Shown here in pieces: positions 1-64,000 of a stretch of 64,000 bases of DNA. Source of the DNA: Thermoanaerobaculia bacterium (lineage in GTDB: Bacteria > Acidobacteriota > Thermoanaerobaculia > Multivoradales > UBA5704); assembly GCA_049284515.1 (NCBI GenBank), contig JBAPYB010000030.1:15345-79344 (forward strand). Reading direction: 5' to 3'. The notes beneath the pieces are model-generated. The model did no database searches. It had not been told where the DNA came from and saw only the letters and a list, made by a program, of their open reading frames with translations. Both the position numbers and the translations under genes were made by a program. Positions within the stretch are counted from its first letter, which is position 1. Every line of letters begins with the position of its first letter.

Positions 1-1588
1 ACCCTCCCCCGCCCGGCGTCTCCAGGATCAAGCGGTCCCCCGGCCCGACCTCGCGGCCGTCGATGGAGGCGAGGACCTCCACCTCGCCCGTAGCGGCCCG
101 CACCAGGCGCTGCCGGCCGCGCTCGCCGGGAGAGCCGCCGTTCATTCCGTACGGCGCCTCCACGCGATGCTGGGTCAGCAGCGACAGCGACATGGGCTCG
201 AGGAAGGTCAGCTCCCGCACCACGCCGTCGCCGCCGTGCCAGCGGCCGGCGCCGCCCGAGCCGGGGCGCAGGGCGAAGCGCTCCAGCCGCACAGGATAGC
301 GGTGCTCCAGGACCTCCGGATCGGTGATCCGCGTGTTCGTCATGTGGACGTGGACGCCGCTCGTGCCGTGGAACCCCGGCCCGGCGCCGGAGCCGCCGCA
401 GACGGTCTCGTAGAAGCCGAAGCGCGGATTGCCGAAGAGGAGGTTGTTCATCGTCCCCTGGCCGCAGGCGAGGAGGCCGAAGGCCTTGACCAGCGTGTCC
501 ACCACCCGCTGGCTGGTCTCGACGTTGCCGCCCACCACGGCCGGCGCCTCGGCGGGATCGTCGGGAAACGGCGGGTTCAACATCCCGGGCGGAATGCGGA
601 TGTCCACCGCCCGCAGGATCCCCTCGTTGAGCGGCAGGGCCTCGGCGATCAGCAGGCGCAGGACGTAGAGGATGGCGCTGCGCACCACGGCCGGCGGCGC
701 GTTGAGGTTCCCCGGGTGCACGCCGGAGGTGCCGGTGAAGTCGACGATGACGATGGGATCGGCGCCGGGGCCGGCGACGTCGATCCGTACTGCAATCACC
801 GCGCCGTCGTCCAGTCGTTCCAGGGCGGTGTAGGAGCCCACGGGGAGCCGGGCGAGGGCGGCGCGCAGCCGCTCCTCGGCCCGGGCCTTGAGGGCGGCCA
901 CGTAATGGAGCACGGTCTCCCGGCCGTGCTCGGCGGCGAGGGCCGCCAGCGCCTCAGCCCCCCGGTGATTCGCCGCCACCGCGGCCCGCAGATCCGCCAG
1001 GTTCTCCTCCACCGCCCGAGTGGGAAACGGCGCTCCCAGCAGCAGCCGGCGGGCCTCATCCCAGCGGGGCTCGCCGCGGCGGACGAGATAGGTGGGCGCG
1101 ATCACCACGCCCTCTTCGATCAACCGCCGCGCTCCAGGCGGCATGGAGCCGGGCCGGATCCCCCCGATCTCCGCATGATGGGCGCGGCTCGCCACGTACC
1201 CGAGAAGAGCGCCCTCGCCGGCTTCGAAGACAGGGGTCACCACCGTCACGTCCGGCAGGTGAGAGCCGCCGAACGCAGGGTGATTGGTCATGATCACGTC
1301 CCCCGGCTCCATCGGGATCGTCTCGCGCAGGCGCCGGACGCAAAGCCCCAGAGCGCCGAGATGGACGGGAATGTGAGGCGCGTTGACCACCAGCTCGCCG
1401 GCCGGATCGAGCAGCCCGCACGAGAAGTCGAGCCGCTCCTTGACGTTGGTGGAGACAGCCGTGCGCTGGAGCCGCTCCCCCATCTGCCGCGCGATGGCCG
1501 CAAAGCGGTGGGTGAAGAGCTCGAGCTGAACCGCTTCGGGCCGGGCGTCGGGAGTGGGGATGGGGCGGTCCTCCTGAGAGCGGCGAGA
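1..1588 (-). CDS. hyuB: Hydantoinase B / 5-oxoprolinase (HyuB family), N-terminal ~530 aa; gene continues beyond window start; start codon not identifiable
   Basis: Minus-strand translation gives PEAVQLELFTHRFAAIARQMGERLQRTAVSTNVKERLDFSCGLLDPAGELVVNAPHIPVHLGAL...MTNHPAFGGSHLPDVTVVTPVF, the hallmark HyuB motifs. An in-frame TAA lies at 1589-1591 with no ATG/GTG/TTG between it and the conserved N-terminus. The + strand ORF 167..1594 is its antisense shadow. Confidence 0.8.
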
Positions 1589-1956
1589 TTATAGATCGTG
1601 CTCGGGCTACAAGCCCCGGAATCGATACCGGCCGCCAACGCGATAACGGACCGTAGAGACGACCCAGACCCGCTACGATACCCTCTCGGATACCATGGGG
1701 ACGGCGGGCCGTCTCTGATGGCAGGCCACAGGCCGCCTATATCCTCCACAATCCCGGCGTACGGAAGGTTAAAACCTCATACCCCCCGGAATCGATACCG
1801 GCCGCCAACGCGATAACGCCCCACGGCCTTCCGCCGGAGACGCCCCGCCGTCCCCGGAGTGGCCGAGTGGTTATCGTAGCGGGTCTGGGTCGTCTCTACG
1901 GACCGGTGTCGTGTCGGCGACCGGTATCAATTCCTGGTATAGCATTTGGGAACGAG

Positions 1957-2439
1957 ATGGCGTCCAAGGGTGATCCTTTGTTTCGAAACAGGTACCGAAT
2001 TCCGTCGGCGCGATGGGATCGGTGGGACTACCGGCGGCCAGGGCTCTACCACGTGACCCTCTGCGTTCAATGGCGGCTCCGGTGCCTGGGCGAAGTGCTC
2101 GATGACGGAGTGGCACTCTCTCCTTGGGGTGAGGTCGTTGCCCGCGAATGGAGCCAGATCCCGCGAGGGCATCCTCAAGTGACTCTGGACGCCTCGATCG
2201 TGATGCCCGACCATCTCCATGGTCTCCTGATCTTGGGCGGCCAAGAAGCCCTGCCTCTGGGATCCATCATCAGCCAGTTCAAGGCGAAGGTGACAAAAAT
2301 CCTTCGGGCTCGCGGCCAGACCGAATTCGCATGGCAGGAACGATTCCACGACACCGTCCTCAAAGATTTCAAGGAATTGGATCGGGTCCGCGCCTATATC
2401 CTCGACAATCCCCGGCGCTGGAAGGCCAAGATTTCATAG
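1957..2439 (+). CDS. REP-associated tyrosine transposase (RAYT; IS200/IS605-like TnpA, Y1 HUH)
   Basis: 160 aa starting MASKGDPLFRNRYRIPSARWD. HUH motif MPDHLHGLL and C-terminal catalytic Tyr region RAYILDNPRRW. Flanked by inverted REP units. Confidence 0.85.
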   Translation: MASKGDPLFRNRYRIPSARWDRWDYRRPGLYHVTLCVQWRLRCLGEVLDDGVALSPWGEVVAREWSQIPRGHPQVTLDASIVMPDHLHGLLILGGQEALPLGSIISQFKAKVTKILRARGQTEFAWQERFHDTVLKDFKELDRVRAYILDNPRRWKAKIS

Positions 2440-2614
2440 CCCCCGGAATCGATACCCGCCGGCAACGCGATAACGGACCACGGCCTTCCGGCCGGAGACG
2501 CCCCGCCGTCCCCAGGGTGGCTGAGTGGTTATCGTAACGGGTCTGGGTCGTCTCTACGGACCGGTGTCGTGTCGGCGACCGGTATCAATTCCTGGTATAG
2601 CATTTGGGGAACGA

Positions 2615-2668
2615 GATGGCGTCCAAGGGTGAGCCTTTGTTCCCCGGCGCTGGAAGGCCAAGATTTCA
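2615..2668 (+). pseudogene. Internally deleted RAYT copy (first about 9 codons fused to last about 9 codons)
   Basis: atggcgtccaagggtgagcctttgttcc is joined directly to ccggcgctggaaggccaagatttcatag; the upstream REP unit and 5' leader are duplicated at 2440-2614. Confidence 0.7.
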
Positions 2669-2795
2669 TAGCCCCTGGAATCGATACCCGCCGGCAACGC
2701 GATAACGGACCGTAGAGACGACCCAGACCCGTTACGATACCCTCTCGGATACCATGGGGACGGCGGGCCGTCTCTGACGGCAGGCCACAGGCCGC

Positions 2796-4013
2796 CTATA
2801 TTCTCGACAATCCCGGCGCACGGAAGGCTAAAACCTCATACCCCCGAGAGCCGGCGGCCCCCAGTGCCCGCCCCAGCGCCTCCAGGCTCTCCAGGTTGTG
2901 CACCGGCCGGTGCTCGTCGACGTTCGGCAGCAGCGCGCGCACGCCCAGGGCCTTCGGCTGAAAGCCTTCCCAGCGCAGCAGCGGATTGAGCCAGATCAAC
3001 CGGCGGCAGGACTTGTGGAGGCGGTCCGCTTCGGCGGCGAGGCCCGGCTCGGGGTCGCGGTCGAGCCCGTCGGTGACCAGCAGCACCACGGCGCCAGCCC
3101 CAAGAACCCGCCGTGACCACCGGCGGTTGAAGTCGTGCAGGCAGGCGCGCAGGCGCGTCCCTCCCGCCCAGTCGGTCACCTCGCGGCCACAGCGCGCGAG
3201 CGCCTCGTCCACGTCGCGGCGCTGGAGGGTTCGAGTGACGTTGGTGAGCCGGGTGGCGAACAGGAAGGCGTGAATACGGCTGCCGGCATCGCGGTCGTCG
3301 AGCAGGGCATGGAGGAAGTGCAGCATCACCTCCGAGTAGCGCCCCATCGATCCCGAAATGTCGCACAGCACGGCGAGCGGCGGCGGATGAGAAACGCGCG
3401 ACCGGAAACGCAACGGCGCCAGGTCGCCGAAGGTCTTGAAGCTGTCGCGCGCGGTGCGGGCGAGATCGATCGCCGCGCCGTGCGGATCGGGTGCGAAGCG
3501 CCGCGTGCGCACCGGCCGCAGCGCCTTCGCCATCTTGGCCACGATCCGCTTGGCACGGGCGAGCTCCTCGGCGCTCATCTGATCGAAGTCGCGGGTACGA
3601 AACACCTCGTCGGGAGAAAAAGTGAGCGCTGCGTCGAATTCGATTTTTTCCGGCACCGGCTTGGCCGAGGCCGCCGGCGGGCGCCAAGCCTCGGCCACCC
3701 GGCGGGAGATCGTCTGCGCCCGCGGCACGCGCACGTGCGGCAGGAGCTGCGCCATGGCGGATTCCAACCCGAACGGATCGCGCCAGAACAGGCGGAAAGC
3801 TTGATCGAAGAGCTCGAAGTCCTCCGGCCGCTTGACCAGCACCGAGTGGAGGGCCCAATACAGCTCGTCGCGTTGCAGCACGTCCACCGCAGCCGTGGCG
3901 GCGAGGGCGTCGAGCCCACTCGCCGGCCCGAGGCGCAAGCCGGCGCCACGCAGGAGGCGGGTGAAGTGGACGACGTTCTCTGCCAGCTTCGAGGCCGCCG
4001 GAGCCGGCGTCAC
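2796..4013 (-). CDS. coxE: VWA domain-containing CoxE-like accessory protein
   Basis: 405 aa with DISGSM MIDAS motif and typical CoxE architecture. Start overlaps coxD stop by 4 nt. Confidence 0.85.
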   Translation of the reverse strand: MTPAPAASKLAENVVHFTRLLRGAGLRLGPASGLDALAATAAVDVLQRDELYWALHSVLVKRPEDFELFDQAFRLFWRDPFGLESAMAQLLPHVRVPRAQTISRRVAEAWRPPAASAKPVPEKIEFDAALTFSPDEVFRTRDFDQMSAEELARAKRIVAKMAKALRPVRTRRFAPDPHGAAIDLARTARDSFKTFGDLAPLRFRSRVSHPPPLAVLCDISGSMGRYSEVMLHFLHALLDDRDAGSRIHAFLFATRLTNVTRTLQRRDVDEALARCGREVTDWAGGTRLRACLHDFNRRWSRRVLGAGAVVLLVTDGLDRDPEPGLAAEADRLHKSCRRLIWLNPLLRWEGFQPKALGVRALLPNVDEHRPVHNLESLEALGRALGAAGSRGYEVLAFRAPGLSRI

Positions 4014-4909
4014 GGCGTCTCCGCCAGCAGGGCCTGCACCGGTCCACCCGCCGTCTTCTCGATGTCGTCCTGGTATTTGAGCAGCACGCCGAGCGTCGCG
4101 TTCACGGTGTCGGCGTCCAGGGCGTCCCGGTCGAGCGCCAGGAGCGCGCGCCCCCAGTCAATCGTCTCGGCGACTCCCGGCAGCTTGAACAGGTCCGCCT
4201 GCCGCAGCTTCTGCACGAAGCGCACGATCTGCCCGGCGAGGGCCTCGGCCAGCTCCGGCGCGCGCAAGCGCAGGATCTCCAGCTCGCGGGCGGCGTCCGG
4301 ATAACCGATCCAGTGGTAGAGGCAACGCCGCTTGAGGGCGTCGTGGATCTCGCGCGTGCGGTTGGAGGTGACGACGACGATGGGGGGTGATGGCGCGCGG
4401 ACTGTGCCCATCTCGGGGATCGTGACCTGAAAGTCGCTCAGGATCTCCAGCAGAAAGGCTTCGAACGGCTCGTCGGTGCGGTCGAGCTCGTCGATGAGGA
4501 GCACCGGCGGCCCCGCCGGATCGGGCTCCAGGGCCAGCAGCAGGGGGCGCTTGAGCAGGAACCGCTCGGCGAAGATGTCGTGCGCCAGGCGCTCACGGCC
4601 TTCGGCGCCTGCCCGCCCTTCGAGCTCCGCCAGGCGGATCTCCAGCATCTGGCGCGGATAGTTCCATTCATAGAGCGCCGCTGCCGCATCCAGCCCCTCG
4701 TAGCACTGAAGGCGGATCAGCCGCCGGCCCAAAGTCTCGGCGAGGACTTTGGCGACCTCGGTCTTGCCCACCCCCGCCTCGCCTTCGAGGAGAAGCGGCC
4801 GGCCCAGCCTGAGGGTGAGGAAGACGGCGGTGGCAAGGCTGGCGTCGGCGACGTAACGGCCCGACGCCAGCAGTTGGCGGGTTTCCTCGACGTTGCGAGG
4901 CAGGGCCAA
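4010..4909 (-). CDS. coxD: MoxR-like AAA+ ATPase CoxD
   Basis: Walker A GEAGVGKT and Walker B LLIDELDR; 299 aa; located in the cox operon. Confidence 0.85.
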   Translation of the reverse strand: MALPRNVEETRQLLASGRYVADASLATAVFLTLRLGRPLLLEGEAGVGKTEVAKVLAETLGRRLIRLQCYEGLDAAAALYEWNYPRQMLEIRLAELEGRAGAEGRERLAHDIFAERFLLKRPLLLALEPDPAGPPVLLIDELDRTDEPFEAFLLEILSDFQVTIPEMGTVRAPSPPIVVVTSNRTREIHDALKRRCLYHWIGYPDAARELEILRLRAPELAEALAGQIVRFVQKLRQADLFKLPGVAETIDWGRALLALDRDALDADTVNATLGVLLKYQDDIEKTAGGPVQALLAETP

Positions 4910-4910
4910 C

Positions 4911-5701
4911 TTACCCGCAGGCCTCGATCGCCCGCTTCGCCATCACCTTGACGAGGTGCGCCAGGTACTCCGGGCTCGCCTCGCCGCCGGTCCGCAAATC
5001 CCCGGCCGCGACCGCCACGACGTTGACGGCCCCGGACGTGAAGTGGGCAGCAAGCTGCTCCTCCAGCGCCGTAAAGCGGAAGACCTTGGAACCCGCCCCC
5101 GTCACCGCGACCCGCACGCCGCCCGCGGTCCTGGCCACCATCACGCCCACCACGGCGTACTTCGACGCCGGATGGGGGAATTTGGCATAGGCCGAGCACT
5201 CCGGCACCGGGAAGCGGACGGCGGTGATGATTTCGTCCGGCGCCAGCGCCGTCGAGAAGAGGCCGGTGAAGTAGTCGCCGGCCGCGATGCTCCGGCGATC
5301 CGTCACGATCGTCGCGTTCAGGGCCAGCACGGCCGCCGGATAGTCGGCCGCCGGATCGGCGTGGGCGAGCGAGCCGCCGATCGTGCCGCGGTTGCGGATC
5401 TGCGCGTCGCCGATCCCCCCGGCCAGGCCGGCGAGGCCCGGGATGCTCTTCTTCACCTCCGCCGAATTGGCGACCTCGTCGTGCGTGACGAGAGCACCGA
5501 TCACGAGATCGTTTCCCTCGGAACGGATCTCCTTGAGGCCCGGGATCCTGGCGAGCGACACCAGGTCCGAGGGCGCCGCCAGGTCGAGCTTCATGACGGG
5601 CAGCAGGCTCTGGCCGCCCGCCAGCAGCTTGGCCGCGTCGTTCCCCTTGAGCAACGTCACCGCGTCGGCGACCGACTGCGGGCGGTGGAGCTCGAAATTT
5701 C

Positions 5702-5705
<4 letters not shown>
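4911..5705 (-). CDS. coxM: FAD-binding molybdopterin dehydrogenase medium subunit (CoxM-like)
   Basis: LAGGQSLLP and [20 protein letters not shown]-binding motifs; 264 aa. Confidence 0.85.
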
Positions 5706-8076
<2,371 letters not shown>

Positions 8077-8080
<4 letters not shown>

Positions 8081-8553
8081 TGCGCACCTCCCCGCACGGC
8101 CTCGGCCGCCGTGAGCACGGCCTTGACGATGTTGTGATAGCCGGTGCAACGGCAGAGATTCCCTTCGAGGCCGTGGCGCACCTCGGTCTCGGTCGGGTTC
8201 GGGTTGCGCTGGATGAGCTCGGCGGAGCGCATCACCATGCCCGGCGTGCAGAAGCCGCACTGCAAGCCGTGACAGGTGTGAAAGGCCTCCTGCATCGGGT
8301 GCATCTTGCCGTTGGCCGCCAGCCCCTCGATCGTGGTGACCGCCGCGCCGTCAGCTTCCATAGCCAGCATGGCGCAGCTCTTCACCGACTTGCCGTCGAC
8401 CCAGACCGTGCAGGCGCCGCACTGGCTGGTATCGCAGCCCACGTGCGTGCCGGTGAGCCGCAGGCCCTCGCGCAGCAACTCGACGAGCAGCGTCCGCGGC
8501 TCCACGTCGGCAACGTGGCTTTTTCCATTGACTTTCAGGGTGATCGTGGCCAT
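8077..8553 (-). CDS. coxS: (2Fe-2S)-binding small subunit (CoxS-like)
   Basis: [11 protein letters not shown]... with the CGACTV and CGFCTPG cysteine motifs; SD GGGGAGG upstream. The ORF-track start at 8628 is an upstream extension. Confidence 0.85.
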
Positions 8554-8674
8554 GAACCTCCCCTCTCGGGCTTGCCCGTCGCTGGGCGCGTGGGTGGCCA
8601 TGGTATCGCCGGGGATTTGGCCGTGCAAGGGGGGGCCAGGGCTCTCCGATATAAACGCTCAGTTATTTCGGCGC

Positions 8675-8923
8675 TCACTCCGACGGGGGCTCAGCGCTGC
8701 ACGACGAAGCGAAAAACCTGAACACCACGGCGAGGAGGGCAAAGAACAGCCAGAGCGCCTGGCAGCCTGACTGAGCGTCCCTGAACCAGGGTCTCTGGAT
8801 GCCAAGACGCCCCTCCATGTAGATGATCGCCAACTCTCCACCCAGGGCAAGAAACAGCCCCACCAAGCAGACCACCGCGCACCAGATGTAGAACCTGCGG
8901 GAGCTGGGGCCGCCCAGGGGCAT
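8675..8923 (-). CDS. Small hydrophobic protein (82 aa, 2 predicted TM) upstream of coxS
   Basis: Strong SD AAGGGAGG 8 nt before the ATG; two hydrophobic helices. No family recognised. Confidence 0.5.
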   Translation of the reverse strand: MPLGGPSSRRFYIWCAVVCLVGLFLALGGELAIIYMEGRLGIQRPWFRDAQSGCQALWLFFALLAVVFRFFASSCSAEPPSE

Positions 8924-8950
8924 AGGTCGTCGCCTCCCTTCTTGACGCCG

Positions 8951-8990
8951 GCATCGGGGATGTTACCGCGATCTCTCGAGAACCGCAGCG
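8951..8990. repeat. Duplicate of the tacT 3' end (about 40 bp) about 70 bp downstream of the intact copy
   Basis: ggcatcggggatgttaccgcgatctctcgagaaccgcagcg matches ggcatcggggatgctaccgcgatctctcgagagccgcagcg at 9024-9063, which encodes ...AAALERSR*. Confidence 0.7.
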
Positions 8991-9037
8991 TCCAAGTCAG
9001 GAATCCTGCTTCCAACAGTACGCTGGCATCGGGGATG

Positions 9038-9547
9038 CTACCGCGATCTCTCGAGAGCCGCAGCGGCTGAAGCCGTGGGGAGGAAGAGTCGCTTCGGCTG
9101 CAGCGGAAAGACTCGAAAGCCGAACGCCTTGTAGAAGTCGGCCGCGCGCTCGTCCTTGGCATCCACCACGATGGCGAAAACGGCGATAGAGCGACCAGCG
9201 CCAAGGATGCGGCGGATGGCGTCGGCCAGGAGAAGCTCGCCCACACCCTGCCCTCGCATCCGCTCATCCCGCGCAAGCCGGCCGATCAAGGCGGCGGGGA
9301 TCGCGTCGTAACGCGGCAGCTTGTGTGCGATTTCCTCCGGCAGGTTCTCCGGCGAGAGGGTAAACGAGCTCAGGCTGTAGAAACCGACTACGCCGAGCTC
9401 ACCGGCTACGGCAACGAAAACGCGGGCGACGTTACGCTTCTCATCCTGGCTGGCCCGGAGCCGGAACCACTCGTCCAGATCAGGCTGACCGCAAGCAAAG
9501 CTCGCCCGGTCGTGGTGCCGACTGAGCGGCTCGATCACGACATCCAA
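9038..9547 (-). CDS. GNAT-family acetyltransferase toxin (TacT/AtaT-like) of a type II TA pair
   Basis: 169 aa with GNAT motifs (RGQGVGELLLADAI); TTG start. Immediately downstream of the DUF1778 antitoxin with a 6-nt gap. Confidence 0.75.
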   Translation of the reverse strand: MDVVIEPLSRHHDRASFACGQPDLDEWFRLRASQDEKRNVARVFVAVAGELGVVGFYSLSSFTLSPENLPEEIAHKLPRYDAIPAALIGRLARDERMRGQGVGELLLADAIRRILGAGRSIAVFAIVVDAKDERAADFYKAFGFRVFPLQPKRLFLPTASAAAALERSR

Positions 9548-9553
9548 GGAGGT

Positions 9554-9847
9554 TCATCCCAACATCGCGCGATGGCGTTTCAGCGCCGCGATCAGCTTCT
9601 CCGTCGGCTCGGGCGGATTCTGCAAAGCGTCGAGGAAAACTTCCCGATCCGCACCGATTAGCACCATGCGTTCATGCTCATCGAGAACCCGCCTTGCGCC
9701 CTCGTAGGCGAGATCACCAGCCGTCAGCCCCGAGACGGCCATTGCGCGCTGAATGAGTTGCTTGGCCGACGGAGCGATGCGCAGCTCAAGACGCTCTTTC
9801 TTGAGCTCGCGGTCGGCAGGTGGTTTGCGGTTCGCTAACGTCGCCAT
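9554..9847 (-). CDS. DUF1778 (TacA-like RHH) antitoxin
   Basis: MATLANRKPPADRELKKERLELRIAPSAKQLIQRAMAVSGLTAGDLAYEGARRVLDEHERMVLIG... SD AAGGAGG upstream. The ORF-track start at 9916 is an extension. Confidence 0.75.
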   Translation of the reverse strand: MATLANRKPPADRELKKERLELRIAPSAKQLIQRAMAVSGLTAGDLAYEGARRVLDEHERMVLIGADREVFLDALQNPPEPTEKLIAALKRHRAMLG

Positions 9848-9919
9848 GATGGCCTCCTTCTTCGGGAGACTGTACGGCAATCCGCCGTGCTTTGCAAGAG
9901 GCGCGGCCGGCGGCAAACG

Positions 9920-10110
9920 TCACCGCGCGCCCTGCTCGGCGCCCGGAACCCGAAGGCACTCGACCACCGCGTCCAAGGCGGTTCATCCCAGCGCTACACC
10001 ATGGCGTATCAAAAATCCGCTGCCGACATCGCCTTTCATCTCCCTGATGTCCCTGCGGTCTCTGCTGTCCCCCTCGCGTCCTGGCTCGTCGAGCGGTCAC
10101 GACGTCCAAG
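9920..10110. repeat. Decayed partial duplicates of the tacA-3'/tacT-5' junction
   Basis: Minus strand carries cttggacgtcgtgaccgctcgacgag and gatacgccatggtgtagcgctgggatgaaccgccttggacgcggtggtcgag, both resembling gaaacgccatcgcgcgatgttgggatgaacctccttggatgtcgtgatcgag at the intact junction (9521-9575). Confidence 0.6.
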
Positions 10111-11781
10111 TCAGGATTCCTGCTTCCAGCCTTCGCCGGATTTTCCATGCTCCGGGGGGCGCATCGGGAGCTGGAGCGAGAAAACCAGGCCGAGGAGGAT
10201 GAAGGCGGCGCCGCAAAGCAGCGCCTTGCGGTTGCCGCTGGTGATGGCGACGCGCCGGGTGGCGAGCAACTCGCCCCGCGCAGCGGGCGAAAGCTGATCG
10301 AAAACTCCCTCGACGCTGAACACCAGGCCGGAGGACTGTTGGCGCAGGCCGTGCTCGATCTGCGGCTTGGCGGCGGCCGGAATCTGTGCGCTCGCACCCA
10401 CCGCCCCCTGAAGGTCGCCGACGACCGAGGTCAGCAGAACCGAGCCGATGATCGCCGCGCCCAGCGACAAGCCGATCTGGCGAAAGGTGTTGGTGACGCC
10501 GGAAGCCTCGCCCGCCTCTTCCACCGGCACGGAGGACAGCGTGAGATTGTTGACCTGGGAAAGCACCATCCCCAAACCCATACCATACAGAGCCAGCCCC
10601 GGCACGAGCATCTTCAACGGAATGTCGATACCGAGCGCCCAGTACATGAGGAGAAGGGCGGCGAAGTTGACCCCGAGCCCCATCTGCACCAGACGCTTGG
10701 GCGGCACGGCCCTGCTCAGCGCCGCGGCGGCCGGCGAAACGATGAACAGCAGGATCGACATCGGCAGCAGCATGAGGCCGGTGTGGAAGGCGTCGAGGTT
10801 GCGCACGGATTGCAGGAACACCGGCAGCGAGAAGATCACGCCGTTCTGCGACAGCATCACCACGCCGACCACGGAGGCGCCGGCGACGAAGCGGCGGTTG
10901 CGAAACAGGTCCGACGAGACGATCGGCATCTTACCCTTGCGCTCGACATGCCGTTCCCAGAGGGCGAAGCCGGCGAGCAGCAGAGCGCCGGCGAGCAGGG
11001 CGAAAGGCACGATCGAAAGCCCGCCGAGCATCAGCTCCCAGCCGGCGACGTGAAACGGTTTCAGCGCCTGGATCCAACCGTAGGAGGACGCCTCGATGAT
11101 GCCGAAGACGATGGCGAAGAGCCCGGTCGAGGAGAGCAGGACGCCCAGCCAGTCGATCGTCTTGCGCCTCCCCGACTTTTCGTCGCCGAGCACCGCGGAG
11201 CCGGCGAGCAGCAGAGCGACCACGAAGACGTTGATGCGGAAGCCCCAGCGCCAACTGTAGTGGGTGGTCAGAAAGCCGCCCAGGATCGGTCCGATGGCGG
11301 AGGCCGCCGCCGCTACGCCCCCCCAGATGCCGAAGGCGATCGCGCGGTCGTGGCCCCGGAACTTGGCCACCAGGAGCGAGGCGGTGGCCGGCATCATCAA
11401 CGCCGCGCCGATGCCCTCGATGATCGACTCGCCGACGATCAACGTCGGCACCGAGCGGCTGATCGAGGCGATGAACGAGCCCACTGCGAAGAGGACGGCC
11501 CCCAGCATGAACATCCGCTTGCGGCCGAAGATGTCGCCGAAGCGGCCGCCGGTGACAGTCAGCGCGGCGAGCGTCAGCGAATAGGCCGAGATGACCCACT
11601 GCAGGCTCTGCAGGGTCGTGTGGAGCTCGCGAATCAGCGTCTTGAGCGAGACGTTGAGCAGCGTGGTGTCGATGATGACGATCGCCAGCGCGAGCGACAG
11701 GACGAAAAGGCTCCCCCACTTGCGCAGGCCCGTGGGCTCGGAGGAGAGTTGCGGAGACGGTTTTTTCATCGGTTGAGCCAT
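10111..11781 (-). CDS. MFS transporter, DHA2 (EmrB/QacA-like, 14 TMS)
   Basis: 556 aa beginning MAQPMKKP; typical MFS motifs (GRFGDIFGRKRMF). Confidence 0.85.
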   Translation of the reverse strand: MAQPMKKPSPQLSSEPTGLRKWGSLFVLSLALAIVIIDTTLLNVSLKTLIRELHTTLQSLQWVISAYSLTLAALTVTGGRFGDIFGRKRMFMLGAVLFAVGSFIASISRSVPTLIVGESIIEGIGAALMMPATASLLVAKFRGHDRAIAFGIWGGVAAAASAIGPILGGFLTTHYSWRWGFRINVFVVALLLAGSAVLGDEKSGRRKTIDWLGVLLSSTGLFAIVFGIIEASSYGWIQALKPFHVAGWELMLGGLSIVPFALLAGALLLAGFALWERHVERKGKMPIVSSDLFRNRRFVAGASVVGVVMLSQNGVIFSLPVFLQSVRNLDAFHTGLMLLPMSILLFIVSPAAAALSRAVPPKRLVQMGLGVNFAALLLMYWALGIDIPLKMLVPGLALYGMGLGMVLSQVNNLTLSSVPVEEAGEASGVTNTFRQIGLSLGAAIIGSVLLTSVVGDLQGAVGASAQIPAAAKPQIEHGLRQQSSGLVFSVEGVFDQLSPAARGELLATRRVAITSGNRKALLCGAAFILLGLVFSLQLPMRPPEHGKSGEGWKQES

Positions 11782-11804
11782 GATCGTCAGCCCAAAGCAA
11801 ACTC

Positions 11805-12990
11805 TCAATCCGTGGAAGGGGATGACCCCGTGCGTGGCCCCATGATATACGCAGCCAGCCGCCGAGCGCCCTCGGCGAAAAGACCGGGCTCGGGGAGGAG
11901 CGAGAGGACGAGAAAGTCCTCGGTCGCGAAGTCGAAAAAATAGCCGGGGTGGACGAGCACGCCGGCCTGGCCGAGCAGCTCCAGCACCAGCTCCTCGTCA
12001 CTGATCGGCAGACAGACGCGGAGCACGGCCGACCAGCCCCCTTCGGGCTCCAGCAGCTCGAGCGCCGTTTGGCCGGCCACCGCCGCCCGGAGCGCCGACA
12101 GGTTGTCCCGAACCCTGGCGAGGATCGCGGCCCGGATGCGCGGCGCGAGCTCCAGCACACCGGCGAGGGCCTTCTGGACTGGAGTCGCCACCGAGAGGTA
12201 GCTGTCGGCCACCAGCTCCAGGGCGGCCGCGGCCCGGCGGCGCAGACCGGGCGGACCGCCGGCGCGGATCCAGCCGAGCTTCCACGAGGGGAGACCGGCG
12301 CTTTTCGAGAGCCCGCCGAGCGAAAAGGTCAGCGCTTCCCCGCTGGCCGCGGCGGGTCCGGAGCGGTGCGGATCGGCAAGGAACGAATAGCCGGCAAAAA
12401 CCTCGTCCGAGATCAGCGGCAGGCCGCGGGAGGCGCAGAGGGAGGCCACGGCCGCCAGCTCCGCGGACGAGAGGAAGCGGCCCGTCGGATTCCCCGGGTG
12501 AATCAAGGCGAGCAGCCGCGTTCGCGGCGTGAGCGCCAGCTCCACCGCCTCCGGTTCCAGGGCGAAGCCCCTCCCGGGTGCCAGGTGAAAACGGCTGAGG
12601 ACGAGGGACTCCAACGCCGCCAGGCTGTCGAGCAGCGGATACGAGGGAGCGGCCGTCAGCACCTCATCCTGCGGGTCGGCGAAGAGCTTGAAGAGATAGG
12701 AGTAGGACTCGCTCGTCGAGGCCGTGAGCACGAGGTCGTCTGGCGCCACCGGGTCGCCCGGCGTGGAGAGGGCGGCGGCCAGGGCCTCGCGCGCCTCCGG
12801 GATGCCCAAGGGGTGAGGCTCATAGTCCGCAGCCGCGCCACGGCGCAGGAGCTCCGCCAGCTCTTCCTCCGGGTATTCGAGCCCCACCCGCGTCGGGTTG
12901 GTCTCCGTGAGGTCGATCACCTCCAGACCTCGCGCCGACCGTTCCGCCATCGCCCGGGCCAGAGGATTCAGGGGCTGCTCCCAGGGCATG
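11805..12990 (-). CDS. PLP-dependent aminotransferase (class I/II fold)
   Basis: 394 aa beginning MPWEQPLNPL...; motifs NPTG and SKS(AG)LPSWKLGW for the lysine region. Only the 3' 1.2 kb of ORF 11805..14609 is genuine. Confidence 0.8.
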
Positions 12991-13118
12991 CGGCGCGAGA
13001 GATGGAGGCGGGGCACGGGGAGAGAGTCTATAGCGCCGCGCCGAATCGGCCTGCGCCTGAGGGAGCTGGAGCGGTCTGCCGCTTGCCAAGGGATACCGCC
13101 TGACCCTACGCTGGAGGC

Positions 13119-14123
13119 ATGACGACCCAAGATCTCAGCGCACCCCGCCAGCTCGGCTCCACCGGTCCCACCGTCTTTCCACTCTCTCTCGGCTGCATGG
13201 GCATGTCCGGCATGTACGGCCCGGCGGACGAGGGGGAGAGCATCGCTACCATTCACGCGGCGCTGGACCACGGCGTCACGCTGCTCGACACGGGCGACTT
13301 CTACGGCATGGGGCACAACGAGATGCTCATCGGCCGGGCGCTCCGCGACCGCCGGGGTAAGGCCCTCCTGTCGGTGAAGTTCGGGGCGCTGCGCAGCCCG
13401 GACGGGAGCTGGCTCGGTTTCGACGCCCGTCCCGCGGCGGTCAAGAATTCCCTGGCGCACAGCCTCAACCGCCTCGGCGTCGACCACATCGACGTCTACC
13501 GCCCGGCCCGTCTCGACCCCGCGGTGCCGATCGAAGAGACCGTGGGCGCCATCGCCGACCTGGTGCAGGCGGGATACGTCCGCGCCATCGGGCTGTCGGA
13601 GGTGGGGCCGGAGACCATCCGCCGGGCCGCCGCCGTGCACCCGATCTGCGACCTCCAGATCGAGTACTCCCTCATCACGCGCGGGCCCGAGGAGCAGATC
13701 TTCCCGCTGCTCGCGGAGCTCGGCATCGGCGTCACCGCCTACGGTGTGCTGTCGCGCGGGCTGCTCAGCGGCTCGCAGCCGGCGGCGAAGGGGGACTTCC
13801 GTGCCTATCTCCCCCGCTTCACCGGCGAGAACCGCGAGCGCAACGAGCGCCTCGTCGCGGCGCTGCAAGCGCTCGCGGCCGAAAAAGGGGTGCGGCCTGT
13901 GCAGCTCGCCATCGCCTGGGTGCTGGCCAAGGACCAGCGCATCGTGCCCGTGGTGGGCGCGCGGACGAGGACGCAGCTCACGGAGTCGCTCGGCGCGCTC
14001 CAAGTTGAGCTGACCCCAGCCGACCTCGCCCGTATCGAGGAGGCCGTGCCGGCCGCGAGCGTCGCCGGCACCCGCTACGACGAGCACCAGATGCGGATGC
14101 TGGACAGCGAGCGGAGAGCCTAG
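13119..14123 (+). CDS. Aldo/keto reductase
   Basis: 334 aa with the AKR signature (LDTGDFYG, IGLSE). Confidence 0.85.
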   Translation: MTTQDLSAPRQLGSTGPTVFPLSLGCMGMSGMYGPADEGESIATIHAALDHGVTLLDTGDFYGMGHNEMLIGRALRDRRGKALLSVKFGALRSPDGSWLGFDARPAAVKNSLAHSLNRLGVDHIDVYRPARLDPAVPIEETVGAIADLVQAGYVRAIGLSEVGPETIRRAAAVHPICDLQIEYSLITRGPEEQIFPLLAELGIGVTAYGVLSRGLLSGSQPAAKGDFRAYLPRFTGENRERNERLVAALQALAAEKGVRPVQLAIAWVLAKDQRIVPVVGARTRTQLTESLGALQVELTPADLARIEEAVPAASVAGTRYDEHQMRMLDSERRA

Positions 14124-14131
14124 GTCCCGAT

Positions 14132-14869
14132 CTACCCGTAGGTCGGCCGCTGGGGCCAGCCGGGGGGCGAATCTTCGAAATCCTCCTGCCGCCCGTAGGG
14201 CGTCACGTCGAGGAGCCGGAAGGAATCGGTGAGCGATTCGACGCCCCGCGCGTACGCCGAGTAGGTGTGGAAGAGGTCGTCGTCGAGCTGGAAGAAGACG
14301 CTCAGGCCGTGCGCCTCTCCCTCCATCTGGACGGAATGGCCCACCGCCGCCTCCATCTCGGCCTTGTTCCGGAAGTTGTACTCCTGGGGAGCGACCTTCG
14401 GGTCCAGCGTCACGTGGAAATCGTAGTTGAAGTCGCTGCCGAACGAGGAGAACCAGTGGATGTCCCAGCCCTTTTGGGCTTTGTAGGCTTCGAGCTTGGC
14501 GAGCGGCGCCCGCGACACCACGGCGAACGTCGTGTCCCGGCTCTCCATCAGCGACAGGTCGCCCAGCGAGTCGATGAATCCCGTGCAGCCCGGGCACCCC
14601 TTGTCCCACTTCGGGTCGAACATGAAGTGATAGACGATGAGCTGGCGGCGACCCGCGAAGAGGTCCGCGAGACTCACCTTGCCCTGCGGACCCTCGAAGA
14701 CGTAGTCCTTTTCGATCCTCACCATGGGAAGCCGCCGCCGTTCGGCGTTCAGGCGGTCGTAGCGCTTGGTGAGCTCTTTTTCATGCTCCAGAAGAGCCTT
14801 CCGTTGGGAAAGCCACTCCTTTTGCGAAACGATCGGCGGATGGGGGATGGTGCTCGTTGCCGTTGTCAT
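14132..14869 (-). CDS. DUF899 thioredoxin-like family protein
   Basis: 245 aa with CPGC motif and the DUF899 architecture. Confidence 0.75.
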
Positions 14870-15008
14870 GGTTCCACCTCCTTGAAGCTGGCACGGGCGT
14901 CCGAAGACGCCCGTTCAAAGTCGTGCACGCCCGGTGCCAGCACAGGCCGCGCTACTGCCGTATCCCGTCCCCGCGATACAATCCCCGCCCATCGAGAAGG
15001 GAGACACG

Positions 15009-16691
15009 ATGAAGAGTTGGCTCTACTGCCTTGCCGGGCTCGTGGCCGCGGCGAACCTCGCCGCCCAGGAGACGCCCTACGACCTGGTGATCCGCAACGG
15101 CCGCATCGTGGACGGCACGGGCTCGCCCTGGTACGCGGGCGACGTGGCCATCCGCGGCGGCCGGATCGCCGCCATCGGCCATCTCGGCACGGAGGTATCC
15201 GCGAAGAGGACGATCGATGCCGCGGGCAAGGTGGTGGCGCCCGGGTTCATCGACATGCTGGGCCAGTCGGAGCTGACGATCCTCGTCGAGCCGCACCTGC
15301 CGTCGAAGATCTACCAGGGGATCACCACCGAGATCACGGGCGAGGGGGGCTCCGCCGCGCCGCAATCCGACGCGCTCGTCAAGGCCGACAAAGTTGGCTA
15401 CGAGCACCTCCACCTCAACGCGGACTGGCGGACCTACGGCGAGTACTTCGCCCGCCTCGAAAAGCAGGGGATCGGCATCAACGTCGCCGACTACGTGGGC
15501 GCCACCCAGGTGCGGCGGATGGTCCTGGGCGACGACGACAAGCAGCCCACGCCGGCTCAGCTCGAGCAGATGCGCGCCCTGGTGCGCGAGGCCATGGAAC
15601 AGGGCGCCGTCGGCGTCTCGACCTCGCTCCAATACCCGCCCGCTCCGTACGCCAAGACCGAGGAGCTGATCGCCCTCGCCGCCGAGGCCGCCCGCTACGG
15701 CGGCATCTATGCCTCTCACATGCGCAGCGAAGGGGACGCCGTCATCCCGGCCCTCGACGAGGCCATCCGCATCGGCCGCGAGGCCCGGATCCCGGTCGAA
15801 ATCTGGCACCTCAAGGTGGCGGGCAAGACCAACTGGGGCCGCATGCCCGAGGTGGTGGCCAAGATCGAAGCGGCCCGCCGCGCCGGTGTCGACATCGCCG
15901 CGGACACCTACGCCTATCCCGCCTGGTACAACAGCCTCTCGGCCTTCGTGCCGCCCTGGGCCCACGACGGCGGCACGGCGAAGCTCATCGAGAGGCTGCG
16001 CGATCCGGCGATGCGGGCACGCATTCGCAAGGACATGGAGACTCCGTCCGCAGAGTGGGACAACGAATGGCACGAGATTCCCGGGCCCGAGGCGATCCTC
16101 CTCTGCTCGCTGCACGCTCCGGCCCTCAAACCCCTGGTCGGCAAGACCCTGGCCGAGGCCGCGAAGCTCCAGGGCAAGGACCCGATCGACGAGCTGTTCG
16201 ACGTCCTCATTCAGGACGAGGCGTTCACCGGCGTCGCGGTCTTCGCCATGTCCGAGCCGGACGTTGCCCTGGCCCTGGTACAACCCTGGGTGTCGATCAA
16301 CAACGATTCCGAGGGCACCTCGACGGAGGGCCTGCTGGGCGAGCAGCACCCGCATCCACGAGCCTACGGCACCTTCCCCCGCATTCTGCGCAAATACGTG
16401 CGGGAGGAAAGGAAGCTCAGCCTGGAGGAGGCGGTCCGCAAGTTCTCCGCCCTCCCCGCCGCGCGCCTCCGCCTCGCCGACCGCGGCGTGCTCAAGGCCG
16501 GGATGTGGGCCGATGTCGTCGTCTTCGACCCGGAGACCGTGCGCGACGTCGCGACCTTCGAGAACCCCAATCAATTATCGCAAGGAATGGAGTTCGTGCT
16601 GGTCAACGGCGTGCCCGTGATCGACGGCGGCAAGACGACGGGCGCGCTGCCTGGGAAGGTGCTGCGGGGGCCGGGTTGGAAGGGCCGGTGA
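15009..16691 (+). CDS. N-acyl-D-amino-acid deacylase (D-aminoacylase) family amidohydrolase, secreted
   Basis: MKSWLYCLAGLVAAANLAAQ signal peptide; DLVIRNGRIVDGTG...APGFIDMLGQSE; SD AAGGGAGA upstream. Confidence 0.8.
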   Translation: MKSWLYCLAGLVAAANLAAQETPYDLVIRNGRIVDGTGSPWYAGDVAIRGGRIAAIGHLGTEVSAKRTIDAAGKVVAPGFIDMLGQSELTILVEPHLPSKIYQGITTEITGEGGSAAPQSDALVKADKVGYEHLHLNADWRTYGEYFARLEKQGIGINVADYVGATQVRRMVLGDDDKQPTPAQLEQMRALVREAMEQGAVGVSTSLQYPPAPYAKTEELIALAAEAARYGGIYASHMRSEGDAVIPALDEAIRIGREARIPVEIWHLKVAGKTNWGRMPEVVAKIEAARRAGVDIAADTYAYPAWYNSLSAFVPPWAHDGGTAKLIERLRDPAMRARIRKDMETPSAEWDNEWHEIPGPEAILLCSLHAPALKPLVGKTLAEAAKLQGKDPIDELFDVLIQDEAFTGVAVFAMSEPDVALALVQPWVSINNDSEGTSTEGLLGEQHPHPRAYGTFPRILRKYVREERKLSLEEAVRKFSALPAARLRLADRGVLKAGMWADVVVFDPETVRDVATFENPNQLSQGMEFVLVNGVPVIDGGKTTGALPGKVLRGPGWKGR

Positions 16692-16739
16692 GGCCGCTTG
16701 GCCTCGCCTTCACTTTCCTGTAATCTTTCCCTACCGACC

Positions 16740-17861
16740 ATGCCATTCCTCTGCCGCCACAAGCTCCCCGGGAGCGCCCAGTTCTGCGATCAGGGCCGCC
16801 CCGCCGACTCGCCTTGTGGCGCCTTCGACTACGTCCGGGTCGAGCGGCCGGAGGATCTGCCTCCCGCCGATCCCAGTCTGGTCGACATCGCCGTGCTCGA
16901 TATGAACCACGGCTGGCCGAACCTCGGCCACGACTGCCTCGTCCACGGCCTGCTCGACGCCGCCTGCGAATTGCTGCCGGTGACCGAGGAGACCGGCGTC
17001 CGTGTGCGGGCGATCTCGTTCGACGTGCGCCGCGCCGGGATGATCCCCGAGGCGCCGGGCGGCCGCTTCTCCCTCTACCTCGGCACGGGCGGCCCGGGGC
17101 ACCTCGATCCGCACGCCAACGACGGCGAGTCCGTCCAGAGCCAGGGCGTCCGCGAGGACCCCTCCTGGCAGACGCCGCTCTACCGGCTGTTCGACCGCAT
17201 CGTGGACGACGAGAGCGCGGCCCTCCTCGCCGTCTGCCACACCTTCGGCGTCCTTTGCCACTGGTCGGGGCTCGCCCGGCCGGTCTTACGCGGTCCGGAG
17301 AAGGGGGGCAAGAGCGCCGGCGTGCTGGAAAACGTGCTCGCGCCTGAATCCGGAGACCACCCCTGGTTCCGCCGTTTCGGCGAGGAGCTGGCGGAGGACA
17401 AGCGGCTGCGCATCCTCGACAGCCGCTTCTTCGACCTGATCCCGCGCCCCGGGGCGTTTCCGGCCGGCGTCATGCCCATCGGTTGGGAGACCGAGGGCGT
17501 CGGCGGCCCCCAGGGAGAAGCGCTGACGATGCTCGAATTCGCGCGCGACCGCGGCGGCATGCCGCGGGTCTTCGGCGTCAACCATCATCCCGAGATCGTC
17601 GACCGCGCGCGTCAGCTCCTGATCCTGGAGCAGAAGATCGAGCGCGGCGAGGTCTCGCCCGAGTGGGCGGCGGAGCGCCGGGAGGTGCTGACCCGCGGCT
17701 ACCCGGACGAGGACTCCGACGCCAGGCTCCGGCTGACCTCGGACTACACGCTGCTCGGCCCCTTGCGCTTCCATCTCCGGCGCCAGATGCGGTTGCGGAC
17801 CGAGTCGCTGGGCTTCCAGGCCGGCCTGCCGGAAGACCGGTTCGTCCTGCAACCCGCCTGA
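16740..17861 (+). CDS. Class I glutamine amidotransferase-like protein
   Basis: Nucleophile elbow LAVCHTFGVL and FGVNHHPE (GATase1 HPE motif). Start is uncertain: a TTG at 16698 is also possible. Confidence 0.65.
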   Translation: MPFLCRHKLPGSAQFCDQGRPADSPCGAFDYVRVERPEDLPPADPSLVDIAVLDMNHGWPNLGHDCLVHGLLDAACELLPVTEETGVRVRAISFDVRRAGMIPEAPGGRFSLYLGTGGPGHLDPHANDGESVQSQGVREDPSWQTPLYRLFDRIVDDESAALLAVCHTFGVLCHWSGLARPVLRGPEKGGKSAGVLENVLAPESGDHPWFRRFGEELAEDKRLRILDSRFFDLIPRPGAFPAGVMPIGWETEGVGGPQGEALTMLEFARDRGGMPRVFGVNHHPEIVDRARQLLILEQKIERGEVSPEWAAERREVLTRGYPDEDSDARLRLTSDYTLLGPLRFHLRRQMRLRTESLGFQAGLPEDRFVLQPA

Positions 17862-17939
17862 GGCCCACCCTGGAAGAGCTCCGCTCTCCGGGGCGCTTGG
17901 TCCCCCTTCGGGGATTCCTGTACTCTCCGCGCGACGAGC

Positions 17940-19502
17940 TTGGCTTCGTTCGGGGAGAACGCCTTGAATCCAAAGCTGCCCATTGCCGCCGATCTCACTC
18001 CTGAAGCCGAGATTGCCAGATTCCAGGAGCTCCAGCCCCGCCTCCAGGAGGTCTGGGAAGCGCTCATGATGCGCGACGAGGAGCCTCACACCTCGGTCGT
18101 CGTGCCGTCCATGACCCTCGACCAGAGCGAGCTGCGGAAGATCGACGGCGCGAGCTTCTACGAGGAGCGGCTGCTCTTTCTGCTGATCCGGCTGCGCAAT
18201 CCGCGGGCACGGGTGGTCTATGTCACCTCGCAGCCGGTGCACCCGTTGATCCTGGACTATTACTTCCAGCTCCTCGCCGGGATTCCCGCCAGCCACGCCC
18301 GCTCGCGCCTGACGCTCCTCTGCGCCTACGACGCCTCACCGCGCTCGCTCACCCAGAAGATCCTCGAACGCCCGCGCCTGATCGAGCGCATCCGCGAGGG
18401 CATCCACGATCCGTCGCGCGCCTACCTCACCGTCTTCAATTCGACGCCAGCCGAGCGCCGCCTCGCCGTGCTGCTCGGCATACCGCTCAACGGCTGCGAT
18501 CCCGACCTCTCCCACCTCGGCACCAAGTCCGGCAGCCGCAAGGTGTTCCGCCAGGCCGAGGTGCCCATGCCCGAGGGCTTCGAAGACCTCCAGAGCCGGA
18601 CCGAGGTCGAGGAGTCGCTCCTCGAGCTCGCGGCGCGGCGGCCGGGGTTGCGGCGCGCCGTCGTCAAGCTCAACGACAGCTTCTCGGGCGAAGGCAACGC
18701 CATCTTCCGCTACCCGGAAGCGGGCGGCCGGGCCGCCGTGCGGGAAGCGCTGCACCGCATCGAGCTGTCGGTAGCCAACGAGACGGTCGAAGAATACTTC
18801 GAAAAATTCAGCCGAATGGGCGGCATCGTCGAAGAGTTCATCGAAGCGCCGGAAAAGGTTTCACCCAGCGCCCAGCTCCGCATCAGCCCGCGCGGTGACG
18901 TGGTGCCCATCTCGACCCACGACCAGATCCTGGGCGGCCCTTCCGATCAGGTTTTCCTCGGCTGCAGCTTCCCCGCGCGCGACGAGTACCGGTTGCCCAT
19001 CCAGGAGCACGCGCAGCGGATCGGCGAGGTGCTCGCCAGCTACGGCGTGGTCAGCCGTTTCGCCGTCGACTTCCTGCTCTGGCGCGACGATCCCGCCGTG
19101 CCCTGGAGCCTGGCGGCCCTGGAGATCAACCTGCGGATGGGCGGCACGACCCATCCCTACCTCGCCCTCCAGTTCTTGACCGGCGGCAAGCTGGACCGCG
19201 AAACGGGGCTCTTCTTCTCCCACGCGGGAAACGCCAAGTACTACCGGGCGACGGACAACCTCCGTTCCGAGTCCTACCGCGGCCTGCTCCCCGAGGACGT
19301 GATCGACATCCTCACCGAAAACCGCCTCCACTACAGCCTGGCCACCGACTCCGGCGTCCTCTTCCACCTCATCGGCGCCGTCTCCGAATTCGGCAAGCTC
19401 GGCCTCACCGCCATCGGCAACAGCCGCGAGGAGGCGGATGCTTTGTACTACCAGACGTTGGAAGTGCTGGACCGCGAGACGGCGCCCTCAAACCGCCGGT
19501 AA
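17940..19502 (+). CDS. ATP-grasp family ligase (PGM1-like peptide/carboxylate-amine ligase)
   Basis: 520 aa. Region LGTKSGSRKVFRQAEVPMPEGF...VVKLNDSFSGEGNAIF is typical of an ATP-grasp core. TTG start is uncertain. Confidence 0.55.
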   Translation: MASFGENALNPKLPIAADLTPEAEIARFQELQPRLQEVWEALMMRDEEPHTSVVVPSMTLDQSELRKIDGASFYEERLLFLLIRLRNPRARVVYVTSQPVHPLILDYYFQLLAGIPASHARSRLTLLCAYDASPRSLTQKILERPRLIERIREGIHDPSRAYLTVFNSTPAERRLAVLLGIPLNGCDPDLSHLGTKSGSRKVFRQAEVPMPEGFEDLQSRTEVEESLLELAARRPGLRRAVVKLNDSFSGEGNAIFRYPEAGGRAAVREALHRIELSVANETVEEYFEKFSRMGGIVEEFIEAPEKVSPSAQLRISPRGDVVPISTHDQILGGPSDQVFLGCSFPARDEYRLPIQEHAQRIGEVLASYGVVSRFAVDFLLWRDDPAVPWSLAALEINLRMGGTTHPYLALQFLTGGKLDRETGLFFSHAGNAKYYRATDNLRSESYRGLLPEDVIDILTENRLHYSLATDSGVLFHLIGAVSEFGKLGLTAIGNSREEADALYYQTLEVLDRETAPSNRR

Positions 19503-19508
19503 GCAAGA

Positions 19509-21170
19509 TCACCCTCCCTGCCGCAGCTTGAAGCGTTGCAGCTTCCCCGTCTCCGTGCGCGGCAGGGTGTCCACGAACTCGATCCTGCGGGGGTATTTGT
19601 AGGGCGCGATGTGCAGCTTGACGTGGTTCTGGAGCTCCTTGGCGGTCTCGGCGCTCGGCTCGGCTCCGGGGTTCAGGATCACGAAGGCCTTGACGATCTG
19701 CCCCCGCTCTTCGTCCGGCACACCGACCACGCCGCACTCCCTCACCTTGGGGTGATGGAGCAGCACGCTCTCCACCTCAGGGCCTGCGATGTTGTGGCCG
19801 GACGAGACGATCATGTCGTCGGTCCTCGCCTGGTACCAGAAGTAGCCTTCCGCATCCCGGAGATAGGCGTCGCCCGTGAGGTTCCAGCCATGCTGCACGT
19901 ATTGCTGCTGCCGCTCGGGATCGTTGAGATAGCGGCATCCCGTGGGACCGCAGACGGCGAGCCGGCCGACGACGCCGGGCGGCACCTCGTCGCCGTTCTC
20001 GTCCACGACTTTCCCTTCATAGCCGGGAACGGGTTTGCCGGTGGAGCCCGGAATGATCTCGCCGTCCGACGTGCTGATGAACTGGTGCAACATTTCGGTG
20101 GAGCCGATGCCGTCGATGATCTCGATGCCCGTAGCGCTCTTCCAGGCCTCGAACGTCGCGGCGGGCAACGTCTCGCCCGCCGAAACGCAGCGGCGCAGGC
20201 TGGTGAGGTCGTAACCGCCGGTAAGCCCCGACATGGCGCGGTACGCCGTCGGCACGGTAAAGCAGATCGTCGCCTGGTGATCCTGGATTCCTTGCAACAG
20301 GTTCGGCGGCGAGGGCTGTTCGATCAGCAGCACGGAAGCGCCGAAACGCAGCGGAAAGAACAGCAGGCCGCCGATTCCATAGGCAAAGGCGAGCGACGGC
20401 GAGCCGCAGAAGAGGTCGTCCGCCGTGGGTTTCAGGATGTAGCGCGGAAAGCAATCGCTCACCGCCAAAGCGTCGCGGTGGAAGTGCAAGGTGCCCTTGG
20501 CCTGGCCGGTGGTGCCCGAGGTGAAGAGAATCAACGCCACGTCGTCCGCCGCCGTGTCGCAGGCGGTGAAGTCGGCGGGCTTGTTCCGCATCAGGGCTTC
20601 GAGCGAGCCCTCGCCTTCATCACCATGAAAGTGGACGACATGCGCTCCCTCTCGCGGCGAGCCGTCGGCTTTCGTGCCCATCGCCTGCTCGCACTCTTCG
20701 GCGATGCGGGCATCGGTGAGGGCGAGGCGGATGCGGGCCTTGTCGGCGATGTAGGTCAGCTCGCGCACCCGCAGCATCGGCATGGTGCAAACGACGACTC
20801 CACCCGCCTTCGCCACCGCCAGCCAGCAGGCCGCCAGCATCGGTGTGTTGGGGCCGCGCAGCAGCACCCGGTTGCCCGGGACCAATCCCAGGTCCTCGAC
20901 CAGCACGCGCGCGATGCGATTCACCGCCGCATGGAGCTCGCGATAGCTCCAACGCCCGTCCGGGAAAACGATCGCCGTCCGCTCCCCATCCCCAGCGGCG
21001 ATCCGGGCGTCGAGCAGCTCGGCGACGCAATTCAGCCGCGGCGGGTACTTGAGCTCCGGCACGCCGGAGAAGATCATCCGCGGCCACAGCTCCGGCGGCG
21101 GCAACGAGTCCCGGCAGAAGGTGTCGAGGTGAGCGCTGGGCTCGAGGGAATGGGTTGACGGGTCAGCCAT
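19509..21170 (-). CDS. AMP-dependent aryl-CoA ligase (benzoate/2-aminobenzoate-CoA ligase family)
   Basis: 553 aa with TSGTTGQAKG AMP-binding motif and GYG..E.....G family features. Confidence 0.85.
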   Translation of the reverse strand: MADPSTHSLEPSAHLDTFCRDSLPPPELWPRMIFSGVPELKYPPRLNCVAELLDARIAAGDGERTAIVFPDGRWSYRELHAAVNRIARVLVEDLGLVPGNRVLLRGPNTPMLAACWLAVAKAGGVVVCTMPMLRVRELTYIADKARIRLALTDARIAEECEQAMGTKADGSPREGAHVVHFHGDEGEGSLEALMRNKPADFTACDTAADDVALILFTSGTTGQAKGTLHFHRDALAVSDCFPRYILKPTADDLFCGSPSLAFAYGIGGLLFFPLRFGASVLLIEQPSPPNLLQGIQDHQATICFTVPTAYRAMSGLTGGYDLTSLRRCVSAGETLPAATFEAWKSATGIEIIDGIGSTEMLHQFISTSDGEIIPGSTGKPVPGYEGKVVDENGDEVPPGVVGRLAVCGPTGCRYLNDPERQQQYVQHGWNLTGDAYLRDAEGYFWYQARTDDMIVSSGHNIAGPEVESVLLHHPKVRECGVVGVPDEERGQIVKAFVILNPGAEPSAETAKELQNHVKLHIAPYKYPRRIEFVDTLPRTETGKLQRFKLRQGG

Positions 21171-21236
21171 GAGAGATCAGCTGTGGAGAGGACTAGATCT
21201 CTATGATCTCAATCAACCCCTTGTAAACCCTGGAAA

Positions 21237-21437
21237 TCATCTGGATTCCGGGTATAGAGGGGAATCTTTCAAGATCTTTCGGAATTCCGCTTTGGGAATC
21301 CATTGCCGCCTTGGAACTGGTCCTAGAACTGCCACCGGGCGACCTTCAATGGTGATCGTGAACTGCTCGCCCGATTCTGCTTGCCGCAGAACCTCGCCGC
21401 TATGGTTCCTAAGCTCACGCTGCGGGATGGTCTTCAT
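21237..21437 (-). CDS. Phd/YefM-family type II antitoxin (no cognate toxin adjacent)
   Basis: MKTIPQRELRNHSGEVLRQAESGEQFTITIEGRPVAVLGPV. The next downstream gene is the CoA ligase. Confidence 0.65.
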   Translation of the reverse strand: MKTIPQRELRNHSGEVLRQAESGEQFTITIEGRPVAVLGPVPRRQWIPKAEFRKILKDSPLYPESR

Positions 21438-21468
21438 GGCTCCGTCAGTGTAGCAGACATGCTACGAC

Positions 21469-21687
21469 CTACTCCCAGCTCGCCCTTTCAGATTCCAGGT
21501 AGGCATCGACCTCCTTCCGGATCTGGGGCTGATGGCCGCGAGCAAGTTGCCTCCGGCGAATGGCAGCCAGCACTTCCAGGTACGGTTTCCGAGGCTCGTC
21601 TTTGGGCGTATCGTCAAGGGACTTCATGACCGAGGACTCCGCGCCGATCATACCGCCAATTGGGCTCCCGGCCCGTAGTATGCTCAC
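21469..21687 (-). CDS. Small hypothetical protein (possible internal start at MKSLDD, giving 52 aa)
   Basis: ORF upstream of the Phd-like gene with no recognised family. Overlaps an alternative upstream start of the + strand GNAT. Confidence 0.3.
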   Translation of the reverse strand: MSILRAGSPIGGMIGAESSVMKSLDDTPKDEPRKPYLEVLAAIRRRQLARGHQPQIRKEVDAYLESERASWE

Positions 21688-21694
21688 TCAGCCC

Positions 21695-22234
21695 ATGATC
21701 GAGCTCTCTCCCTTCACCCCGGACGACATCGACCGTCTCATCGGCTGGATTCCCTCTCTGGAGGCCCTCCAGTTGTGGACGGCGTCCAGCTTCGACTTTC
21801 CGCTGACCCGGGAGCACCTGGAACAGCACATGGAAGAGAGCGCTCAGCGCGGCGACCGGCTGCTCTACAAGGCGATCACTCCGGCAGACGACGGCCGGGT
21901 CGTCGGTCACGTCGAGTTGGGAGCCATCGATCGCCGCAATCAGTCCCTCCGCATCGGCCGGGTCCTCGTCGACCCCGCAATCCGCGGGCGCGGTCTGGGA
22001 GCCGCAATGATGCACAGCGCTCTCGCCCTGGCCTTCGAGACGTTTCAGATGCATCGCGTGGAGCTTGCCGTCTTCAACGTCAATCCGCGAGCCATCGCCT
22101 GCTACGAACGGGTGGGTTTCCAGTACGAGGGCATGCTCCGCGAGGCATACCAGGTCCGAGGAGCGCCCGGGATTTACTGGGGCGTGATCTACATGAGCGT
22201 CCTCGCGTCGGAGTGGACGGCTCGGTCCCGATGA
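21695..22234 (+). CDS. GNAT family N-acetyltransferase
   Basis: RIGRVLVDPAIRGRGLG motif. Start chosen at MIELSPF to avoid overlap with the opposite-strand gene. Confidence 0.75.
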   Translation: MIELSPFTPDDIDRLIGWIPSLEALQLWTASSFDFPLTREHLEQHMEESAQRGDRLLYKAITPADDGRVVGHVELGAIDRRNQSLRIGRVLVDPAIRGRGLGAAMMHSALALAFETFQMHRVELAVFNVNPRAIACYERVGFQYEGMLREAYQVRGAPGIYWGVIYMSVLASEWTARSR

Positions 22235-22252
22235 GATGGGCTAAGGGCATGT

Positions 22253-23671
22253 ATGGACCGTGATGCAGTCGTCGTCGGAGCGGGTCCGAACGGCCTGGCG
22301 GCGGCCATCGCCCTGGCGCAGGCGGGGTGGTCCGTCGAGCTGTTCGAGGCCGCGGCGACAGTGGGCGGCGGTGCGCGGTCGGCGGAGCTGACGCTCCCGG
22401 GCTTCGTGCACGACGTCTGCTCGGCGATCCATCCTCTGACGGTCGGCTCTCCCTTCCTCTCCCAACTGCCCCTGGATCGGCACGGTCTGCGTTGGATTCA
22501 TCCACCGTTCCCCTTGGCGCACCCTTTCGACGATGGCACGGCCGCCGTTCTCGCACGGAGCACGGCAGAGACGGGCGACAGCTTCCAGGAGAAGGAGGAC
22601 GCGAAGGCGTGGGCCCGCGTCTTCCAGCCGCTCGCCCAAGCCTGGGAGGGGCTCGCGCCGGATCTGCTGGCACCTTTCCACTGGCCCCGGCACCCGTTCC
22701 AGATGGCGGGGTTCGGCCTGCGAGGTCTGCGCTCTGCATCCGGATTCGCCCGCGGACGTTTCCGCGGCTTCCGCGCCCGGGCCCTCTTCGCCGGTGTGGC
22801 CGCGCATTCGTTCCTCCCCCTGGAGAAGATTCTCACCGCATCCTTCGGCCTGCTGCTCGGGGTCACCGGACACGCCGTGGGCTGGCCCCAGCCGGTGGGG
22901 GGCGCGCAACGCATCTCCGACGCTTTGGCCGGCGTCCTGAGCGAGGCCGGAGGACGCATCGTCACCGGCCGGCTCGTGCGGTCGATCGACGAGCTTCCCC
23001 GTGCCCGGGCTTACCTTTTCGACCTCACGCCGGCCCAGATGCTGCGGCTGGAGGGGCTGCGCTGGCCAGCCCGCTACCGGCGGCGCCTGGAGAGGTATTG
23101 CTATGGCCCGGGGGTCTTCAAGATGGACTGGGCGCTCTCGGGGCCAATTCCGTGGAAGGCCGAGGAGTGCCGCCAAGCCGGCACGATTCACGTCGGCGGC
23201 ACGCTGGAAGAGATCGAGGCCTCAGAGAGGGCCTCGTGGACAGGGAAGGAATCGGACCGGCCGTTCGTCCTCGTGGGCCAGGCCAGCGTCTTCGACGACA
23301 GCCGCGCGCCCGCCGGCAAGCACACGGGCTGGGCCTACTGCCACGTGCCGAACGGCTCGACGGTGGACAAGGCGGACGTCATCGAGCGGCAGATCGAGCG
23401 CTTCGCTCCCGGCTTCCGGGACCTCATCCTCGCGCGGCACACGCGGAACACGGCCCAGCTCGAAGCCTACAATCCCAACCTCGTCGGGGGGGACATCAAC
23501 GGCGGTGCCGCCACCCTCTCCCAGCTCTTCACCCGGCCCGTCGCCCGGCTCGATCCCTACTCCACGCCCGATCCGCGGGTCTTCCTCTGCTCAGCAAGTA
23601 CCCCACCCACCGGAGGCGTCCACGGCATGTGCGGCTACCACGCGGCTAGGTCGGTGCTACGTAGGCGTTAG
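22253..23671 (+). CDS. Phytoene desaturase-family NAD(P)/FAD-dependent oxidoreductase (CrtI-like)
   Basis: N-terminal VVVGAGPNGLAAAIALAQAG dinucleotide-binding motif; 472 aa. Confidence 0.8.
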   Translation: MDRDAVVVGAGPNGLAAAIALAQAGWSVELFEAAATVGGGARSAELTLPGFVHDVCSAIHPLTVGSPFLSQLPLDRHGLRWIHPPFPLAHPFDDGTAAVLARSTAETGDSFQEKEDAKAWARVFQPLAQAWEGLAPDLLAPFHWPRHPFQMAGFGLRGLRSASGFARGRFRGFRARALFAGVAAHSFLPLEKILTASFGLLLGVTGHAVGWPQPVGGAQRISDALAGVLSEAGGRIVTGRLVRSIDELPRARAYLFDLTPAQMLRLEGLRWPARYRRRLERYCYGPGVFKMDWALSGPIPWKAEECRQAGTIHVGGTLEEIEASERASWTGKESDRPFVLVGQASVFDDSRAPAGKHTGWAYCHVPNGSTVDKADVIERQIERFAPGFRDLILARHTRNTAQLEAYNPNLVGGDINGGAATLSQLFTRPVARLDPYSTPDPRVFLCSASTPPTGGVHGMCGYHAARSVLRRR

Positions 23672-23713
23672 AGCGCGTTTTGGGCCGAGCCCAGAGGTGA
23701 TATGCTAACCGCC

Positions 23714-23953
23714 ATGACGCGGAACGCCGTTCTAGAAGAAGCTCTCAAGCTCTCCGTCAAGGAGCGCGCCGATGTAGCCGTGGAGTTGCTCTCCAGCCTC
23801 GACGATAAGGAATGGGAGGACCAAGAAGAGGTTGCAAGAGCCTGGGGCGCCGAGATCGAACGCCGGGCTCGCCGCGCTCTCTCCGGGGAATCGGCAGGAT
23901 CTCCCTGGGAAGACGTCAAGCAAAGGATTGAGGGCCGCCTGGAAAGAGCGTGA
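23714..23953 (+). CDS. Putative addiction-module antitoxin (TIGR02574-like)
   Basis: MTRNAVLEEALKLSVKERADVAVELLSSL...; no RelE/ParE-like ORF follows. Confidence 0.55.
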   Translation: MTRNAVLEEALKLSVKERADVAVELLSSLDDKEWEDQEEVARAWGAEIERRARRALSGESAGSPWEDVKQRIEGRLERA

Positions 23954-24722
23954 GCAAACCGCTGCATCCGGCCCAACAGGCCGGGAGAACGGAGCCAGGG
24001 CATCTAAGGCCGCAAGCCGCTGCCCTGGGTGGAGAGATGATTAAAATGGTGCGGCCTGAATGGCCGCGAGACCTTTCTTCCCGAGCTGGGTTTCGCGACC
24101 GTGCAGGCCGGCCTTGGTCATGCCAGTGGGCTGATCTTTGGCACCAAAGCAAAGCGACGTCTCCAGCGATTTCCTTACCGATGATCGCCTGACATGGTGC
24201 GCCAACGCGCTCACTAAATAATTTCCGTCGAGATTCGATCCAGCTTGAAGTCCTGTCTCCGTGCTGGTAAACAGCCAGTACGTCGTCCTCTTCAAGCGCC
24301 TCCCAGATCTTTTCAAGATCAGACCAGGCGACATGCTCTGGCTTCGCTTTCTTCGTGGGAGAGAGGCCAGTATCGGGGTCCAAGAATGCGATCAGCGGAC
24401 GCGGAGTGGCCTTCAATTCGGCCACAGTAGCTTCGACGTACTCGTCCCTCTTCTCAGGATCGAAGACGCCAGCCCTGACTTCGATGTTGATGCCGACCAC
24501 CTCCCCGAGGCGACGGATGCCCTGGAGATCCGAGAAATGTCTCCAAACTTCCTCGGCGAGGCTAAACGTCTCCTTCATATTCCCGACTATCAACTCCATC
24601 TTCTTGCCATCTCGTAGATAGGCGATCTGGAGGATTTGGAGGATCTTATAGGTCTTCGCGAGATGAATCAGACCGCCCCACTTCACTCGATCTCGGCGGT
24701 CGCCATACCAAAGGCCTCTCAT
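23916..24722 (-). CDS. Hypothetical protein in a roughly 550-bp low-GC patch; 3' part looks degenerate and may be a frameshifted or decaying gene
   Basis: GC is about 52% over 24170-24720 against about 67% in the flanks. Conserved-looking N-terminal 180 aa (…LIAFLDPDTGLSP…); the C-terminal 80 aa is Arg/Pro-rich junk that overlaps the convergent antitoxin gene. Confidence 0.4.
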   Translation of the reverse strand: MRGLWYGDRRDRVKWGGLIHLAKTYKILQILQIAYLRDGKKMELIVGNMKETFSLAEEVWRHFSDLQGIRRLGEVVGINIEVRAGVFDPEKRDEYVEATVAELKATPRPLIAFLDPDTGLSPTKKAKPEHVAWSDLEKIWEALEEDDVLAVYQHGDRTSSWIESRRKLFSERVGAPCQAIIGKEIAGDVALLWCQRSAHWHDQGRPARSRNPAREERSRGHSGRTILIISPPRAAACGLRCPGSVLPACWAGCSGLLTLFPGGPQSFA

Positions 24723-24739
24723 GGTATTCCTTTCTGGTC

Positions 24740-25219
24740 TCACGCCGGCGGCTTCAACATCTCGAACTCCTGATTGCTGAACGGCGGCGAGGTCGGGCGC
24801 TTCACGACGTTGAAACCGAAATTCGCAGCTTGATGACATTGATTGCAGGCCGCCGTCAACTTGTCGAAGGCGGCTTCGAAGCGAATCTTGTTGCGGGCTT
24901 CGACAGCGGCGTCGACTTCGGCCAGGGGGCCTTCAATGATCGTGGGGACCAGTTTCGACACGGGGATGTGGGAGCCCTCCAGCACGGGGTGGAGCTTCAC
25001 CACGTCTCCGAAGCCCTCCTTGAGCTCGTCCACCTCGTAGGCGGCGAGGCGCCAGTTTTCATTTTCTCCAGCGAACCAGAGCTTGGCGTGCCGTACCTGC
25101 TGGCCGGCCATCAGCTCTCCCAGGCCCGGCACGTAGCCGGCGTCCCGCGGCTTCGCGCAGCCCCAGGTCGTGATGACCACAATCAAAATCCAGGCAAGCC
25201 CCCATCTCCGCAGGATCAT
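24740..25219 (-). CDS. Secreted class II cytochrome c (cytochrome c'-like)
   Basis: N-terminal signal peptide and a single CNQCH heme-binding motif near the C-terminus; 159 aa. Confidence 0.6.
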   Translation of the reverse strand: MILRRWGLAWILIVVITTWGCAKPRDAGYVPGLGELMAGQQVRHAKLWFAGENENWRLAAYEVDELKEGFGDVVKLHPVLEGSHIPVSKLVPTIIEGPLAEVDAAVEARNKIRFEAAFDKLTAACNQCHQAANFGFNVVKRPTSPPFSNQEFEMLKPPA

Positions 25220-25301
25220 TCTTCCCTCCCTTTCACGTCCGCCGCACGCACCGAAAACACGATGTGCTCGCGATCCCAGACTGTCGCCCGCTTTTCGGGC
25301 T

Positions 25302-25742
25302 TCATCCCCAACTTCGCGGCCACGGCCTGCGACGGGAATTGCCGGGCCGAATCAATGAGATCACCCGCGGCAGGCCCAGGGTGCCGAAGGCCCAACTCCG
25401 CGTCGCGAGGGCTGCCTCGGCGGCCAATCCCTGGCGCCAGAACGGATGGTGGATGAGATAGCCGATCTCCGGCTCCTCGACCCCGTCCACCTCCTGGATC
25501 AGGAGACCCACCTGCCCTCGCGGCTCGCCCGTGACGCGGTCCTCCACCAGCCAGAGGCCGTGGCCATGGCGCTCATAGCGGTCGAGCTGGCGCTCGATCC
25601 ACCACGTCGCCTCCTCCCGTGAGTAGAGCTTGGGATAGAAGCGCATCACCTCGGGATGGGAGAGCATTGCGGCGACAAAGTCGAGATCGCCGAGCGACAT
25701 CTCGCGCAGGCGCAGACGCAGCGTTTCGAGGACCGCCTTCAT
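25302..25742 (-). CDS. GNAT family N-acetyltransferase (RimJ/RimL-like)
   Basis: MKAVLETLRLRLREMSLGDLDF... The ORF-track start at 25946 is an upstream extension. Confidence 0.7.
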   Translation of the reverse strand: MKAVLETLRLRLREMSLGDLDFVAAMLSHPEVMRFYPKLYSREEATWWIERQLDRYERHGHGLWLVEDRVTGEPRGQVGLLIQEVDGVEEPEIGYLIHHPFWRQGLAAEAALATRSWAFGTLGLPRVISLIRPGNSRRRPWPRSWG

Positions 25743-27109
25743 GCCTCGCCAGCTTCCTCGCTCGCCGGCAGGCGCCCCGCTTTGATGGCCTTCTTCAGCG
25801 CTTCGAAGTCGCGCTCCGTCTGGTCCGCGTAGGCTACGGCGAATTTCGCCAGGGCCTCGTCGAGCACCTCGTTCGTGCCAATGTAGCCTTCGAGCGTGGC
25901 GGCGTCGCCGGAGCGGGCATGGGCGCGGGCCAGGGCCCGGCCGCACCAGCCGGCGTAGTCGGTGAGATCGGCAACGGAGATCTCGTCGAGGACGATGGAA
26001 ACTTTCAGCTCCCGGAGCTGCCGGCAGTAATAGTCACGGCCTTTGGCATCGCTCGACCAGCCGAGGAAGACGTCGCTCGCCGACTGCATCAGGTGCTGGC
26101 CGCGCACCACGCGCTCGCCCTGGTTGGCATGGAGGCTCTTGCCCGCGAACGGCTCCAGCACCGACGCGCGGGCCTCCTTGATCTGCAGGAACAGGGGATC
26201 GTCGTCCTCCGCCAGCAGGAGGGCCACGGCGCAGCGGGTGCCGACGCTGCCTACTCCCACCACTTTCATGGCCACGTCCGCCAGGCGAAAACGGTCGAAG
26301 ACGATTCGGCACTCGGGCGGCAGGGTCTTGCGGAACCTGCGGAGAAAGGCGCGGGCGTCCGCCTCCACGCCGTCACGGGCGTGCGAGTGAAAGATCAGCG
26401 GCGGCTCGTCCTTGATTCGCGGCGCACTGCCCTCCACGTCCACGAATTTGGGAAAGGCCCGGAGCATGGTCTGCCGGCGCGCCTTCTCCGCCTCTCCGGT
26501 GAGGCAGCGCTCCACGGCGTCCTGGGCACCCTCGATCGGGTTTTCGAGATCGAGGCGCGCATACCAGACGTCGAGGGCCCGCATGCCGGCCAGATGGGAC
26601 ATCATCTCGCGGTAGGACCGCACCGCGGCCTGGGCCGAGCCCGCCGCGGCCTTGTCGCCGATTCCGGCGTTGCGACCCGCCACCACGACGCTGGCCGCCA
26701 GACGTTTCAGATCCCACTCCCACGGCGCGGGAAGGGTTTCGTCGAAGTCGTTGACGTCGAAGACGAGATGCCTCTCCGGCGTCGCAAAGCCGCCGAAATT
26801 GGCGAGATGGCAGTCGCCGCCGGCTTGGACGCGGAGCCCGGTCGCCGGCGTCGGCGCGAGGTCCATCGCCATGACGGCCGCCGCTCCCCGCAGGAAGGCG
26901 AAGGGGGAGGCGCACATCCGCCCCCAGCGGATGGGAAGCAGTTCCTTGAGCCGGCCACGGCTGTTGGCCCGCAGCACGGCGATCGGGTCCGGCCGGTCCG
27001 CGGCCGGCTTCCAAACGTGGTGTGACGACCGCGACACTTTCTTGCGCAGGGCCTTCCCCGCCTCCAGGCGCTCGGCCTTGAGCCGAGGATGTGCGGCGAA
27101 TTCGGTCAT
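25739..27109 (-). CDS. DUF2252 domain-containing protein
   Basis: 456 aa beginning MTEFAAHPRLKAERLEAGKALRKK... with the typical DUF2252 architecture. Confidence 0.75.
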   Translation of the reverse strand: MTEFAAHPRLKAERLEAGKALRKKVSRSSHHVWKPAADRPDPIAVLRANSRGRLKELLPIRWGRMCASPFAFLRGAAAVMAMDLAPTPATGLRVQAGGDCHLANFGGFATPERHLVFDVNDFDETLPAPWEWDLKRLAASVVVAGRNAGIGDKAAAGSAQAAVRSYREMMSHLAGMRALDVWYARLDLENPIEGAQDAVERCLTGEAEKARRQTMLRAFPKFVDVEGSAPRIKDEPPLIFHSHARDGVEADARAFLRRFRKTLPPECRIVFDRFRLADVAMKVVGVGSVGTRCAVALLLAEDDDPLFLQIKEARASVLEPFAGKSLHANQGERVVRGQHLMQSASDVFLGWSSDAKGRDYYCRQLRELKVSIVLDEISVADLTDYAGWCGRALARAHARSGDAATLEGYIGTNEVLDEALAKFAVAYADQTERDFEALKKAIKAGRLPASEEAGEA

Positions 27110-27202
27110 GACAGTCCATAGTAAAGGAAATGCGCTGAGGAACCAGCGGGTGCCGGTCCGCCAGCCGTCCGCCTTGCAGCCCAGAAGCCAAGCGCCAGCC
27201 AT

Positions 27203-27838
27203 CTACCTGTCGATTTTTCGGCCATACACGATCTTCCACTCCACGCGGCCGTCCGGGGGCGGCGGCCGGAAGGCGGGCCGGCGTCCCAAGGGATGGAATC
27301 CCAGGTGCTCGAAAAAGTGCCGGGCCGGCTCGTTCTCCTCGTAGACCGTGGCATGGGCCCCCGGCACTCCCCGGCGCGTCGCCTCTCCCAGAAAAAGCTC
27401 CACCAACCGGGTGCCGACCTCGTGCCTCTGCACCGCCGGCAGGAGGTCGATGTGAAGCAAGGATGGATACGCCTCCAGGCTCGGGCCGCCGCGGCTGGAG
27501 GCGATGAACCGGGGCAGGCCCGCCATGAGGCGCCAGAGAGCCGAACGGAAAAGAAGTCCGCCCGCAAGCGCCCGGGCGACGGCCGGCGGCACCACGCGCC
27601 AGGCCTGGATTCGGGCGAAGCGATGCAGGTCGAAACAGCCTGCAAGGTATCCCTGTACAGCCTCTTCCTGCTCGATCACCCAGAGAGGCCCGGTGCCGAA
27701 ATCAGTCCAGGCCCGGACCATCAAGTCGGCGAATAGCCGGGGATCGAGAAGCGCAGCGCCATCGCTACCGTAGGCCGTCGCGAGGCAGATCTCCCTCACC
27801 GCGGCGCGGTCCCGCGACTCGTAAAGACGAATCTCCAT
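27203..27838 (-). CDS. GNAT family N-acetyltransferase
   Basis: MEIRLYESRDRAAVREI... and C-terminal ATVYEENEPARHFFEHLGF. Confidence 0.7.
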   Translation of the reverse strand: MEIRLYESRDRAAVREICLATAYGSDGAALLDPRLFADLMVRAWTDFGTGPLWVIEQEEAVQGYLAGCFDLHRFARIQAWRVVPPAVARALAGGLLFRSALWRLMAGLPRFIASSRGGPSLEAYPSLLHIDLLPAVQRHEVGTRLVELFLGEATRRGVPGAHATVYEENEPARHFFEHLGFHPLGRRPAFRPPPPDGRVEWKIVYGRKIDR

Positions 27839-27911
27839 CTGCGCTGAATTGTATCGCGGGTCCGGTTCCCTGATCTGATAGCGTTCCAACCAGGTTTCTC
27901 GTGGAGAGAGC

Positions 27912-28538
27912 ATGCCCAAAATGTGCCCCAAGGTGATCCTGGAAGGGACCCGCCTGACGCTGAAGACCGAGATTGCCTTCGCGCTCAACGAGCATCCGCG
28001 GATCGTGGGACCGCGCAAGTACCGCTACCACTCGCCTCTGATCTCGGGCGAGTGGTGCGCCTTCACCAACGTCCCCTGGGGCCGCGGACTGATCAACTTC
28101 GCGCCGGAGGAGGAGTCGCTGGCCCTGGAGACCTACGCCACCTGGGCGCGGCTCTTCGAGCTGCAGCGCTACTATTCATGGATCGTCGACCGTTTCCACG
28201 TCTCCACCCGCGCCTATCAGCTTCAGGCGCGCGGCAAGGACTACGACTTCCGCTGGCTGGAGGAGAGGCTCCTGCCGCTCGGCTTCCGCATCGTCTTCTG
28301 CACCCGCAGCCCGGATTCCTTCGCCGCCGCCCGCGAGGAGCGCCTCAAGGTCTCGGGCAATCCCGGGCAGTATGACGACCTCGCTCCCTTCATCGCCGAG
28401 CAGGAGCTGATGCGCCGGCTGGTCGCCGAGTCCCTCCTTCCCAACTGTACTCTCGACATCTCGGACAGCGACGTCGGCAAGGCGGCGGACCGCGTGGCCG
28501 ACTGGCTGGAGGCCAGCGGCGGGCTGTACCTGGAGTAG
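27912..28538 (+). CDS. Hypothetical P-loop-kinase-like protein with a degenerate Walker A
   Basis: VILEGTRLTLKTEIAFAL resembles a dNK/CPT-type kinase N-terminus but lacks the GxxGxGK[ST] motif. Confidence 0.45.
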   Translation: MPKMCPKVILEGTRLTLKTEIAFALNEHPRIVGPRKYRYHSPLISGEWCAFTNVPWGRGLINFAPEEESLALETYATWARLFELQRYYSWIVDRFHVSTRAYQLQARGKDYDFRWLEERLLPLGFRIVFCTRSPDSFAAAREERLKVSGNPGQYDDLAPFIAEQELMRRLVAESLLPNCTLDISDSDVGKAADRVADWLEASGGLYLE

Positions 28539-28813
28539 ACGCGACCGGTAACCATTTCTCCGGCACAAGGTACTTGAGACCAGCGGTTGAAGTTTTCCAC
28601 ACACCCAGCCAAGGAATTTGACCATGCTGTCTCGCTGGAGGCATTCCGTGCCGGTATTACCAACCTGCCGGGTTCACCCCATCCTCATTTCCCCTCCACT
28701 GCCCCGGGGCGGCCCCCTTCCCATCCCCCGGGGTGGCGCGGGCCGCCGAACCCGTCCGTAGAGTGGTCCCATCGGAGCACGGAGCGTGCAAAGACCCGAT
28801 GGGAGGAGCAGAC

Positions 28814-29335
28814 ATGTTCGCCGACCTCATTTCCGAGCCCAAACCCCTTTCTTTCCAGGAGAGCCAGGACGTCACCCCCGCAGCCTCGTTCCAGGAGATG
28901 CTCGGCAGCGCCCTCAAGATCGTCCGCAAGCACTATCCCGGCGCCCGCTTCCTCGAAGCGGACATCGACTATGAGCAGTTCGGCAGCGGCTGGCGGTTCG
29001 TCTTCGACGTGCCGGCCACCAGCCTCAGGGAGACGCAATCGACGGTGATCCTCTACAACGTCATGGGACAGTTCCAGATGCCGTTGCAGCTCGTCGAGGC
29101 TCCGTGGTCGGGCGATCAGCCCATTCCGCTCCCGCTCCCCGTCGGCGTCGAGGAAGCCGAAGAGCTGGCGCAGCAGGCGGGCAGGAACGGCGTCGTGACC
29201 AGCGCCAGCCTGCGCTGGGTGCTGTTCCCCGGCATCGAGGAGCCGCACTACATCCTCACCATCCCCGACCGCGACCTCCAGGTGTTCGTGGGGGCTTACA
29301 GCCGGCAGGTCAGGGCCATTCCGCTGACGGTATAG
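28814..29335 (+). CDS. Hypothetical protein
   Basis: SD GGGAGGAG before ATG (MFADLISEP...). No family recognised. Confidence 0.5.
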   Translation: MFADLISEPKPLSFQESQDVTPAASFQEMLGSALKIVRKHYPGARFLEADIDYEQFGSGWRFVFDVPATSLRETQSTVILYNVMGQFQMPLQLVEAPWSGDQPIPLPLPVGVEEAEELAQQAGRNGVVTSASLRWVLFPGIEEPHYILTIPDRDLQVFVGAYSRQVRAIPLTV

Positions 29336-30287
29336 CCCCCTCGGGCAGGACCCAGTCGGCGCGACCGATCTTCTCCCAGGCAAAGATGGGGATGAGATCG
29401 GCCGGCCGGCAGGGCTCGGGCCGGTCGAGCAGGCCCAGGGAGTGGGCCAGGTAACCGGTGACCGCCTCCGGGCTCGCTCCCTCTTCGCGCAGCGAGCGCA
29501 GGGTGAGCCCCTGATCGCGCTTCGACAGCTTCTCTCCCTGGGCATTCACCATCAGCGGCATGTGAGCGTAGGCCGGCGGCGAGCCGCCCAGGGCCCGGAT
29601 CAACTGGATCTGCCGCGCCGTCGAGGCGAGGAGGTCGGAGCCGCGCACCACGTCGTCGATTTCCATCGCGAGGTCGTCCACCACCACGGCCAATTGATAC
29701 GCGTAAAGTCCGTCGCGGCGCTTGAGCACGAAGTCCCCCACCGCCAGGTCCACTCGCTCGGTCATCGGTCCAAAAACCCGATCGGTGAACGAAACCTTTT
29801 CTTCGTCGACCCGGAAGCGAATCGCCGCATCCGGCCGCGCCATGCCGCACAACTGTTCGAACCAGTCCCGCTCCAGGCTCGCGGGCCGCAGCGACGCGGG
29901 GTACGGCGTCTCCTCGCCGCCGTGCGGAGCGGAGGCCACGGCCTGGAGATCCTTGCGTGAGAGCCGGCACGGGAAGAGCCGGCCGGCCGCAGCGAGCTTC
30001 TGGAGCGCCGCCTCGTAGAGCTCGCTCCGTTCGGATTGGACGTAAGGCGCATGGGGACCGCCGACGTCCGGCCCCTCGTCCCAATCGAGGCCCAGCCAGG
30101 CGAGATCCTCCATCTGAGCCGCCGCAAGCCCAGGAACCACCCGCGGCCCGTCGAGATCCTCCACCCGCCAGACGAACGTGCCCCCCCGGCTGCGCACCGA
30201 AAGCCAAGCCGCCAGCGCCGAGCGGGCGTTGCCGAGGTGGATCATCCCCGTCGGGGATGGGGCGTAGCGGCCACGGGGGGCAGACAC
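29310..30287 (-). CDS. gluQ: Glutamyl-Q tRNA(Asp) synthetase
   Basis: RGRYAPSPTGMIHLGN HIGH-class motif and KLSKR; 325 aa. Confidence 0.85.
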   Translation of the reverse strand: MSAPRGRYAPSPTGMIHLGNARSALAAWLSVRSRGGTFVWRVEDLDGPRVVPGLAAAQMEDLAWLGLDWDEGPDVGGPHAPYVQSERSELYEAALQKLAAAGRLFPCRLSRKDLQAVASAPHGGEETPYPASLRPASLERDWFEQLCGMARPDAAIRFRVDEEKVSFTDRVFGPMTERVDLAVGDFVLKRRDGLYAYQLAVVVDDLAMEIDDVVRGSDLLASTARQIQLIRALGGSPPAYAHMPLMVNAQGEKLSKRDQGLTLRSLREEGASPEAVTGYLAHSLGLLDRPEPCRPADLIPIFAWEKIGRADWVLPEGAIPSAEWP

Positions 30288-30288
30288 T

Positions 30289-30906
30289 TCAGAGCAGCGA
30301 CCGCAAGGCGCTGCGCAATTCGTCCACGAAATGCTTCAGCGAGGGTTGGTTCTTGCCGGCACGGTACAGGTCCATGGCCGCCACTAGATCGGGAGCGTAC
30401 TCCATCTCGTTGGTGAGGATCAGTTGGCCGGCATCCAGGATCGTCTTTCTCAGGAGTTGCTTGTAGAGGTGCCGCTCGCATTTTTCAGGGACAGCAGGAG
30501 TCGACACGCCAAGTACCTCTTGGATGGCCTGGGGATCAGCCATGCACCATTTTTCGACGTGGGGATCCGGGCAACCGATCACACAGCGGGCGAAAATCCG
30601 CGAGTCAATCGTATCTTCCAACTCGCGCCGGACTTGTGCCCAACCATTACAGTTCGCATCGATCATCAGTACCAGAAGGTCTGGAAGAGTCTGACCAGCG
30701 CGATGCTGTGAGGCCACCGCACGCTGCCAGAGCCTGAATTCCGTCAATGCCCGCCCGTGCCCGCCACGTCCACTGGGAGTCCTGAGCTCGAGGCGCAGAC
30801 CCAGATTGGCGGCCAATCGGCTGACGAGCGCCCGAGCGAACTGCTCGTGACCACTATCCTCGCAGTAGAGATCGATCCTCAGCCGGTCAGCCATCGAGCC
30901 ATCCAC
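30289..30906 (-). CDS. DUF4276-like protein with TOPRIM-like acidic motifs, partner of the upstream ABC ATPase
   Basis: IDLYCEDSGHE and LLVLMIDANCNG (E...DxD-like). Overlaps the ATPase gene by 20 nt; local GC about 58%. Confidence 0.6.
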   Translation of the reverse strand: MDGSMADRLRIDLYCEDSGHEQFARALVSRLAANLGLRLELRTPSGRGGHGRALTEFRLWQRAVASQHRAGQTLPDLLVLMIDANCNGWAQVRRELEDTIDSRIFARCVIGCPDPHVEKWCMADPQAIQEVLGVSTPAVPEKCERHLYKQLLRKTILDAGQLILTNEMEYAPDLVAAMDLYRAGKNQPSLKHFVDELRSALRSLL

Positions 30907-32164
30907 GCAGCAACATGGCTTCCACGAGTCCCGAGTCCTCCGGTCCCGTCAATGAGCTTTTTATCTCGGTATCCTCGAAAAGAGGACCAAGCGGTTGAAA
31001 CAGCTTCACCTCTGTCGCCCGCCCATGTTGAGAGCAGTGGAAAATCTTGATTTGGGCTGGATTCTCCAATGCACGTCTATACATGGCTGAGATCAAGGTG
31101 GGTGAATGAGTCGTCACGACCACCTGGTTGCGCCCTTGGTCGGCCATAGAAGAGAGAAGATTCGCAATCACCTCGATCCGCCGCGGATGCACTCCGTTTT
31201 CGGGCTCCTCAAAGGCAATCAATTCTCCTGGCCAGGGATTCGCAGCCAGGCAGCAGAGCGCAAGTACACGAAGCGTCCCTTCGGAGACAACGCGTGAGGA
31301 ATAGGGTGTCCCTTCCTGGCGAATGACAATATCTAGCGTGCCTCGCCGTGGGTCAAGATCCACGTCGAGGCCTTCGACCGTAGGAATGGCGGTCCTCAGC
31401 GCCCTGCCTATGGCACGGAAATACTTGCGATGAGCTTCGCTCGACTTTAAGCGATAGAGAAAAGGAGCGATCAACTCTCCGCGTGAGCCAATATCAGCGA
31501 CCTCCCGCGGCGGCTGTGGCTCACGCATACCGATTCGGGGATCGAGATAATAGGTCTGCCAAGCCGACAGCTCTGCACGCAGGCGATCTAAATCAGGATA
31601 CCGGTACTCCCCAGCGAACTGGAGGTTGGAGACCAGCGTGTGATTGAGACCAAGCGGCTCATGGCGAGGATGGCCTGATTCCCCAAGCTGGCGGACCACC
31701 AGGGAGTCTCCTGAACGCTCGATCCGCGGCTTCTGCTTAGGATTCAGATCTCGCTTCAACCGGACGAGAAACTCATCCGCTACCTCCAATGCTCCCGTCT
31801 TGGGCTGGATGCGGATGGTCGCCCGGTACCGAATGGGCTCGGAAGCGGCCTTTCTCGAAGGTCTTCCGGAAAACCGGGCTGGCTGGACCTCGGCTTCCAA
31901 GGTGAGCTCTGACTGATCTTGCCGAAGCAATCCCTCGAGACCACTCTCTGGAAGATTGAAGGCCTCCAGGGGATAACCCCGCAGGGGCGGCTCGAAGGCA
32001 GCCGCCAGGGTCTGTTCTGTGGCAAGACGCGAGAGCAGCAGAAGCGCCTCGAGAAGATTGCTCTTCCCCGCCGCATTCGGCCCCATCAGGACCACGAGCG
32101 GAGCAAGCTCGATATCGACATCGAGCAGCGACTTGAACCCTTGGACTCGGAATCGGCTTAGCAA
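30887..32164 (-). CDS. ABC-type AAA ATPase (AAA_15/AAA_21-like)
   Basis: Walker A GPNAAGKSN, signature SEGTLRVLAL, Walker B LIAFEEPENGVHP and H-loop TTHSP. Confidence 0.8.
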   Translation of the reverse strand: MLSRFRVQGFKSLLDVDIELAPLVVLMGPNAAGKSNLLEALLLLSRLATEQTLAAAFEPPLRGYPLEAFNLPESGLEGLLRQDQSELTLEAEVQPARFSGRPSRKAASEPIRYRATIRIQPKTGALEVADEFLVRLKRDLNPKQKPRIERSGDSLVVRQLGESGHPRHEPLGLNHTLVSNLQFAGEYRYPDLDRLRAELSAWQTYYLDPRIGMREPQPPREVADIGSRGELIAPFLYRLKSSEAHRKYFRAIGRALRTAIPTVEGLDVDLDPRRGTLDIVIRQEGTPYSSRVVSEGTLRVLALCCLAANPWPGELIAFEEPENGVHPRRIEVIANLLSSMADQGRNQVVVTTHSPTLISAMYRRALENPAQIKIFHCSQHGRATEVKLFQPLGPLFEDTEIKSSLTGPEDSGLVEAMLLRGWLDG

Positions 32165-32267
32165 GTTTATCCCTCAACTCGGCGTTCAACTACAGAAAAC
32201 CTACCACAGTCATAGATAGAGGGCTTCCTTTCGCCGCAGCTTCTCGTCGAAGCCGGCGTAGATCACG

Positions 32268-33107
32268 TCAAGCCATCACCGAAAGCATCCGCGCCACCGG
32301 CTCGCCCAGGGAGCGGTCGCCCGCGATCTCCATCCGCGCCAGCGCCTGCTCGGCGGTCAGTCCCTTGGTCATCCGCCGCCAGGCCGTATCTTGGTCCATG
32401 CGGACCCGGCAGTCCGGCTCTCCAGGCGCACCCTCGAAGAGCGACCAGGCCGGCCCCTCACGCACCAGCGTCCACTCGCCCCCAGCCTCGCCCGTGACCT
32501 CGAAGACGATGCGCATCCCCTCGCCTGCCCCGACCTCGCGGTAGACGTGAGGCAGGGCGCGCAGGAACGTATCGAGCACTGGGTGGAGCCACCGGCGGGC
32601 GGTGAGCGGCGGCGCCCCCACCGCATCGCGGATCTGCTGCTGGTGGTGCCAGAGCTCGGTGAGCTCGCGGGCCATGTCGAACCACAGGAGGGACGTCTCC
32701 TCTCCGGCCCAGGCCACCGAAATCATCGCCGGAGCGAACGGATCGAGCGTGGCCATGAATTCGGCCAACTGGCGGCCCGCCAAGTCGAGCAGATCGGTGA
32801 GCACCCGCGGGCTGAACCGCCGGGCGACCGCCACCCACTCCGCGTTCAACCGGTTGAGGAAGGCGACGATGTCGGCGTACCCGTCCAGGGGCCGGTCCGG
32901 CGGCGCCAGCCTCGCGCCGTCGCGCTGGGCCGAAAGCCGCCGGAGCTGAGTGTCCAGCATGTGGGCGGCCACGTCCTGGACCGTCCAGGCCCCGGCGACC
33001 GTGGGCCGGCGCCAGTCGTCCGGGGAGAGGCTGCGGAGGAGGGTGATCAGCTCCCCGTGGAGTCCTGGAAAGAGATCGGCGACGAGGATGGGCTGGATGG
33101 GTTCCAT
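32268..33107 (-). CDS. DinB/maleylpyruvate-isomerase-like (MDMPI_N, TIGR03083) protein
   Basis: N-terminal ...WTVQDVAAHM... motif; 279 aa. Confidence 0.7.
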   Translation of the reverse strand: MEPIQPILVADLFPGLHGELITLLRSLSPDDWRRPTVAGAWTVQDVAAHMLDTQLRRLSAQRDGARLAPPDRPLDGYADIVAFLNRLNAEWVAVARRFSPRVLTDLLDLAGRQLAEFMATLDPFAPAMISVAWAGEETSLLWFDMARELTELWHHQQQIRDAVGAPPLTARRWLHPVLDTFLRALPHVYREVGAGEGMRIVFEVTGEAGGEWTLVREGPAWSLFEGAPGEPDCRVRMDQDTAWRRMTKGLTAEQALARMEIAGDRSLGEPVARMLSVMA

Positions 33108-33224
33108 GGACGGATCGTAACCGAGCTACAGTCATTTCGGAGAGAACTTGTCTGCCGGCACGATCTACCAGCCATGGCGAGCTGGGTGATCAGAGCGTCG
33201 GTGACAACGGCGATCTCGGATCAG

Positions 33225-34670
33225 CTACGGTACAGTTCGATATCTCCTTCCAAAAGCCAAATAAATCCCCAACCCCACCCCATTCGTCACCAGGATCAAC
33301 CCCGAAATCTTCACCGCGAACAGCAATCGGCTCTCCACCTGGATAATCGGTACGACGGACACCGCCACATACAGAAGCGTCATCAGAAGGCCGGAGAGGG
33401 CGCAGAGCTTCAGCCAGGGGGTGGGCCGGGGTTGGACGCCTCTCAAGCCGAAGAGGGGAATGGCGAAGAGGACAAGGTAGGTGAGGGAGTAGAAGACGCC
33501 CGAGGCGTTCCAGAGCAACTGGAAGGCTTCCTGCTTGCCCACTCCGATCAGGCCCACGAGGCCCAGGAAAAGGGTGGCCGCTCCCACGAAGAGGATGGAG
33601 TTGACGGGAGTCTTGTAGCGCGCATGCAGGCGCGTGAACCAGTCCGGGAGGAGGCGGTCCCAGCCGGCCACCATCGGCAGGCGGGTGTTGCCCACGAACG
33701 TCACGCTCGATTGGGCGATGCGGATACAGAGCAGGGCCAGGATGGTCGTGGTGGCGATGGGCAGCACGAGGTTGAGGGTGCGGAAACCCTCGCTCAGCAC
33801 CTGCGGGATCGGCGCGATCAGGTCGATCTGGCTCTGCGGGATGAGCGCCAGCACCGAGCTGGTGCCGAGGATGAACAGCAAGGCGATGACCGGCGCCGCG
33901 AGCCACACGGAACGGGTGATGGAACGCACGGGGTCGCGGCACTCTCCCGCGTGGATCGCCACGTACTCGAAGCCGCCCAGCGCGCCGAAGCCCATCTTCC
34001 CCAGCAGGTTCAGGCTCATCAGCGAGACGACAGGCATCTCGATCCGCAGCGGATGGTAGGCCGGCAAGGTGCCGTGTGCCAGGTTGAGCCACGGGAGGGC
34101 CAGGATGGCGAAGAAGGTGAAGAGCATCAGCGCGCCGCCGGCTTTGTGCACCCACTTGCCGACGCCGAGCCCCACCGTCGAGATCAGGACCAGGGCGCCG
34201 ATCAAGGCCAGGCTGACGACGCCGATGAACCACTTGCTGCTGGTCAGCGCTTCGCTCTCCGGTCCGAAGACGTAGCGCAGGTATTGCGTGACCTGGAGCC
34301 CGATCTCCGAGGTGTTGAGAATGGCGAACAGCCACAGGTTCCACGCCACCAGAAAACCCAGCAGCTCGTTGAAGCCGAGCTTGGCCCACTGGTAGAGGCC
34401 CCCTTCGAGCGGCATGACGCGGTTGAGGTAGATCACCACCGCCGCCGACGGGAGGTAGAAGAAGACCATCGCGAGCAGCCAGAGGACGACGTGCGACGGC
34501 CCCAGCTTGGCCGCGACGCCGATCCATGGCAGGCCCACGATGAACAGCACCTGGGTCAGCATCAGGTCGGTGAGCCCGAGCTCTTTCCTGAAGACGTTGC
34601 TCCGCGCCTCGACGCGCGCCTCTTCGCGCCGCAGCTCCGCGGTTGCGCCTCGGTTGTCGTTCGGCGTCAT
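33225..34670 (-). CDS. APC-family amino acid/polyamine permease
   Basis: 481 aa with 12 predicted TM segments and typical APC composition. Confidence 0.8.
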   Translation of the reverse strand: MTPNDNRGATAELRREEARVEARSNVFRKELGLTDLMLTQVLFIVGLPWIGVAAKLGPSHVVLWLLAMVFFYLPSAAVVIYLNRVMPLEGGLYQWAKLGFNELLGFLVAWNLWLFAILNTSEIGLQVTQYLRYVFGPESEALTSSKWFIGVVSLALIGALVLISTVGLGVGKWVHKAGGALMLFTFFAILALPWLNLAHGTLPAYHPLRIEMPVVSLMSLNLLGKMGFGALGGFEYVAIHAGECRDPVRSITRSVWLAAPVIALLFILGTSSVLALIPQSQIDLIAPIPQVLSEGFRTLNLVLPIATTTILALLCIRIAQSSVTFVGNTRLPMVAGWDRLLPDWFTRLHARYKTPVNSILFVGAATLFLGLVGLIGVGKQEAFQLLWNASGVFYSLTYLVLFAIPLFGLRGVQPRPTPWLKLCALSGLLMTLLYVAVSVVPIIQVESRLLFAVKISGLILVTNGVGLGIYLAFGRRYRTVP

Positions 34671-34760
34671 GGGCTCCTCCTCGCGTGGAGGAGCCCACTA
34701 TACAAAAAGGCAGGGCCGGGAAAGGTCCCGGCCCTGCGACGGAGGAAGGTTGGGGGGAGC

Positions 34761-36212
34761 TTAGGGGCAGACGGCGAAGGCCTCGACGTCCCGCACGGGC
34801 GCGGGCGCGCGGCCGGCAGGGTGGAAGTAGACCCAGGTGTGGCCGGTCTGGGTGTCGCGCACCCGGACCGTGAACTCGGCCTCGGTGACGGCCGCGAGGT
34901 CGAGCCAGTAGTGGTTGTTGGCGGCGCAGCCGTCGTGCACGTTGAGCAGGAGCTGGAGGTCCTGGTGCGAGGAGAGGGCGAAGAGCCCCGAATTGCCGGC
35001 CTCGGGCAGCACCATCCGCTTGGCGTCCCGGCCGCCCGTCACCGTGGCCTCGAACCTGCCGCCGCCGAGGCACAGGGCCTTGCCCGACTCGTCGCAGGGC
35101 GTCGTCCGGCCGTGGGTGGCGGCGGCGGCGATCTCCGAGACGGCCGAGGAGCCGTCGACCGCCTCGGTCCGTACCCGGTATTGGAATTCGGCGCCGCCGG
35201 GCAGGGCGGAGTCGGTGAAGCTCTCGGCTCCCGCCGCAACGGCGGCGATCTCCTGGAAAGTGCCTCCCGGCGGCCGCCGCTCGACGTGGATCGCCTTCGC
35301 CTCGGCCGGCGCATCCGCCCAGGTGAGGCGGATCTCGCTGGCGGACTGCCCCACGGCCCGCAACTGCGAGGCCGCGGTGGAGCTCGCGCCGCATCCGGTG
35401 CCGTCGTCGTCGTGAATGGTCACCGTCGCGATGACGCTCGCGCCGAGCGTGGCGCCGGTGGCCTTGCTGAGCTTGACGCTGAAGGCCTTGTCCGGCTCCA
35501 CGACGTGGTCGTTCTTGATCGCCACGTCGATCGTCTTGGGGGCCTCGTCGCCGGCGTCCCACTTCAGCGTGCCGTTGTGCGTGATGAAGTCCTTGCCGCT
35601 CTTGGCCGTGCCGTTGGCAGTGGCGAACTTGATGGACGCAGCACCATCGCTGCCCCCGGCGCGCTCTACGGTCAGCGTCACCGCTCCGGCCCCCTCGCTC
35701 ACCTCGTAGGAGGTGACGGTGAATCCGAGGGTTCCGGGTCCTTGATCGCCGCCGCCCGGGTTGCCGGCGTCGCGGACGACGACCGTGCCGCGCATGCCGC
35801 CGGTGAGGCTGCCATGGACCTGGCAGTAATAGCCATAGGTGCCAGGGGTCGTGAACGTGTGCTGAAAGGTGTTGTGGCTGGACGGATTGCCGCTCGTGAA
35901 CGATTCGTCGTCCGCTTTGACGGTGTGCTCGACGCTCGCGGTCCAGGTCCAGCATACGGGCTGCCCCGGGTCGATGGTCACCGTCGCCGGAGAGTAGGAG
36001 GTGTCGACGATCGTAACCGTGGCGTCCACTCCCGCGCAGTTCGGCGGCGGAGCCGGGTCACCGCCGCGCGGCTCGGGATCGTAGCCGAGCTTGGCGCCCA
36101 TGGACTCCATGGAACCCATGGTCCCCATGGAGTGTGGAGCCTGGCCCGAGGCCGAAGCGACGAGCAGGAGGCCGAGCGCGAGCGCCGGCAGGGTGACTCG
36201 ATGGATGATCAT
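34761..36212 (-). CDS. Secreted cupredoxin (blue copper) - Calx-beta - FN3 domain protein
   Basis: Signal peptide MIIHRVTLPALALGLLLVASASG. Copper site YGYYCQVHGSLTGGMRGTVVV. Calx-beta domain FTVTSYEVSEGAGAVTLTVERAGGSDGAASIKFATANGTAKSGKDF. SD AAGGAGGA upstream. Confidence 0.8.
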   Translation of the reverse strand: MIIHRVTLPALALGLLLVASASGQAPHSMGTMGSMESMGAKLGYDPEPRGGDPAPPPNCAGVDATVTIVDTSYSPATVTIDPGQPVCWTWTASVEHTVKADDESFTSGNPSSHNTFQHTFTTPGTYGYYCQVHGSLTGGMRGTVVVRDAGNPGGGDQGPGTLGFTVTSYEVSEGAGAVTLTVERAGGSDGAASIKFATANGTAKSGKDFITHNGTLKWDAGDEAPKTIDVAIKNDHVVEPDKAFSVKLSKATGATLGASVIATVTIHDDDGTGCGASSTAASQLRAVGQSASEIRLTWADAPAEAKAIHVERRPPGGTFQEIAAVAAGAESFTDSALPGGAEFQYRVRTEAVDGSSAVSEIAAAATHGRTTPCDESGKALCLGGGRFEATVTGGRDAKRMVLPEAGNSGLFALSSHQDLQLLLNVHDGCAANNHYWLDLAAVTEAEFTVRVRDTQTGHTWVYFHPAGRAPAPVRDVEAFAVCP

Positions 36213-36358
36213 CTTCTCCTCCTTGGTGGAAACGAAAGCCAACTTCTCCAGTCCAGTGAGTACCCCGGGCAGGCCGGAAGGTTCAATTCGACGCCGGTGA
36301 TCCCAAGGCTCGACAAGATATCGTAGAATACGCATGCCTCCGCCGAAGGAGAGAGAAC

Positions 36359-36535
36359 ATGAAGAACAAGCTCATCCTGCTGGCGCTCCTGATCGTTCCC
36401 GCCGCTCTTCACCTCGCTCCGGGCACGGCCCGGGCGGATATCCGCTACTGCTGCACCCCCCAACAGATCGCAGCCTGCCAGGCCACGGGCGGCACCACCA
36501 GTTGCCGCACCGGCGTCTGCCAGTGCCTCTTCTAG
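36359..36535 (+). CDS. Small secreted Cys-rich peptide (58 aa precursor; predicted mature form about 32 aa with 6 Cys)
   Basis: Ideal SD AAGGAG 7 nt before the ATG. MKNKLILLALLIVPAALHLAPGTARA signal peptide, then DIRYCCTPQQIAACQATGGTTSCRTGVCQCLF. Not in the ORF track because it is under 60 aa. Confidence 0.6.
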   Translation: MKNKLILLALLIVPAALHLAPGTARADIRYCCTPQQIAACQATGGTTSCRTGVCQCLF

Positions 36536-36597
36536 CCACCCGCAGCCCCTGCAACCTCTGACAACCGACACCGGGCGGAGGCGCGCCCACCTTGGCC

Positions 36598-38634
<2,037 letters not shown>

Positions 38635-38699
38635 GAAATCTCCCTTTCCCTCCTTGAGAGCTTTTTTTCCAGCCTCAGGACGCCTCAAACCCAGGATTC

Positions 38700-38925
38700 C
38701 CTCTTTTCTCAGACTCCCGGGCGTTTTCTCAGGGCGGGAAGCGCTAAGACATTGTGACGGCCGTTTTCTCATTGTGCGACGGGTTTTCACTGTGCGAAAA
38801 CCGGAAAACACATTGTGAGAAGCCAAAACACATTGTGTACAGCGCTCAATCATTGAGAAAGCGCGAAACGCATTGTGAAAAGAGGCTCGCATGATGTACA
38901 GGCGGCTTCCTCATTGTTTCTCGCG
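38700..38925. repeat. Array of about 10 direct repeats (core CATTGTG / TTTTCTCA) phased at about 20 bp, in a lower-GC 3'-3' intergenic region
   Basis: CATTGTG-like cores begin at 38750, 38770, 38788, 38811, 38831, 38851, 38871, about 38890 and 38912. ttttctca cores occur at 38704, 38724 and 38764. AAACRCATTGTGA occurs three times at exact 20-bp spacing. Confidence 0.7.
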
Positions 38926-38994
38926 TTTTGGGGCTGGGAAAACTCCCCGGACGTCAGTCTCTGAAGAAGAAGTTTGGTAAGAAAGGGCCGCACC

Positions 38995-39837
38995 TCACTC
39001 CACCGCCCGCGGCGGCGCCTGCAGCCAGACGACGCCGATCACTCCGGCGAGGGCGAGCAGGCTCCCCACGATCTGGACCGGCGTTGGGCGGTCGCCCAGG
39101 AACACGGCTCCCAGGAGGAGGGAGAGCACCACCGTGAGCTGCATGAGGACTCCCGCCTGGAGGTTCGTCACCCAGCGGTAGGCCCAGGTCATGAGGAGCT
39201 GTGCCGCGGTCGAGCACAGGCCCACGCTGGCGAGGAGCAGCCACTCCCGGGGAGTCGGAGCCTTGAAGCTCGAATAGGTGAAGGGACCGGTCGCGAGCAG
39301 GCCGAAGAGGGTCAGGCTGCCATAGATCGACCACGAGCTCTCGGTGCGGCGGGCGGCGCGGATGGCCGCCACCGCCGCCCCGGTGAGCACCGCCGAGGTC
39401 ATTCCCGCGAGCTCCCAACGGCTGAAGCGCAGGAGGTCGCCGAGCCCTCGGCCACCGCCCGCGGCGAGCATCATGCCGATGAGCGCGAGAATCAGAGGGA
39501 GCACCAGCCGGCGGTCCACCTGCTCGCCGAGGAAGAAGGCCGCGAAAGTGACGCTGAACACCGGCGAGACGTAGTTCAACAGCGTCGCGATCCCCACCGG
39601 GATATGGGCGATGGCCGTAAAGTACAGGAGGATGGCCAGGCCGCCGAAAACTCCCCGGTAGATCAACAGGTCGACGCGCTGATAGGCGAGCGCCTGGCGC
39701 CGCAGCCGGGGTATGGCGAGGACCGGCACCGCCATCACGACGAAGCGCACAAAGGCCACCTCGGCGCCCGAAAGCCGCGCCGAGGCAAGCTTCGCCGCCA
39801 GCGCCATGAGGGCGAAGCAGACCGCGGAGGCGGCCAT
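38995..39837 (-). CDS. EamA/DMT-family transporter
   Basis: 10 TM segments in two EamA repeats. Start is uncertain: the ORF track uses GTG at 39900, while a strong SD AAGGGAGG sits in front of an out-of-frame ATG at 39873. Confidence 0.7.
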   Translation of the reverse strand: MAASAVCFALMALAAKLASARLSGAEVAFVRFVVMAVPVLAIPRLRRQALAYQRVDLLIYRGVFGGLAILLYFTAIAHIPVGIATLLNYVSPVFSVTFAAFFLGEQVDRRLVLPLILALIGMMLAAGGGRGLGDLLRFSRWELAGMTSAVLTGAAVAAIRAARRTESSWSIYGSLTLFGLLATGPFTYSSFKAPTPREWLLLASVGLCSTAAQLLMTWAYRWVTNLQAGVLMQLTVVLSLLLGAVFLGDRPTPVQIVGSLLALAGVIGVVWLQAPPRAVE

Positions 39838-39957
39838 GATCCACAGGGGGCGGCGGTTGGACACGGGCGGATCATGCCCCACCTCCCTTACAATGACCAC
39901 TCTGAGAGCGCCGATCGCCTCTACTTTAGTGAATTGAAATATCGAAAGCGAGAACCC

Positions 39958-41970
39958 ATGAACCTCCGCCGCCTCCTGACCTTCATCCCGCTCGCCGTGC
40001 TGCTGGCGGCTCCCCTCGCCGCCCAGCCGCCTTCGCCGGCATCCCCTCTGGCCGGACGGATCGGCGACCGCGGCTTCCTCCAGGTGGAGTCGCCGAGCTT
40101 CGCCAAGCTACCTCTCCAGCAAAAGCTGCTCACCTGGCACCTCACGCGGGCGGCGATCCAGCTCGATCCCATCTTCTACGACCAGATGTCCACGTACGGC
40201 CTGGCCGCCAAGCGCCTCATGGGAGCTCTCGCCGAGCGTCCCGAGCGGCTGCCGGAGGCGTCGCGCCACGCCATCGTCGAATACGCCACGCTCTTCCTCG
40301 CCAACGACGGCAACCACAACGAGATCACGGGCAAGAAGTTCCTGCCGGGAATCTCGTTCGAGGACTTCTCCCGGGCCGCCGAGGCCGCGAGGGCCAAGGG
40401 TGCCCGCCTGGGCACCCGGGAGCAACTCGCAAAGACGCTCAAGGGGCTGCAAGCGCCCCTCTTCGATCCCAAGTTCGAGGTCGACTTGACCGAGAAGAAT
40501 CCGCCGGCCGGCGAGGACATCCTTACCGCCTCCAACAACAACTATTACCAGGGCGTGGCGCTCAAGGACCTCACCGGCTTCGTCGAGAAAAACCCGCTGA
40601 ATTCGCGGCTGGTGAAGAGGAACGGACACCTCGTCGAGGAGGTCTACCGGGCCGGAACGCCGGATGGCGCTCCCGGCAAGAAACTGCCGCCCGGGCTCTA
40701 CGCCAAGGAGCTCGCCGCCGTCGACCGCGAGCTCGAGGCCGCCGCCAAGCTCGCCGATCCCGAGCAGGCGAAGGTCCTTCGCGCCCTCGTCCGCTACTAC
40801 CAGACGGGCGATCCCAAGGACTGGCACGACTTCAACGTGCTGTGGCTGCGCAACGACGGCACGGTGGACTTCGCCTCCGGCTTCATCGAGGTCTACCGCG
40901 ACGCCCGCGGCGCCAAGGGATCGGCGCAGATGGTGGTGGCCGTGGTCGATCAGCAGCTCGCGCCGCTGATGCACAGGCTCGCCGAGAACGCGGTGTACTT
41001 CGAGAAGAAAGCGCCGTGGGACGACCGCTACAAGAAGCTCGACGTCAAGCCGCCCGTCGCCAAGGCGATCGAGACGCTCGCCGCGACCGGCGACTTCCGC
41101 GTCGGGACGATTGGCGACAACCTGCCGAACGAGCAGGACATCCGCGAGAAATACGGCACCAAGAGCATCCTGCTGACCTCCTCGGTCAACGCCATCAATG
41201 CCACGCGCGGCGCCAAGGCGGCGGTGGAGTTCCTGCCCAATGCCGACGAAGGCGAGCTCTTCGCGAAACACGGCGGCTGGGCCGACAACCTGCACACGGC
41301 CCTGCACGAGATCATCGGCCACGGCTCCGGCAAGGTGACCGTCCCCAACGATCCGTCGACCTATCTGCGCGAGATCTATTCGACCCTCGAAGAGGCGCGG
41401 GCGGACCTCGTGGCGTACTGGAACATCTACGATCCAAAGCTCACCGAGCTCGGAGTGCCGGACGTCCCCGAGGTGGGCCGCGAGCTCTACCGGCAGGTGG
41501 CGCGGGCCGGAATCGTGGCGCTCAAGAACTATCCCGCGGGCGACTCGGCCGCCGAGGACCACGACCGTGCCCGCCTCCTGGTCGCCAACTACCTGATCGA
41601 GGCCGGCGCTTTCGAGCGCATGCAGCAGAACGGCCACTGGTACATCGTGGTCAAGGACTATGACCAGGCGCACGCGGGCGTGGGCAAGCTGCTGGCCGAG
41701 GTCATGCGCATCAAGGCCACGGGCGACTACGAGGCGGGGAAAGCCCTGATCGCCAAGTACGGCATCCACTTCGATCCCGCCGTGCGCGACGACGTGATCG
41801 CCCGCTACAAGAAGCTCCAGCTCCCCATCTACAACTCGGGTATCTACGCGGACCTCTCACCCGTCAAGGACAAGGGCGGAAAAGTGACCGACGTGGCCAT
41901 TTCCTATCCCCGCGACTTCCTCGCCCAGCAGCTCGCCTGGGCGCGGAAGAACGGCACCCTGGGATGGTGA
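39958..41970 (+). CDS. Dipeptidyl-peptidase III (M49 family metallopeptidase), secreted
   Basis: Signal peptide MNLRRLLTFIPLAVLLAAPLAAQ; HEIIGH (HExxGH) and EEARAD (second zinc motif). Confidence 0.8.
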   Translation: MNLRRLLTFIPLAVLLAAPLAAQPPSPASPLAGRIGDRGFLQVESPSFAKLPLQQKLLTWHLTRAAIQLDPIFYDQMSTYGLAAKRLMGALAERPERLPEASRHAIVEYATLFLANDGNHNEITGKKFLPGISFEDFSRAAEAARAKGARLGTREQLAKTLKGLQAPLFDPKFEVDLTEKNPPAGEDILTASNNNYYQGVALKDLTGFVEKNPLNSRLVKRNGHLVEEVYRAGTPDGAPGKKLPPGLYAKELAAVDRELEAAAKLADPEQAKVLRALVRYYQTGDPKDWHDFNVLWLRNDGTVDFASGFIEVYRDARGAKGSAQMVVAVVDQQLAPLMHRLAENAVYFEKKAPWDDRYKKLDVKPPVAKAIETLAATGDFRVGTIGDNLPNEQDIREKYGTKSILLTSSVNAINATRGAKAAVEFLPNADEGELFAKHGGWADNLHTALHEIIGHGSGKVTVPNDPSTYLREIYSTLEEARADLVAYWNIYDPKLTELGVPDVPEVGRELYRQVARAGIVALKNYPAGDSAAEDHDRARLLVANYLIEAGAFERMQQNGHWYIVVKDYDQAHAGVGKLLAEVMRIKATGDYEAGKALIAKYGIHFDPAVRDDVIARYKKLQLPIYNSGIYADLSPVKDKGGKVTDVAISYPRDFLAQQLAWARKNGTLGW

Positions 41971-42004
41971 GATCCATCCGCACCGCCAAAAGGAGATTCA
42001 ACCG

Positions 42005-43330
42005 ATGAGCCCATTGCAACGAAAAGCAACCCTTCTGCTCCTCGCCGGCGCCCTCGCGCTGCCCGGCTTGTCCGCGGCCTGGCCGGCAGGTCAGGCTTCT
42101 ACCGCCCCCGAGCTTCACGCCGCCACGCCCGAGCCGGTCTCCACGATCGAACGGCGAGTCCTCGCGCCGAACATCGCTGAATATTTCTTCAAGGTGCGTG
42201 TCGGCCCCGGCCCCTACGACCAGATCGGCGTCCATCGCGTGGTGAAGGAGAGCGCGCCCAACCGGCCGGTCCATGCCCGGCAGGCCGTCTTCCTCACCCA
42301 CGGCGACATCTGGAACTTCCGCGCCGCCTTCCTCACGGGTGCCCACCCCATCCCGGTCTTCCTGGCCCAGAACGGCGTGGACGTGTGGGGAATCGACTTC
42401 CGCTGGACCCTGGTGCCGGCGACGGTGACGGACCTCAGCTTCATGAAGACCTGGGGCCTGGAGCAGGACGCCCGCGATCTCGGTGTCGCCATCGGCGCGG
42501 CCCGCATCACCCGCGGGCTCACCGGCAGCGGCATCGGCAAGATCGACCTTCTGGGCTGGAGCCGCGGCGGCCAGATCGGTTACGCGTACCTCAACTACGA
42601 AACGCAGATCCCGCCCCTCCTGCGCCAGGTGAAGGGCTTCATTCCGGTGGACATCTATCTCAAGACCAACGTGCCGCAACTCCAGTCCTTCGCCTGCCAG
42701 CGCGAGGCGAACACCGAGGCGGCCATCGCCGCGGGAACCTATGCAGCCAACTCGGGCAGCTTGATCCAGGCTCTGGGCACGCTCGCAGTGACCGATCCGA
42801 ACGGCTCCTCGATCCTGAACGGTCCGCCGTTCAACCTGCCGGGCTTCAACAACCGGCAGGCGGGCCTTCTCGTGGGTGAGGCGACCTACCTCTTCCTGGC
42901 TCCCCTCGAGCCCACGCCCTTCTACCACTTCACCGGCGGCACCTTCGACGCGCAGGGCAAGCCGTCGGGCCTGCTCTACACCAACGAGCAGAACCTCTTC
43001 GCCCTGGAGCAGGGCTCGGCGCCCTTCCAGCCCAACCAGGAGCTCGCGGACGCCGACGCCTCCACCTGCGGCCAGACGCCGGTCGACTTCGACGACCACC
43101 TCGCGGAGATCAAGGTGCCCATCCTCTACATCGGCGCCGGCGGCGGCTTCGGCGAATACGGCCTCTACACCCTGACGCTCCTCGGCAGCACCGACGTGAC
43201 GACCCACATCGTCCACAAAGTCCCCGCCGACCAGCGCCTCGCCGACTACGGCCACGCCGACCTCTTCCTCGCCAACGACGCCCAGACGCTCGTCTGGCAG
43301 CCGATTCTGGATTGGGTGCGGGGGCACTGA
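42005..43330 (+). CDS. Secreted alpha/beta hydrolase (lipase/esterase-like)
   Basis: Signal peptide; nucleophile elbow GWSRGG. SD AAGGAGA upstream. Confidence 0.7.
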   Translation: MSPLQRKATLLLLAGALALPGLSAAWPAGQASTAPELHAATPEPVSTIERRVLAPNIAEYFFKVRVGPGPYDQIGVHRVVKESAPNRPVHARQAVFLTHGDIWNFRAAFLTGAHPIPVFLAQNGVDVWGIDFRWTLVPATVTDLSFMKTWGLEQDARDLGVAIGAARITRGLTGSGIGKIDLLGWSRGGQIGYAYLNYETQIPPLLRQVKGFIPVDIYLKTNVPQLQSFACQREANTEAAIAAGTYAANSGSLIQALGTLAVTDPNGSSILNGPPFNLPGFNNRQAGLLVGEATYLFLAPLEPTPFYHFTGGTFDAQGKPSGLLYTNEQNLFALEQGSAPFQPNQELADADASTCGQTPVDFDDHLAEIKVPILYIGAGGGFGEYGLYTLTLLGSTDVTTHIVHKVPADQRLADYGHADLFLANDAQTLVWQPILDWVRGH

Positions 43331-43391
43331 GGGGCGAGGCAAGGGCCTGGGCCGCCAGCCCGGGCCCTCCTGTCCGTGGTATAGTTACGGC

Positions 43392-43604
43392 ATGACGAAA
43401 CACATTGCCCCTCCTGCGACGGCCGAGCAGATTATGCAAGCTCTGGGTGTAACTCAGGAGGACAGGGAGATCATCGACCGGGTCTTGAAGGAGGTCGATG
43501 AGGAGGAGGAGGCTGAAGCCACTCGCTCTTCCGTTCAGACACCCATCCGGCGACCGGATCCTGAAGACGACACCCGCCGTCCCAAGACAGGACCGAAGTC
43601 CTGA
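43392..43604 (+). CDS. Small acidic hypothetical protein (70 aa)
   Basis: ORF with a Glu-rich stretch; lies immediately upstream of, and may be co-transcribed with, the NDT-like gene. Confidence 0.35.
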   Translation: MTKHIAPPATAEQIMQALGVTQEDREIIDRVLKEVDEEEEAEATRSSVQTPIRRPDPEDDTRRPKTGPKS

Positions 43605-44224
43605 TCTCATCAGAACCTCAGGCTCTGATCACTGAACAGAGCGTCTTTCTCAACGTCCCTTTCGACCCTGAGTACGGTCCTCTCTTCATCGCGTTGGTCG
43701 CCGGCCTCGCGGCTCTCGGGCGTACGCCTCACTGCGTGCTCGAGGTTCCCAGCGACGGCAGGAACAGATTGGAGAGGATCTTCAGTCTCATTGCAGGCTG
43801 CGGTTCGTCCATTCACGACTTGAGCCGCGTTACGCTCTCCGGGGACCTGAAGGTCCCTCGATTCAACATGCCGTTCGAGTTGGGAATGGCCTATGCCCTT
43901 GGTCAACTACGGTCCCACAGCTTCTTCATCCTGGAGGAGAAACCGCTTCGCCTTCAGGCGAGCCTCAGTGACCTGAACGGCCACGATCCCCACATTCATG
44001 GCGGAGATCCGCCTGGAATCCTCCGCTGTGTTCTCGATTGCTTCGGCACCCCATTGGCTGCGCCACCTCTTTCAGCACTGGAGTCGCTGAATCGCCGGCT
44101 GACAATCACTGCAAAGAAGCTCCAGAGGGACCACCGGACCGACGGTCCGTTCCATCCGTTCCTTTTCCGTCAGCTCGCCGGAGCGGCTACCCAGAGCGCC
44201 CGCGCACGAGGGCTGATTCGGTAG
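43601..44224 (+). CDS. Hypothetical protein with nucleoside 2-deoxyribosyltransferase-like (SLOG/TIR-like) features
   Basis: SVFLNVPFDPEY...NMPFELGMAYALG resembles the NDT fold core (YLAGPFF...E.G.A.A.GKP). No ATG: the in-frame region is open from 43565 with a CTG at 43601 and a TTG at 43694. Confidence 0.45.
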   Translation: MISSEPQALITEQSVFLNVPFDPEYGPLFIALVAGLAALGRTPHCVLEVPSDGRNRLERIFSLIAGCGSSIHDLSRVTLSGDLKVPRFNMPFELGMAYALGQLRSHSFFILEEKPLRLQASLSDLNGHDPHIHGGDPPGILRCVLDCFGTPLAAPPLSALESLNRRLTITAKKLQRDHRTDGPFHPFLFRQLAGAATQSARARGLIR

Positions 44225-44401
44225 AGCTCCGCCGCTTCGAGGTCTTGCTGTTCTCCCTCTTCTCCCGGCCGGCGGGGGGGAGGCTGGGAGAAGAGGGCCG
44301 GGGTGATGAGGGCCTCGGCGATACCCTCGGCACCGTAGTCTCATCTTTCCCCTGAACGCCCCCGGAAGCCCGCCGCCCTCTCCGGTGTTATCGTGGACGG
44401 T

Positions 44402-44735
44402 ATGGCCGAGTGGGATTTTGACCGGGAACGCGAGGAGGAGCTCGGCGTCCAGGAGCGGCGCAAGCACAAGCGTCCCGGCCGGTGGAAGGTGCTGCTCCAC
44501 AACGACGAGTTCACCACCATGGACTTCGTCGTCCACGTCCTGTTGAAGCACTTCCACAAGCCGCCCGCCGAGGCGACCCACATCATGCTGCAAGTCCACC
44601 AGAAGGGAATCGGCGTGGCGGGGATATATTCCAAGGAAGTGGCGGAGACCAAGGTGGCCGAGGCCACCGACGAGGCGCGGGACCACGGCATGCCGCTCCT
44701 GCTGACCGCCGAGCCCGTCGAGGAAGACGAGGAAG

Positions 44736-44740
<5 letters not shown>
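44402..44740 (+). CDS. clpS: ATP-dependent Clp protease adaptor ClpS
   Basis: KVLLHNDEFTTMDFVVHVL core motif. Stop overlaps the clpA ATG (ATGA). Confidence 0.85.
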
Positions 44741-47025
<2,285 letters not shown>

Positions 47026-47034
47026 AGCGGGAAT

Positions 47035-47826
47035 TTACCTGGATCGCTCTGCAAGCAGAGCTCGCAGCCGTGCAAGCTCGGCCTCTGCCGCGTCCGCGCG
47101 CTGGCGTTCGTGCTCAGCCCTCTGGAATTGCGCCTTGGCCTGTTGGCGTTCAGCGTCGGCCCGCCGGCGCTCCTCCTCGGCTCGCTCCTCGTCCGTGGGT
47201 ATCAGGCTGCCGTCTGGACGGAAAAGCCGGACCCAGTCGCCCTTCCGCCGCTTCACCACTCCGTGCCAGAGGCCGAAGGAGACTCCGAGCTGTTCGCTCC
47301 AGAGCCGGCCGTCCTCATCGGGCTGGATCGGCCGGTAGAAGCGGTCCGCCAGACGCAGACCTTCCACCGTCCCCGCGTCCGGATCGCACAGGAAGTACTC
47401 CGCCGTGCGGAAGACGCGAGCGTAGAGGTCTCGCTTCTCGGTGCGGTCCTTGTTCGCGGTGGAAGGGGAGAGAAGCTCGACGATGACGTCCGGCAGCCGC
47501 CCGCCCTCCTCCCAGGAGATCCAGACCTTACGCTCGCGGTCCGGATCGACGCCGCCCACCCAGAACACGTCCGGTCCGCGGAAGGCCCGCCACGGCAATC
47601 CCTTCGTCATCTCCTCCGAAACCGCCCGCGCCTGCTCCAAGGAGAAATAGACGAACATGTTGCTCCCGACGTAGAAGTCGGTCCTGCCCTGCTCGGCCAT
47701 GGCTTGGCCAATCAGCTCGCTCAGAAGAGGGTGCTCCAAGGTATGCCACTCGGTCTCCAAGGGCTCTCCGTCGTCGTAGACGAGCTCGAAGGGTAGAGAC
47801 GCGAGCGCGGCGGCTGGCTGGCTCAT
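47035..47826 (-). CDS. Uma2-family (DUF820) endonuclease with a C-terminal Arg/Glu-rich coiled-coil tail
   Basis: MSQPAAALASLPFELVYDDGEPLE...PDVIVELLSPSTANKDRTEKRDLYARVFRTAEYFLCDPD is the PD-(D/E)xK Uma2 core. Confidence 0.75.
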   Translation of the reverse strand: MSQPAAALASLPFELVYDDGEPLETEWHTLEHPLLSELIGQAMAEQGRTDFYVGSNMFVYFSLEQARAVSEEMTKGLPWRAFRGPDVFWVGGVDPDRERKVWISWEEGGRLPDVIVELLSPSTANKDRTEKRDLYARVFRTAEYFLCDPDAGTVEGLRLADRFYRPIQPDEDGRLWSEQLGVSFGLWHGVVKRRKGDWVRLFRPDGSLIPTDEERAEEERRRADAERQQAKAQFQRAEHERQRADAAEAELARLRALLAERSR

Positions 47827-48248
47827 GGGGATGCTCCCTTGCGGAGTCGTTGTTTGCGAGGATCTTATTGCGCAGGGCCGGCAAAGGGAAGAGGGAGGCG
47901 AGCCCTGCGATCCTTCTCCTAGCCGACAGGATAGCACGGGAGGATTGTGGGAACGGCGGGAGAATTGGGGGGACGAGACATCCCGAAGTCGGCTCCATGG
48001 CTGAGGACCGAGAAGTAGATCACCCGGCAAAGTTGGATCACCATCTACGCCTTGTTCCCGTCACCCGGAAGACCCGGGCGTAGTGTCAGACCAGGATGGT
48101 CAGGTCAAGACCCTAGCTCCAGGCCGACCGAAGAGATTCCTCGGAGAACGTAGGAATGGCGACAGCGGGTGTGGAGGATGGGAAATCGTGTGCAGTGTGC
48201 GGGAATTGAGTCCAAGGCTGTAGAATCTCTCCAGAGGAGGCAAAAGAC

Positions 48249-48314
48249 ATGCCCACAGCCAAAGTCTTCCACAGCGGCAACAGCCAGGCCGTCCAACTAC
48301 CCAAAGCTGAATGA
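48249..48314 (+). pseudogene. Truncated AbrB/MazE-type antitoxin (vapB-like) N-terminus, 21 codons then stop
   Basis: SD GGAGG followed by MPTAKVFHSGNSQAVQLPKAE*. Low-GC foreign DNA begins immediately after it. Confidence 0.55.
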
Positions 48315-48466
48315 CTCGAAGCGACTATTCCATGACTACCATGCTGAATTACTTCTCCGTTCGAGCCATGAGCATCGCAAATCGATTCCATACCTGGAAG
48401 GCGCAGCGGTCCGGGCCGCCCTTCGCGGAGCCGCGCAATTCGCCGTTCGGTCGCCTCCGAAAGGCA

Positions 48467-51400
48467 ATGTTCGTTATTTTCCTAATCTCTTCTTCGGCAG
48501 CCCTCCAACAGATGGGCTATGCGCAGGAATGGAGGCCAACACTCGTCCAACAGTCGGGCCACAGCGCCTCCGTCAATGCTTTGGCCTTTACGCCAGATTC
48601 CCACTCGCTAATCTCTGCCAGCCACGACTTTAGTGTCAGGCTGTGGGATCTGAGAACTGGCCGCGAAGTTCGTACCCTTGGAAAGCATACTCGCGAGGTC
48701 CTCACTCTCGCTATGTGTCCTGATGGCCGATGCGTCTTGTCCGGCTCGGCCGATAAGACCCTCAAGCTATGGGAAGTACCTAGCGGGCGATTGCTTCACA
48801 CTTTCGTTGGCCATACATCTGCAATTCATAATGCTGTTTTCACGGCCGATGGAAAGCAAATAATCTCAGCCGCAGGAGCAGCGCCTGCTGAAGAAAGCAG
48901 GCAATCGGACTTCACTGCGAGGATTTGGGACGCCAATACTGGGCAATTACTCAGAAAACTTGAAGGGCATCAAAAAATTGTCGCCAGTGCTGCCCTGAGC
49001 CAAGACGGTCGACTAATCGCCACTGGGAGCTTCGACGCCACGATCAAGATTTGGAGTTTCGCAACAGGTAAGCTTATTCGCACCATCGATGGCTTCAGCC
49101 CGGGAGGCGTGAGAGCACAGTTTACGCATGACGGTTGCTGTCTTCTATCCGCGAGCAAAGGGCGCCTCGAATTATTAGACATAGGCACAGGCCAACATCT
49201 GAGAATCCTCGCAGAAGATCCATTGCCTTATCAGCTCGCGCTGAATCCCACGACGCCTCAAGTGGCTTACGCCACAAGAAACATACTGAAGATTCTAGAC
49301 CTCAGGACCAACCGTTTGGTAGCAACCTTTCCAGGGCCGGAAAAATTAATTGTCGAGTCCATTGCGTTCAGCCCTGACGGGAAAGAAGTGGCTTCAGGCT
49401 ACTCTAATGGTACTATCAAATTGTGGAATGTTCAGGACCGAAAGGAAATCTGGGAACTGCGCGGCTACACGTCGGAGGTGTCTAGTGTCGCAGTAAGCAG
49501 CGATGGGCACTGGATAGCATCTGGGAACGAGGACTCGTCAGTCAGAGTATGGGACACGGTTTCTGGTCTGATGAAATGGAAGCTCAAGAGCGAGAATCGT
49601 GACACTCGCGCGCTGATCTTTAGTCCCGACAATCGCTCGCTAGTGACGGCTGGCGGCGATCCTTCAGACAAGGTTGAGGACAGACCCATAGAGGTATGGG
49701 ACATTCGCACAGGCGCCAAGCTATTCTCTTTGGATTTCCATGTCGCCAGAGTGCAGTCCCTTGCCTTTAGCCCCAACGGAAAATGGCTGGCCTCCGCGGC
49801 AGGGACCTCCGCAAAAATCTGGGATATTGTGAGCCGCAAGGAGGTCCAGACTCTCAGCCCGGTAAATCAAATAGTAGGCTTCACCAAAGATAGCCAGCGA
49901 ATTGTAACTGGTGGCACGGACAACAACCTTACGCTTTGGGAGATTTCAACCGGAAGAGCAGTGAGTCGCTTACCTAACGTGGGGTGGGCTCGCTCAATGA
50001 GCCAGAATGGGCATTGGTTAGCCTCGCTGGGTTGGGATAAAGAGTTTAAACTTTTTAACCTCCAGGATGGGCGCACGTTTACTCTAAGCGGCCATCATGA
50101 CTTTGTCTACGACCTCGCCTTTAGTCCCGACAGCAAACTATTGGCTTCATGTAGTTTCGATGGCGGGATCAAACTCTGGGATGTTTATACTCATCGCGAC
50201 CTTCGCACACTCTCAGGACACACATCGTGGGTATCTTCAATCAAGTTTAGCTCTGATGGTCGGTTACTATTCTCAGTTAGTCACGACGGCAGCCTGCGAA
50301 TCTGGGATGTAAGCAAGGGAAAACAACTCGTTTCCGTCATGGCGATGAGAGATACCGAGGACTGGCTCGCAGTCGCCCCCGACGGACTATTCGACGGCAC
50401 AGCCGAAGCGATGCAACGCGTTGCTTGGCGTTTAGGCCAGACTGATACTACGGTATCCCTAGAAAGCTTCTTCAGCGATTTCTTCCGACCCGGCTTAATC
50501 GGCGAGATTATAGCCGGCGAGCAACCGAAAGCGCAGGTTGATATCGCGACTCTCGTTCAAGTACCTGGGTTGCGACATATGCTGAGCCAGAACAGAGCAC
50601 ATCTTGAGATTCGCGCCGGCAAGGCCATTGTCTGCTTCGAGGAGCTCCCTGGTGTCGCGCTCGGCATTCCAGCCGGAGAGAGTGATCTACCCAGCGAGTC
50701 GCGGGGATTTAAAATAGTCCCAGACGACATTAGCTGTAAATACAGGAAGGAACTTGCGGATACGGGCGACGTACAAACCTTGGTGAAGAGCCTTCAGAGC
50801 TGGAAGCCGACTCCATTCGTGACGCAGTGGGACGGAAAGCTGTCGATCACCACGCGATCCACACTGCATATTCTGAGCATCGGAGTCGCGCAGTATCCTC
50901 GCGCATCCGGTCTTGATCCGCTTCCCTATGCGGTAAAGAGTGCTCAAGCCGTAGAGAAATTTTTCGTCCAACAAAAATCACTAGACCGGCGGGCGTATGC
51001 CCGGATTCGGGTGTGGCCGGGCTTGTATGACCAAGAAGCGAGCCGTGATTCCATCCGGAGAACTCTGGAGAAGATGTCTCAGGTAGTGGATGAGGACGAC
51101 GTGGTTGTTTTATATTTTGGAGGACATGGGCTGGTGACCCCTGAGGAGGAGATGTTTTACTTCATACCAAGCGATGGGCGAGTGAAGGAGATCCGAAACA
51201 CCGGACTTAACACAGCTAGCCTTGCTGAGGCATTACGGAGGATGCCTGCTCGGCGCATTGTACTGATTCTTGATACCTGTCAGTCGGGCGCGGCTGTGGA
51301 GGCCTTGAGTAAGATCGGCGAAGCAAAGGCGCGCCTTGAACAGCGACGTATGCACGATTCCTTGGGACCAGCGAACAGCCGGTCCGGAATAGGTGTTCAC

Positions 51401-51634
51401 GTAATCGCAGCAACGCTTCCCCTGGCCTATGCGGTGCAACTCCACTCAGACCAAAGCGCGCTGGTTGCGACACTACTTGGCTCGTTAAGTCAGCGATCTG
51501 GGCCTGTAACTGTGAGCGAGGTAATCCGAATTGTAAGACAACGCCTACCTGAGGCGTCTGAAAAGGAAGTGGGATTTCGCCAGGTACCGCTAGCCGACTC
51601 CGTTGGCTTGGATTTTCCACTAAGTTCAGAGTGA
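48467..51634 (+). CDS. WD40-repeat / caspase-like (peptidase C14) fusion protein with a predicted N-terminal signal or anchor
   Basis: About 14 WD40 repeats (e.g. GHTSAIHNAVFTADG, SGSADKTLKLWEV, LRIWDVSKGK). C-terminal C14 domain with VVVLYFGGHGL (His) and IVLILDTCQSGAAV (Cys). MFVIFLISSSAALQQMGYAQEW leader; the alternative ATG at 48311 adds 52 aa. Local GC about 50%. Confidence 0.8.
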   Translation: MFVIFLISSSAALQQMGYAQEWRPTLVQQSGHSASVNALAFTPDSHSLISASHDFSVRLWDLRTGREVRTLGKHTREVLTLAMCPDGRCVLSGSADKTLKLWEVPSGRLLHTFVGHTSAIHNAVFTADGKQIISAAGAAPAEESRQSDFTARIWDANTGQLLRKLEGHQKIVASAALSQDGRLIATGSFDATIKIWSFATGKLIRTIDGFSPGGVRAQFTHDGCCLLSASKGRLELLDIGTGQHLRILAEDPLPYQLALNPTTPQVAYATRNILKILDLRTNRLVATFPGPEKLIVESIAFSPDGKEVASGYSNGTIKLWNVQDRKEIWELRGYTSEVSSVAVSSDGHWIASGNEDSSVRVWDTVSGLMKWKLKSENRDTRALIFSPDNRSLVTAGGDPSDKVEDRPIEVWDIRTGAKLFSLDFHVARVQSLAFSPNGKWLASAAGTSAKIWDIVSRKEVQTLSPVNQIVGFTKDSQRIVTGGTDNNLTLWEISTGRAVSRLPNVGWARSMSQNGHWLASLGWDKEFKLFNLQDGRTFTLSGHHDFVYDLAFSPDSKLLASCSFDGGIKLWDVYTHRDLRTLSGHTSWVSSIKFSSDGRLLFSVSHDGSLRIWDVSKGKQLVSVMAMRDTEDWLAVAPDGLFDGTAEAMQRVAWRLGQTDTTVSLESFFSDFFRPGLIGEIIAGEQPKAQVDIATLVQVPGLRHMLSQNRAHLEIRAGKAIVCFEELPGVALGIPAGESDLPSESRGFKIVPDDISCKYRKELADTGDVQTLVKSLQSWKPTPFVTQWDGKLSITTRSTLHILSIGVAQYPRASGLDPLPYAVKSAQAVEKFFVQQKSLDRRAYARIRVWPGLYDQEASRDSIRRTLEKMSQVVDEDDVVVLYFGGHGLVTPEEEMFYFIPSDGRVKEIRNTGLNTASLAEALRRMPARRIVLILDTCQSGAAVEALSKIGEAKARLEQRRMHDSLGPANSRSGIGVHVIAATLPLAYAVQLHSDQSALVATLLGSLSQRSGPVTVSEVIRIVRQRLPEASEKEVGFRQVPLADSVGLDFPLSSE

Positions 51635-51699
51635 ACGGCGGCTTCACTTGATCGCTAGCCTATGTTACACTTCAGCCCCTGATGCGACAAGGAGATTGC

Positions 51700-52467
51700 A
51701 TGTCCACTAAAGCCCAAGTTGTCCAGGCCGTTATAGGAATAGTAGTCGTCCTAGTCCTAGTCGTCGCGGCAATCGGTGGCGCCGACCCTCAGACCGGCCT
51801 TGGAACGGCCACAGGGACGAGTAACGTTCAAGTGATCCGAGTCGTTAAGGTCCTACCCAACAGTGATTCAGCCTACTCTATCGAATATAGCTTCTACTTT
51901 CCCGGGCGAGATTTCGTCCATATCAAAAATCTCGGCATCGTCCCCGGGCGAGGGAGGTTTCACTACATAACCCATGAGCGCGAACTCGATTTTCGTGACG
52001 TCGCCAGTGACGACATCCTCCAGCGTGTGCCGTTCTCAGAAACAGTTATCGCGGCCGGAGAGCCTCCTTCAAGCGTAATACCCCGGGAATCGGAGTTCCC
52101 TCCAGAGTTCCGCTCCTTCCCTTGGAGTTCTGCTAGTTCCTTGCAGGAGCGCGCCAATACTGTCCTCAATAAGTATTTTCGCTATTGGCCGCGAGAATTT
52201 GACAAGAAGATTTATTTGACAACAACTTTTACCCCCTTAGAGTTGCGAAAACTTCCGCCCGAAGTTCTTGGACAGGTATCTATATTGCTTTCTTTTCCCT
52301 ATGACACCACGGATCGCGGCTTTTCGTTCCACGTTCAGTCGATTGTGCGTGAAGGCCGAACTCATTCAGATGATTTACGGCAGACTAAGGACGCGACCAT
52401 CATAGCTACCGCAAATCAACTCGTTGACCAACTTGTAAATGAGATAAGGAGTGGCCTAAATCGATGA
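51700..52467 (+). CDS. Membrane-anchored hypothetical protein (N-terminal TM, about 220-aa extracytoplasmic domain)
   Basis: SD AAGGAG 6 nt before the ATG; hydrophobic stretch VIGIVVVLVLVVAAIGG. No family recognised. Same low-GC island. Confidence 0.65.
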   Translation: MSTKAQVVQAVIGIVVVLVLVVAAIGGADPQTGLGTATGTSNVQVIRVVKVLPNSDSAYSIEYSFYFPGRDFVHIKNLGIVPGRGRFHYITHERELDFRDVASDDILQRVPFSETVIAAGEPPSSVIPRESEFPPEFRSFPWSSASSLQERANTVLNKYFRYWPREFDKKIYLTTTFTPLELRKLPPEVLGQVSILLSFPYDTTDRGFSFHVQSIVREGRTHSDDLRQTKDATIIATANQLVDQLVNEIRSGLNR

Positions 52468-52877
52468 CCACAAGGCGCGTGCAGACTGCTTTGCTCTTTG
52501 TTTTCGCCGGCTCCTTCGTTGTGCAAGTAACGGCGTTTTTCGCTGTCAGTCTCAGTATGTGGCCAGAGGATCTCCGAAAGATCCTGACAACCTTGTTCGC
52601 GGTATACTCTATCCCCTTGGCAGTCATAATTGGTGGACTGTTCGCGCAGCCGAAGAAGCAATCTAAAGGGCCTGTCGCCGGGTTTTTGGCCTGGTCTGCG
52701 ATTCTGTTGTCCATAGTATGGAACTCGCTGTTTCTGTGGAGATCGGTCTCTTTCAGCGTCGCTATCCGCGACTCACCTAGCGATGTCATTGACTTTATGA
52801 ACTCGGTTTCAATGGCCGCCTCATTCCTAGTCGCGGGACTCCTAGCCTTCTTTTTTGCTAGAAAGGAGAGCCCGTAA
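52464..52877 (+). CDS. Small integral membrane protein (4 predicted TM)
   Basis: ATG overlaps the upstream stop (ATGA coupling); four hydrophobic helices; low GC. Confidence 0.6.
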   Translation: MTTRRVQTALLFVFAGSFVVQVTAFFAVSLSMWPEDLRKILTTLFAVYSIPLAVIIGGLFAQPKKQSKGPVAGFLAWSAILLSIVWNSLFLWRSVSFSVAIRDSPSDVIDFMNSVSMAASFLVAGLLAFFFARKESP

Positions 52878-53283
52878 TAGGGACTTCCTTCTCTTGTCTT
52901 CTCTGGCGGCGGGCCCGCAGGACGAGTCCCAAAGTCCCGCGTAGACGGAGGCCAAGAGTCTCTGCACACCTCCGGCCCTCGAGATCGTCGATGATCGCAA
53001 GACAGCCCGGGTGGGACAGCGCCCAGGCGATCACCGAAGACTCGCCCGGCCCGAGGTCCCAGCCCAAGACCTCTCCCGGAATACTGGCTGCCTCAACCTG
53101 ACGCAGCCATGGAGTCTCAGCGAGCGCACAAGCCGCAGGATCGGAGGAACCGCGAGCCGCGACCTCGGCGGCGACGGCCCTCGGGATCAACACCTCGGGA
53201 GGTGCGAGTTGGAAAAGATGGAGGAACTGGGTACGGGCGAGATAGATGAGCGGAGAGGCGTTGACGACCGCCGTCTCACTCAT
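52858..53283 (-). CDS. DUF3368 PIN-like toxin of a UPF0175/DUF3368 type II TA pair
   Basis: MSETAVVNASPLIYLARTQFLHLF...; overlaps the antitoxin by 8 nt. Confidence 0.65.
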   Translation of the reverse strand: MSETAVVNASPLIYLARTQFLHLFQLAPPEVLIPRAVAAEVAARGSSDPAACALAETPWLRQVEAASIPGEVLGWDLGPGESSVIAWALSHPGCLAIIDDLEGRRCAETLGLRLRGTLGLVLRARRQRRQEKEVPITGSPF

Positions 53284-53527
53284 CCGCCAGCTCCCTACGT
53301 AGGGACTGGAAATCGACCACGAAAGCATCGACGCCCTCGCGGGCCAGAGCGAGAAGGAAGTCCGTCCGATCCAGATCCGCCAGTTGGGCGGCACGCTCTT
53401 GGGAGATCTTGCCCTGAGAATACCAGTGGATGGCCGCTGCAAGCCGCAGCTCTCGGGCCAACTCGTGTGGCGAGCGTCGCAGGGAGGCGCAGACCTCTGA
53501 AGGTATCGTGAGCTGGATCGTCATCAT
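53276..53527 (-). CDS. UPF0175-family antitoxin
   Basis: 83 aa; ...ISQERAAQLADLDRTDFLLALAREGV... is typical of UPF0175. Confidence 0.65.
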   Translation of the reverse strand: MMTIQLTIPSEVCASLRRSPHELARELRLAAAIHWYSQGKISQERAAQLADLDRTDFLLALAREGVDAFVVDFQSLRRELADE

Positions 53528-53706
53528 CGTGTCCCAAAGGCCGTCTAGGCATCCACCATCCTAGCAGAACGCAGGCTTCAAGGCCACGACGAGAGACCCT
53601 CCTGAGGGAAAAGCCAGGGTTGGTTCGTTGGTTCAAGGATATGCCTCTTTTGATGCTCTCGCGAGATCCTGCCTTACAATCCCTCAGATTCCCAAGGAGA
53701 CCTCCC

Positions 53707-55497
53707 GTGCCCGAGCCCATTCGCCGTGCCGCGCTGTTCGTCATCCTTCTTCTCGCCTTCGCCGCCACGTCCCCGGCAGCCCCAGAGGCCGCAAAAGAAC
53801 CGGACGTGGACCTCCAGTGGGGCGTCCGCATCCCGATGCGCGACGGCGTCGAGCTGGCCGCCACGGTGTACCGGCCGGCCAAGCAGAAGGACCCGTTGCC
53901 GGTCATCTTTACGCTGACGCCCTACATCGGCGACAGCTATCACCCGCGGGCGATGTACTTCGCCCGTCACGGTTACGTCTATGTCCTGGTCGACGTGCGG
54001 GGACGGGGGAGCTCCGGCGGCACGTTCGATCCCTTCGCCCAGGAGAGCCACGACGGCTACGACGCCGTCGAGTGGCTTGCCCGCCAGAGCTGGTCCAACG
54101 GCAAGGTGGCGACGTGGGGCGGCTCGTACGCCGGCTACGATCAGTGGGCGACGGCGAAGGAGCTGCCTCCCCACCTGGCTACCTTCGTTCCCGTCGCCTC
54201 CGTCCATCCGGGGATCGATTACCCGGATCCCAAAAACATCTTCCTTTCCTACGACACGCAATGGCTGACCTTCACCGGCGGCAAGACGGGCAACGCCCTC
54301 CTGTTCGGCGACTCCTCCTACTGGATCCAAAAATACCTCGAGATGTATCGCGGTCACCTTCCCTTCCGCGAGCTCGACCGGATCGTGGGTAACCCGAACC
54401 CGGCGTTTCAGCGGTGGCTCGCTCACCCCTCGTATGACGACTTCTGGAAAGCCATGGTGCCCACGCGGGAGCAGTATGCCAAGCTCAATATCCCGATCCT
54501 CACGATCACCGGTCACTACGACGGCGATCAGGGCGGGGCACTCACCTATTACCGCAATCACATGCGGGAAGCGTCGCCCACGGAGCGTGACCGCCACTAC
54601 CTCATCATCGGCCCGTGGGACCATCCCGGCACCCGGACTCCGCGGCGCGAGGTGGGCGGCCTGACCTTCGGCGAGGCCAGCGTGCTCGACCTCAACGATT
54701 TGCACCGGCAGTGGTACGACTGGACGATGAAGAGCGGCACCAAGCCCGCCTTCCTCAAGAAGCGGGTGGCCTATTACGTGGTGGGGCCCGGAGCCGAGGA
54801 ATGGAAATACGCCGACTTCCTGGAAGAGATCGGCGCTCAGAAGCGCACCCTCTATCTCAGCTCAGACAACAGCCAGGTCCAGGACGCCTTCCACTCCGGC
54901 GGCCTCGCCGACGCCAAGCCCGCCGGGGCCGCGCAACCTGATCGCTGGGTCTATGACCCGTTGGACATTCGGCCAGGCGAAGAATTCGAGCACGACGGTG
55001 GCGAAGCTTATTTGACAGATCAGCGGTCGGTCCTCAACCTTTATGGCAACGGCGCCATCTATCACAGCGTCCCGTTCTCCGAAGCGACCGAGGTCTCGGG
55101 CCAGGTGAAGCTCTCCCTCTGGATCTCTCTCGACGTGCCCGACACCGATTTTCAGGCCACCCTCTACGAGATCCTTCCCGACGGCAAGAGTATTTACCTC
55201 ACCTCGGACTCACTGCGCGCCCGTTATCGCGATTCGCTGGAGAAAGAAACCCTGGTGCCGAAGGGCGAGATCGTGCACTATCAATTCAACGGCTTCACCT
55301 GGTTCTCCCGCAAGGTCTCCAAGGGCAGCCGCCTGCGCCTCGTCGTCGCCTGCCCCAACACCATCGGGCTCGAAAAGAACTACAACTCGGGCGGCGTAGT
55401 GGCCGATGAAACGGCCAAGGATGCACGCACGGCCCACGTCGTCCTCTACCACGACGCGGAGCACCCGAGCGCTCTGGAGATTCCAATCGTGAAGTGA
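53707..55497 (+). CDS. CocE/NonD-family hydrolase (S15 X-Pro dipeptidyl-peptidase-like), secreted; copy 1
   Basis: GTG start with SD AAGGAGA; GGSYAGY nucleophile motif; about 85% identical to copy 2. Confidence 0.8.
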   Translation: MPEPIRRAALFVILLLAFAATSPAAPEAAKEPDVDLQWGVRIPMRDGVELAATVYRPAKQKDPLPVIFTLTPYIGDSYHPRAMYFARHGYVYVLVDVRGRGSSGGTFDPFAQESHDGYDAVEWLARQSWSNGKVATWGGSYAGYDQWATAKELPPHLATFVPVASVHPGIDYPDPKNIFLSYDTQWLTFTGGKTGNALLFGDSSYWIQKYLEMYRGHLPFRELDRIVGNPNPAFQRWLAHPSYDDFWKAMVPTREQYAKLNIPILTITGHYDGDQGGALTYYRNHMREASPTERDRHYLIIGPWDHPGTRTPRREVGGLTFGEASVLDLNDLHRQWYDWTMKSGTKPAFLKKRVAYYVVGPGAEEWKYADFLEEIGAQKRTLYLSSDNSQVQDAFHSGGLADAKPAGAAQPDRWVYDPLDIRPGEEFEHDGGEAYLTDQRSVLNLYGNGAIYHSVPFSEATEVSGQVKLSLWISLDVPDTDFQATLYEILPDGKSIYLTSDSLRARYRDSLEKETLVPKGEIVHYQFNGFTWFSRKVSKGSRLRLVVACPNTIGLEKNYNSGGVVADETAKDARTAHVVLYHDAEHPSALEIPIVK

Positions 55498-55566
55498 AAT
55501 CCAGGCTGTAAGAATCTCCTCCCTGCCGCGTTTCCGTAAGGAGAACCAAGGGAGGAGACTGCGATG
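55498..55566 (+). promoter_or_regulatory. Conserved leader hairpin sequestering the M23 SD (also present at 58491..58559)
   Basis: tctcctccc ... gggaggaga 9-bp inverted repeat. The 3' arm is the SD for the M23 ATG; conserved in both duplicated units. Confidence 0.4.
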
Positions 55567-56685
55567 AGGAAGTTGTTGTTGATCGGCCTCGGCTGCCTGG
55601 CTCTCGCCGGGCCGGCCGAAGCCGCTGAAACGGGGGCTGTGACGGTCCGCGTCCGGCCTGATCCTGTCTATGTGGAACGATCGGGCGACCGGCAGCTCCT
55701 GAGCTTCGAATTCGAGCTGGTCAACGGCACTCAGGGGCCTCTGGATCTCACGCAGATCAGGATGCAGGCCTACGACAAGGCGGGACGGCTTCTCGTCTGG
55801 GACAAGTTGGACAGCAACGGCTCCCGCCCGTCCATCGAGGCACTGGGGCCGCGTCACCTGGACCCCGGCAAGCCGCTCACGGTCTTCAATCCTTTCTCTC
55901 CAATCGACACCGCCGTGCCCGTCGACCTGCTGCGTTTCACGCTCGTCGCCACGGCGCCCGGCGGCGGCCGGCAGACGGCCACAGTCGACGTGCGGCCCGT
56001 GGAGTACAAGCAGAAGACGCGGCTCGTCCTGCCCGTCCCCGGCGCCCGCGTCTGGGCCTACGAAGCTCCCGGCTTTTTCTCGCATCACAGGCGACTGGAC
56101 CTCAATGATCCGTTCAACCGCGACGTCATGAAGATGCGTCGCAACAGTCAGCGCTACGCACTCGATCTGTCCGTAGTGGACGAGCACGGAGAGGCCTTTC
56201 ACGGCGACATCGAGAAGAAAGAGAACTGGCTCGGCTTCGGGGTGCCGATCGTGGCGCCGGCGCCCGGCACCATCGTGGCCGCGGTGGGCGACCGGCCGGA
56301 CGACATTCCCTACGACGAGGCCCTGCTGCCCAATGACCCGACCCTCATGATCGGCAATCACGTGATCATCGATCACGGGAATGGCGAATTCAGCCTCCTC
56401 GCCCACTTCCAGCACGGCAGCCTCGCAGTCAAGCCGGGAGATCGCGTGCAGCGCGGGCAGCTCCTGGGCAAGATGAGCCGCTCCGGGATGGGCTCGACCC
56501 TCGTCCACGTGCACTATGAGCTGCGCACCACTCCCGATCTCTTCGATGCGGACGGCCTGCCCGCGACCTTCGAAGGCTTCCGCCGCGTCGGCAGCGCGAA
56601 GCCCGAGTCGGGGCGCATCGAGCCGGGATGGGTGGTGCTCACGGAGCCCGCCAAGCCCGCCAAGCTGTTAAGATCGAGCCCATGA
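55564..56685 (+). CDS. M23-family metallopeptidase, secreted; copy 1
   Basis: HVIIDHGNGEFSLLAHF...HVHYEL zinc motifs; signal peptide. Confidence 0.8.
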   Translation: MRKLLLIGLGCLALAGPAEAAETGAVTVRVRPDPVYVERSGDRQLLSFEFELVNGTQGPLDLTQIRMQAYDKAGRLLVWDKLDSNGSRPSIEALGPRHLDPGKPLTVFNPFSPIDTAVPVDLLRFTLVATAPGGGRQTATVDVRPVEYKQKTRLVLPVPGARVWAYEAPGFFSHHRRLDLNDPFNRDVMKMRRNSQRYALDLSVVDEHGEAFHGDIEKKENWLGFGVPIVAPAPGTIVAAVGDRPDDIPYDEALLPNDPTLMIGNHVIIDHGNGEFSLLAHFQHGSLAVKPGDRVQRGQLLGKMSRSGMGSTLVHVHYELRTTPDLFDADGLPATFEGFRRVGSAKPESGRIEPGWVVLTEPAKPAKLLRSSP

Positions 56686-58490
56686 GCGATCCCAAACCCG
56701 AAGTGGGCAGCGTCGCCGGCCGTGCCGCGCTGTTCGTCCTTCTTCTCCTCGCCTTCGCCGCCGTCGCCCCCGCCGCTCCTCCGGCCAAGAAAGAACCGGA
56801 CGTGGACCTCCAGTGGGGCGTCCGCATCCCCATGCGCGACGGCGTGGAGCTGGCTGCCACGGTGTACCGGCCGGGGGGCCAGAAGGGCCCGCTGCCGGTC
56901 GTCTTCACGCTCACGCCGTACATTGCCGACGGCTTGCACCCGCGAGCCATGTACTTCGCCCGCCACGGCTATGCCTTCGTCCTCGTCGACACCCGGGGCC
57001 GGGGAAGCTCGGGCGGCAACTTCGATCCCTTTGCCCAGGAGAGCAGGGACGGTTACGACATCGTCGAGTGGCTCAGCCGCCAGAGTTGGTCGAACGGCAA
57101 GGTGGCCATGTGGGGCGGCTCCTACGTGGGCTACGACCAGTGGGCCACGGCCAAGGAGAGGCCGCCGCACCTCACCACGATCGTGCCCACCGCCTCCGTC
57201 CATCCCGGGATCGACTACCCTGCTCCCGCGAACATCTTCTATTCCTATGACATCCAGTGGTTGACCTATACCAGCGGTAAGACGGGAAACAACCGGCTCT
57301 TCGGCGAATCCTCGTACTGGAGTCAGAAATTCCTGGAGATGTACACCGCTCACCGTCCCTTCCGCGAGCTCGACCGGATCGTAGGCAATCCCAATGCGTC
57401 GTTCCAGCAGTGGCTCGCGCATCCCACCTATGACGATTTCTGGAAAGCCATGGTGCCGACGCGCGAGCAGTATGCGAAGCTCGACCTGCCCATCCTGACC
57501 ATCACCGGCCACTACGACGCCGACCAGGGCGGCGCCCTCACCTACTACCGCAACCACATGCGCGAGGCGTCGGCGGCGGCCAAGGACCGGCACTATCTCA
57601 TCATCGGCCCCTGGGACCATCCGGGAACGCGCACGCCACAGCGAGAAGTGCTGGGGCTCACTTTCGGCGAGGCGAGCGTCCTCGACCTCAACGATCTGCA
57701 CAGGCAGTGGTACGACTGGACGATGAAAGCCGGCGCCAAGCCGGCGTTCCTCAAGAAGCGGGTGGCCTATTACGTGCCGGGCGCGGGCGCGGAAGAATGG
57801 AAGTACGCTGACACTCTGGAGGAGATCGGCGCTCAGAAACGAACCCTTTATCTCAGCTCGGACCACGGCCAGGCGAATGACATCTTTCATTCCGGAGCTC
57901 TCGCCGAGTCAAAGCCCGCAGCCTTGCAGACCGATCGATGGGATTACGATCCGCTGGACATCCGGCCAGGACAGGATCCTGAGCGCGATTCCAGTGAGAC
58001 TCCGCTGATCGATCAGTTCGACGTCTTCAATCTTTACGGCAACGGCGTCGTATACCACAGCGAGCCCTTTACAGAAGCCACGGAAGTCTCCGGGCAGGTG
58101 AAGCTCAACCTCTGGATCGCGCTCGACGTGCCGGACACGGACTTCCAGGTCACCCTCTACGAGATCCTGCCCGACGGCAAGAGCGTCTACCTCACCAGAG
58201 ACGGTCTGCGCGCCCGCTATCGCGATTCGCTGGAGAGAGAGGAGTTGGTGCCGAATGGGGAGGTCGTGCGTTACTCCTTCACCGCCTTCCCCTGGTTCTC
58301 CCGCAAGGTCGCCAAAGGCAGCCGGCTGCGCCTCGTGATCTCCTGCCCCAACTCGACCCAGATCGAAAAGAACTACAACTCCGGCGGCGTGGTGGCCGAC
58401 GAGACGGCGAAGGACGCGCGCACGGCCCACGTGGTCCTCTACCACGACACGGAGCATCCGAGTGCCCTGGAGATTCCGATCGTGAAATGA
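56682..58490 (+). CDS. CocE/NonD-family hydrolase; copy 2
   Basis: MSDPKPEVGSVAGRAALFVLLLLAF...; ATG overlaps the stop of M23 copy 1. Confidence 0.8.
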   Translation: MSDPKPEVGSVAGRAALFVLLLLAFAAVAPAAPPAKKEPDVDLQWGVRIPMRDGVELAATVYRPGGQKGPLPVVFTLTPYIADGLHPRAMYFARHGYAFVLVDTRGRGSSGGNFDPFAQESRDGYDIVEWLSRQSWSNGKVAMWGGSYVGYDQWATAKERPPHLTTIVPTASVHPGIDYPAPANIFYSYDIQWLTYTSGKTGNNRLFGESSYWSQKFLEMYTAHRPFRELDRIVGNPNASFQQWLAHPTYDDFWKAMVPTREQYAKLDLPILTITGHYDADQGGALTYYRNHMREASAAAKDRHYLIIGPWDHPGTRTPQREVLGLTFGEASVLDLNDLHRQWYDWTMKAGAKPAFLKKRVAYYVPGAGAEEWKYADTLEEIGAQKRTLYLSSDHGQANDIFHSGALAESKPAALQTDRWDYDPLDIRPGQDPERDSSETPLIDQFDVFNLYGNGVVYHSEPFTEATEVSGQVKLNLWIALDVPDTDFQVTLYEILPDGKSVYLTRDGLRARYRDSLEREELVPNGEVVRYSFTAFPWFSRKVAKGSRLRLVISCPNSTQIEKNYNSGGVVADETAKDARTAHVVLYHDTEHPSALEIPIVK

Positions 58491-58555
58491 AATCCAGGCC
58501 GTAAGAATCTCCTCCCTCACGCGTTTCCGTAAGGAGAACCGAGGAGGAGACTGCG

Positions 58556-59668
58556 ATGAGGAAGTTGTTGTTGATCGGCCTCGGCTGCCTGGCCCTCGCC
58601 GGGCCGGCCGAAGCCGCCGGAACGGGGGCCGTGACGGTCCGCGTCCGGCCCGATCCCGTCTATGTGGAGCGGTCGGGCGACCGGCAGCTCCTGAGCTTCG
58701 AGTTCGAGCTGGTCAACGGCACCCAGGGGCCGCTGGAGCTCGCGCAGGTCCGGATGCAGGCCTACGACAAAGCAGGGCGGCTCCTCGTCTGGGACAAGCT
58801 GGACAGCAACGGCTCCCGCCCGTCCATCGAGGCGCTGGGACCGCGTCACCTGGACCCTGGTAAGCCGCTCACGGTCTTCAATCCTTTCTCTCAAATCGAT
58901 ACCGCCGTACCCGTCGATCTCCTCCGCTTCACACTCGTGGCCACGGCGCCCGGCGGCGGCCGGCAGACGGTCGCAGTCGACGTGCGGCCCGTGGAGTACA
59001 AGCAGAAGACCACGCTCATCCTGCCCGTCCCCGGTGCCCGCGTCTGGGCCTATGAGGCTCCCGGCTTTTTCTCGCATCACCGGCGACTGGACCTCAACGA
59101 TCCATTCAACCGCGACGTCATGAAGATGCGTCGCAACAGCCAGCGCTACGCGCTCGATCTGTCCGTGGTGGACGAGAAGGGAGAGGCCTTTCACGGCGAC
59201 ATGGAGAAGAAAGAAAATTGGCTCGGCTTCGGGGTGCCGGTCGTGGCGCCGGCGCCCGGCACCATCGTGGCCGCAGTGGGCGACCGGCCGGACGACATCC
59301 CCTACGATGAGGCCCTGCTGCCGAAGGATCCGACCCTCATGATCGGCAATCACGTGATCATCGATCACGGCAACGGCGAGTACAGCCTCCTCGCCCACTT
59401 CCAGCACGGCAGCCTCGCGGTCAAGCCTGGGGATCGGGTGCAGCGCGGGCAGCTCCTGGGCAAGATGAGCCGTTCCGGCATGGGCTCCATCCTCGTCCAC
59501 GTGCACTACGAGCTGCGCAACACGCCTGATCTTTTCGATGCGGACGGCCTGCCCACGACTTTTCAGGGATTCCGCCGCGTGGGGAGCACGAAGCCCGAGA
59601 CGGGGCGCATCGAGCCGGGATGGGTCGTGATCACCGAACCCTCCAAGCTGATAAAGTCGGCGCCATGA
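58556..59668 (+). CDS. M23-family metallopeptidase; copy 2
   Basis: Near-identical to 55564..56685. Confidence 0.8.
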   Translation: MRKLLLIGLGCLALAGPAEAAGTGAVTVRVRPDPVYVERSGDRQLLSFEFELVNGTQGPLELAQVRMQAYDKAGRLLVWDKLDSNGSRPSIEALGPRHLDPGKPLTVFNPFSQIDTAVPVDLLRFTLVATAPGGGRQTVAVDVRPVEYKQKTTLILPVPGARVWAYEAPGFFSHHRRLDLNDPFNRDVMKMRRNSQRYALDLSVVDEKGEAFHGDMEKKENWLGFGVPVVAPAPGTIVAAVGDRPDDIPYDEALLPKDPTLMIGNHVIIDHGNGEYSLLAHFQHGSLAVKPGDRVQRGQLLGKMSRSGMGSILVHVHYELRNTPDLFDADGLPTTFQGFRRVGSTKPETGRIEPGWVVITEPSKLIKSAP

Positions 59669-59737
59669 GCGGCGCCGTGGCGGTGCTCTATCAGGCAGGC
59701 TGATCGTCAGGCATCAGTGCTGCATAGATCAGCGGGT

Positions 59738-60769
59738 ATGATCCAGATCCGCGCATCGCTGCTCTTCGCCATCCTCCTCCCGGTCGCCCTGCACGCCCAA
59801 GAACCTCGCCCCATGAACCGGGACGGCACCCTTCTCGAGCAGACTCCCTGTCCGTCCTATCCCCTTTCCTACGAGCACTGGCTGCGGGGCACCGAAAGGG
59901 GGTACGAGGCGGAAGTCGAAGAGGCGAGGCGGCTCGGCGTCGCCATGCGGCCCTTCGCAGACCTCGCCCCCCGCCTGCTGACGCGGGAGGAATTCGAGCA
60001 GCGCAAGGCGTACCAGGAATTCGAGTGCCGGCGCCTCACCTACCTGAGCGACGGGCTGCAAGTCACCGGCTATCTCTGGAAACCGAAGGACACGGCGGGA
60101 AAGAAGCTGCCGTTGATCCTCTTCAACCGGGGCGGCAACCGCGAGTTCGGAAAGCTGTCGCCGTGGGAGGAAGAAGGGTTCTATTCCTACGTCTCGCAAG
60201 GTTTTGTGGTGATGGGCTCGCAGTACCGCGGCGTCGACGGGGGCGAGGGGCGGGAGGAGTTCGGCGGCGCCGAGGTCCACGACGTGCTCAACCTGATTCC
60301 GCTCGCGAGATCGCTCGGCTACGTGGACATGGACAACGTCTTCATCCTCGGCGTCTCCCGCGGCGGCATGGAGACCTACCTGGCGCTGAAGAACGGCATC
60401 CCCGTCAAAGCCGCTGCCGTCGTGAGCGGCGAGGCCGATTTGACCGCGAGCACCAAGGACCGTCCAGAGATGGTGGGCGTCTACCGCGAGCTGATCCCGG
60501 GCTATGCGAAGCGCGGACCCGAGCTCCTGCGGGAGCGCTCCGTCATCGCCTGGCCGGAAAAGATCAACGTTCCCATCCTCATCCTGCACGGCACCGCGGA
60601 CTGGCGAACCAACCCGCGGGACCACGCCCTACCCCTCGCCGAGAAGCTCCAAGCCCTCGGCAAAGTCTACGAGCTGATCCTGTACGCGCAGGACAGCCAC
60701 GGCCTCCCCTTCAACTGGCGCGATAGGGACCAGCGGATCGTCGAGTGGTTCAAGCGGTTTAAGAAGTGA
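59738..60769 (+). CDS. S9-family peptidase / dienelactone-hydrolase-like alpha/beta hydrolase, secreted
   Basis: GVSRGG nucleophile elbow; signal peptide MIQIRASLLFAILLPVALHAQ. Confidence 0.75.
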   Translation: MIQIRASLLFAILLPVALHAQEPRPMNRDGTLLEQTPCPSYPLSYEHWLRGTERGYEAEVEEARRLGVAMRPFADLAPRLLTREEFEQRKAYQEFECRRLTYLSDGLQVTGYLWKPKDTAGKKLPLILFNRGGNREFGKLSPWEEEGFYSYVSQGFVVMGSQYRGVDGGEGREEFGGAEVHDVLNLIPLARSLGYVDMDNVFILGVSRGGMETYLALKNGIPVKAAAVVSGEADLTASTKDRPEMVGVYRELIPGYAKRGPELLRERSVIAWPEKINVPILILHGTADWRTNPRDHALPLAEKLQALGKVYELILYAQDSHGLPFNWRDRDQRIVEWFKRFKK

Positions 60770-60780
60770 AGTCCATTTTT

Positions 60781-62076
60781 CTACGCGACAGGCACTTTGT
60801 CTGCACTGAGAAACGCCTCGACAGCACCGGCGAGATCCTCCGCCCGGAGGAAGCGCACGCGCGTCGAGCCCTCCGCGGTCTCGGGAAACGTCCTGCGATT
60901 GACGATCACGAGCTCTTCGGGCTGGTAGGCGTCGACGAAGCTCCGGGCTGAGCGGCTCAAGATCCCGCGGCTGTCCCCGGCCTTGACCTCGCAGGCCAAG
61001 AGCCGGCCCTGGTGCTCCACCACGAAGTCCACCTCCGCTCCCGACTTGCTTCGCCAGGTAGAAAGTCCATCGAGAAGGGGGTGGACTGTCTTGGCCAACT
61101 CGGTGAAGATGAGGTTTTCCAAGAGCGCTCCCCGATCGGGCCGGTCCGCGGCGTCCTGAAATCCCCCGAAGAGCTGATTGCGGATGCCGTTGTCCAGAAG
61201 GAACACCTTGCGGGAGCTGGTGATCTCCGCACGCCTGCCGCCGACGAACGGCCGGACCATGCGAATGAGATGCGTCTCTTCGAGGAGCCGGCAGTAGTCG
61301 GCCACCGTGTCGTTGCTGACGTTGCTCAGGGCAGCCCAATCCGAAAGATTGACCAGGTTGCCGATCTGGCTCGCGGCGAGCTCCAGGATCTTGCGCAGGG
61401 CCGCCGTGTGGCGGATGCGGAAACGATCCGAGGCATCGCGGACCACGAACGCCTCGACCAGGGACGCCAGCTCCCGCCGCGGCTCGTCCGACGTCAACAC
61501 GGTCGGATATCCGCCGTAGATCATCATCCTTTCCACGAGCTGTGACAGGCCCTCTTCTCGCGCCAGGGGGCTGCCGTCCGTGAACGCCGCGCCAGCCTCG
61601 GAGAGCGACAAGGGCAGGAGCAGATGGCGTTGCGCCCGCCCGGCCAGCGACTCGCGGGTCGCGGACTCCAGGTCGAACGACGAGCTGCCGGTGGCATAGA
61701 TCCGTAGGCCGGTCCGGCGGTCAACGAGCCCCTTGAGGAACAGGCCGGCCTCTGGCAACAGCGCCCGAGCCCCGCCGGCCGACTCCGCCACGTCGGCGAG
61801 AAAGCTGGCGGGAGACGAGAGCCACTCGCGCATCGAGGGCTCCTCGCAGTTGACGTACAGGACGGGCTCCGCCGCCTCGGCGAGCGTCTTCCAGATCAGA
61901 GTCGACTTCCCGGCCTGCCGTGGCCCCACCACGAGCACGACCCGGTGGTCCGCGACGAGCCGCAAGCGCCGCGGGAGGTAGCTTTCCGGCAGGAAACGCT
62001 GGAACCAGGCCTGGAGATCATCCCCGCGCAGCCAGGGGTTCTCAGCCAGAACGACGCGCCGGAGTTGAGGGTCCAT
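60781..62076 (-). CDS. AAA ATPase with C-terminal DUF4143
   Basis: Walker A GPRQAGKST; typical AAA_14 + DUF4143 architecture. Confidence 0.75.
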   Translation of the reverse strand: MDPQLRRVVLAENPWLRGDDLQAWFQRFLPESYLPRRLRLVADHRVVLVVGPRQAGKSTLIWKTLAEAAEPVLYVNCEEPSMREWLSSPASFLADVAESAGGARALLPEAGLFLKGLVDRRTGLRIYATGSSSFDLESATRESLAGRAQRHLLLPLSLSEAGAAFTDGSPLAREEGLSQLVERMMIYGGYPTVLTSDEPRRELASLVEAFVVRDASDRFRIRHTAALRKILELAASQIGNLVNLSDWAALSNVSNDTVADYCRLLEETHLIRMVRPFVGGRRAEITSSRKVFLLDNGIRNQLFGGFQDAADRPDRGALLENLIFTELAKTVHPLLDGLSTWRSKSGAEVDFVVEHQGRLLACEVKAGDSRGILSRSARSFVDAYQPEELVIVNRRTFPETAEGSTRVRFLRAEDLAGAVEAFLSADKVPVA

Positions 62077-62089
62077 GGGTCTCTACCAG

Positions 62090-62144
62090 AAATCAGCAGA
62101 GTTCGTTGCTCTTCCTGGCAGAAAGTAGCAGGGTTCGTTGCGGA
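62090..62144. promoter_or_regulatory. Two 22-bp direct repeats (AGAAAnnAGCAGRGTTCGTTGC) immediately upstream of the DUF4143 ATPase gene
   Basis: agaaatcagcagagttcgttgc and agaaagtagcagggttcgttgc, 32 bp apart. Confidence 0.3.
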
Positions 62145-62219
62145 CGGCAAGCCAGGACTGGCACCACCCCTTGATGCACAAGTGCCCCAGGCTCGCCGCA
62201 TGGTCAATGGGCGAGGTGG

Positions 62220-63455
62220 CTACACCGGTCGCTGGCCCTCTCTCCACAGGCGGACGGCGAACTGTTCTCCTTCCTCAATGAGACCAGGTTCAGTGCCGTT
62301 ATGCTTTAGCATGGTTCGGATGATCTTCCGCGGGATGCCCATCCCCATGTGTTCCAGATAGCCGTAGTCCCGCATCACGTCTTTGAGCAATTGGTTTCGT
62401 GCGGCGCGGCACCCCACTCGCATACGTTCTGGAGTAATGCCGTTCGGCAGCCGGCCAGGCGAGACAATCTCCAGCCGGTCCTTGTAGAGAGACAGCTCGA
62501 TGTCAGTGCTCGAAAGCAGATAGTCGCGATGGACCAGAGCATTGACCAAAGCCTCTCGAACCGCTTCGACGGGATAATCGAGACGTTCCGTCCGGCGAGC
62601 ACCCTCAGCGAGAGTGGTAGTGGCACCGGAGTGGCGTCTGATGAAGCCGACCGCCTGTTCAACGAGCCCATTCTCGATGGGCGTCCTGCGGCCCTTTCGC
62701 AGCAAGGGTGTCAAAGGTCCTCGTAAGCTCGCACGCTCCAAGGAAGCATAATCCTTTTCAAGTCCGGGGTAGGCCACAGCGTCGATCCCGGCTTGAGGGA
62801 GAAAACGATTCGGGTTCTCCCCGAAAAGCAGCAGACCTGCCACTGTACAGGGAGTCCCATGCCCTTCATCGCTGAGCAACTCAGTGTTCACCAGGAGGGT
62901 TCGCCAGTCCTCCTCAGTTTTCGGTACCTCCTGCTGCCGTACCCTCCCGAAATAATCCTTGAGCCGATTGCGGTCCAAATCGTCCAAGCCGGACCCGGAC
63001 ACCGGACGAAGCTCCACGCGGAACCCACCCCGCTGCTGGAAAAGGCGCTCTAACTCTTCCTGGCTGGCCTCTCGGCTGGTCGAGCCGACCCGGATGTAAT
63101 AGGTCCGGTGGTGATCGTGCCAGACGTGATGCACAGACCAGCCCTGATCGACGCGGACAACCGCGACCGCCGCATCCCGGCCCGTTTCGATCTCGCGGAT
63201 GACTTCAAAGTAAGGAATGAGCTCCGGCCGGATCTTGTCACGGCAGGCGGACATGACCCACTCCTCGAGCCGAGGACGCGTGATCCCCCGCACCGTCCCT
63301 CCGTCTTCCACCCCCAGCAGTACGACGCCGCCTTGAAGGTTCGCCAGCGCGACCAACTCTTTCGCGAGAGCCCGAGGCTCAATCGTATCGAGCTTGAATT
63401 CGACCCCGGAGCTTTCGCCGTTTCGCAACATTTCGAATAGCTCGGTCTTTAGCAT
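62220..63455 (-). CDS. AlbA_2 (Schlafen-like DNA-binding) + HATPase_c_4 (RecG C-terminal-like) domain protein
   Basis: ESSGVEFKLDTIEPRALAKELVALANLQGGVVLLGVEDGG at the N-terminus; VREALVNALVHRDY... in the C-terminal half. Confidence 0.7.
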   Translation of the reverse strand: MLKTELFEMLRNGESSGVEFKLDTIEPRALAKELVALANLQGGVVLLGVEDGGTVRGITRPRLEEWVMSACRDKIRPELIPYFEVIREIETGRDAAVAVVRVDQGWSVHHVWHDHHRTYYIRVGSTSREASQEELERLFQQRGGFRVELRPVSGSGLDDLDRNRLKDYFGRVRQQEVPKTEEDWRTLLVNTELLSDEGHGTPCTVAGLLLFGENPNRFLPQAGIDAVAYPGLEKDYASLERASLRGPLTPLLRKGRRTPIENGLVEQAVGFIRRHSGATTTLAEGARRTERLDYPVEAVREALVNALVHRDYLLSSTDIELSLYKDRLEIVSPGRLPNGITPERMRVGCRAARNQLLKDVMRDYGYLEHMGMGIPRKIIRTMLKHNGTEPGLIEEGEQFAVRLWREGQRPV

Positions 63456-63464
63456 GCCAACCCT

Positions 63465-64000
63465 CTAGAAGCCATATTTGAGACGTCGTAGCTCAAAGGC
63501 ACGCTGACCGCCTTCGAGGATTTCCTCGACCAGACTACGGACCGGGTCCGAATCCATGGAGCCCATCTGTTCCACTGGCAGCTCCGCTTGTCCTTGAGCC
63601 GGCTGCAAGCCAACGATCAATTCAGCGTCACCGAGCACTGGAATGTTGGCATTGTGGGTGGAGAAGATGAACTGACGCCGTCGTTTCTCCTCTCGCATCT
63701 TCGGGACTACGACCTCGGTGATGAAGCGATTGTCAAGGTCGTCCTCCGGCTGATCTACCACCAGAGGAGCGTCTGATTCGAGAAGCAGCAGAAGAAGGAC
63801 GGCCGTTGCCTTCTGGCCGGTTGACAGGTCTTCGAGCTCCTGCCAGGCCGGATCATCCTCCGTCCCGACGTTTAGCTCGATCCGGGTAGTGGCCGGAAGA
63901 TTCAGCTCTTCAATCCGCAGGGCGATTTCGGGGCAGGCTGCAGCGAGACGGTCCGCCTGAGAGGGTGGGATTTTCAACATGCGCTGTACCGCTTCGGAGC
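63465..64000 (-). CDS. ABC-type ATPase, C-terminal fragment (gene starts beyond window end)
   Basis: Signature LSTGQKATAVLLLLL, Walker B LVVDQPEDDLD and H-loop FIFSTHNANI. Confidence 0.7.
   Translation of the reverse strand, partial: SEAVQRMLKIPPSQADRLAAACPEIALRIEELNLPATTRIELNVGTEDDPAWQELEDLSTGQKATAVLLLLLLESDAPLVVDQPEDDLDNRFITEVVVPKMREEKRRRQFIFSTHNANIPVLGDAELIVGLQPAQGQAELPVEQMGSMDSDPVRSLVEEILEGGQRAFELRRLKYGF

Follow-up and report, generated by a model that had tools for sequence, protein, structure and literature searches.

The window analysed here is a stretch of 64,000 nucleotides from a Thermoanaerobaculia bacterium, in which a cassette of two co-oriented, overlapping genes is inserted beside gluQ (Table 1). 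Both open reading frames lie where an earlier note on this DNA had placed them, and the peptides it singled out (IDLYCEDSGHE and LMIDANCNG) are both present in the small-protein translation. The two genes have hundreds of homologs and dN/dS values of 0.05 and 0.09; these values indicate strong purifying selection and, together with the homologs, identify both as real genes rather than chance ORFs. The position of the pair between gluQ and a DinB-like gene was borne out by Pfam, with gluQ (325 aa) matching tRNA-synt_1c (6e-49) and the upstream gene matching MDMPI_N (1.2e-13) and, weakly, DinB_2. The neighbours of the pair in the window (DinB, gluQ, permease, and GNAT genes in Pfam) are housekeeping or metabolic genes, with no defence genes among the immediate neighbours.

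Table 1. Features of the two-gene cassette and its flanks (window positions; residue numbers where stated)
Feature	Position	Strand	Remarks
Gene pair	30289-32164	-	Co-oriented, overlapping; between DinB/MDMPI-like gene and gluQ
HEC-01A-type ABC ATPase, 425 aa	30887..32164	-	TTG start; assigned from Pfam, PADLOC, fold, and motifs
ATPase Walker A, G28PNAAGKS35	residues 28-35		Invariant in 27 homologs
ATPase signature-like motif, S294EGT297	residues 294-297		Invariant in 27 homologs
ATPase Walker B, E319EPE322	residues 319-322		Invariant in 27 homologs
ATPase H-loop, H353	residue 353		Invariant in 27 homologs
ATPase beta-rich insert	about residues 85-170
HEC-01B-type DUF4276 TOPRIM-like predicted nuclease effector, 201 aa	30289..30894	-	ATG at 30894
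Longest small-gene ORF, 205 aa	30289..30906	-	GTG start at 30906
Small-protein conserved acidic set	E16, D17, D83-x-N85, E118, D124		205-aa numbering; 132 representatives
Start/stop overlap ATGGCTGA, 8 nt	30887..30894	-	From the sequence
Conserved upstream motif cTGTGGTAGGTT	32198..32208	-	Extended -10-like (TGnTAnnnT), 35-45 nt upstream of ATPase start
SD-like GAGGG	32171-32175		Putative RBS
Segment missing from empty DinB|gluQ junctions of closest relatives	30279..32265	-	~1.99 kb; junctions aligned against L006-L010
gluQ flank (glutamyl-Q tRNA(Asp) synthetase-like)	29310..30287	-	GTG start; context, outside the system
DinB/MDMPI_N-family flank gene	32268..33107	-	Upstream; context, outside the system

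The larger protein matches AAA_21 (1e-28) and AAA_15 (7e-20) in Pfam, in agreement with its previous description as an ABC ATPase of this type, and is identical to a protein annotated as 'AAA family ATPase [Thermoanaerobaculia bacterium]' (P0270). Its best PADLOC model is HEC-01A PDLC04184 (4.4e-62, 208.6 bits), and HEC-01A models account for seven of its nine best PADLOC matches, including the top five. The full ABC motif set claimed for it could be upheld for the Walker A, signature-like, Walker B, and H-loop motifs, but not for the Q-loop, for which Q82, although invariant in the 27 homologs, is not a certain assignment. Foldseek searches with the AF2 model (pLDDT 81.6) returned PtuA, Rad50, SMC, and RecN as top matches (E 1e-13 to 1e-11, probability 1.00), the nearest solved fold being PtuA of Septu/retron I-A, followed by Rad50 and SMC, and profile matches among PDB sequences included class 2 OLD (6P74, 4.7e-13), PtuA, and AriA. 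With both the motifs and the modeled head fold present, the protein is classified as an ABC ATPase of the SMC/Rad50/OLD-like clade; the model lacks a Rad50/SMC coiled-coil.

For the small gene, the first residue in all 23 aligned homologs is the Met found at residue 5 of the 205-aa ORF, and the true start is therefore most likely the ATG at 30894. The 205-aa frame and 20-nt overlap described in the earlier note do exist as an ORF, but the homolog starts favor 201 aa and an overlap of 8 nt. Its proposed DUF4276 identity was confirmed by Pfam (2.7e-9), with 38.0 bits against a gathering cut-off of 30.2 bits. In PADLOC the small protein matches HEC-01B models only, and because these matches are weak (best 2.4e-5, 22 bits), an automated PADLOC run might miss the system. 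Among 53 diverse relatives, 47 match DUF4276, 27 match HEC-01B, and one matches DUF4435 or AriB (DUF4435 E 0.02; AriB 9e-4). Across 132 representatives of the family, E16 is found in 129 and D83 in all, while position 85 is Asn in 119 and Asp in 13, such that DxD is kept at this place in about 10% of the family; apart from this position, DxD and DxN members can be aligned over their full length. The E...DxD-type motifs reported earlier thus hold for E16 and D83, whereas the DxD itself is D-x-N in the present clade. With Asn in place of the second canonical Asp, metal binding could be altered or weaker, and this natural D-x-N variant of a predicted TOPRIM metal site offers a handle for mechanistic mutagenesis.

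TOPRIM is a three-layer alpha/beta fold of order b1-a1-b2-a2-b3-a3-b4 and sheet order 2-1-3-4, marked by a conserved Glu after b1 and a DxD after b3. The confident AF2 model of the small protein (pLDDT 88.4) has the order b1-a1-b2-a2-b3-a3-b4, with E16/D17 after b1, D83-x-N85 after b3, and E118 after b4, an arrangement of strands, helices, and acidic motifs that a TOPRIM fold would allow. To this extent the TOPRIM-like predicted structure envisaged in the earlier note stands, but Foldseek of the model against the PDB retrieved no TOPRIM, returning generic alpha/beta and flavodoxin-like folds (best E 6e-3). The best structural match is a borderline one to an RloB-like viral protein (Foldseek against BFVD; E 1.2e-3, TM 0.49). 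PDB-sequence profile searches gave zero matches and then insignificant ones only, among them a weak likeness to receiver domains, and hhalign of the family profile against one single P2 Old TOPRIM sequence gave a probability of 0.1. A homolog search toward an OLD-TOPRIM profile yielded just five fragments. We infer a TOPRIM fold from the modeled topology, the motif placement, the borderline RloB-like match, and two papers, one placing DUF4276 and RloB in the TOPRIM superfamily (PMC12065111) and the other likening HEC-01B to the BpOLD metal site (10.1101/2024.01.29.577857). In addition, the 24 closest homologs of the small protein all carry C15, C86, C112, and C143, and among the 132 diverse representatives C86 and C143 (98 each) co-occur, with C112 in 69 and C15 in 44. 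A Cys4 metal or Fe-S site was rejected as a family feature, since only C86 and C143 are widespread.

Co-occurrence of the two genes in other genomes, on which the earlier note had staked its reading, was found in all 12 contexts, where the ATPase and small gene are adjacent and co-oriented. The 8-nt overlap, which indicates translational coupling of the small gene to the ATPase, recurs at identical length in all nine other loci with both genes called, and a natural DUF4276-ATPase fusion of 602 aa (P0198) carries DUF4276 at its N-terminus. No third conserved partner gene was seen across the contexts examined. The upstream motif lies 35-55 nt 5' of the ATPase start in 9/12 loci with unrelated flanks; cTGTGGTAGGTT and the SD-like GAGGG may represent the cassette's own promoter and RBS. 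A generic sigma-70 scan detected no full consensus promoter at this motif, and the sigma-70 and terminator scan near the cassette returned nothing relevant.

In relatives without the pair, the stop codon of the DinB gene overlaps the TTG start of gluQ. The segment missing from these empty junctions runs from a 103-nt spacer upstream through both genes and into the present gluQ, of which it includes the first three codons; homology ends past the DinB stop (TTGACG) and restarts at CCCCG(T/C)GGCCGC within gluQ. The empty DinB|gluQ junction in close relatives indicates that the pair segment of about 2 kb is an accessory insert. A scan of genomes for gluQ found the pair in 2/22 Thermoanaerobaculia loci. 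Overall, the cassette stands directly 5' of gluQ in five loci, whose junctions follow at least three distinct layouts; gluQ is absent from seven other contexts of the pair, and most relatives have gluQ without the pair. The gluQ-proximal site is a variable hotspot in the present lineage. The gluQ start lies 1 nt past the small-gene stop, a gap shared by the window and one other locus (L037), and gluQ is therefore probably co-transcribed with the cassette. The insert edges show neither a target-site duplication nor direct or inverted terminal repeats, the window contains no tRNA or Rfam matches, no integrase or transposase lies next to the pair, and tblastn found no small-protein homologs in phage and plasmid collections. 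An integron-like cassette was rejected, as the single nucleotide before gluQ leaves no space for attC. The simplest idea is gain and loss via homologous recombination through the conserved flanks. In some other genomes, the pair has defence-island genes for neighbours: it lies by a TA/AbiE island and dense TA clusters (L033/L034), and in another context by SAVED, M78, and Eco57I genes, while many housekeeping contexts carry it as a solitary two-gene islet.

The lower GC of the pair relative to its flanks, noted previously, was reproduced (0.58/0.60 versus 0.64-0.71 in the four nearest flanking genes), and GC3 is likewise reduced (0.62/0.69 versus 0.84-0.90 in the same four genes, the full set of seven measured neighbours spanning 0.79-0.91). 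The pair also has an apparent excess of dS (1.1-1.2 versus 0.33-0.62). A similar GC3 deficit, with atypical codon usage, accompanies the pair in every host context, and the ATPase tree of the gluQ-linked copies roughly follows the gluQ clades; low GC was accordingly rejected as a sign by which to date a recent acquisition. Given that low GC marks the gene family whatever the host and that the gluQ-linked copies have diverged in step with gluQ, the islet resembles a long-standing presence/absence polymorphism of the gluQ-proximal hotspot. The notion of an acquired islet is thus supported by the empty junctions of the closest relatives, but not as a recent arrival. In such cassettes low GC can be a long-lived family trait and is not necessarily a sign of recent transfer.

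The likeness to split OLD, PARIS, and AbiL systems pointed out in the earlier note was upheld, and the exact name is the PADLOC candidate system HEC-01. Environmental genomes carry HEC-01 as one of their commoner candidate defence types, and its activity is contested. [quoted passage not shown] The present cassette shares its co-oriented order of an ABC ATPase (HEC-01A, 4.4e-62) followed by a DUF4276/TOPRIM-like protein of ~200 aa and the beta-rich Insert 1 of the ATPase, and occurs away from Hma loci, in line with the expectation of Payne et al. for autonomous systems. However, its small protein belongs to a divergent clade (best HEC-01B match 22 bits; D-x-N-C in place of DxD), and the pair occupies a gluQ-proximal chromosomal hotspot in Thermoanaerobaculia rather than an Hma element. 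From its genes, the cassette is assigned to the HEC-01 candidate anti-phage type as an ABC-type ATPase with a small DUF4276/TOPRIM-like predicted nuclease. HEC-01 is already catalogued in PADLOC, and the cassette is a divergent further member of it rather than a novel system type. It leaves the present view of ABC-ATPase/TOPRIM immunity unchanged, but the catalogue is refined by a well-delimited natural HEC-01 example with exact insertion boundaries, an empty-site comparison, and a putative promoter of its own, together with evidence of purifying selection and a natural A-B fusion in the family.

Other systems resemble the pair in part. Like PARIS, it combines a split ABC ATPase (AAA_15/21) with a separate effector, here a predicted member of the TOPRIM family, and its ATPase matches AriA models (5.6e-28) and AriA in the PDB (3e-4); in PARIS the ATPase is a sensor or scaffold from which the nuclease is let go on triggering. 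However, HEC-01A models fit the ATPase far better than AriA models do, AriB is a DUF4435 protein of about 35 kDa whereas the present small protein has no DUF4435 or AriB match, and tRNA cleavage and the Ocr trigger are known features of PARIS. OLD and Gabija GajA also join an ABC ATPase to a TOPRIM metal-dependent nuclease, class 2 OLD is the best PDB sequence match of the ATPase, and P0198 provides a natural fusion within the family. In contrast to these, the window has two genes, the fusion order in P0198 is reversed, the pair has no Toprim_Old (PF20469) match and no GajB/UvrD partner, and the Old and GajA models of PADLOC match only its ATPase part. In MADS, Menshen, AbiL, and RloA-RloB, an AAA_21-type ABC ATPase is likewise accompanied by a TOPRIM-superfamily protein of the DUF4276 or RloB kind. 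Among NCBIfam models, MAD3 matches the ATPase best, but at 133 bits against a cut-off of 420, with MAD4 at E 0.17 and no methyltransferase or other mad genes at the locus. Menshen offers NsnB (7e-24 with the ATPase) and a DUF4276 protein, NsnC, but the NsnA/NsnC architecture is absent here; AbiLi matches the ATPase over part of the model (5.7e-20), but the small protein has no AbiLii match in PADLOC; and the RloB-like structural match is accompanied by neither an RloB HMM match nor an adjacent type I R-M system. Septu and retron I-A supply the closest solved fold of the ATPase (PtuA; 9n69, 9e90, 8eea; E about 1e-13) and the same two-gene logic of ATPase plus nuclease, although PtuA TM-scores are about 0.45-0.5 with 12-14% sequence identity and PtuB is an HNH nuclease rather than a TOPRIM-like protein.

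Reading the pair as a whole, we assign a probability of about 0.72 to a HEC-01-type system in which ATP-driven sensing by the ATPase and a metal-dependent nuclease serve phage defence. By analogy with OLD, Gabija, PARIS, and Septu, the SMC/Rad50/PtuA-like ABC ATPase (A) and the DUF4276 protein of the TOPRIM superfamily (B) would assemble into a complex, and the ATPase may sense an infection cue, for example a phage protein or an aberrant nucleic-acid structure, via its beta-rich insert. ATP binding or hydrolysis would then license or release B, whose acidic pocket (E16, D17, D83-x-N85, E118, and D124) is predicted to bind a divalent metal and could cleave nucleic acid, either DNA or possibly tRNA, thereby stopping phage replication or arresting the infected cell. 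Complex formation, trigger, substrate, nuclease activity, and defence phenotype are all proposed here from these analogous systems.

Alternatively, the D-x-N change, with the co-varying C86/C143 and H20/H116, may have turned the TOPRIM-like site of the small protein from a nuclease into a regulatory, ligand-binding, or adaptor module; the pair would then work through ATP-dependent binding or sequestration, or by bringing in a further effector. Such a role, which we consider unlikely, would accommodate the prevalence of Asn at position 85, the co-occurring cysteines, the failure of Foldseek to retrieve a TOPRIM nuclease from the PDB, and the insignificant receiver-domain likeness. However, E16, D17, D83, E118, and D124 are essentially invariant, as a working metal site would predict, Asn can ligate Mg or Mn, DxD and DxN members align throughout, and the contexts lack a third conserved partner gene. 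Distinctly improbable is a selfish toxin-antitoxin-like addiction module, in which the ATPase would restrain a nuclease toxin, loss would be costly, and defence would be incidental. Clean empty sites are common in close relatives and loss is evidently tolerated, carriage on phages or plasmids was not found by tblastn of the small protein, the architecture agrees with defence systems built from a sensor and an effector, and for one HEC-01 phage protection was observed (10.1101/2024.09.26.614923), although Pfam labels the AAA_21 family 'putative AbiEii toxin, Type IV TA system', PARIS AriA is deposited in the PDB as 'AriA antitoxin', and the pair occurs beside the dense TA clusters of L033/L034 as well as in solitary islets.

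The resemblance of the ATPase to Rad50, SMC, RecN, and RecF heads in structure and sequence, the metabolic neighbours in the window, and the lack of defence in the assay of Payne et al. (10.1101/2024.01.29.577857) would suit a housekeeping or accessory module for DNA repair or chromosome maintenance, composed of a RecF/Rad50/RecN-like ATPase and a TOPRIM nuclease. This is very improbable, however, given the patchy distribution in Thermoanaerobaculia, the codon usage that is atypical in every host, the many unrelated insertion contexts, the missing coiled-coil, and the defence-derived origin of the best family models (PADLOC). GluQ-RS is the glutamyl-queuosine modifier of tRNA(Asp). The least credence is given to the idea that the gluQ-linked Thermoanaerobaculia clade is a PARIS-like tRNA-targeting system, with its D-x-N-C TOPRIM variant tied to the co-transcribed GluQ-RS. 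The five loci with the cassette directly 5' of gluQ, their varied junctions, and the 1-nt gap in the window and L037 would suit this idea, but the seven contexts without gluQ and the presence of gluQ without the pair in most relatives count against it. If it held, the modification made by GluQ-RS might, for example, label self tRNA or shield it, or be something that the nuclease monitors.

The two minus-strand genes lying between the DinB-like gene and gluQ are best assigned to HEC-01 as a divergent member; this PADLOC candidate defence type combines an ABC ATPase (HEC-01A) with a TOPRIM-like protein (HEC-01B), and the pair would work like it. A defence-type module of ABC ATPase and DUF4276 protein had been proposed in the earlier note; this is supported and can now be named more precisely, as the HEC-01A models are the best PADLOC matches of the ATPase (4.4e-62) and the small protein scores above the Pfam threshold for DUF4276 (38 bits, threshold 30.2). 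The ATPase, which is 100% identical to an NCBI 'AAA family ATPase [Thermoanaerobaculia bacterium]' encoded on a 97-kb contig, matches AAA_21 (1e-28) and AAA_15 (7e-20) in Pfam, and 27 homologs share without exception its Walker A (GPNAAGKS), signature-like SEGT, Walker B (EEPE), and H-loop His. Its AlphaFold model (pLDDT 81.6) has PtuA of Septu/retron I-A as the nearest fold, followed by Rad50, SMC, and RecN heads (E ~1e-13, TM ~0.45-0.5), and the nearest solved relatives by sequence profile are the class 2 OLD nuclease 6P74 (4.7e-13), PtuA, and AriA.

Other known systems fit the pair less well. PADLOC scores of the ATPase for PDC-M07A, mad3, AriA, NsnB, AbiLi, Old, and GajA are far below that for HEC-01A, and an identity as MAD3 was rejected because the ATPase scores 133 bits with the NCBIfam equivalog, whose cut-off is 420. 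The pair as a whole is far under the MADS cut-offs and has no methyltransferase operon. PARIS is defined by a DUF4435 effector, which the pair lacks, whereas OLD and Gabija are ATPase-Toprim_Old fusions and the window genes are unfused and without a Toprim_Old domain. Neither the AbiLii partner of AbiL nor the HNH partner of Septu is present. OLD, Gabija, PARIS, and Septu suggest, by analogy, that the sensor or scaffold role would fall to the ATPase and that of a metal-dependent nuclease effector, acting on DNA or tRNA, to the DUF4276 protein; either invader DNA would be degraded or the infection would be abortive. When HEC-01 was tested by Payne et al., no protection was seen (10.1101/2024.01.29.577857), and in a cold-seep study one HEC-01 representative is reported to protect against one or more of T4, T5, and T7 (10.1101/2024.09.26.614923).

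For the small protein, HEC-01B models are the only PADLOC matches, and these are weak (best 2.4e-5); among 53 diverse relatives, 47 match DUF4276 and 27 match HEC-01B models, with isolated members giving weak matches to mad4, AriB, DUF4435, and RloB. The confident AlphaFold model (pLDDT 88.4, pTM 0.85) has the element order b1-a1-b2-a2-b3-a3-b4 followed by a helical bundle, and conservation was scored on 132 representatives clustered at 50% identity. The catalytic Glu and DxD of TOPRIM proteins occupy the same places as E16 and D83-x-N85. Of the E...DxD acidic motifs described in the earlier note, E16 and D83 are conserved, but the second Asp is an Asn; DxD is kept by ~10% of the family (DADC, DCDC), in sequences that are otherwise alignable. 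D-x-N co-varies with C86/C143, and H20/H116 are frequent, a combination that may point to a changed mode of metal coordination. Conservation across the 132 representatives excludes a Cys4 site as a family-wide feature. The TOPRIM-like fold that had been claimed is compatible with the modelled element order and acidic positions but is not independently proven, as the 50 best Foldseek matches in the PDB include no TOPRIM protein and are all three-layer alpha/beta folds of a generic kind (best E 6e-3). PDB sequence-profile searches gave nothing significant, hhalign of the family against one single P2 Old TOPRIM sequence gave no informative match, and the best match in a viral structure library was RloB-like, full-length, and borderline (E 1.2e-3, TM 0.49). 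DUF4276 has been placed in the TOPRIM superfamily (PMC12065111), as has HEC-01B, with an OLD-like metal site (bioRxiv 10.1101/2024.01.29.577857).

Coordinates of the features (window positions; residues in 205-aa ORF numbering)
Feature	Position	Strand	Remarks
ATPase gene	30887..32164	-	425 aa, TTG start
Small gene, longest ORF	30289..30906	-	205 aa, GTG start
Near-invariant, small protein	E16, D17		right after b1
Near-invariant, small protein	D83-x-N85		after b3
Near-invariant, small protein	E118, W120		after b4
Near-invariant, small protein	D124, K149		
Junction edges	30279-30290 and 32262-32270		compared with L006-L010 junctions
Second, larger low-GC tract	47750-53000		minimum GC 0.50 vs window mean 0.65
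ORF of second tract	48311..51634	+	
ORF of second tract	47035..48030	-	
ORF of second tract	51682..52467	+	

Both ORFs are present as first described, and the peptides quoted from them occur in the translation. Residue 5 of the longest small-gene ORF is a Met, and every one of the 23 homologs in the alignment begins there, so the true start is very probably ATG 30894 (product 201 aa); the gene would then overlap the ATPase stop by 8 nt, ATGGCTGA, instead of the 20 nt initially reported. The identical 8-nt overlap occurs in 9/9 other loci having both genes called. The small gene lies directly 3' of the ATPase gene on the same strand in all 12 contexts examined (the window, L001, L004, L011, L033, L035, and L037-L042), confirming that homologs of both genes co-occur elsewhere. 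In addition, a database protein of 602 aa (P0198), found in the representative search, joins an N-terminal DUF4276 domain (residues 7-116 or beyond) to a C-terminal AAA_21/AAA_15/SMC_N ABC ATPase (~196-501) in a single polypeptide, the reverse of the OLD/GajA domain order. Translational coupling and this natural fusion imply that the two proteins would form a stoichiometric complex. For the window and L037, its closest occupied relative, dN/dS comes to 0.064/1.20 (ATPase) and 0.096/1.12 (small gene), so both genes are under strong purifying selection. A TGGTAnnTT motif, which reads like an extended -10 element (TGnTAnnnT), recurs in 9 of the 12 contexts, 35-55 nt ahead of the ATPase start, although the flanks are otherwise unrelated, so the mobile unit seems to include its own putative promoter; an SD-like GAGG lies near the ATPase start codon in several contexts (e.g. 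window, L037, L011). A 5.8-billion-protein collection has no identical copy of the small protein (best match 83% identical) while the adjacent ATPase is there at 100% (NCBI record), so the small gene is probably unannotated in the source MAG, which belongs to Thermoanaerobaculia (Acidobacteriota). In L039, a long-read MAG contig, the small gene and gluQ are each split into two frames (L039:7259-7808, L039:7934-8879), reflecting either a decaying copy/pseudogene or homopolymer/long-read assembly errors.

The pair is flanked by gluQ (tRNA-synt_1c match 6e-49, GluQ-RS size) and an MDMPI_N/DinB-family gene (1e-13). In the closest relatives (L006-L010, whose gluQ is 84-90% identical), nothing separates the DinB-like gene from gluQ, and the DinB stop overlaps a gluQ TTG start, GCTTGACG; the window carries an insert of ~1.99 kb (32265-30279) exactly at this otherwise empty junction, with no terminal repeats, integrase, transposase, or tRNA associated with it. 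The window gluQ has a new GTG start 1 nt past the small-gene stop (30285-30291) and the N-terminus MSAPRGRY, versus MTQSPRGRY in relatives, and is therefore probably transcribed from, and perhaps translationally coupled to, the inserted cassette rather than the DinB-like gene. Of the Thermoanaerobaculia-type gluQ loci retrieved from genomes, 22 in total, the pair occurs only in the window's type and in L011. More occupied loci were found via the ATPase, including L037 (88% identical), whose DinB-pair-gluQ order is identical to that of the window, and L038 and L039 (80% identical), with other upstream genes and different ~100-nt spacers before gluQ. Elsewhere, a 719-aa Ser/Thr kinase with TPR repeats occupies the DinB/gluQ junction (L021:4827-6986), and gluQ is abutted by an amino-acid permease gene (L018, L022) or a metallo-beta-lactamase-fold gene (L017). 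Since such varied genes abut gluQ, its 5' edge marks the constant border of a hotspot that varies among Thermoanaerobaculia.

The acquired islet suggested in the earlier note is borne out by the insert and the empty junction in relatives, but the pair appears old and polymorphic at this hotspot, not recent. Its GC is 58-60% against 64-71% in the four nearest flanking genes, and its GC3 is 0.62 and 0.69 against 0.84-0.90 (0.79-0.91 in all seven neighbours measured); this GC3 deficit recurs in all hosts (0.73-0.75 vs 0.95 in L001; 0.54-0.69 vs 0.89 in L002). In the gluQ NJ tree, occupied loci are scattered among empty ones, and the ATPase tree of gluQ-linked copies, which separates the window copy and L037 from (L038, (L011, L039)), roughly tracks the gluQ clades. 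The rough agreement of the trees, the similar protein identity of the pair (79-88%) and gluQ (82-86%), and the GC3 deficit in every host argue that the presence/absence polymorphism is long-standing; recombination across conserved flanks probably maintained it. Between the window and L037, dS of the pair (1.1-1.2) is 2-3.6x that of four flanking genes (DinB, permease, Calx-beta, gluQ; 0.33-0.62) with similar dN, which could reflect alleles older than the host split or exchanged, or weaker codon bias inflating dS. Less similar copies (small protein <=71% identical; ATPase 58-65% where measured) occupy quite different sites, between lepA and a PilZ gene or beside PAP2, MacB efflux, and WD40 genes, and two lie in defence neighbourhoods (a TA/AbiE island; SAVED, an M78 regulator, and an Eco57I-type enzyme). 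No homologs of the small protein were found in phage and plasmid collections.

The window has other GC dips (0.55-0.58) at 23750-25000, 38500-39250, and 62000-64000, the first holding a 307-aa ORF (23916..24839, minus strand) with no Pfam or PADLOC match. The second, larger low-GC tract encodes a 261-aa ORF with no family match, a 1107-aa protein with WD40 repeats and, at its C-terminus, a caspase-like domain (PADLOC 'caspase' 3e-13, residues 852-1000), and a putative restriction-endonuclease-like protein of the Uma2 family (Pfam 5e-21; PADLOC PDC-S03 5e-8), and may be another conflict or defence locus.
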